Source of the DNA: Raillietiella orientalis | Lineage: Eukaryota | DNA length: 64,000 nucleotides | Reading direction: 5' to 3' | NCBI GenBank assembly: GCA_036172245.1 | Contig: JAYWIR010000050.1 | Coordinates: 186,001 to 250,000, forward strand | Translations under genes and position numbers: made by a program | Notes under the pieces: model-generated | The model's input: the letters and a program-made list of their open reading frames with translations, nothing else | Database searches by the model: none | What the model was told of the DNA's origin: nothing | Part shown: piece after piece, positions 1 through 64,000 of the stretch | How positions within the stretch are numbered: position 1 is the stretch's first letter | How the letters are laid out: the number at the start of each line of letters is the position of its first letter

Positions 1-1560
1 AAAGTAGAGACGGCGATCGGCTCGTTCCGAGGCGGCAGGTTTTTCCTGCCTGAACGGGCCGCGGTTTGGAACACGTTCGCGGCTCCTCTCCTCCGCCCCC
101 TGCTTTTTGTTTGCCCCCCCACAGAGAGAATTAAAAAGCGGACAAAGGATCTCCTCCGTATCGCCCTTTGGGGCAACGGGAGGGCCCGAGTCCGCTTAAA
201 GGACTTGTGCGCTCCTCGTCGGGATGGTGGTCTGGGCCTCCTGACGCTGGAGCGGCTGGAGCATCAGCTCCAGTTCCGCTTGTCGGCACTCGTTCCAGAG
301 TTGTGGTGCACCTGTTGGTGCGTCCCTGCACGTCTCCTTCCCCAGCAAGCCACCGGCAAGACGGGACTGACGTCGTTTCTTGCACTCCGTCGCCGCGTCA
401 ACCGATGCGGACTCCAGCTACGGAGGGTGGCTGCGCTGTATCGGAAAATCCCAGGATTGCTCACCTGACGCCCGTTTAACGGTAGTGCCTGGTTGCAGGA
501 AACCGTTCGCACGTGGGGACAGTTCGGCATGCAACGCTACCAACAGGAACGACGGTTCCTGTTTGGGGGTTACAGAAGCTGCACGCTCCTAGAGATCCTG
601 GAGGATCCGAAGAAGAGAGCATGGTCAGGAAGAACCCCTGTCGCTGCTGCACTGGCCTCCCTAGTAAAAGATCAGGACAGCGATGTTTCGGCGGAGTGGG
701 AGGTTAACATGATAATCTCCGGAAAGGAGAAGAAGCAGGGAGAGTGGAAGACGGGCCAGTTAAGAGACGCTGCGACCCCGAGTACGCCTCCCAATGGACT
801 TCTGCTCTGGGGCGCGCTGCTCGATGTTCCCATTGAACATTTGAAGTGGCCCCCTGTGCTCATGAACACTTCCACCCTCTCCTTAAAATGGCAAGAGTCG
901 GCATTCCTGTTGCAGCACTGGGGACTCCCCTGCAACGCCCGCCGACACCACTGGACCTGGGGAGCGGTCGATCCGAACTCTGTTAGGTGTGGGGAACGGG
1001 AGTCCCTCCCCCACCTCCTAGTGGATTGTGTTGCCTTTCGGCACCTTTGGCTCCGCTCTGCCGCGGCCATGGGCATCCCCTGCGGTAACCCCAGGAACGC
1101 ATTAAAAGCCCTCTTCGTTGCCGAAGCACTTCGGCCAGCGGCCTCGATAGCGGCCTTGTGCTGCCTTCGCGGGATCGTCGCCGCATGGAACACGGCTACG
1201 GGAGGATCACGCGATAAGGGTGCCATCCTGCATGACCCAATATTTTTGAGGAGGGCGTAGGGGTGGCCCCACCTGGATGCAGGATTTCAGAAAGAGCTTG
1301 CCGGCATTCTGCGAAGGATGCAACGGTCCCAGTAGCAACAGTGATCCCTTCCCTTACCCTCCTACCTTTTCTTTTTTTTTTATTTAATTTTTTTGTTTTT
1401 GCCCCTTCCCCCTGCTGCCGTGGTGGACCGTACCTGTCTGCGAACCGGTGACCTAGCAGGTTCTGTGTTTTTTCATGCGTGGTGGCTGAACTGGTCCAGC
1501 CACAGCACGTCTTTGTTAAAGTTTATTTTTTTTAATTAAGGAGCCTGCAAAATCCGGTTG
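1..1560 (+). mobile_element. Decayed L1/Tx1-clade LINE, 3' part of ORF2 (post-RT, CCHC zinc knuckle) plus T-rich 3' UTR
   Basis: LCAPRRDGGLGLLTLE motif (205+) and HWGLPCNARRHHW...CGERESLPHLLVDC (zf-RVT-like), broken by frameshifts. Degenerate family terminus ...ccggttg at ~1560. Confidence 0.85.
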
Positions 1561-1562
1561 AA

Positions 1563-4344
1563 AATGGAACCCGTTTTGTAGATCGTGCGCGACCGCCAAG
1601 GCACCCGGCGCTTCCTCAGGCCGAATGCAGCGACGCCTAGCCCTGGCAGCCGCAGATGCGGTTGCCTGGCTGTCGTGCGCCACGCGTCGCTGCATTTCGA
1701 ACCACGTGAGCGCGAAGAACAGCTTCGCTTCAATGGACCGTCCGGGTACAGCGTAGGACTGTTCCGGCCTCACCACTGATGCCGCGCTCCTGCCTAGGCG
1801 CTCGACCCACCGCCTGGAGAACAACTTGACGTCCGAATTCACGAAGGTGAATGGACGCCAATTGCTTAATTGGTGCATGTCTCCGCCTTTCGGCAAGAGA
1901 CGCACCCTTGCTGAGCGGAACGAGGCCGGGACATTGCCCGTCTCTCGCATCAGCGAAGAAAGTCTCAGCACCGGGGGGATGAGTTCTTCCGCGAAGCACT
2001 GGAAGAACTCCGCAGGCGGGCCATTTTCACCAAGCTCCTTTCGCCTGTTTAGGCCCGCTATGACGGAAGACACTTCTTCCACCGTAAAGGGCACATCCAA
2101 TGTGGCTCGTTCCTCCTCGTCGACGGCGGAGACATCCGCCGGCTAACTTAGCTCAGAGATACTGCGTTCCATCGGCTCCCTTGCATACAACGAGTAGTAA
2201 TAGCGCTTTCGGACGCGGTGAACTTCGGAAGTGCCGCGCCCTGAGCCCCTGCGGTCGCAGTCCATTTGCGTATATCTTTCTATTGCGTCGACCAGGAACT
2301 CTTTCTGTAGCTCCTGTAACGCATGGGATGTCCAAGCGTCTTCCTGGCTTACGGCAGCTCCTGCTGGCGCTTCGAGCTAATTATCGTTACTTTCAGAGGC
2401 TAGCACATGTACGACGTGCCGTTTTATCTCGACATATGGCAGAGTGACAGCCTAAGCTCCCTACTCTTCAGCACTTATTTCGAATTGATGCTGAGGGTGT
2501 ACAGGGAGACTCTGGAGCACCTGCAGCGCGATTGTCCCGGCGCGCCGGCCGTGTCGTCGTATGCTGATCATCTGCTCCTGCTGCCCATGTCCGGAGTTTC
2601 CGCAGTCGAAAAATTTTTCGTCCTGCTGAGCCGCGGGACAGGACTCCGGGTGATCAGGGAGAACTCGTCGGTGATAGCGGTTGGAGCAATGTAAGCAGGA
2701 CCACCTGACTGGATCCACTTGGGGGTCCCCACGAACAGGTACTTAAAGTACCTTGACATTCCATTGGGGACTTTTATCCGTCAGAAGTTCTGGTTAGGTC
2801 GCCTCCAGAAAGTCGATTTGGCGATTGGCCCGTTCCTGGAAGCAAGTTCCACTTTCCAAAACGAGCCGCGGTGTGGAACTCGTTCGTGGCCTCCCGCCTC
2901 GTTCCCTGCTTTTTGTTTGCCCCATACTTCGTAAGTTGAAAAATAGGTTCAAGAACTTCCTGCGCATCGCCCTGTGGGGCAGCGGAAGGCCCGGTGCGCC
3001 TCTGTAGGGCTGTGCGCTTCGCGTCGGGATGGCAGTCTCGGCCTCCTGACGCTGGAGCGAATGGAAATACAGCTGAGATGGCGAGCCATGGTCATCGCAG
3101 CAAAGTACTGGTGCATCCATTGGTGCGCTCCCGACCACTTCCCTTGCCAGCCGTGTATCCGGAGCAGGAGGGCTCTCATCTCATCTTCTGTGACCCGGCC
3201 GGAAGATAAGATGCGGCCTTCTCCTCGGACGCATGATTTTCTTGGCCAAGGAGAACGGCTGGATGGTCTGCTGCCCCATCAACTCCAGCGCATGGCTGAA
3301 AAAACCGTTGGCACGTGGGCAAAGCTCAACCAGTTCCGAGATGAACCCTGGAACTGCCTGCGAACTGGCATCTACGCCCTCTGCTCGCTGCGGAAGATGC
3401 TCAAGTGTCGAGCCAGGAGCACGTGGCTGGAGATGACCCCACCTACCATGGCGCAGTCCTCTTTGAGGAGAGAGCTTGGCAGCAGCCGAACGCTGAGGTG
3501 GCAAGTCTACTTCGGAATAGCAGGCAGCAAAAAGATATTAAGTGGTTGGACCATGAGGGAGTTGGCCGAGGTCACTACACCGAACGTCCTTTTGCTGAGA
3601 TTGCAGAGATGGGGCGAGCTTCTGGGCATCCCGTCCGATGACCTAAAGTGATCCTCGGTGTTGAAACACTCATCTACTCTCCCCATCAAGTGGCAAGAGT
3701 GTTGCACTGTGTTATCCCCTGCAACTCGCGCCGCCACCACTGGACGCTGGGGGAGGTGAGACAGAACTGTGCAGTTTGCTTGCAAAAGGAATCCGTCCCC
3801 CACCTGTTAGTGGACTGCGCTGCCCTCCGGCCCTTGTGGGAACGTTTTGCTACGACCCTCCGGATGCCGGTCGGCAGTACCCCCAGAGACGTTGTATGCC
3901 TCCTCTTCGTGCGAGACGCCCTGCCACCAGCCTCAACCCTGGCAGCGCTCTGCTGCCTCCGAGGGATTGTGGCTGCGTGGAGCGCAGCCAACAGAGAAAG
4001 CAGCGATAGCAAAGCACCCCATCGTACACGCGGGTCGCTACCTGAGGATCTCGATTGGATGGTCCCATCTGGGAGCTATGCAGAGGAACCTCGAGGGCAT
4101 CCTGTAAAGGATGGACCTTCCCTTTAGCAGACCGTGATCCCTTCTTGGACCTCCAAAGTGTTTCGTTTTTGTTTTCTGTTTATTTTTTTCTCGGTTTTTC
4201 CCCCATCCCCCTCCGCTGCCGAGGAGAGTCGCGCCGGTCTGCGTACCAGCAACCCGGTAGGTCCCGTAATGCATTAGCCGTAATGTGGCCTGGTACCACG
4301 AATATACAGTTGAGGTTTATGAAACGCTCTGGAATGACCGGGTC
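1563..4344 (+). mobile_element. L1/Tx1-clade LINE copy with inverted 5' segment (1563-~2275 antisense RT N-terminus; ~2275-4344 sense RT to 3' end)
   Basis: Minus strand reads FTVEEV...GENGPPAEFF...LLPKGGD...NWRPFTFVNSDVKLF...EQSYAVPGRSI up to the AFD-equivalent (GFH). Plus strand resumes at F(Y)CVDQELF, then QSDSLSSLLF, SYADH (YADD), LCASRRDGSLGL, CAVCLQKESVPHLLVDC. Terminus ctctgg-aatga-ccgggt. Confidence 0.85.
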
Positions 4345-4829
4345 ACGCAGCTGACTGCACGTTCGCGATAGCGTAGCAGACGCTCACGGCATCCACAATG
4401 TTCCGCGGGCTCGTCTTCCGGCAGCCAACCGGGAAGGACGGTAGCTGCCGCTTCCTGAAAACACTCGACTGCCGCTGTGCTTGGAGCGAGATGTGCACCA
4501 GGTCCTCCCTGTCGCCCGCGAGCCACCACTCCGAACAGGAAAAGCGCCAGAGGACTGAGGAGCTGAGCGGTCGCGGGAGTGCGTATTCGGCGGCCCGCTC
4601 GCTACAGTGCCATCCGTTCGCCGATCGCAGATCAAGTGCGCGCACTTGGCAGCGAAGAAGGCCCGTGGCCCATTCGGGGAGCTCGTCGACCATCGCGGGC
4701 ATCCCGTGCTTCCATACTATGGGGGAAAGGGACGATCCCCTCCTGCTCGCGTGACTGCCCAGCGGCGACGCGACAGGCGGAGAGTGGAAAGCGAAACCTC
4801 CAGAGCTCAAGAAGAAATGTATTGGGGAC

Positions 4830-7800
4830 TCAAAGGCGGTTGTAGAATGTGATGGTCCTCTTTGCCCAGTCGAACTCCGTTGGGTACTTGGCGGTAACGA
4901 TGTCTCCCAGGATGAACTCGTTCTTCAGACCAAGAGTGCTCTTCAGATACGAGTAGCACAGGTTCCTCGCTTGGAACTGCGGCGGGGGGTCACTCCGGAG
5001 TTCTAAGCGGAGGCCGACTCACCTTCGCAATATAGTCGTCCGAGTCGAACTCGAGAGCGGATTTCCCAATGGTGATGCTCAGCTTGCCTTCTGGGAGGGA
5101 CGCGCAAGACACCTGTTCGGAGCACGGAGGGATGCGGGAGATGGAAGGGGATGACCCCGAGTACCTGGAGGAGTGACTCTGCGTAGACACCTTGATTCTG
5201 CACGCTGCTTCTGTATTTGTTAAAGACATCCTGGGGCACGAGAATCCCTCTGACCGACGGATTGACCAGGACGGTGCACTCTCGATCGCATAGGGTGAGG
5301 TCGCCAATGGTGATGCTGGAACGGAAGGGAGGAAGCGTTCGGGGACTCCCGCTGCCCAAGGCCGGTAGGGAAAAGCTCACTTATTGGACTTCAGCCTCCA
5401 CTCCTTCTTCTTCGGCTTTGGGGACAGGGTGGCCGTCACCACCACCGGGCCTTTCTTCGCTGGGGTGCCCCCGAGCATCAAGGTCCCCGAGAAGCACTCC
5501 ATCCCCGCAGATCTGCAAAGCAGACACGGGTCAGGAACGCCTCGCAGGCGTCGTCAATATCTCGGAGCCTTTCATGGTCCCTGCCGCTCTCTTATCCGCA
5601 CGGAAGGGGGGGGAAGGGGCGGACGTGAGCGTGCTGCCGCGATGGCAGACACCAGCGAAGAGCGGAAAGGCAACTTCGGGATTTCGCGCTCCTCCCACTA
5701 CGCGCTCGGAGGCTTCGAACAGGGTGGGGGGCGCCGGAGGCGGCGCGTGCATGCTCCCCTTTCCCTCCCTGCCCTTTGTCGGGGCGGAACCAGCGACTTG
5801 GCTGACACCGCCGGTCCCAAGTTGACCTTTTAACCAGCGCGTGCAGTGACTCAAAGGTTCCACGGGAAGGGCAGAAAGAACGTGGCGCTTCCGATCACTA
5901 AGATCAGCGTCGGCGGACGTAGCACCAGGCATTCCATTTCCAGCGGGGGAAAGAGTCGACGCCGAGGACCGAGGGATGCGTCTTCTGATTGGGGTTCTCC
6001 ACCCCCCTGCCTTACAAAAGGACTCTGGTTGGCCCGTTCGGATGTTGCTCTAGTGGCAGCCGGAAACCTCCGATGTCCCCTCTAAATTACCGAGGTCAAG
6101 ACTCAGGGTCCCCGCGACGGCGAGGGGAGAGGAGGTAACGCTTACGCCCTGACAACGGCGACTACTAGGATCAGAGTTGAGGGCACCGTAACTCCGAGAA
6201 GCTCGGGTTCGAATTCTACCCGGGGGGAACGAGGATGGATGCCACGAGCGTGAGGGAGCCAGATGATCCCTTCCTCCCCCAGAGCCCGTCCTGGATTCCT
6301 AGTATGGCCCCTCCGTGGTGATTGAAGAATCATGAGCGCCCTAGGGTCGTATGGGTGGTGCTGAAGGGCTTGATGACCCCTCCTCCTTCTTTTTTCCCCC
6401 GAGGGGAGGAGGACGATTCCCCAGCTCTCCTTGGGAACCAAACGGAAAAAATGAAAGAAGCATAAAAGGAGGACTTCCAGAAGGACTAGCTCCTTCAGCT
6501 CCGCTGTGCTGGAAAGCCGGCAGCGGTCTATGGGGCCGGGAGCGTCGCCGGGCGACGCACGGAGCTGTCGATCCGCCTCCCGAGGAACTGACGGCTCACA
6601 TGCTCGCGTCGCCGGGGTTCCGTCCATCGAGCGCCCCCGGCGGCGGCCTCGTGAGCTCGCGCCTGACCGTACCTCTCCATCTCCACGAAGAACTTCCTCT
6701 GGGTGATCTTCTTCTGGACGATGAGGTTACCCAGTAAGGATTTGCTCTTCGGGTCTTTCGTGACTTCGTCTGGGGCCAGTCCGATCATGCCGTAGGGGGA
6801 CTTGACATCATAGAACGGAAGATCCACCTCGTTGGCTACCCCGAACACCTGCTTCGCGAGGTTGATGCTCCCCACCTGGAAGGAGAGAGAGAATGGAACC
6901 ACCGACTGCTTTCGACAGCCCTTTTCCCCCTCCTCCTCGCGGTCCGGGGTCGCAGGCGAGGACTCCCGGCGGGACAACCACCTCGAGGTACGTTTCTCTT
7001 CCGCGACAGCATCCGCTCCAGGGGCCCCACGGACGGACGCTGTCTGAGCGGAGCGTCGAAGGGCGCGCCGTCCAGAGAGAGGTCGACCAGCTGGAGGCCG
7101 CTCATTCCCACAAGGCATCGACGTGACCTGCGGGAGTTCCCGGAAAGTGCAGTCGCACTCAGCTGTTTGCCCACGACCGCTTTCCTCGTAGAACGGCATT
7201 GGGAAAAGCGGTCATCAAGAAGCGAAGAGGCGTCGAGGATCGGAGCCCCGATAGGAGGCAGAGCTGCCCACAGGCGCTTTGGTCGCCCCGAAGAAAACGC
7301 AGTGGGCAAGCGTGGAACCGGATCTTCGGCTCGTCCTCTGGAAAGCCAACAGGCCGCCTCGTTGGGGGTCAGCTCTATCGGTGAAGAGAAGAGGACAGAA
7401 ATCCACCCGCGCATGGGGCGAACGAAGTGGACCTCCAGTGCCACAGGGTATCGTGGCCGAGACACCAGCCCGGCAGTACCTGAGAACCTCGGTCACTTTG
7501 GCGTCGGAAAAAGCCTTTCCGGAAATGTCCTTTGCTGCCTTTGCTGGCGTATGACGTCACGCTTGCCGGATCACCCGACCGTCCTTGTCGCGGCGCGCAC
7601 TCTCTCGCGGGAAACCCACGCACTCACGTTGATGTTGTCTCTGGCGAGAGTCCCCTTGGCATGACCCACGGCGGCCATGGACGTAAAGGGCTTCCTCATG
7701 TTGGAAAACGAGGTGGAATTTGCCGCTGCGTACCCTCTGTGCTTTTCTGAGGGAGAAAGTGAGGCGGGTTGCTTCAGGAGGCGTCCCTCCCTACCTTTTC

Positions 7801-9878
7801 TGAGGTCTCTTGAGAGCGTGAATTGCGCTCCTGGTAGCCAGATTGCGTTGTCCATGGTGTTGATGACAAGATTAAACTGCACCTTCCTGCTGCCGAAGGT
7901 GCTCTTTACGTAGCGCAGCTGAAAGAAAAGGGAAGAAGAGGTGGAGGGAAGCGGAGGGAAAAAATGGCACGTTCCGGGACGTACGTCTCCAAGCAACCGC
8001 AAGTTTTGCTTCCTCCCTCCCCTCCTGCGCTACTGCCGAAAGCGAGCCTACGGCGGCAACGTCCGCATGAGCAAGAGACGTGGACACACCGCGCTGTTCG
8101 CGCTCTTCTCGCGTGGAGCGACTCCGTCGGCGAACCGAGCGCTCCGCAGCAGTGCAAGCGCCCAAAGTCTCGCCTTTCTGCACCCTCGGTCCTCTCTTCG
8201 ACGGCCTAGTCTCCTCTTCCAGGAACCCTCTCCATCCGGGATCCGAAGAGTCTCCCGTCTACCTTCCGATCATCTCAGCGGAGACAAAGTGGCAGCCCGA
8301 TTTCCGGACGTTTCCGAAGCATTTCCACTCATAACCAGTGCCTTCGAGCGACCCCTCCAGTGGATGTGTTCAAGTCCATGCAACGGTGGTTGCACTCGCC
8401 CGTTATCTTCGCACTTCCTCCATCCCCCCTCTCCCCTTTTAGCTGCGCGGTTCCCCTTTGCCCCACACGCGCGCGCGCATACGGAAGGACGACGGCATGG
8501 CGGTGGGAGATAGGCCAGATCGCAAGCAGCACCAGGAGGACCGACTCACCGGTCAGATCTCGCAGTCGTCCCGGGTAGACATGGTTCCCGGAAAAGGCAG
8601 CGCACAACGACGACGCTCTGGCGAGCGCAATTCGCGCGCACCCGCGCTCGCAACAAGGGAGGAAGCGCGACCGAACAGGGGAGGGACTCGGCCACTCATG
8701 CTGCAATCGTGCTGCCCTCCGGTGATGGAGACTCGAGTGTGCCGACTGCTGCTCCACGCGCGGAGAACGATCGGTGGCGCTAAGCAGAGCACCACGTTCG
8801 CGCCCCGATCGCCGGAGCAGTCCTCCACGGCTGCCTTTGCGAAACGCACTGGCGATACAATGCTCGGAATAGCCTCTAGCGAGAAAGGAGTGCCATCTAC
8901 TCGGCGACTTACTTATTATCGAGGAGGGAGACTAGATGGCAGCACCGAGTAGGCTCGAAGTGTGCTTGCGACTTGCATGCATCGTGAAAAAAAAGTTGCG
9001 CCTAGGAGCACAGAGGATAAGCATCTCCTTTTTTGACACCGCTTTTCCTTCTCTCTGCCGTGGTCTCCCGATGACAAGTAGGCTTGCTTCTCCGCGGCCA
9101 CGCCCGTTAGCAGCCCATTTGAGATGCCGTCCGTCTCTGGCTGTTGTAAAGACGCAGCGAGCGTCCCGGTGCGATCGATTGCGAAGGGCAGAGAATTCGA
9201 CCCGATCTATGCGGAATCCTCCCGGCAATAAAGAGGGAAAGCGGAAGTTTGGCGATGCTCCATCCAAGCAGTGCAGCAGCGGTGGCTGAAGAGTCGGGAA
9301 CCTCTTTCTCTTCAGTTCAGCGAGCGCTTTCTCGTTCGTTCAGTGTTGGCGCGCGCGCGTTCCGTGGGCGTTCAATCCACCCATGGTGCCCGGTGAAACG
9401 CAGGAAGGGGCGACTCCCGCCTGGAGAGAGAGATGCGGCGCTGAGCGCCATCTCGAAGGATGCTCATCTAGGTGCCCTCGGTCGCCACGCGCTTGTGGTC
9501 TGGCACAGCTCCAGCAGCTACGCGTGTCTCCGCGGTTCGACGCGTGCGGAACCGGGCGCCCTCGTCGGAGGGAACAGAACAGGGTGCGAGGAGGGAGCAA
9601 TACTCACCGAGCCATCGCACATCAGCTGTACGGTGATTCCTGGCTTCTGTGCTGCCGGCTTTACTGGCTTTACTGGCTTTACTGGCTTTACTGGCTTTAC
9701 TGGCTTTACTGGCTTTACTGGCTTTGCTGGACCCTTTGGCTTCTGACCCGGCTTCTGCCTTTGCCTTAATTCAGTCTGCTCCAGATCAGGAGCTTGCTCC
9801 ATGAGCATCTCCATTTCCGCCAAGCTGATTCCATCAAGCCCGTGGTGTTCATCCGCAGTGTCCACTTTGGAAACGCTG
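4830..9878 (-). CDS. Pepsin-family (A1) aspartic protease homolog, catalytically inactive; spliced, 5' exon(s) unresolved
   Basis: Phase-compatible GT-AG exons 9878-9608, 7918-7795, 7746-7628, 6875-6673, ~6298-6146 (least certain), 5315-5165, 5112-5023, 4976-4830. Colinear pepsin motifs: YVKSTFGSRKVQFNLVINTMDNAIWLP, HRGYAAANSTSF, QVFGVA..YGMIGLA, ITIGDLTLCDRECTVLVNPS, FDSDDYIAK, FILGDIVTAKYPTEFD. Confidence 0.85.
9657..9730 (-). repeat. 9-bp tandem repeat (GGCTTTACT)x~8 encoding (KPV)7 in the pepsin-like prosegment exon
   Basis: Directly visible; translates as AKPVKPVKPVKPVKPVKPVKPVKPA in frame with the exon ending at the GTGAGT donor (9607). Confidence 0.95.
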
Positions 9879-11519
9879 CTACAGTAGGAGGAGAAGCAGC
9901 TGAGGACAGTCTGTGATAAGGAACGCCCAACGGACGCATGCGCACGGTTCGGTCTTCAGAACGCCACAGATTCAATCGCTCCTCCTCAACAAGAAATCAT
10001 GGAACCCCCTGGCGCGGTTGCTATGGGGAGGAGATGGCTGCTGGCATCCGAGATTTCGAGACCTCAGTGAGTGGCTGCTCCGTGAGGGAAGAGCGCGCCG
10101 GATGCCTCTGCAGCCGCCGGCTTCCAGAGCATCCAGAGCCAAGCCGAGAGCAGTTTGGACGCGTCGGAAGAGCATGACAGCTTCCAAAGGACCACGCTCG
10201 CGGGAAGCGAGATGAACCGCATCCGTGCCCTCTGCAGCGCGAGATTTCCGGATGAAGTGACCACTCTTCGCGCCCGTACTCGAAAGCAGACGAAGCCTTG
10301 CTTGCTGGCGACGCCGGAATTATCGCCAGCGAGCTCGCTCGAGGAGGCTGCATAAACGTGAAATATAGATGAATTCTTCACTTTTCGCAAGCATTCTTTT
10401 AAGTCCAAATCACAGTCGCAGGATCCATCTCTTGGACCACCACGGAGGAGCCGCCGTGCGGATGGAGAGCCATCCGTGGCTCACGTGCGCGGGGGAGGGT
10501 GGAGCACGCTCCTGAAGAGAGAAGTGTCGAGCGCAGCTTCGGCTGCACACGTCACGCGCTGCGCCCACCCCCAATCCTCCACCGCGCGCGCGCGAGGACG
10601 GATTCCTCGATGGCTCCGAGGTGATGTCACGGCACGCTGGAAGCGCGCGCAGCGGCGTGCGGGCCGCTTCCTGTGCAAAGCGAGGCTGACGCCCTGCCCC
10701 CCCGCCGTGGCCTGGTCGCCGCCGTCATCCGTCCCGGCTCCGCGAGAGGCGGCCGGCGAACTGGATGCGCTTCCCCCCGGGAGCCAAAGGACTCGGCGAG
10801 GCAGCACTCTTACCTCTCTCCACGGGATAGGGAGAGCACACAGTGCCCCAGAAGGAAGAGCAGTACGCACATGTGCATTTTTCTTCCAGTTCTCCTTTCT
10901 CCCGGATCTGGAACGAAGGAGACGGCTGTCAGCATCTCGGTCGCCGAAAAGAGAAAGCTAACGCCAGAGGGGAAGGAATGGTGTGGTGACGCGGACCGCC
11001 AAGTTACTGAGCTCCTCCGGTTCCACCCTCCCCCTCGACCGATCGCCCCGTGGCTCTTCGGACACCCCCGTTCTTTTCCAAGAGTCGCCGACGACGACTC
11101 CAGTCTGTTCCGCAGCCCCCGGGCTTGCACGCGTCCGGAGTTCCCGCCCATCCCCGCGCGGCTTCTGCGCAGGGGGGACACTGCGGCGTCACCCGGGACA
11201 ACGACAGAGAGCTTGCGCCACGAGCTATCTGCATCCGCCAGACAGATGAAACCACATCCCGCGCAAAAAGCCCGATCCATCCCGACGCCTCCGCTTTTTG
11301 AGCGAAGCGGACGATGGAAATCCTTGGGTTCTTCTTTTTTCTTCTGTACGCTGTTTTCCTTTCAGCTTTTTCTTTTAGAATTTTTCTTTTTTTTTGGTTC
11401 GCTAAGTAACCTCAAGAGCCGGTCGCGTGCCTCGTGGCGCACGTGGATCTTTTTAAACATTAAACATTGTTTTGTTTCCACACCTCTCCGCCTGGGGCAG
11501 CCCGCAGGGGACGTGTAAT

Positions 11520-12060
11520 TCTTCAGGATAGGGGGCACTCCGGGATGGGGGTCCGACCTATGAATCCAGGAATGGCTCGGAGTCCGTTCCTCTCACGCTT
11601 GTTGCACCTCCCAGCCTGGTTGTCTCCCAAGGGGAACCTCGAAGGGAATCTCCTTCCTCATTCTCTCCGGAGGGACCCCTCCGGAAAGGGGGTGCTCCTC
11701 TCCATTTCAACTTCTCCGGAGGGAGTCCGCAAGGGAACCGCTCCTGTTCATTTCTCTGAAGAGATCCCCGAAGGGACGCTTCCTCAGAAGGGGCGCTGCA
11801 GCATCCCGCAGGGAATCGCTCTCGCTTGCTTCCTTGTGCACACTCTGTGAAGAGGCGACGACTCGGAGGGACCCCCCCGCAACGGGGAGGGTCCGCTCCT
11901 TTGAACAACTGGAGAGGTGCCCGTGAGGGCTCCTGATCCATCTTGAAACCGGAGGGGTCCCTCGGTGGGGGGGGGGTCCGCTCTCCGTTGTACGACAGGA
12001 GGGGGAACTCACCACTCCTTTATTCCTGGAAGGACCCGAAGGTCGACTCCCATTGTTCCG
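11520..12060. repeat. Unclassified GC-rich dispersed repeat, related to ~40270-40740
   Basis: atgaatccaggaatggctc..ggagtccgttcctctcac (11559+) matches atgaatccaggaagggctcc..ggagtccgttcctctcac (40288+); similar gaagggac/ggaggg blocks follow. Confidence 0.6.
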
Positions 12061-12329
12061 GCCTTCATCGGGGGCCTCCGGCTTAATCCACCGCCGGTGC
12101 CACGCCCGAATGTCTCGGCCAACCAGCGCCGTTGCAGGAGAAACTCGGAATCCGACGACGCAGTGGCGTCAGAGTTTCTGCCGGAGTATTCGAACCCGCG
12201 ACGCGTGGTGCCACACGCGGAAGAACTTAACCACAAGGTCTCCGACGCGGCTGGCTGTCTTGCCAAGCAACCAGGGACCACCGGACACATGGCAGTAGAG
12301 CGCTCCTGAGAGAGGCGACAAGGTCTCTT

Positions 12330-12555
12330 TCTCTCTCCCTCCTCCTCGTGGACAGAACCGCCCGCAAAGCGGCGGGACATTCCTTCGGGCAACCTCCTTC
12401 TCCTGCTTCTCCTTTCTTCCGTCTTCTTCTCCCTTCCTTTTCCTCCTCTACCCTTCCTCTTCCTCTTCCACCCTTCTGTTTCCTCCTCCACCCTTCCTTT
12501 CCCTCTTCCTCCTCCTCCTCTCTTTCTCCTTCTCCCTTTTTTTTTCCTCCCACGT
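12330..12555. repeat. Polypyrimidine (CCT/CTT-rich) low-complexity tract
   Basis: Directly visible; bracketed by the ~20-bp direct repeat cgcaaagc(g/a)gcgggacattc at 12363 and 12567. Confidence 0.8.
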
Positions 12556-14882
12556 ACAAGCCAGCGCGCAAAGCAGCGGGACATTCGTCCTGGCGGCTTA
12601 CCCCCCGGGGCGATCGGCCTCACGGCGGAACTTCGGCTTCGCACTCGCAGTGACCGCATCCTTGCGCTGATTTTCACGAGGAGCGGACGGACGGTTCCCG
12701 ACCGTCCGGCAGGTCCGCCGGGAGTTCTCCCGGCAGCTGACGCAGCATGCTGTTGAGGCGCCGGGCTCGAGGGCGCGCGGAACCCGGGGGGCAAGGAATC
12801 GAAGCCTCAGGAAAAGATTTACCTGCACAGAGTCTCTTCGGATGGAGCCACTTAGGCCGCTGCAGCAGGTTGTACCGGTCGGGTGCCGAGTTATCCGCCC
12901 GAAGGCGAGGTCGTGACGTTCTTAAGGGGAGCGGACGACTGCCGCGGGAGGCGCAGTTGGGAGCGACGAGTATCAGTTCGTCGGGAGGATCCTCGACCAA
13001 TAAGAATTCATCGACGGCACGACAAACAAAAACACGTGCTCTCCCGGTGGGTCTCGAGCGAGGCGGGAAGAAAAATATCCCGGTGACGCGGCGGCCCCCA
13101 TTTCACTCATCGCTCTCTCCTCGTTCGTAGTTTCCGGGTGGGTCTCTTCCGCGTTCCTCCATGCACCTTCCCTCCTCTCCCTCCTCCGCTCCTGCCGGCG
13201 CGCGTTCTCCGCAGCCTCCAGCTGGCAGGGGAGGTCAGCCTTCTAAGGGCGCCGCGCGACTCCCTGCGGTCGCCGTTCTGGCGCCTCGTAACGACGGCTT
13301 CTGTTCTCCTCTCCTCCCGAGGGGAGGCAGGCGACTTTTGCGGCGGGCGCTTCGACGCCATCCCGCGACGAGGAACGCGACCACCCATCCGCCGCCTGAG
13401 GGGGCGCATGGAAGGAAGGCCCGACCGGCGTACGCGGTCTCCGCGAGTTCACGCGGCGGCGGGTGGTTCTACGGCTCCCCTCACCCCCATCCCGGGACGC
13501 CGCGCTCGCACGGATCCGCAACAGTCGCCCTCGGGAGTCTGCGCGCGGAGCGGCGGGAGGTGCCGATGGGACCGCGGGCGCCCCTGCTCCACCACTTCCT
13601 TCCGGCGAACTCGGACGTGCGGATAAGGGTGACCACGGAGGTAGCCGCTCCGGGCGCCTCCGGGCTTGCTCAACTTGCACCGCCTTGCGACACCTCAGGC
13701 GGCAGCCGCTGCCGAGGGTCGTCTGCTACTCACGCAAGGAGCAACCGCTGCTGCCTCAGCTGCTCAGAAGCTGTGCGTCCTCCTTCTCCGGCCATTAGCG
13801 CTAATGTCGTTCCCAATTCCGACAGCAATAAGCCAAATCGCTTCCCGGGATTTCCCCGTCCCTGCAGCCGCGCACGTGCTGCACGTGCACAAAAGAGGAA
13901 TGGGGGGCAGACGTGGCTCCCCCGGGATGCGTGCACTCTCGTGGCTGTGAAGTCCTTGGCGGAACGTTGGGCAAGAAGTTCCTTCGAAACGGGTGGCGGG
14001 TCTTCCCCTCCTTCTCCGCTCCCTCCCCTCCGCAGGCTCAGAGGGGATGGTGATGCCGGAGGATACTCCTCTGTCCGTCGCCCGTCGTCCCCGCGGCTGT
14101 TGCGCACAACACACCAGATGAATGCTCCTCCCTTGCTCCCGAAACGCGTCCGTCCGGGACGCCCACCCTGTAGCCATGCGTCGGATGCTGCTTCGCTGCG
14201 CCTTTCCGGGGCGGCACCCTAGACGTGCTGCCCCAGAATCCGCCCGCGCGTGCCCTTCTGTGGCGAGAGGGGGCGGCCACATCTTTAGCAAACAGGGAGA
14301 GGGGCCGGGATCCAGGAACTCCGGCGGTGGAGTCTCGAATTCGCGGAAGGAGCGCGGCGCTCACGTCCGGATAGGAAAGGAAGAGAAACGCCTTGGGGAG
14401 GGAGGACGGGAAGGTGATGGATGACGACCGGGAGCGGCACATCCCCTCGCAGACGGAGGGACTTGGGAACTTCCGGATGCTCCCCGGAAGAGATTTCTCC
14501 CCAGTGGAGGCTGCACCGGAAAGCGCGCGCGCGCACACACTATTCCAAGGAACCTTCGAAACCTCGAGCGTGTACTAGGGGCATTCGGGGAGATTCTGGC
14601 ACCCCTGCCGCGCTCGTGCCCAGGCACTCCTTCCACATCCGCGCTGGTCGACGACCTTCCGCCGCTCCCCATGTGCAGCCCGGCGTCAGCACGCGAGGGC
14701 TCCTTCATGCTGTTGGGTCGTGGCACGGGCTTGTGGTGAGCAGGGCCAAGTCGTCGCCGGAGCCGTTTGGCTCGGCGCGGGCAAGAGGGCCGGACTGAAT
14801 CTGCTTGGAACCTCCACGTGGTGGTACTTCAAGTGCCACAGCGTGCCGTTCGGTGACTTCCGCCTGCTCTCAGAAGGTTTTC

Positions 14883-17800
14883 CACCCGTTCGTCCCGGGA
14901 GGTGCATCTTAAACAAAAACACACACAAAAAAAAAAACAAGGATGGCAGTTTCTTGGGATTCGTGGCTAAAAGAAATGGAAGCAAAAAAAGTCAACTGGA
15001 GAGGGCACTCCCACTGGCAGGAAAAAGAAAAAATGGTCTGCAGCATTGGGAGGGAGGGGAAATGCACCAATAAATAATGGGTAGGCGGGAATGGGGACAC
15101 AGGCCTTGTTACGTTCCTTTGAAATTAACCATGCGATGCTGATGATCTCCCTACTGACTTAGAGCTTTGGAAAAGACCGCCTGCTCAAGACCTGCAGACC
15201 ACTTTCCTCAAGACAGCTACAGCAATGCTCAGCCTCTCGTTGCCGCTGGCGCAGCTCCAACGAGTAGCGGGCCGCGAGGATGCCGCGAACGCAATGCAAA
15301 GCCCCGATCGGGGCGGCAGATGAGCGCCCCTCTCCCGTGAAGAAGCAGCGCGGCAGATCGAGAGGCGCATCTTGCGGGTGGAGAAGAGCCGAAGCCAGGC
15401 TCTTCCACGGAGGTCGGATGACGCCGCAGTTCATCAGTAGATAGGGGAGCGATTCGATCTCCTCGCATCCGGAGCCGCGCTCCGCAGAAGCACTCCCTCT
15501 AGTCACGTGATGCATGCGATCGCTGCAGTGAAAACCCATGCAAGAACAGCACCACGTCGTGTTGCCACCGGAGAGGGAGCACAGCGGTGTTCAAAACCAG
15601 AGGGAGCACACTCGCAGTTTCGACCCACCGGCGAAGTCCTTCACCAGGCGTCGCCGCATGGGCCAGCGCTTTCGTGGAACATCCGCCTAGGAGTTTTCCC
15701 ACTCCCCCTATGCCGCAAGAAAACTCCCACCCTGCCGGTAGGCAACTGTCCACTGCTCTCTCTTAGGGAAGGCAGCGCTGCGGAGAATCAACGAGCCCAC
15801 TTGGTGGGCTCGTCGACGGTTCTCTGTAGCGGCAGCCTGCCGGACCGCTGAACCGACATCTTCCGGGCTACTGCTGGTAAGCCGAGCCCAAGTATCCGCA
15901 GATTCCTGCTGCCAGTTATTCAAGTTCACATGGAGGCAGGAGATCCACTCCTTGGATTCCAGCAGGAAGGCGATCTACCTCAGGGGAGACTTCAATTGCT
16001 CCATACATTCCCGGTTGCGAAAAAGCGGGGACGCTAGTCCCTCGCAACCGGATGCTTGCCGCAAAATGTGGCGAGCGGGGAGACACCACTGCTGGTTTCG
16101 TGCCCTCTCCATCCATCAGGGCGAGTCTCCGAAAGTGTAGCTACAGCTCCAGCCTTTTCATGGTAGGGATGCCGAGTCCGGCGCAGCATCTCTCTGAGGC
16201 GGACGCGGGGTCGCAAAGCACTCCGAAAAACCTTCCTTAACAGTTCGTCGGCCCGTTGTCCCACTCAGAGGGAGGAAAACAATCAAAAAGGGGCAAAAAG
16301 GAGTGGTCGGAGGAGGGGAGCTCGTTGGGCCAGGAGGCGTGCTGGAACGCACCAGGGCGTGTCCCACAATTCTGCCGCAAGGGCGAGAGTCCTAAATCTA
16401 CTTTGCCGTTTCATGCTCTCCAGCGTAAGTAGGCCAAGTCCACCGTCCTTACGTGGAGCGCACAAGTCTTTGAGACGCAAACGGGACCTCCCTTTGCCCC
16501 AAAGGACTGTCCTGAGGAGATCCACTGCTCGTTTTCATACAAAGTGAGGGGCGGGGCACACAAAAAGTAAGGGGCGAAGAAGGGGGCGGCAAACACGTTT
16601 TACACCGCGGCCCATTCCTGCAAGTGAAACTTGACTTCGTGGAACGGACCGATAGCCAACGATGCCTTTTGGAGACGGTCGGACCAGGCTACTTGAAGGT
16701 ACTTGAAGCACCTGCTCGTGGAGATCCCCAAGCGGATCCAGTCCGACCGCCCAGCCCACGCCGAACCGACAAAGACCATGGACGACTTCGCCCTGTTCAC
16801 CTCCAGGCCTGTCTCGCGGCGCAGCAACTCGAAGAAGTCCTCGAGCGCACTCGCCGAGGTGGACCCAGGAAGCAGCAGCAGAAGATCGTCTGCATAGGCC
16901 GACACGGCAGGCGTGCCGGCACACAAGCTCGGCAGGGTTGCCAGAGTTTCCCTGTATGCTCTCAGCACCAACTCGGAGTAGATGCTGAAGAGCAAGGGGC
17001 TCAGGGTGTCACCCTGCCGGATGCCGCGGCGCATTGGCACGCCGTACACGTGCCGGCCGCTGAAACAAATGTTGATTAACGCGAAGCGCCAGCAGGAGCT
17101 CAGGTGGGACTGGAGCACCGCCTGGAAGCCTATGCGTTCCAGGAGCTTTAGACGTCTCCAGCTTTCGTCGTTTCTCTGGGCGCGCGACTGCAGACAAGCA
17201 CATTGCGGCTTTCACCTGCGTCACGTGGCCGTTGTGGTTCGGGAGAACGCCTGGATCTCCTGCCTCCCAGGGAACCACTCTGCAAGATTGCACGAGTCAG
17301 TCTCCACGTGGGAAAAGATCCACGTTCCGGCGGGCACGAAGAACACTTGCCTGAAAAGGCACGCCCGCTGGACGCTGCAGGAGATCTTACAGTCCCACGA
17401 TCAGCTTCTGTGGGCCCTCATTACCCTCCTTGCCCCAGTGCTGCCCTCCTTCAAAACGCCAGGGACAGCAGCGAGCAGGGGAAATGGAAAGTGTTCTGCA
17501 CCCTTGACGGCAGGACGTGGTGGACATCTCGGCAGCTAGCGGATGCTGCGACGACGAGTGTCCCGCCCAACGGAATTCGACGCTGAGGCGAGCTACTCGG
17601 AATATCTCTGGAGGAGATGAAGTGGCCCCCAGCGTCCTGGAACAGTGGCTCCCTCCCCCTGAAATGGCAGGAGGTGACGTTGCTCATGTTACATTGGGGT
17701 TTACCCTTCAAAGCACGCCTCTCTCACTGCAAACGGGGGCTGTGGATTCCCAGTACGATCGGTGAGGGGAAAAAGAGACATTCCCACACCTCCTTGTTGA

Positions 17801-18870
17801 CTGCAGAACCCTCCGCCCTCTGTGGGATCGTCTTGTGGCGATTCTGGACATTCGCGGAGGTGCCCCTAAGGACATTTTCAGGCGCCTCTTCTCTCGCGAC
17901 GCCTTGTCCCAGCCCGCCTGTGTAGCAGTTTTCTGTTGCATGCGAGGCATCGTGGCGGCATGGAACGCGACTAGAAGACGTCAGAACATTAATAGTGCCT
18001 TACATTGGACTCGCATTTTTGTGCGAAACATCTCCAGGTGGCGCCACTTGGGTGCACAAAGGACGCAGCTTGTGAGGATCCTGAACAGGATCTAGAGGAC
18101 CTCTCCGCGCGCCCTGTGATCCCTGCCCTGCCCTCCCATCCCCAAAACATTAGTGCCCTCCCCACTTTTGAACTTTTTGTTTGTTTTGTTTCTTTGTCCC
18201 GACCCCCGCGCATGGGAAGGACCTCGCCGGTTCCGCACCGGCAAGAAACAAGCTGCCTTGTTGTGGTGAACTTTTAGGTTCGGCACGCGAAAATTCATGT
18301 ATTTTCATTCTTAAAATAAATGCCTCGGTATATCCGGGTGTAAACGAGGAGGGGAGCTACAAAAGGGTTCCAGATCGAGGCCCGCTCCGGCAGGTAGAAC
18401 AGGCCTTTCGGCAACGGGCCAAGAGCATTCTTGGCTTTCTGAAGGCAGCCGGAATACGATTTTGCACCGCAGAAGTCGACCAATGGTACGCCAAGATGCT
18501 AGAAGTTTCTTCTTGTAGGGATCCCCAGGCGGATCCAGTCAGGCTGCTTCTCCAGCGACGCTTAGACCGGAGAGATCGTGGACTTTGTCCTGTTGACGCG
18601 CAAGCTTGCTCCTCAGTGCATCAGCTCGAAGAACTCCTCGAGCTTCTCCACCAGTATGGACCTGGGCAACAAGAGAAACGGTTCTTCAGCGTAGGCTGTC
18701 AAGGGGGCACGTGCAAGTACCCACTCGGCGCCAACCCTAAGTAGGCGCTGAATAAAACGTGAAGCAGACCGTCACCTTGGATAGTTCCTTGGCGAACCTA
18801 CACGCCCTGAACGTGGCGACCTCCGAAACTGATGTTGATTAGCGCGTCGCGAGCCATAGCAAGTGCGAGT
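14883..18870 (-). mobile_element. Older L1/Tx1-clade copy (RT to 3' end), interrupted at 16323-18345 by a nested copy
   Basis: Minus strand QGDGLLHVLFSAY (~18780) and ERASIWNPFVAPLL (18346+) continue as RPLLFAPF (<16310), then IESLPYLLMNC and a T-rich UTR. Terminus cccg-ggacgaa-cgggtg at 14883. Confidence 0.8.
16323..18345 (+). mobile_element. Nested 5'-inverted L1/Tx1-clade insertion with 13-bp target-site duplication
   Basis: 16323-~17150 is antisense RT (GIRQGDTLSPLLF, AYADD, LCAPRKDGGLGL ... PARLLAQR). ~17150-18340 is the sense continuation (LSSFLWAR...). TSD GAGGAGGGGAGCT at 16310-16322 and 18346-18358. Confidence 0.9.
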
Positions 18871-18949
18871 ACTGCAGCAAGCAGAATGGGAGTTCAGAGC
18901 GCTACAGGAGTTCCAGAAGGTGCTCCTGGCTCATGCAGTCGAATTCTTC

Positions 18950-21462
18950 GGGGTCCGAGTCCGCTTGAAGGACTTGTGCGCTCCGCGTCGGGACGGCGGT
19001 CTTGGCCTACTGACGCTGGAGCTGCTGGAGCTTCAGCTCCAGTTCCGGATGTTGGCACTTGTGCCGGAGTTGTGGTGCACCTGCTGATGCGTCCTTGCAC
19101 GTCTCCTCGTCAAGCAAGCCACCGGCAAGACGGGACTCACGTCCTTTCTTGCACTCCATCGCCGCCGAATCAACCGATGTGGGCTCCAGCTGCGGAGGGT
19201 GGCTGCCTTGGTTCAGAAAAATCAAGGATGGATCACCTGTCGCCCCTCGAACGGTAGTGCCTGGTTGCAGGAAACCGTTCGCACGTGGGGACAGTTCGGC
19301 ATGCAACGCTCCAAACAGGAACGACGGTTCCTGTTTAGGGGTTACAGAAGTTGCACGCTCCGAGAGATCCTGAAGGATCCGAAGAAGCGAGCGTGGTCAG
19401 GAAGAACCCCTGTCGCTGCTGCACTGGCCTCCCTAGTAAAAGATCAGGACAGCGATGTTTCGGCGAAGTGGCAGGTTAACATGATAATCTCCGGAAAGGA
19501 GAAGAAGCAGGGAGAGTGGAAGACGGGCCAGTTAAGAGACGCTGCGACCCCGAGTACGCCTCCCAATGGACTTCTGCGCTGGGGCGCGCTGCTCAATGTT
19601 CCCATTGAACATTTGAAGTGGCTCCCTTTGCTCAGGAACACTTCCACCCTCCCCTTGAAATGGCAGGAGTCGGCTCTCCTGTTGCAGCACTGGGGACTCC
19701 CCTGCAACGCCCGTCGACACCACTGGACCAGGGGAGCTCTCACCCGGTCACGCCGGAACGTTTATTGATAAACACTTTACATTTGCGGTACTAGGCCCCG
19801 CTACGGCCAATAGTTCATGGGACCTGCCAGGAAGCCGGTTCGCAGACCAGCTTGACTCTCCTCGGCAGCGGAGGGGATAGGTGGTAAAACAAAAAGAAAA
19901 ATAAATGAGACAAACAAAAAAAAAGAAACTATGTGGAGGACCGGGAAGGGATCACAGTTCGCTGGTGGAAGAGACCATTCTTTCCAGGATGCCTTCGAGG
20001 TCCCTCCCAGATGGGCCAGCCGATCGCGATTCTCAGGTAGCGACCCGCGTGTACGATGGGGTCCCTATCGCTGCTTCCTCTGTTGGCTGCGCTCCAGGCG
20101 GCCACAATCCCTCGGAAGCAGCAGAGCGCTGCCAGGGCTGAGGCTGGTGGCAGGGCGTCTTGCACGAAGAGGAGTCTCACAACGTCTCTGGGGGTACTGC
20201 CGACCGGCATTCGGTGGGTCGTAGCAAAACGTTCCCGCAAGGGTCGGAGGGCAGCGCAGTCCACTAACAGGTGGGGGAGGGACTCCTTCTCCCTACACAC
20301 TGCACAGTTCTGTCCCACGTTCCATAACGTCCAGTGGTGGCGGCGCGCGTTGCAGGGAAGACCCCAGTGCAACAACAGCAGCGCCGTTTCCTGCCACTTG
20401 AGGAAGAGGGTGGATGCGTCTCTAAATAACGGAAGCACTTTAGGTCATCCAGCGGGATGCCAAGCAGCTCGCCCCATCTCTGGATTCTTCGCGGGAGAAC
20501 GCTCGGGGTAGTGGCGTCTGCCAGCTCTCCCATGGTCCAGCCGCTGATCAAATTCTCTCTGCCTGAGATTCGGCAGGAGACTTGCCACCTCGACTTACGG
20601 CTGTTCTGAAGAGCCCTTCTCAGGAAGGGCATCGCTGTAGCAAGGGGGGTCGTCTCCACCCACGTGCTTCTGGCGGGACACTCGATCATGTTGCGCAGCG
20701 TGCAGCGGGTGTAGATGCCGGGACGCAGGCGGTTGCAGGATTCTCCACTAGGCTGGTTTAACTTCGCCCACGTGCCAACTGTTTCTTCCAGCCATGCGCT
20801 GGAGTTGGCTGGGCTGCAGGCCATCCACCCGTTCTCCTTTGCCAGGGTGGCCATGCGTCCCAGGAGAAGGCCGTATCTTCTTATTTTCCGGCCGGGCCAC
20901 AGAAGAAAAGACGCGAGTCCTTCAGTCCCGGACACACGCCTGGCGAGGAAGCGGGCCGGAACGCGCCAAGGGGTGCTTCACATCTTCGCCGCGATGGCCA
21001 TGGTGCGCCATCGCAGCTGAATTCCCACGCGCTCCAGCGTCAGGAGGCTAAGACCTCTGTCCCAACGTGGAGCGCACAAATCCTCGCCGCTTGGAGCAAG
21101 ACAACGGGAGTACCTTACGATAAGGGGGCCATCCAGTGCGCCTCTGAATTCCTGGAGAGGGCGACGCTGTGGCCCCACCTGGATCCAGGCATGCAGAAAG
21201 AGCTTACGGGCATCCTGCGAAGGATGCAACGGCCCCAGCAGCAACAGTGATCCCTTCCCGCATCCTCCTACGTTTTGTTTGGTTTTTGTTTCGGTTTTTG
21301 TTTGTCCTCTCTTCGCCCTGCTGCCGTGGTGGACCGTACTGATCTGCGAACTGATGAACCGGCAGGCTCTCTGCTGTTTCTTTGAGTGTGGCTGGATCAC
21401 TGGTCCAGACACAGTACTTGAAAAAAGTTTATTTTTTAATAAATGCCCTGGCAACCAGGGTG
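18950..21462 (+). mobile_element. L1/Tx1-clade 3' fragment (18950-19740 and 21083-21462), split by an antisense copy
   Basis: 18950-19737 is near-identical by eye to ~182-965. 21083-21462 matches ~1177-1560 and ends AATAAATG-ccctgg-caa-ccaggg-TG. Confidence 0.85.
19741..21082 (-). mobile_element. 5'-truncated L1/Tx1-clade copy, close relative of ~2990-4344
   Basis: LCAPRWDRGLSLLTLE and HWGLPCNARRHHW..CAVCREKESLPHLLVDC. Terminus AATAAACG-ttccgg-cgtga-ccgggtg at 19741. Confidence 0.85.
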
Positions 21463-21465
21463 AAA

Positions 21466-22560
21466 ATCGAATGCTTCGGGCAATTCGACCGCAATCACGA
21501 GAGCACCAGGTTCCTCGGCATTTCTGCAAGTTCTGTTCCCTATGCCCTTCAGGGAAATCTTTCTTTGTGGGCCTCCGCTGCAACCCGCTGCTGCAGCCTC
21601 ACCCAGGTTTGTGAGAAGAGCAGTTTCCACTCCATACTACTGTCCGGAATAGCATTGGTCTGCTCCAAGCTGATAAAGAACTGTGCCTCCGATCCCAACA
21701 GTGCTGTCCACATTCTGGAGGGTCGCTTGATGTCCTGGTTTACCAGGGTTGTTGGACGATAGTTTCCCAGCTTGCGCAAATCTCCTCCTTTTGGCAGGAG
21801 ACGTACTCTGCACGAAAAGAGACTGGCATCTCGCCTCTCTCCCGAATCAGCACGGTGAGTTTCGGTATCAAGTAAATGATCTCTGATACTTAGATCTGGT
21901 GGAACTCCGTGGGCAGGCAGGCCGTCCTGGTACTTTCCTCTTCCTGAGTGCTCCGATGGAGGCGTTGACCTCCGCCATCTTGAACCGCTCTTCCAGGCGC
22001 GCTCGTTCCTTCTCCCCTATCGCGGTGTTGCACTTCTCCAGCGGTCTCTGAGAGGAAGCACTCTCCATTGGTGTCCTCGCGTACGGGAGGAGTAAAAGTC
22101 TCTCAGAAACCGGTGAACATCCGAAGATGCCGAGCATTCCTGGGAGAACTGAAGGCCGGAGGCGAGCGCCAGGTCCGAAGTGACTATCCTTCAGCAAGCC
22201 GAACAGCCTTCGAACGTCAGGATCTGTGGGGTGTGCGCGTTTGCCAAAAAAGTGCTGTTCTGCACTCCCTTCTGGAATCCGGATGGGAGGAGAACCAGTG
22301 GAAAGTGTTGGCAAAACTCTCGGACTGACACCTTAAGCAGGTCCCAATCCTCGAGCCTGCGAATGGTGGACCCACGGAGGAAGCCACGGAGAATTTCCAC
22401 AGCTTCCGGGCCGCTAATCGAATCCTCAGGCATCCTCAATACGTTGACGGGCAGCCCCTTCTCTGGAGGCTGCAGCTCTTCTCCGAGCACGGGACGGTCT
22501 GAGAGTACCGACGATTCCGGACGCTTCAGGATACCGGAATCCCGCGTAAGGAGCAAGGAG
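21466..22560 (-). mobile_element. L1/Tx1-clade ORF2 fragment (end of APE, linker, RT N-terminus)
   Basis: VLSDRPV (SDH.PV), WDLLKVSVREFC, LLPKGGDLRKLGNYRPTTLVNQDIK, EQTNAIP, VIAVELPEAFD. Confidence 0.8.
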
Positions 22561-22940
22561 CTGCTGCAAATGCAGCCTGCGGCGATGCGTCCCGTATGAA
22601 GAGGGGTCTCAATGAGTCTCTGGGGTTTCCACATGAGGTTCGTAGGGTCATGGCTGCAAAACGTTCTTACAGCAGCAGAGGGGCGACCCAGTACGGGAGC
22701 AGGGTCGCGTTCCCTACACCCGCTGCGATTCAGGTCCACTCCGAGTCTCGTGAAGTCCTGGCGCGTTGCATAGGAGTCCCACGTGCAGCAGAAGAAGTGC
22801 CGACTCCCCGTACAAAAGAGACAGGGCGTGTTGGTTCAGAAGCGGGTGTTTCAAAGGTTGAGCAGCCGCCGACGCCGCCAAACGGTCAGCCGCGGAAGCT
22901 GCACCCCGCTTAACGAAGCCTGCGGAACCGCGTGCTTTAT

Positions 22941-23600
22941 CACCCGGATATGTCGGGGCATTTATTATTATATTTTTTTACAAAATTACATAATAAAGTC
23001 TACATACAGTTTCTTTCGTGGTGGAACACTTGGTTCTACCACGCTTGAAGACTTGTCGTCACCCGGTACTAAGACCGGCGAAGTCCTCTCCTGAGGCTCA
23101 GGGGAAGGGAAAACTCAAACAAAAAGAAACAAAAAGAAGGATAACGGGGAGGGGAATAGTTTTATGAAGGAGGGGAGGGCAGGGAAGGGATCACTGGACT
23201 CCTGGGTTGGTCCTCTGCATCCTATCCAGGATGCTGACAAGTTCTGTTTTTATACTGCGTACTACGCACCACCTTGTCGCGGTCTCCAGAAAGACCGTCT
23301 TCCAGTGGATGGCGTCCCTGCTTCTTTGTCCTTTTCTTCTAGCGTCCCACTTCGCCAGGATGCCGCGAACACAGCAGAGGACTGCTAAAGACGCAGCAGG
23401 GCGAAGGCCGTCACGCAGAAAGAGGCGTCGATAAATGACCTTAGGGTCGCCTACTGGAAGAAGGAGGGTAGACGAAAGTCGATTCCAAAGTCCAACAGGA
23501 GCAACACGCTCTGTTAGAAGATGCAGGAAGGTTTCCCTTTCGCCGCACTCTATGCAACGGGCATCCACATTCCCCAGTGTCCAGTGAGACAGGCGTGCCG
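22941..23600 (-). mobile_element. L1/Tx1-clade 3' fragment
   Basis: CIECGERETFLHLLTE, LCCVRGILAKW. Terminus aataaatgccccg-acatatc-cgggtg at 22941. Confidence 0.8.
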
Positions 23601-23738
23601 CTATCCCAACACGCTGGGGGTCACTTCACCTCCGCGTGGTACAGCGTCACTGGAAAACAAATTTTCCGCTAGCGCGCGAGTCAATTCTGTTTCACCAGCG
23701 TGCCCTCCCGTGGCTACTCAGCCTCACAGGAGGTTTAT

Positions 23739-24930
23739 CACCCGGGTGAGCCGGGACGTCTATTATAAAAATTTTTACAAAGAAAAATTTCATAATAAAA
23801 TCTTTTTCTCGTCAATGTTTTTGTTTTTGTTTTGTTCAGTCAAAACACATGTCCAAACTGTCTTGGAGCACTTGTCCTTACCGGCCCGCAGGCCGGTAAG
23901 GTCCTCATCACTGGAGCGGGGGCGGGAAAAAAACAACAAAACAACAAAAAAAAAAACGCCTGGGGGGACAATGTTTTTTGGGGAGGGAAGGAGAGGGAGG
24001 GGATCACGGTACGCAGTGAGGAGGCCTCTGCATCCGGTTTCGGATGCGAACAAGTGCCGGCAAATGTTTTATAAGTCGGCGCCAACGGGAAGCCTTCTCC
24101 AACGAGATGGCTGCCCAGTGGATGGCATTTCGACTTCTTCGTCCTCTCCTGGTTGCGGTACACTTATCCAGGATTCCGCGTATGCAAAACAGAGCACTGC
24201 TACACACCCGGAGGCTGGCATGGCGTCCCGCATCAGGGGGCGCCTAAAAATGTTCTTGGGGTCGCCCCCCGGAATGTTCAGGATCGACGAGAGTCGATCC
24301 CATCTGGTGGAGGGTAACGCACTCTTTAATTAAGTGGAAGAAGGTCTCCCTTTCCCCGCACTCTGCACACTGGGCATCCACAATCCCTAAGGTCCAGTCC
24401 CCAATGGAGCAGAAGCAACGCCGTCTCCTGACACTGCAGGGGGAGGGTGCCGTTGTCCCAAGACGCTGGGGGCCACTCCACATCCTCTGGAGGCATGTCG
24501 AGCAGCTCGCCCCAGCGCACTAATTCCATTGGGTGGGACACTCGGGGTTGCAGCGTTCGCTAGTTCCCGGGACGTCCAAGCCTTTATAGGTTTTCTCCTG
24601 CCTCCGATGAGGCAGGACACTTCCCACGATGCCTCCTCTTGGCTGTCCCTTGCTTCTCTGAGGGAGGGCAGCACGGGGGCAAGGGGGGTGAAGGAAGCTC
24701 ACAGAAGTTTTCATGGGTTAAAAACGATCTCCTGCAGTGGCTGGCCAGCGTACCTGCCTCGACGGAGGTAGGAGAAGTCCACATCGCTGGAGCCGTTGAT
24801 TTTTGCCCACGCGGAAACAGACTCCTGGAGCCAGGTTGTCCATTTCGCGGGGATGCAGGAGATCCACGGGTTGTTTCTCACCAGGGCAACCAGGTCATGT
24901 AGCTGAAATCCACAATGGTTCAGTCTACGG
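23739..24930 (-). mobile_element. L1/Tx1-clade 3' fragment
   Basis: WLQESVSAWA, LLLLHWGL, CAECGERETFFHLIKEC. Terminus cccgg-ctcac-ccgggtg at 23739. Confidence 0.8.
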
Positions 24931-41229: not shown

Positions 41230-42198
41230 AATGAGCGCGGGTTGCGCGGAAGGTTTGTGCGGGGTATTCACTCAGAAGGGTCTCCGGCGGCAACCTGTGA
41301 AGTTTTTCCTTGCGCTCAAATTCCGGACTTGCCCGTGGTGTGTGTCTGCGCGTCTGGTCCTCCGTTGATGCGTCGGTAGAGAAGGACCACCTTGGCTGCT
41401 GCCGCGTCCCTGTTTGGGGATGCAGGAAATTTCACTTCCCCCTGAGGCGACTCGCCTTCCTAGTGGAAGCTTAACCGAGGACCTCTTGCCGCTCAATTGG
41501 ACTCGAATGTCTGGAGGCAGGAGATGGTCGCTTCCTGGGTCACATGCCAAGGAATGGGTCCAGCGAAGCTTCAATCCCTGCGACTCCTCCTTACCCATCC
41601 TTTGGCAGAGGTGCTGCTGCAGGGCCCAAAGTTGACGACTCCGGCTGCAACACTTCTTCCCGCAGAGCTGTTTTCCCTCAGGGCAAGCGACTGCAGTGGC
41701 CAACAGACGGGGCGAGAGCTCTCGAGCCATCGCAGATGAAAAATCCCTGAGCGGCTGGAAGACGAGCGAGGTGGTGGTGAATGCCGCCACTCCGCGTATC
41801 CAAGCGAAGGACTCTTCCGTTGAATGTCACCCCCGAAGAACTCGCGGTCCCTCCCCAATGTTTGAACACTTCTGTGCTGCCCGTGACCTCTGAGCAGGCC
41901 GTGCTTCTGTTTCTGCATTAAGGAGTTCCTTGCCATCAGCGCAGGCACCTCATCTCCGAGGAAGTTGCATCCCCCCCGCACTGTGCCAGGGGCGGCCCGG
42001 CGGAATCGAGTCCGTCGCATATGCTGTTGGACTGTGGTGGCAAACAAAAACGGTGGCGGAGACGGTCCTCGGAGCTCCTGCACCGGGAGGACGAAGCCGA
42101 TGACCTGCCGCAGCGTTTCTTCGTGCGTGGCAGGCTCTCGGCTGGTGCAGCGAACGCGACGAGGCGTGGCACCTGGGCCGTCGTCACGGCCCACTCAC
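41230..42198 (+). mobile_element. Decayed L1/Tx1-clade post-RT fragment
   Basis: CPWCVSARL, WRQEMVASW, SGWKTSEV, LH*GVPCHQRRH, SHMLLDC and FFVRGRL all parallel the family consensus. Confidence 0.65.
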
Positions 42199-42992
42199 GA
42201 TATCTAGCAGAGGCAGGCGCGGGGGAGGGAGGTAATCCATGTGGCAGCAGCCGCCTACATGAGGAGAGCTGCGAGGTGGCCTCACCTGCAAGAGGAAGTC
42301 AAAGGGGGGACCGGCAGCGCCTGGCCGCAGGACGCCCTTCGAATGTGGGCGAAGACCAAGTGAGCCGAGCTCGTAGTTGTCGCAGCGCCTGCAATATTCC
42401 ATTCTCCAGAGGTTGCCCCCTCGCTGCAGGAGGTCATCGTTTATCCCACGATGGATGTTTATAGTGATCATACCTCACGTGTGTGGGATAGTAGGTATCT
42501 ACCGGTGATGAGGTTAATCGAAATTTTGTTTTAGCCTTGAGGTGATCACAACTACACTTTGCCGGCCGCAGGTCCCAAATCCTTTTAGGTTTAAATCGAG
42601 AAATTCGGGAAACACCATTTTTGTTGTCTTCATTTGCCGAGGTTGCAATTAAACTGTTTGCAAGTACAGTTCTTCAAGATCCCACGACAAACAACACACA
42701 TCGTGCAACTGAATACATTTGTTGACAAGGTTCTAGTTTCTCAAGTAATTAGTTTCGATCCGATGCCACTTTACTGTCTAACCTCTTAATAAGAACCTAC
42801 ACTAACTCGGGATTTTTAAGATTCATTCATCTGAAGCATACCGGCTGCTTTCTGAGTGACCTCCAGCCATAGCAGCCCTGCGGGAGAGGGAACCGAATTC
42901 TTTGAAGGACTGCCGTTTGGGAGAGTAAACGTGGAGAGCACGACAACGATGAGGAACACAGGTCTCTCATCACTGGAAACATGGACTTGCAT
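42199..42992 (-). CDS. Tentative 5' exons of an unidentified secreted/membrane protein gene
   Basis: Phase-compatible exons 42992-42842, 42498-42474 and 42423-onward, with a 50-bp GT-AG intron. Hydrophobic N-terminus (VFLIVVVLSTFTL) and a strong GTGAGT donor at 42198. Downstream exons not found. Confidence 0.35.
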
Positions 42993-43647
42993 TTTTATCC
43001 ACAAACTTTCACGTAAACACGCCTTGGGATCTCGTGAATTTGGCAATAACCATGGGTTTCAATTGAAATCCGTTTAATAAAAAAAACATATGATTTGAAA
43101 CAGAACACCAGATTTCACAAATCGACAATGCTCCCTGTTGCCGACGTGAATGCCATCTTTTTGACACGAGTACTGATGGTTATTACAACGTAATATTTCT
43201 GTTTGGAAGTACGTTTTGCAAGTACAGGCTTTTGGGATTCTATAATCATGCTGAAGCATAATTGGCCATACTTGCGAAAAAAAAGCAGCAGTACATCATC
43301 TTTTGTACGCATGTTGTTTTGTCAACTGTTTTTCCATTTGCACGTGATTTTGTCTGCAAACATTTCATAAGAATTTGTCAACAGATTTCAATACATGAAT
43401 TTGTCATCATATGGGCTTAAAGACAGTTAATAGTACAGTCGAACTGAAAATGGCATGCACTGAAGTATTTTCAAGTAATTGAAAATCTGACATGAACTGA
43501 CAGCAATACAAATTACATAATTAAAATTGTAAATACACACAGAAGGCTCATCATGGTGCACAAAATCCTCAATTGCTACCATTCAAACCAATAAACTTAT
43601 TGACTCATCTTCATTAAGATAATATATTCTTTTCTTGACAAAAATCA

Positions 43648-46600
43648 TTAATTCTGATTCTGACGCAATAATTTCACCAAGCAGACTTCTAAACGTGCTA
43701 AAGGTCCCCTTGAACCAGCTGGTGTTATCTGCTGAATGTTCGGAAAAAACTCATAACAAAGGGCATAGAGAAGTTTCTGATACTGCAGACCGTATGTCTG
43801 AAGCAAAAGAAAACTCAGAGAGTTCAACACTGGTAAAAGAAGTGTTGCCGTGACATTTGGTATTGGATCTGTGGACACGTGAGAGAGAACAAAGGAATCA
43901 ATAAACTCACCTGCATGAAGTACATTTGCTAACCAACGCCAACCTTCCACAATTCCCCACTCATGATGTCGGGCACCAAAAGTATTTACAATGACTCCAT
44001 ACAACCGAGCGATCCCAGTCATGCGTTTCAGATACTTATCTTCAGTTTCCCAGCCTTCCTTGCTGCGCACATAACCTTGGACACTGAAGTTAAACTGAAG
44101 GAACTGGTAAATTTACACATGCTTACCTCAACCAATCTTCTTCCGCCTGCTCTTCAGTTTTGTGCAAATGCAATGGAACAAGAAGAGGGCATCTCTTATA
44201 AAAATGGGCCTTTAAAAGCTGCCCAAAGTCAGGAAATGCTTCCCAAAGACCCACAATTACTGTGGCAAGAGGAACTGCAGCTTCTGGATGACTGCTAACT
44301 GTATCTTCTGCTTGGCTCTAACTTTATCCTGATATCATCATCTGCTTAACAGTTGCTCACCACCAATTTATCAGCCAACAAATTCTTGCAATACAGTACA
44401 CCTTCAGGATGCTCGGCTGCACATACTTTTTGTCCTCCAATAACAATTGCTTTTCCTCCAAGAAGTTGCTTGAGACGAGACAGCTTGTCTTGCAAATGGG
44501 ATGCTGATGTACTTGAAATGGTGTTGACCAAAGTATTGACTGCTTTCTTCAAAACGCAAACTGCTTTGAAAACTCCTTGATCATAACCTTACCTTTAAAG
44601 AAAAGCGATACTGTTTAAGACTAGCATTGCCATCTAGTCCATCCATCTGCACTGCCACTTGTTGCAAGAGCTCCATAAGCTGATCATAACATTCCTGACA
44701 TAAATCTTTTTCTGGTATATCTTTAATCTCTTCCTCTTGCAATGTTTCTACTGTCATATCACTTTCGAGAACAGGAGTTAATTCGAGCTCTTCTTTTTTC
44801 TTATCTGGATACAAAGCTTTCTTGATATTCAATAATGCATTCAGTGCCCTGAGGTAATGCATTCCATCACCTCAGAGAAATTCCATTACCTATGTCAGAC
44901 AAAATGCAGTGTGCTTGGTTTAGCAAACTTTCCGCTTGCTGAATTTTCTCCTCCGATGGATCCTTACATTCCAAAAGTTCTTGTGCAGCTTGCATCAGAT
45001 GCTGTATCATCAATCCAGATCCATGAACAGGCAGCATTCTGAAGATGACGTTAGTGAACACTAAGCCAAGCTACATACGTGATTAGGGCACTAATAGATT
45101 CCAAGCAATTGTGGATCTCTTTCACTAATGAAGCAAGTCGATCCTGAAGACGCTGCTGCTCTTGCTTTTTACGCCGCTGCTCTTCTTCCATCCTCCACAA
45201 CCTAGCAGTCACCATCTGCTACCACATTTACACACATTCCCTCATTTTCAAGTTCTCACCTGAGCATGCTGCTTGTTGGCTTTTTTCTGTTGGTCATATC
45301 TATATTCTTCTTCTTGTTGCAAAAGAATCTCTGTTTGTCTCTGATGATTGCTGTCCTGATTATGCTGGTAATCCCAATAACGATGCATAAGATGCTGAGA
45401 TATAAGTAATTCAGCTTCAGCCATTGCTCCATGATGGCGCCTCATGGCACTCTGTTAACCACTTGATAAGATGAGCAATATTATTCCTCCTTACTTGTAT
45501 ACATCTCTCTTCTTCTTTCTGATACAGCTGCAGCTTCCTACCTACGTCATTTAGAAGGGGAACTTCAGAAATGGAAAAAGAGTTTATCCTAGGCTATATA
45601 CTAACAGTACAATAACTGAATTAAAAGCTGCACATACTTGTTCTCGAATTGGAGTAGTATCTACAGGAGTTGCTGGTACAGCTGCACAGTCCTGCTGCTT
45701 AACATGGTTGAGTAATTGATGCCTATGCAGAGAAGTACTTGCTTGCGTAGGAGATGCTAAACTTAGAAGCATCAGCTAAAAAAACGAAAGACCAAGAGTA
45801 TTTTAATAATTTTTTTCTGGAAAGCATGATGGACTTTAAACTGGATGATGTAAGCATTCCATTCCTAGAAATCCCAAAGGGCAAGATATGAAACAATTAT
45901 CCCATAAAATCATACAAAACACCCTTCAGTAAGAAACAGTACTCAGAAATTAAAGATAGTATATTGACAACAGAAATCAGCAGTACAACTGCTGATTCTG
46001 GATGTAATTAAGCACAGAGTCTGGTACCAAGTACCGAACACTTTCATGTCGCTTCAAGGCTCTACGCACTTTTGTAGAGCTTATGTCATTCTCGATCCAT
46101 TCCCGGACAATATGAATGTTGGCTTTATAATGATTCAGCAGATCAGACTCGTAAATCACTTGACTGACCGACTTTCCCTTTCTGCTCACTACCACCACAC
46201 CATAATCTCTTAGAATGCTCTCCATGTGTTCCTTTTTCCAGAGATTAGGCACCTCAAATGATGACAAGACATCAGCACCACACAACAACTTTAATTGGCA
46301 ATTAGATTGCTGTTCATCATAGTGTTGCTGGTGATGTTTAAGAACCTCGTAAGTTGGAGTCCACTCCTGCTGTTCACATTCCCACTTGGATAGCTGAACC
46401 CATGGGTGTGATTGCAAAGCAGTCTCTACCATTTTCAATCTATGAACTCCTGATTCCAAGGTTGTCTTGCCATACTTATCATTAACTGGTGACATAATGC
46501 CACCAACAACTTGTTCATTTGTGGATGACATAAAATAATCTTTGGCTAATTCAAACAATCTTAGATGCATTATTGTTGGAGGATTATAAGAACCACATGC

Positions 46601-46816
46601 TAAGAGCACAATAGATTTACCTATCTGAAAGTCACTCATTCTTATGGCGCTAGTTGTAATGCGTATGCTTCACGATTTGTGTACATTTTGTCAGTCAAAT
46701 AAAATTCAATCAAGCCTAACCTCTATATGAGTGGTTTCATGCCAATGACGATCATATTTCAAGGATGCTTTTGGTGTGCCTAGCAAGTGCTCAGATCCAT
46801 GAGGGTCAGATATCAT
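43648..46816 (-). CDS. GLE1: mRNA export factor GLE1 (multi-exon)
   Basis: KKAVNTLVNTIS, EDKYLKRMTGIARLY, GWRWLANVL, GPLARLE and a coiled-coil mid-region. Exon 1 46816-46721 (LLGTPKASLKYDRHW) splices in phase 0 to exon 2 at 45775. Confidence 0.88.
45977..46639 (-). CDS. NMNAT: Nicotinamide mononucleotide adenylyltransferase, intronless, 220 aa
   Basis: LLACGSYNPPTIMHLRLFE, LKLLCGADVL, WIENDISSTKVRRAL. Confidence 0.97.
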   Translation of the reverse strand: MSDFQIGKSIVLLACGSYNPPTIMHLRLFELAKDYFMSSTNEQVVGGIMSPVNDKYGKTTLESGVHRLKMVETALQSHPWVQLSKWECEQQEWTPTYEVLKHHQQHYDEQQSNCQLKLLCGADVLSSFEVPNLWKKEHMESILRDYGVVVVSRKGKSVSQVIYESDLLNHYKANIHIVREWIENDISSTKVRRALKRHESVRYLVPDSVLNYIQNQQLYC

Positions 46817-49800
46817 GTTTTTGTTTGAAAATGCTGCTATCCTTAGTATGTTTCCCCCCGAAACGATTTCTGAAATTAGCAAAAGATTAGCAAACACTAC
46901 ATACAGTTTAGCCTTTAACATGCATAATTATGCAGCAAGCATAATACATGCTTTGGGATCAAAACATTGATCTCCTTTTTACGCTACACGTTGAGATACT
47001 GTCCTTATTACTATTGTTACAGAGCATTACTAAAAAACACACACACATACGGACACAGTTTCCAAGACCGCTCCATCACTTCGGTGCAAAAAATCACTCA
47101 CAATACTGAACTCTCACAATCACACAACGAAATCCATGTATCGATTTTTCTCGAAAATGAAAAAAACGAAAACACAATAAAAAGCCATCCGGTGCTAACC
47201 AAACCTAAACTTTAGCTTGCACCTTAAACCTGTTCGTGGCGTGAAAAGTGGCGATCACACGGTCACGGGGGGAGGCGCCGCTGACTCCTCTCCCCCCGAG
47301 CGCGCTCCTGGGCAATTCGCCAACGCGCTGCTGCTGCGTCCTGGACCAAGGATGCAGGCGTCCTCCCTCGTCCCGGAGCCCTCCGGATCGCCTCGCGGGA
47401 ATAAGGATCGTTCGTCACTTGCAGGGCCCCAGGTGATCAAGTGGGAATGAATAGGAGTTTCCCCCACGCGCAGCACTTCGTCTGATGCAACAGCAGTGCT
47501 GAATCTTCTGGCCGAGGCTGTGAATAAGAGCAGCGAAGATTAAGCGTTAATTGAGAAAGAGGCGCAGTGGATCCCTTCTCTTGATCTCATTTTCATAGTT
47601 TCATCATAAGTTGCTCGAGACAAACAGGGAGTTTCGATTTTCCATTACTGCTTTCACCTTGAGACGTGGATTGATGGATTCTCTGAGTGGCTGAAGCCGG
47701 AAAATAACAGACCTTCCACCAAACAGCTTTCAAAAGGAAAAGAAGGGAGGAACATCATTTGAAACTTTGGATCGCTTCCGAGCTTTTCATTCTGTAGGAT
47801 AGTTCAACCGCTTCACAGGATTTGTCTTGCTAACTATGGCGACAATGAAATCATAGAATCTGAACGATTCCATCATTCCTCTTGGAGGAGCCCCGCATAA
47901 ACTTTCACTACTCACAAAGTACTCAGGAGATCAGAAACACGAATTCGTGAGAAACACCTCGTCCACTGGTTTTCCATGGACATGGACTCCTCGTGCAGGC
48001 ATTCCTGATTGCGTGGAAACTAACGTATCTAATGTCTTACTTGAACGGCTGTGCCACATACAAGGTAATAGAGGGAAAAAACGTGCTTCCTTTGAAAATT
48101 AGATGTAGTGCTGTTCCAGATTCAAATTCTATTAACAGCGAATAAGCAAAATGCATAGAGGAAACGCCGAAAGGAAAGCAGAAAAAACTGTAGAGCATTT
48201 CTGTCGTTCTCATGAGCTTGATGCAAACTCCACTTCAAGTGGAATTGGATTCTGAGAGGATAGGAAGAAAGCTAGAAGAAACGGATGGAACGAGGGATCA
48301 GAATAGACAACTAATGACGAAGGCTTATTTGTGGTGATGTCTAGGACAGAATAGGTCATAGATCAAATACTCAAAAGATTTCTGTTATTTTGTTTGTCTT
48401 GAAGACTAAGAGACGTTAGGATAAACTGAAGGGGATGATGATTGCTTGTGCTCATCACTGCACTGAGATTGAATATCCCATTTCTAGCGAACCAACCACC
48501 TCATCGACAAGGCTCACGTGGCGCAAGAAACTCGAATGGCTGCACAACGAAGCCATTTCCAAAAACAGACCCTAAAGATTAAATGGACGTAGCCTCTTTA
48601 AGTTTTAATTGGTTGGGCACTTTCACAGAGTTTCTAGCTCATCCCATTGGGGAGAAAAACTGTATCGGATGTTGTTTATTCTATAAGAATATTTTATCAG
48701 TAGACATAAGTGCAGATGTGTTGGACAGAAAATCTGCAAGCTTGTTTTTGTGCAAGTTGGCCATCACATATATGATTTGTCTATTAGGGAGCATTAGCGA
48801 TTACTGCTTTCAAAACTTGCTTCAGGACCCTGTAGTTCTTCAAGATGGGTTCTTTTCTTTGTGAGCCATCCGGATCCATTCCTCCTTGATGAATAAGAGT
48901 TCGATAATTGAGTACCATTCCTGAATATTGAACAAATGTCCATAGTTTTGCGTGCTCAGCAGTAAGTTGGTTGTACATACCTGAACGAACGCTGGAAATT
49001 TTCAGCCTATTTTAGCAAAATTTGTGAAGCTGATTCTCTAGAGACCTTTCAGAGACTACAGACGACGTTATTTGTTTCGGTACTTGTATTCTTCACACCT
49101 TAGAAACGAAAAGAAAGTTCCGAGGCCATAAGCAAGAGGGATCTCAATGAGACGGAGCTGAGAGCTGTCAACCAAAGGACAGTGGGAAGTAGAATGAGGT
49201 ATCATTGGATTAATAGCACCATTATTAAATACATGGCTAAATACATGTGTTTGTGATACGAAGCTGGGAATGCGTCTCGATGGTCGACTGTTGGAGCCGA
49301 AACGAATTTCACGTGGAAGTAGATTCGCTGGATTAATCCATCGGGACATCCGACCAAAGATGTGCCACTCTTAGGTATAATCTGGAAGCGCATGCTTGGA
49401 AGGTATTTCATGGGCGGGGAGAGCGAGACGTCCTTTCACTCATCATATTAAGCAGCTAACCTTCCTAAAGCAGTGAGTGATCCTAGTTTATGAGGAAGCA
49501 GATTCCAGTCTCTCCTGTGCCAGGGAGCGCTTCGGAAAGAAGGGACAACGACAAAGTCTCCTTGGAAGACGAGGGTCCCTCCACTAATTTTTTTCCCAAG
49601 GAAGGCTGTGAAGATGGTCAGCCAAAGAGTTCTCCACACAGAGCGACGGAGCACCTCCGTCTCGTCTCCCAGAATGGAGCAGACCCCTGGGGATTTCTGC
49701 AGCTGGTTGGGAATGGGATCAAGAGGATGGACCCACTGCATCTCCCAGCCTGACCTCCGCTCCGGCAGCCTGCGCGAGGAGCTGCCGCCGTGCTCTCCAG

Positions 49801-50421
49801 GAAGCCACCAGTTTCTTGGTCAGGAGGGCACACGCACGGACAAGGCCTGCGTCTCAGCCGTGGTCACCGTTCCTGCGGCAGCAGCTTCTACCGCTTCCCT
49901 TCCTCCTCCCCCCCGAAGAACTCCCGACCTACTCCTTTTTCTCTCTCCCCTCAGTCGAGCGAGCAGGGTGACCGGTAGCTGCTCTTCGAGAGGGCGTGTA
50001 GACTGAAGCCTCAGGGTCGTTCCTTTGCCCCGAAGGCCCGCGGAGGGCAGCGACGTCAACTGCCGCTGAAATCACCGCATGGGTCGAAGCAACCGTGCAG
50101 GGAAGGCGGCGGTGACCGCGAAGTCTGAGAAGCGCAACGAGGTTGGCCCGCGCCTAGCCGCCCCCACGCGTCCACGCGGCGCTTCCGCTTCCGGTGGGCA
50201 CGGCAAAAGCCGACGACGACGACGACGGTCGCTCCGTTCCTCCCGGCCTAGCAAGAGGTTGGGGTGGCAGGGGAGACGCGCGCGGGGCCCGATCTCCAGG
50301 GCATCGTCCGTGGTGCGCCCCCGGCAGGAGGAAGATTGTCGGGGAGAGGGCAGCAGCCGATGCTACAACCCTCCTATCTGTTTATTGTCTCGGTCTCGAG
50401 CGAAGGGAGAGACGTCGGTCG

Positions 50422-52495
50422 TTAAGGCAGGAGGCCCGGACGGGGGGCACCCCTGACGTCCCGGTCCTGCAGGGGCTTCGTCACCGCCCTCCAGTACCTT
50501 CCGTAGGTCGCCTTCTTCGACGGGAGCTGAAACTGGAAGCTGAGGGGGACGATCCCGGGGAATCCGCCGGAGAACGGAGGTCTTGGGAAGGATCCAAAAG
50601 GGGGACCGAAGGGTCCCAGCGGGGGGAAGGAACCCGGCGGTGGCCCCGGAGGACCGAAGGGTCCGCCTGGAGGCCTCGGCGGGAAGACTCCGGGAAGAGT
50701 CTGAGGAGTTTGAAACCCTCCGGGAAAGGATCCTCCCCCTCCGCCCGGAGGGGGGCGGAACGCGCCTAGGGGCGGCTGCGGAGGCCGCGTCTCCAGCTGC
50801 AGGTGCTGCTCTTCCGGAGGGGCGGGCGACCGCAGCTGCGGCGACCAGGCTGGCATGGGGGCTTGGTACGGAGCCTCCGGGAAGTCAGCCCGTGTTGCGT
50901 AGAAGAGGGAACCCTCGGGATCGTCCGACGTCTGGAGGTAGCGGAACGTCTGCATCCCGGAACAGGGAGAAGGGGAGAGGTGAGGACGGAGCAGCCTTGC
51001 TTTCAGACAGTACCTTGGATTTTCCTGAGGGATCCACGTCCACCAGGCCGGGGTCGAGGTCTCCGTCTCCCATCACCTCGAAGTGGGTGACGACCGCTTC
51101 CTCCAGCAGGGTGGTGAACTTTTCCAAGTCAAGGGTCGGCTTCGCTGGAGGTGCTTCTTCCTTCGAAGTGTTCCTCACCTGAAAGACACGAGTCTGGGGT
51201 TTCATCCCGTGCGCGGCGGCCCTGCTCTGCAGTGCCCAGCAATGGCTTCGGCGCCGGGCGCGTCCCTTTCTGCTCTCGGGGAAAATGAAGGGTTTCTTCC
51301 GCGGCTACTCGATGGCTTCGAGTTCTGTGCCTTTCCCGTTCGACGCCAGGCACCGAAATCCTGTTCTGGGAATCATTGAATTTCGAAAGCGTTTTTTTCT
51401 TCTTTTTTGAGTGTAAGGTAAAGGAGGAACTCTGCTTTTTCAACGACTTCCTTCGATTTTTCTTTTTGTCTTAAACATGTTATTCGTAAAAACAAAAAAA
51501 ATAAAGAGATGGTAATTCTGATGGAGAGAAACCGAAATCAAGCGCGCCAAAAATCGCGTGCGTTCCAAGGCAATTGCTAGTGCAACTAGGTTTTCAACGG
51601 CCTTTCCCAAAACATTCGTTGCCAGCGGGTCGCTTGTGAAACAGTCTTTTAGAAGCGTTTGTCGTAAGCATGTGTCTGCACATCTTAGTTTGTAGTCTCC
51701 TCAGAGTCCTGCGATGCCTACAGTACATGCAAATTGGTTACCAGTGGAAATTTTCTACAAGATGAGAATGATACATTTCTACAAGCAAATGTGAGAAGTG
51801 AGGATCAAATAGATGTACAAACACCTCCACTTATTTCACTATCCATGTTCACTTTGTGTTTACCTTGCTCTAATCATATACACCCATGCTGCGTCGTATA
51901 TACATGAATCGCATTTACATCACACGTGCGCGCGTGTAACTTCAGAAAACCAAGTGCCACAGAATGTTCACGAACTTTCTACGGCCCTTATTTTCCCTTT
52001 GGATGCTTGCAAATGGCAACAGCATCTCTGCCTGACTTCAAAGCGGTCATTTTGCTGAGTACGCGGTAATGGGTTGTCGGTGACTTTCAATAGGAAAGTG
52101 ACGATTCGGATCGTCGCCCGAGGGCCTCTTCAGAGTACAAGGAAGCTTTCCGAGGATGAAGCCTTCCAACGCGATCGCTGCAGGGGGAGATCGGATTCCT
52201 CCCAGTTCACCACCGTGACGCCACGCAACCAAAAGACAGAAGGATTGCCCGCCGATGCTGCCTTTGCTAAGGAGGGAGCATGGAGAACTTTAGCCCTAGG
52301 TCCGGATCACAAATAAAGAGTACTTCGTGGTCAGGCAACCTTTGAGGAACTGTGGCACTGACTCACCTCTGAATCACTCACCTCTGGGACAACGGGACCA
52401 TTGAGACGGCTTGCGGTCGAATTCTCACTTGTAACCCGATTGAATATACAAGCGTAGCACACCATCAGCATAGAAATCCAGTTCATGTTCAGCAT
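50422..52495 (-). CDS. Secreted proline/glycine-rich protein of unknown function (3 exons, ~268 aa)
   Basis: Exons 52495-52382 (or 52367), 51178-51014 and 50949-50422, all phase 0. Signal-like MNWISMLMVCYACIFNRVTS, PPGGPFGPPGPPPGSFPP-rich C-half, AATAAA at 50386-50381. Confidence 0.7.
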
Positions 52496-53750
52496 CTTCT
52501 AAGTCATCAGTGGAAGATCAAAACGCGTTCGTCATTCGCATGGATGCGGCATGTCGGTCAGGATGAATTCGCTTTCTTATATACTGAGATTTTATCTTCT
52601 CGTGTAAAGAACAGAACACATATGTGAAAATAAACATATTTTTCTTTTTTTCCCTAGCTGTGTGGATGCCTGCAAAGGCTAAAACTGACCCAGAAAAACA
52701 GGCCCATCGAAAAGAAAATCAAACAGACAAGTCAAAAGCGATAAGACAAAAACTTATCTGTCCCAAGAGACGTTTCAACTAGCATTTTCGGATGAAATTC
52801 TACGAATTCCTACGGATACGCATTCTTTTAGAATTCCTGGAGCCTTGCATTTGCCCAGCACTGCAGAATGCTTCTTCCATTGCACCTGAAGAACAAGCAG
52901 GCCGCTCGCGAAATCTTCAACGGATGCATCCGCTGTTTCCTTCTCAACTTCTCATGGGTGACTGACAGAAGCCGCCAAGGGGAAGGCAGCTGATTTGGGT
53001 CTTTCCTGAAGAAGTTTGCCCGCGACAGCTAGTGACCGGTGTGGCTCCTGCGGTTAAGTGTTGGCGAGTCAGATTGGCGCGAGTGATCCGCGCCAATCCA
53101 CCGAGGTTCAGATACACTGGTAGTCTTTTAGCCACCCCAGAGGGCATCAGACAAGCTTGGGTGTGGAGATCGATCGGGAAGAGAGGGCGAGTGATTTATT
53201 CATGAAGCTACCTGCTCCAGACTATCAGCTGCCGGGAGACCGAAATCGCGTTATACTACGAGGGAGAAACAATCAAACAGGAACTCGTGTTCTAGCATCC
53301 AGGAGGGATCAAGCAGCTCGCCCTGGAAGAGACGCCGAAAGAGGCCTCAGTATCTGCTGCATCACTTATCTGTTGTTTTAGGAAGATGTGAGATGTATGT
53401 CAGAAAACGCGTGTTTGGTGTAAACACGACAGACAAAGTCGAAGGGGATGTTCACCTTTGGCACTTGGAGTCCTCTAGAATGTGCGGGGGGGGGGGGAGG
53501 GAGTCTTTACGGGATGCCAATGATCTCGTAGGAGCTGGGAAGCTGCCAAGAGAGATTATGAAGACGTGAGGATCTTCGTGTTCAATGGATTCCCGATTCG
53601 TGGAGATGAACAAGCAGCCACTGCACCCGCTGTTTGTCGAACGGCTCGGACGAGACTGTGGCGTCTGATGGACCTCCACACCTTATCACGTGGAGGGCGA
53701 AAGGTGTGGAGGGCGTTCACACACTCCGACGGAGCCGGGTGGGATATTCT

Positions 53751-64000: not shown

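Follow-up and report, generated by a model that had tools for sequence, protein, structure and literature searches.

Here, we describe a gene on the minus strand of the 64-kb window (the whole stretch of DNA that was analyzed, 64,000 nucleotides) that has the exon-intron structure and open reading frame of a pepsin-family gene and in which the catalytic residues of this family are replaced. We consider it likely, with a probability of about 60%, that this is an intact nine-exon animal gene of invertebrate type encoding a secreted, probably N-glycosylated, basic protein of 433 residues, in which a two-lobed, proteolytically dead pepsin domain acts as a non-cleaving binder. According to this model, the leftover substrate cleft would hold a peptide or other ligand, and the protein would bind without cleaving; a Lys/Pro tract of ~39 residues just before the domain would function as an extended cationic tether or linker.

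The core of the gene consists of eight exons between positions 9878 and 4830. An earlier note on this DNA had proposed eight phase-consistent exons, and this is borne out by canonical GT-AG borders and by 411 codons that join in one frame with zero internal stops; the other two frames of the joined sequence contain 9 and 19 stops. Exon 1 (9608-9878) is open in a single frame and encodes an acidic stretch, a Lys/Pro-rich tract, and the first part of the pepsin-like domain. Exon 2 (7795-7918) encodes the N-lobe active-site strand, exon 3 (7628-7746) the flap region (7684-7652), exon 4 (6673-6875) the end of the N-lobe, and exon 5 (5381-5512) an inter-lobe segment with the motif GTLMLGG. The C-lobe active-site strand is encoded by exon 6 (5165-5315), a further C-lobe segment with Cys358 by exon 7 (5023-5112), which is open and in phase, and the C-terminal strands with Cys392 by exon 8 (4830-4976), which ends in the stop codon (4832-4830). 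With a candidate exon 0 (10814-10878), the model comprises nine exons, eight GT-AG introns, and 1302 nt, and it reads from ATG to TGA through 433 codons for amino acids without an internal stop; read out of frame, these 433 codons contain 9 and 19 stops. Four introns are long (752-1689 nt) and four are short (46-65 nt); intron 2 (7747-7794; 48 nt) is in frame and stop-free and, if retained, would add 16 residues. Coding periodicity is clear, with GC contents of 0.52, 0.40, and 0.71 at the three codon positions and an intron GC content of ~0.62.

The earlier note had also placed an exon at 6298-6146, joined to exon 4 by a 6673/6298 junction. This junction is superfluous; from the donor at 6673, an in-phase splice leads to the acceptor at 5512, and the segment belongs to intron 4. 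The likeness of this intron to exon 5 is no greater than that of shuffled sequence (best local score 30; mean of the shuffle null 31), the segment was not recovered by tblastn of the model against the window, and the profile alignment generated with hhalign leaves no space for 51 further residues between exons 4 and 5. Because the segment lies outside the gene model, the obligatory frameshift feared for an exon at ~6146-6300 does not exist.

Extending the frame of exon 1 upstream, we found no in-frame ATG before a TGA. A candidate for the signal-peptide exon that had been noted as missing was located at 10878-10814, where it ranks first among all ATG..GT candidates ending in phase 2 in the 4.1 kb upstream. 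This exon 0 starts with ATG, has the donor GAG/GTAAGA, and encodes a signal-peptide-like start with a hydrophobic core and small residues ahead of the likely cleavage site. Together with two N-x-S/T sequons (NST in exon 3 and NIT in exon 6), these features suggest that the product may be secreted and is probably N-glycosylated. The acidic stretch of exon 1 has a net charge of −7 and the Lys/Pro-rich tract one of +12, and in Pfam this exon gave low-complexity noise only. The KPV tract itself is present as previously described and consists of 8.2 copies of a 9-nt unit with a match of 98% (Tandem Repeats Finder; 9657-9730). It places ~39 additional residues between the acidic stretch and the point where the pepsin-like domain begins, and it may or may not be a prosegment, as the earlier note called it; because the DNA identity of the repeat units is near-perfect, slippage here appears to have been recent. 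The pepsin-like domain is likewise strongly basic (net +16 over 332 residues).

Judged by its sequence, the gene is kin to the pepsin family (MEROPS A1; PF00026). In scans of unspliced pieces, three pieces matched PF00026 and no other family, and they did so in colinear order, i.e., the exon 2 region (profile positions 7-78 or 7-82; 15.1-17.3 bits), exon 4 (81-144 or 79-148; 13.7-15.2 bits), and exon 8 (273-312; 11.5 bits). Each of these scores is below the curated cut-off of 19.9 bits, and their simple sum is ~40 bits. The two lobes lie in one chain, and the matched parts are separated by 125 residues compared with 128 profile positions; the likeness to PF00026 that the earlier note expected is, accordingly, one beyond chance. 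Exons 5, 6, and 7 alone gave no Pfam match; exons 5 and 7 alone gave no match in the PDB, and exons 4 and 6 alone gave no A1 match there. PDB alignments were obtained to candidapepsin-1 for the exon 2-3 region (E 0.0089) and, for the last exon, to the C-termini of Bla g 2 (E 0.01) and plasmepsins. Among language-model look-alikes (Atlas), Asp clusters were found for exons 2-3 (score 0.95) and Asp/TAXi_C clusters for exon 6 (score 0.94; 179 shared features). In a global hhalign alignment against nine bacterial pepsin homologues, in which exons 5 and 7 are colinear, residues 102-433 scored 12.1, a value reached by 0/100 shuffles (mean 3.2; maximum 10.9). When HMMs were derived from sets of 19 or 9 bacterial pepsin homologues, the model could not be told apart from shuffles: it scored −0.4 bits with the first set, where 8 shuffles scored higher, and 2.3 bits with the second, where 1/200 did. 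Both lobes have the hydrophobic-hydrophobic-Gly motif of the psi loop, with GMIGL aligning under the bacterial DGgIgl column and FILGD under the equivalent strand of Bla g 2. Altogether, the scaffold elements GMIGLA (exon 4), CDREC (exon 6), and ILGD (exon 8) are kept, as are the Cys358/Cys392 pair and all four C-lobe cysteines; the first N-lobe disulphide is absent from the model translation.

The translation contains LVINTMD, LVNPSV, and TSMAAVGHAKG, confirming what had been read from the DNA. The first catalytic D-T/S-G motif reads N-T-M (7861-7853), and its Asn lies under the catalytic Asp of candidapepsin-1 as well as under the bacterial Asp column. The second reads N-P-S (5263-5255); its Asn lies under the second Asp column in the weak global hhalign alignment only, and it stands at a suitable distance from GTLMLGG and CDREC. 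The flap tyrosine (Tyr75 in pepsin numbering) is replaced: opposite the flap Tyr of candidapepsin-1 stands Ala178 (codon at 7675-7673), where the confidence of the alignment is low, and residues 160-193 contain no Tyr. Because both catalytic Asp residues are Asn, the product is not expected to carry out aspartic proteolysis. The pseudoenzyme reading put forward earlier fits this combination of lost catalytic residues and kept scaffold, and the gene is probably a real A1 pseudoprotease.

The most serious alternative is that the gene is a relic, i.e., an A1 paralogue that was recently inactivated or never expressed and whose frame is still open by chance after selection has gone; we regard this as possible but distinctly less probable than a maintained gene. 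The gene sits within a block of decayed repeats, and its long GC-rich introns differ from those of the neighboring genes. Moreover, stops are rare in the GC-rich DNA here (85 per 4528 codons in the long introns, i.e., 1.9% per codon). In a substitution-only simulation (5000 runs), the frame was still open in 45% of runs at 2% divergence, 14% at 5%, 2.4% at 10%, 0.16% at 20%, and 0/5000 at 40%. Because a short neutral period thus often leaves the frame open, a recent death of the gene is conceivable. The searches for homologues point in the same direction: word-based searches, two metagenome scans, and the 64-kb window itself yielded no orthologue or paralogue, and an exhaustive search with exon 4 gave a single match, a repeat protein that lacks an Asp domain, and no orthologue. 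Against the relic stands the integrity of the nine-exon model, in which the frame, the start codon ATG, the position of the stop, and each of the 16 splice dinucleotides are intact. In addition, NTMDN and NPSVR depart from D-T/S-G-S/T-S at most positions, which required many nucleotide steps, whereas scaffold motifs and the cysteines of the C-lobe have been retained. Changes of this kind imply that a long period of frame keeping is likely to have followed the loss of catalysis; in the simulation, the frame seldom stayed open at divergences of 10% or more. From the intact frame and the heavily rewritten active-site motifs, we infer that the gene has been kept by selection.

The gene differs in composition from its neighbors. 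It has a GC3 of 0.71 and a CpG o/e of 0.72-1.1, while the neighboring housekeeping genes NMNAT, NOP58, and GLE1 are AT-rich and CpG-poor (GC3 0.33-0.41; CpG o/e 0.30-0.57) with introns of ~35-60 nt. It is surrounded by decayed retroelements, and the repeat copies on its flanks resemble one another at 72-91%. The window switches several times between GC-rich and AT-rich blocks. The composition of the gene, together with inverted repeat copies at ~3.0-4.3 kb and 19.8-21.1 kb (75-90% complementary) that bracket the gene segment, would be expected if the GC-rich block with the gene had been acquired or moved as the passenger of a large element, a scenario compatible with a maintained gene as well as with a relic. 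We consider such an origin unlikely. Scanning 210 ORFs in the flanks, we detected no transposase or integrase domain and only one decayed reverse-transcriptase fragment; four of the introns are short and resident-like; and the alternating blocks fit ordinary repeat islands. Also, nine exons with the motifs in the third and the seventh correspond to the layout of animal A1 genes, as described in PMC11431107. A composite scenario, in which a working, lineage-restricted, double-Asn pepsin-fold binder with a cationic Lys/Pro tether would have a surface-adhesive or antimicrobial function and, instead of being inherited in place, would have been acquired or mobilized as a passenger in an alien, CpG-undepleted GC-rich block between the inverted repeat copies, is a quite improbable speculation.

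It is very unlikely that the product is still a hydrolase, either by means of a non-canonical active site or after deamidation of the Asn residues. A precedent is the histo-aspartic protease of Plasmodium, which, according to PMC11431107, is active despite changes in the first motif; in the present protein, however, both carboxylates are gone, the residues that follow them are altered too, and the flap Tyr is missing. Finally, that open frames were joined by chance is scarcely credible. Spurious long ORFs are common in GC-rich DNA; in the window, 95 ORFs reach 150 aa or more, and 78/82 scanned ORFs outside the gene region lack a family match. Here, however, the same family is indicated by several pieces independently of one another, and these are correctly ordered and spaced; the global profile alignment scores above 100/100 shuffles, and each of the eight introns has canonical splice sites.

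Inactive pepsin-fold proteins are a class already known from pregnancy-associated glycoproteins (PAGs) and Bla g 2, and the gene opens no long-standing question. If expressed, it would be a further invertebrate case in the small set of catalysis-free pepsin-fold proteins and an unusually clean one, with both carboxylates changed to amides, the flap Tyr lost, and a novel cationic repeat carried. As such, it could help to ask what role the A1 cleft has when it serves binding only. Furthermore, the window is an example of a genome that alternates between CpG-poor, AT-rich genes with short introns and CpG-rich, GC-rich repeat islands.

The gene resembles active pepsin-like proteases (candidapepsins, plasmepsins, and those of the pepsin/cathepsin D type) in the colinear N- and C-lobe matches and the psi-loop motifs, and its C-x3-C before the second site and C-lobe Cys pair presumably match pepsin-family positions. 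It differs from them by the lack of D-T/S-G at either site, of the flap Tyr, and of the first N-lobe disulphide, and by its strongly basic domain. Bacterial pepsin homologues of the shewasin type align with it globally and colinearly, and their two Asp columns fall on its two Asn residues; however, 19/20 loci examined keep both D-T/S-G motifs, and HMMs built from these proteins score the model no better than shuffles. Plant xylanase inhibitors and other TAXI-type A1 homologues are non-proteolytic binders with a pepsin fold. TAXi_N and TAXi_C clusters were among the Atlas look-alikes (0.89-0.90), more weakly than Asp, no scanned piece had a Pfam TAXi match, and TAXI is a plant family, unlike this animal gene.

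Closer parallels are found among animal proteins. In PMC11431107, inactive PAGs are described as A1 paralogues with substitutions in both active-site domains. PAG genes, according to this source, are split into nine exons by eight GT-AG introns; exon 3 holds the first motif, and the C-terminal half-site falls in approximately exon 7. The present gene has the layout of mammalian PAG/A1 genes, with the first motif in the third and the second in the seventh exon, counting exon 0 as the first. PAGs represent a placental expansion of mammals and are close to pepsin, whereas this gene belongs to an invertebrate-type lineage and is far more diverged (its PF00026 matches sum to ~40 bits); both of its sites read Asn, and it contains the KPV insertion. 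The exon lengths may agree with the animal A1 layout as well. Bla g 2, a cockroach allergen, is an inactive aspartic protease according to PMC9541408. Unlike Bla g 2, the present gene has Asn in place of both Asp residues, and the overall identity is low, with only exon 8 matching at E 0.01. Bla g 2 retains two Asp residues in altered triads and binds zinc, and, to our knowledge, it is without a Lys/Pro repeat. Nevertheless, as a secreted invertebrate A1-fold protein, Bla g 2 resembles the predicted product; it is the best PDB match to exon 8 (residues 285-325 of 330), with which it shares NLCYS and the I/LGD strand.

We conclude that the pepsin-like gene on the minus strand of the window is probably a real, structurally intact gene whose product is a putatively secreted, catalytically dead pepsin-fold protein. 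Reading the minus strand over 4500-10200, we found eight exons, all with AG and GT borders: exon 1 (9878-9608), exon 2 (7918-7795), exon 3 (7746-7628), exon 4 (6875-6673), exon 5 (5512-5381), exon 6 (5315-5165), exon 7 (5112-5023), and exon 8 (4976-4830). Joined by coordinates, these exons form a single open frame of 411 codons that ends in TGA, and the alternative frames of the same sequence contain 9 and 19 stops. This bears out the earlier note, which had proposed eight phase-consistent exons giving a stop-free frame; moreover, the three motifs listed there (LVINTMD, TSMAAVGHAKG, and LVNPSV) are all encoded by the joined frame. The KPV tract consists of 8.2 copies of a 9-nt unit with a 98% match (9657-9730). 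In length, the exons are presumably similar to those of vertebrate genes of the pepsinogen type, except that exon 1 is longer by roughly 117 nt, which we take to be the Lys/Pro tract. Four introns are short (46-65 nt), and the remaining four span 752-1689 nt. Among the short ones, intron 2 (7747-7794, minus strand; 48 nt) is in frame and has no stop; its retention would lengthen the protein by just 16 residues, downstream of the first active-site strand.

Upstream of exon 1, the frame reaches a TGA before any in-frame ATG and, therefore, an upstream exon is required. We ranked by hydrophobicity every ATG...GT candidate of the correct phase up to 4.1 kb upstream. The top-ranked candidate, exon 0 at 10878-10814 (minus strand), combines a signal-peptide-like beginning with a strong donor (GAG/GTAAGA). 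With this predicted exon included, the model runs to nine exons (1302 nt; 433 aa) and is open from ATG to TGA. Exon 0 is a candidate, predicted from sequence, for the signal-peptide exon that the earlier note had reported as missing.

Kinship with the pepsin family was assessed on unspliced pieces of the model, using Pfam (24,736 families; PF00026 [Asp] cut-off, 19.9 bits), solved structures, and look-alike tests. PF00026 was the sole Pfam match of three pieces: the 97-aa piece obtained by reading from exon 2 into exon 3 across intron 2 (7918-7628; profile positions 7-78, 15.1 bits), exon 4 (positions 81-144, 13.7 bits), and exon 8 (positions 273-312, 11.5 bits), all below the cut-off. The stop-to-stop open reading frames (ORFs) around the 97-aa piece and exon 4 scored 17.3 and 15.2 bits against the same cut-off. 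Although each match is below the cut-off, the agreement of three independent pieces, in colinear order, on a single family out of 24,736 far exceeds what chance would give. Exons 5, 6, and 7 had no Pfam match singly; together, they encode 125 residues, filling the 128 unmatched PF00026 positions between the matched pieces. Among solved structures, the 97-aa piece matched candidapepsin-1 (E 0.0089), and exon 8 matched the cockroach allergen Bla g 2 (E 0.01) and several plasmepsins, each at its C-terminus. No match to the pepsin family (A1) was obtained in the PDB for exon 4, whose sole match was a designed repeat protein, or for exon 6, whose sole match was a tyrosine aminotransferase (E 1.4). 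Searched singly, exons 5 and 7 had no PDB match. The language-model look-alikes were Asp clusters for the 97-aa piece (0.95; 175 shared features) and exon 6 (0.94; 179 shared features). There was no further A1-like fragment in the 64-kb window, the best off-gene tblastn E-value being 0.069.

To align the model over its full length, we collected bacterial pepsin homologues. PF00026 was found above its cut-off in 46 of 401 evenly drawn genomes, all from one bacterial order (that of an Escherichia genome), and 19 of the 20 loci examined (L082-L101) contained ORFs with two D-T/S-G motifs, giving 19 ORFs. The bacterial PF00026 proteins are mostly open frames of 380-600 aa with two such motifs, and pepsin homologues look far from rare in that order. 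In hmmsearch against the spliced model, an HMM of the 19 homologues scored -0.4 bits, with 8 of 200 shuffles higher, and an HMM of nine homologues scored 2.3 bits, with 1 of 200 shuffles higher. In contrast, a global hhalign of residues 102-433 with the nine most pepsin-like homologues scored 12.1, a value reached by none of 100 shuffles (mean, 3.2; SD, 2.0; maximum, 10.9); of the bacterial-profile tests, only this one placed the model above shuffles.

In the candidapepsin alignment, Asn132 lies beneath the first catalytic Asp and Ala178 beneath the flap Tyr; in the bacterial profile, Asn132 and Asn323 lie beneath the first and second Asp columns. The active-site motifs read NTMDN and NPSVR and, therefore, almost all positions of the canonical five-residue motifs are altered, beyond the Asp residues. 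Of the scaffold, both psi-loop motifs (GMIGLA and FILGD) are retained, as are Cys358/Cys392 and a C-x3-C directly preceding the second site; we take these cysteines to be the equivalents of the C-lobe disulphides of pepsin. The pepsin-like domain is basic, with a net charge of +16 across 332 residues, contains two N-x-S/T sequons, and is preceded by two charged segments, one acidic (net -7) and the other the 39-residue Lys/Pro tract (net +12). We propose that the product would bind a ligand without cleaving it and that the Lys/Pro tract could serve as a cationic tether.

The window is animal DNA. On its minus strand, it carries a NOP5/NOP58-type gene (60260-62070; NOP5NT, 89.5 bits; Nop, 172 and 62.6 bits) with a poly-Lys tail and GT-AG introns that are very short (about 34-60 nt). 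On the same strand are a split RING-finger gene of the C3HC4 type (62880-63385; two ORFs, each with half a RING profile at about 17-18 bits) that by eye resembles Polycomb-group RING-finger proteins, a single-exon NMNAT gene (45980-46669; CTP_transf_like, 69 bits), and a GLE1 fragment, an ORF that matches its C-terminal part (43651-44112; 69 bits). These neighbouring genes have a GC content of 38-43%, a GC3 of 0.33-0.41, and a CpG o/e of 0.30-0.57; the corresponding values for the pepsin-like gene are 54%, 0.71, and 0.72, and its introns have a GC content of about 62% and a CpG o/e of about 1. Its short introns are similar to those of the neighbours. The window alternates between GC-rich stretches (1-28, 38-42, and 50-58 kb, and about 63.4 kb onwards; 54-64% GC, CpG o/e about 1 in measured introns) and AT-rich gene blocks (42-50 and 58-63.4 kb; 37-46% GC, CpG o/e 0.30-0.57 in three genes), a mosaic that looks like CpG-depleted gene bodies amid undepleted repeat islands. 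The pepsin-like gene lies within the 28-kb GC-rich block, with decayed repeats on either side. Among the 210 ORFs of this block, one is a fragment of a decayed non-LTR-type reverse transcriptase (16603-17211, minus strand; RVT_1, 45.8 bits) and there is no further credible family; ORFs in the introns of the gene gave no family besides the Asp exons. Scattered repeat copies, 72-91% alike, occupy 135-4310 and 16418-27267, including a pair at 388-687 and 19160-19459 (91%) and an inverted pair at 3700-4009 and 20065-20374 (90%). The gene-bearing segment is flanked on either side by inverted copies (about 3.0-4.3 and 19.8-21.1 kb), which may be a coincidence. Upstream of the gene, at 12431-12535, lies a tandem repeat that is rich in CT (period, 20/40 nt; 81-87% match), and no Rfam families were found in the 64-kb window.

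Searches for relatives yielded none. For exon 4, none of 16 candidates among longer proteins scored, and the single match among 1.84 billion representatives was a repeat protein that lacks an Asp domain. For the 97-aa piece, none of 832 candidates reached E ≤ 10, and two metagenome scans gave 210 and 393 pattern matches, none of which was confirmed. The neighbouring NMNAT, with 844 matches, is 44-50% identical to mollusc, arthropod, and vertebrate proteins alike over at least about 91% of the query, and its matches above 50% (58-59%) all span less than half of the query. The lack of a full-length match above ∼50% argues that the whole host lineage is unsampled in the protein libraries searched and, consequently, the absence of relatives of the pepsin-like gene says little.

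Despite the many changes in the active site, the gene retains an intact frame, start, and stop, as well as all 16 of its splice dinucleotides. In simulations of substitutions only (5000 runs each), the frame remained open in 45% of runs at 2% divergence, 14% at 5%, 2.4% at 10%, 0.16% at 20%, and 0 of 5000 at 40%; indels would push survival lower. Together with these simulations and the divergence of the flanking repeat copies, the rewritten active site and the intact frame indicate that the gene has not drifted for long. By this indirect argument, we infer that the frame was retained throughout the rewriting of the catalytic site. The gene may still have died recently, no more than a few per cent of divergence ago.

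The earlier note had also placed an exon at 6298-6146. We reject this exon: the phase-2 donor that follows 6673 can be spliced in phase to the acceptor preceding 5512; exon 5 already provides the expected GTLMLGG segment; the best local score of exon 5 against any frame of intron 4 is 30, whereas 200 shuffled introns give a mean of 31 and a 95th percentile of 39; the region is not recovered when the model is used in tblastn; and the profile alignment has no gap for 51 additional residues there. The obligatory frameshift suspected in this exon falls away with it.

A1 homologues that lack activity form an established class. Bla g 2 has been described as an inactive aspartic protease (PMC9541408). 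The pregnancy-associated glycoproteins (PAGs) are divided into active and inactive subfamilies by substitutions in the two active-site domains; of the nine exons of a PAG gene, exon 3 holds the first motif, and the second half-site lies around exon 7 (PMC11431107). The nine-exon layout of our model is the same as this PAG layout, which favours descent from an animal A1 gene and lends support to exon 0 as well as to the 6673-to-5512 junction.

Follow-up and report, generated by a model that had tools for sequence, protein, structure and literature searches.

A 5'-inverted LINE insertion, probably of the L1 clade, with an anatomy that points to twin priming

Inverted LINE insertions in described systems

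Twin priming was reportedly put forward by Ostertag and Kazazian in 2001 as the origin of 5'-inverted L1 insertions. According to the accessible parts of PMC2912911, about 30% of recent human and chimpanzee L1 insertions are inverted, and about 70% of inverted human copies show 2-5 bp of microhomology; complementarity at the inner junction is not obligatory in human L1, as these parts and those of PMC2837659 describe it. Beyond primates, the accessible text of PMC4245944 reports 5' inversions for human L1 in human cells and, apart from these, for a single insert of the zebrafish element Nimb-2_DR in chicken DT40 cells; it concludes that the LINE and its host together determine whether 5' inversion occurs. 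Its authors suggest long overhangs (10-20 nt) as a requirement and tie inversions to target-site duplications (TSDs) of 10-20 bp. The accessible part of bioRxiv 2024.12.14.628481 deals with human L1 only, nothing pertinent was found in PMC3956500 or PMC6007223, and a literature search, with most subscription journals outside its coverage, listed no report of 5' inversion in an endogenous invertebrate LINE.

The LINE copy described here lies in a 64-kb window (G000:C50:186001-250000, the whole stretch of DNA that was analyzed) of a 210-Mb, 491-contig eukaryote assembly. It is best read as the product of a single retrotransposition event of an L1-clade LINE that would have been resolved by twin priming, a reading to which we assign a probability of roughly 0.8. 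The mechanism is already known; what is new, namely its occurrence in a distant animal lineage and in elements without a poly(A) tail, is well supported.

Anatomy of the insertion

In the 64-kb window the 13-nt sequence GAGGAGGGGAGCT has just two occurrences, one at 16310 and one at 18346, with none on the - strand. The two copies form the left (16310..16322, + strand) and right (18346..18358, + strand) TSD that the original prediction had proposed, and the insert between them totals 2,023 bp. The prediction had also described about 830 bp of antisense reverse transcriptase (RT) sequence ending at PARLLAQR, followed by a sense part that resumes at LSSFLWAR and runs to the 3' terminus, and both parts were found. 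The inverted 5' arm (16323..17147, - strand, 825 bp) starts exactly at the TSD edge and translates antisense as the RT-domain part of ORF2 (Pfam RVT_1), with ...WCVPARLLAQR as its last residues. The + strand picks up again with LSSFLWAR at 17162, and the resulting sense 3' arm (1,184 bp) extends to the family 3' terminus at 18345. It consists of a coding part corresponding to the C terminus of ORF2 (17162..18095, + strand) and a 3' UTR (18096..18345, + strand) that carries AATAAA at 18315-18320 and the conserved family terminus. Projected onto the ORF2 of a natural, full-length copy (L037), the inverted arm corresponds to about aa 591-877 and the sense part to aa ~880-1198.

The sense arm resumes close to the end of the inverted arm, as first read. 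The inner junction itself (17148..17161, no strand assigned) differs from that reading in that it holds 10-14 extra nt relative to family copies, all 14 nt being missing from them when the inverted arm is ended at 17147. In an alternative alignment, position 17161 is the end of the arm, which then includes 10 inserted nt with a palindromic core. Microhomology between the two arms is lacking under either alignment.

The prediction had staked itself on the arms being contiguous on the family sequence and belonging to one subfamily. A search of the same genome for relatives of the window copy (40 of 4,330 candidates scored) yielded copies in which the sequence matching 17162-18345 follows the reverse complement of 16320-17147 colinearly, after a gap of 16 nt. 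The arms lie 16-19 nt apart on the family sequence, and those 16-19 nt are absent from the window copy. The inverted arm is 85-91% identical to family copies. Separate trees for each arm were computed from 16 rows (the window copy and 15 relatives spanning both arms). In the sense-arm tree, the window copy clusters with L002 and L003 at high support (99/96 and 95/91; diagnostic sites 8 vs. 1). The inverted arm joins the same two copies at 86/84 only, with diagnostic sites split 4 vs. 4; its raw identity is 91.5% with L029 and 91.4% with L024, compared with 90.9-91.4% for L002/L003. Both arms group with L002 and L003, the sense arm strongly and the inverted arm weakly. Neither outcome that would have refuted the prediction was seen, and the trees are consistent with a derivation of both arms from one RNA. 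The end branches of the window copy measure 0.06-0.08 substitutions per site.

At the flip point the family RNA reads ...CCCAACG|AGC..., and the 19 nt that start with this AGC precede the sense start. The reverse complement of the TSD likewise begins with AGC, which gives the 3-nt microhomology with the RNA that had been noticed at the inversion point; the match of the TSD end to the RNA reaches 6 of 7 nt once one base is allowed to bulge.

The window copy is dead: it has no ORF1 and no endonuclease, and the coding part of its sense arm is interrupted by frameshifts and stops. The Cys/His region of this arm is the part that scores as zf-RVT in full-length copies. The 3' end carries only a few A's and no poly(A) tail. 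A search for closer relatives of the window copy by its exact tail gave only 8 places in the genome.

Host LINE and element family

The element interrupts another LINE, whose upstream half (18359..18948, - strand, ORF2 ~aa 580-787) lies to its right and whose downstream half (14859..16309, - strand, ORF2 ~aa 792 to the 3' region) lies to its left. Removal of the insert restores the host reading, with ...IWNPFVAPLL on the right and (APLL)RPLLFAPF on the left, in agreement with the original prediction. Nesting in an antisense LINE stands; the claim that this LINE is of the element's own family does not. The host is identical to the inverted arm at 336 of 518 aligned nt (64.9%) and to the family references at 66-72% of nt, compared with 85-91% for the arms against the same references, and its nearest genomic relatives are 69-79% identical. 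The usual rule places copies in one family at about 80% nucleotide identity or more. Judged by nucleotide identity (65-72%), the host is an older sister family, not the element's own family.

Each host half, taken with one TSD copy, was aligned to uninterrupted relatives of the host, and on all three tested (L048, L049, and L050) the halves overlap by exactly 13 nt. Therefore, we conclude that the whole insert, both arms together, entered one site. Outside the TSDs no further element sequence was found, both flanks consisting of the 65-72% host. These results bear on the possibility that a sense copy came to lie inside an antisense copy of the same family and so only mimics an inversion through a head-to-head junction. 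Such nesting is very common in this genome: LINE coding sequence is present in 42 of 99 3' flanks, in 17 of those 42 as antisense ORF2, and two other head-to-head junctions of the window, at ~2250 and ~18950, are nested. At the present locus, however, both arms lie inside one TSD pair and are adjacent on the family RNA, the inverted arm has neither a continuation nor a 3' end beyond the TSDs, and one of the further inverted copies described below (L100) has non-LINE flanks. Because of the exact 13-nt closure of the host and the lack of any element part outside the TSDs, we treat a nesting mimic as largely excluded here and rate its probability as very low. Insertions that landed antisense in LINEs of a sister family are frequent in this genome, and the position of the insert needs no special explanation.

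Full-length copies of the element family encode a zinc-knuckle ORF1 and an ORF2 of 1,198 aa with apurinic endonuclease-like (APE), RT, and zf-RVT regions. In the ORF2 of L037, Exo_endo_phos (2e-13), RVT_1 (6e-24), and zf-RVT (1e-5, just below the curated cut-off) were detected, and zf-CCHC was found in five of five scanned ORFs upstream of ORF2 (E 3.5e-5 to 4.3e-4, two of them just under the cut-off). The best solved match of ORF2 is human L1 ORF2p (3e-44), ahead of R2 (4e-14), these being the only two LINE types among the matches listed; the nearest database ORF2 proteins are 26-30% identical and unclassified. The combination of ORF1 zinc knuckles with an APE/RT/zf-RVT ORF2 fits the L1 clade in its broad sense, including Tx1. 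A similar layout, with a zf-CCHC ORF1 and an ORF2 of APE, RT, and zf-RVT, is given in the accessible text of PMC5203782 for Tx1-type or type I ORF1 elements within the L1 clade.

Across copies, the 3' ends consist of AATAAA, a conserved motif, and about 2-6 A's, without a poly(A) tail. For the conserved motif, a genome-wide count gave 1,791 matches (0 for a control), and several families share it. TSDs in these families are not A-rich and measure 10-16 bp (mode 13), which lies in the range of TSD lengths seen with human L1 inversions in the accessible text of PMC4245944. Both hallmarks of mammalian-type L1, the poly(A) tail and the TTTT/AA target, are lacking in these elements. Sister families in this genome also reuse fixed target sites, a feature shared with many Tx1 elements. 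In comparison with human and primate L1, the elements studied here thus differ in a host that, to judge by one gene of the window (NMNAT, see below), is probably a divergent non-vertebrate animal, in a type I-like ORF1 with zinc knuckles, in a 3' end made of a conserved motif and a few A's instead of a poly(A) tail, and in targets that are often GC-rich sites in other LINEs instead of TTTT/AA.

Further inverted copies and the course of the insertion

A count of inverted copies with TSDs had been suggested as a check, and we took the first 100 of the 1,791 3' ends, minus two tandem tail duplicates, most of the resulting 98 copies with ~4 kb of upstream sequence. Inversion geometry was present in two of them, which belong to two families and both show microhomology at the TSD edge. 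L100 (G000:C3) belongs to a second family, is 98% identical to its references, and combines a 423-nt sense arm with a 1.13-kb inverted arm inside a 13-bp TSD. Its microhomology amounts to 3 nt at each of two places, the TSD and the inner junction; at the TSD it fits only with a 12-nt template skip from one short direct repeat of the arm to another. In L175 (G000:C33), the sense arm measures 733 nt and the inverted arm 3.07 kb, and the TSD is 13 bp long, with 6 nt of microhomology; the arms overlap by 4 nt, and the inner junction is without microhomology. L175 occupies a target that its subfamily has used repeatedly, and a one-base departure of its TSD from the usual site gives rise to the 6-nt match to the RNA.

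In all three inverted copies, the outer breakpoint lies at the TSD edge with single-base precision, both TSD copies are intact, and the arms meet within 20 nt on the family sequence. The three microhomology motifs cover 1.6%, 1.2%, and 0.05% of positions on the family references. All three inverted copies show microhomology of at least 3 nt, compared with 3 of the 16 TSD-flanked, 5'-truncated copies that could be aligned (Fisher one-sided P ~0.02, to be read with the small numbers in mind and with a window copy that was not sampled blind).

These shared features also weigh on three further explanations. An ordinary 5'-truncated insertion of 2 kb could have had its first 825 bp inverted later as DNA; the copy is old, judging by its end branches, and small inversions occur in repeat-rich DNA. 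A later inversion would nevertheless have had to break at the TSD edge to the base and leave the TSDs intact in three of three cases, and apart from a 6-nt motif at the two ends of the arm there are no inverted repeats flanking it, so that we consider this course very improbable. Two RNA molecules, each primed at one nick, have been proposed as possible for primate L1 in the accessible text of PMC2837659, and the weak subfamily assignment of the inverted arm would leave room for them; independent RNAs, however, give no reason for arms that meet within 20 nt three times out of three, and the chance that they were involved is slight in the extreme. Finally, all copies come from a single assembly, and a chimera of assembly or amplification might be suspected. 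A fold-back yields one junction, in contrast to the two junctions, TSD, and uninterrupted host frame seen here, and the artifact would have to arise three times on three contigs, which makes it similarly far-fetched.

A TSD of at least 10 bp was found for 23 of the 98 copies; in the remainder the 5' end was unresolved or no TSD was found. Of the TSD-delimited copies, 2 of 23 are inverted (2 of 11 among those of at least 400 nt), an apparent rate to be set against the ~30% given for recent human and chimpanzee L1 in the accessible parts of PMC2912911. A second sample comprised 40 of 77 new loci, drawn from the first 100 of 607 internal-motif matches, and a protein-level scan of these 40 loci detected no inversion. 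The scan recovered the window copy and L100 and missed L175, and most loci were only 65-79% like the references; therefore, this zero carries little weight. It does still lower the apparent inversion rate.

The final anatomy of the window copy runs from TSD through inverted arm, extra bases, sense arm, and family terminus to the second TSD. Twin priming would produce it as follows, in a step order that we infer from the human L1 model as laid out in the accessible parts of PMC2912911 and PMC2837659. The endonuclease would nick both strands of the host LINE, 13 bp apart. The bottom-strand end would prime cDNA at the 3' end of the RNA, of which ~1.2 kb would be copied. The 3' overhang of the top strand, ending in GCT and corresponding to the 3' end of the left TSD, could then act as a second primer by pairing with AGC inside the same RNA, and the second cDNA of ~0.83 kb would run toward the RNA 5' end. 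Host repair would presumably join both cDNAs and add 10-14 nt of synthesis. The twin-priming reading of the original prediction is thus supported, the anatomy by observation and the individual steps by analogy. Two features of the window copy speak against it: the microhomology is only 3 nt long, and the inner junction has none and carries extra bases. The weak subfamily signal of the inverted arm, the template skip that L100 needs, and the second sample without a further case also count against it.

The strongest alternative keeps the single event and places the flip in repair. Host end-joining could have flipped the 5' piece of a broken first-strand cDNA (or duplex) and attached it via microhomology, with no second priming on the RNA. 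The 10-14 extra nt at the inner junction, locally repeated and palindromic, would suit such a process, as would short fold-back or iterative 5' additions in L117, L115, and L101, which indicate that repair synthesis acts on these ends. On the other hand, it requires one break and two joins, does not predict that the breakpoint-side end of the arm lies at the TSD with the best microhomology, as seen in three of three copies, and would demand that the same RNA stretch was copied twice to explain the arm overlaps in L100 and L175. While the sequence cannot separate second priming by RT from repair-driven flipping of a cDNA piece, we consider the latter unlikely and twin priming the better account.

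As far as the accessible texts describe human and primate L1, the three copies agree with it in several respects: a single TSD pair spans both the inverted 5' arm and the sense 3' arm of one element, a few bases are lost or shared where the arms meet, TSD/arm microhomology is 2-5 nt or more, that at the inner junction is weaker or absent, and the TSDs fall within 10-20 bp. They also resemble the Nimb-2_DR insert in the accessible text of PMC4245944, a 5' inversion of a LINE from outside the mammals whose TSD lengths peak near 12 bp; unlike that single insert from cell culture, they are three endogenous germline copies from two families. The two additional copies suggest that the mechanism is not peculiar to mammals. 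With 13-bp TSDs and no poly(A), the three copies favor overhang length over mammal-specific factors, and they indicate that in this lineage, too, cleavage of both target strands precedes the end of first-strand synthesis. It appears to us an even bet that twin priming is general to APE-type LINEs that cut with a stagger of ~13 bp, requires neither mammalian host factors nor poly(A), would account for about a tenth of TSD-delimited insertions here in at least two families, and occurs wherever chance brings overhang and RNA into complementarity. With its 1,791 3' ends, some at reused sites, the genome permits a test of inversion rate against overhang-RNA complementarity.

Several other head-to-head arrangements were rejected as inversions. 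Antisense sequence at 1500-2246 beside sense sequence at 2251-4343 has a fitting geometry at the protein level, yet represents nesting: the two parts match different copy sets (85-87% vs. 74-81%), and they are not bracketed by any direct repeat of more than 7 nt. The ~18950 junction and the protein-scan candidates L018/L032, L049, L077, and L088 combine arms that come from different families or have hosts in common. The TSD and empty-site test separates true inversions from the far commoner nested head-to-head junctions of this genome.

The first 27 kb of the window are densely occupied by fragments of related LINEs on both strands. The window also encodes an NMNAT protein without a close relative, whose best 120 hits are 43-58% identical, the named ones among them being spread over arthropods, molluscs, echinoderms, and vertebrates.

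Target sites used repeatedly by related LINEs

One insertion site recurred among the LINE loci sampled elsewhere in the genome. It lies at about amino acids 362-363 of the ORF2 of a related LINE, in antisense orientation, and formed the 3' flank in 14 of the 99 cases sampled (L093, L105, L106, L130, L131, L142, L149, L154, L155, L159, L170, L171, L173 and L174). The 5' ends of these inserts differ from one another, and four of them (L105, L106, L149 and L173) carry their own target-site duplications (TSDs) of 9-12 bp. The pattern is one of site-specific insertion into related LINEs.

A reused site was also found in ORF1. Locus L033 contains an open frame of 1,272 amino acids (L033:3215-7030) in which ORF1 is joined to the RT and the endonuclease is absent. 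This fused frame is accounted for by a 5'-truncated copy with its own TSD that landed in frame at the reused ORF1 site, which is also occupied in L035, L036, L038, L044 and L175, the last being one of two further 5'-inverted copies in the genome sample.

Altered 5' junctions in short copies

Three short, TSD-flanked copies showed altered 5' junctions. The 5' end of L117 is an inverted duplication of fold-back type with 17-nt arms, and a similar fold-back duplication was observed for L115. The junction of L101 consists of short, iterated repeats.

Opposed LINEs, other repeats and host exons

Two head-to-head LINE junctions (window 1500-4343 and 18951-21437) were rejected as inversions, since both are mimics in which different families are joined by nesting. 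Elsewhere in the assembly, on contig C32, two outward-facing 3' termini of two families (L167 and L168; G000:C32:2165724 and 2166416) lie about 700 bp apart.

Additionally, the window holds a 333-bp inverted repeat (57663-57995 and 58443-58775; 98.8% identical, arms separated by about 450 bp) and a 1.2-kb inverted pair (32156-33376 and 37189-38387; 71% identity), the latter not matching the LINE references used. A short tandem repeat with a 9-nt unit, inside 9290-9769, appears as tripeptide repeats in the ORF list. Host gene exons, all on the minus strand, encode a GLE1-like protein (43648-44112), a cytidylyltransferase-like NMNAT (45977-46669) and a Nop-domain snoRNP protein (60725-61249).
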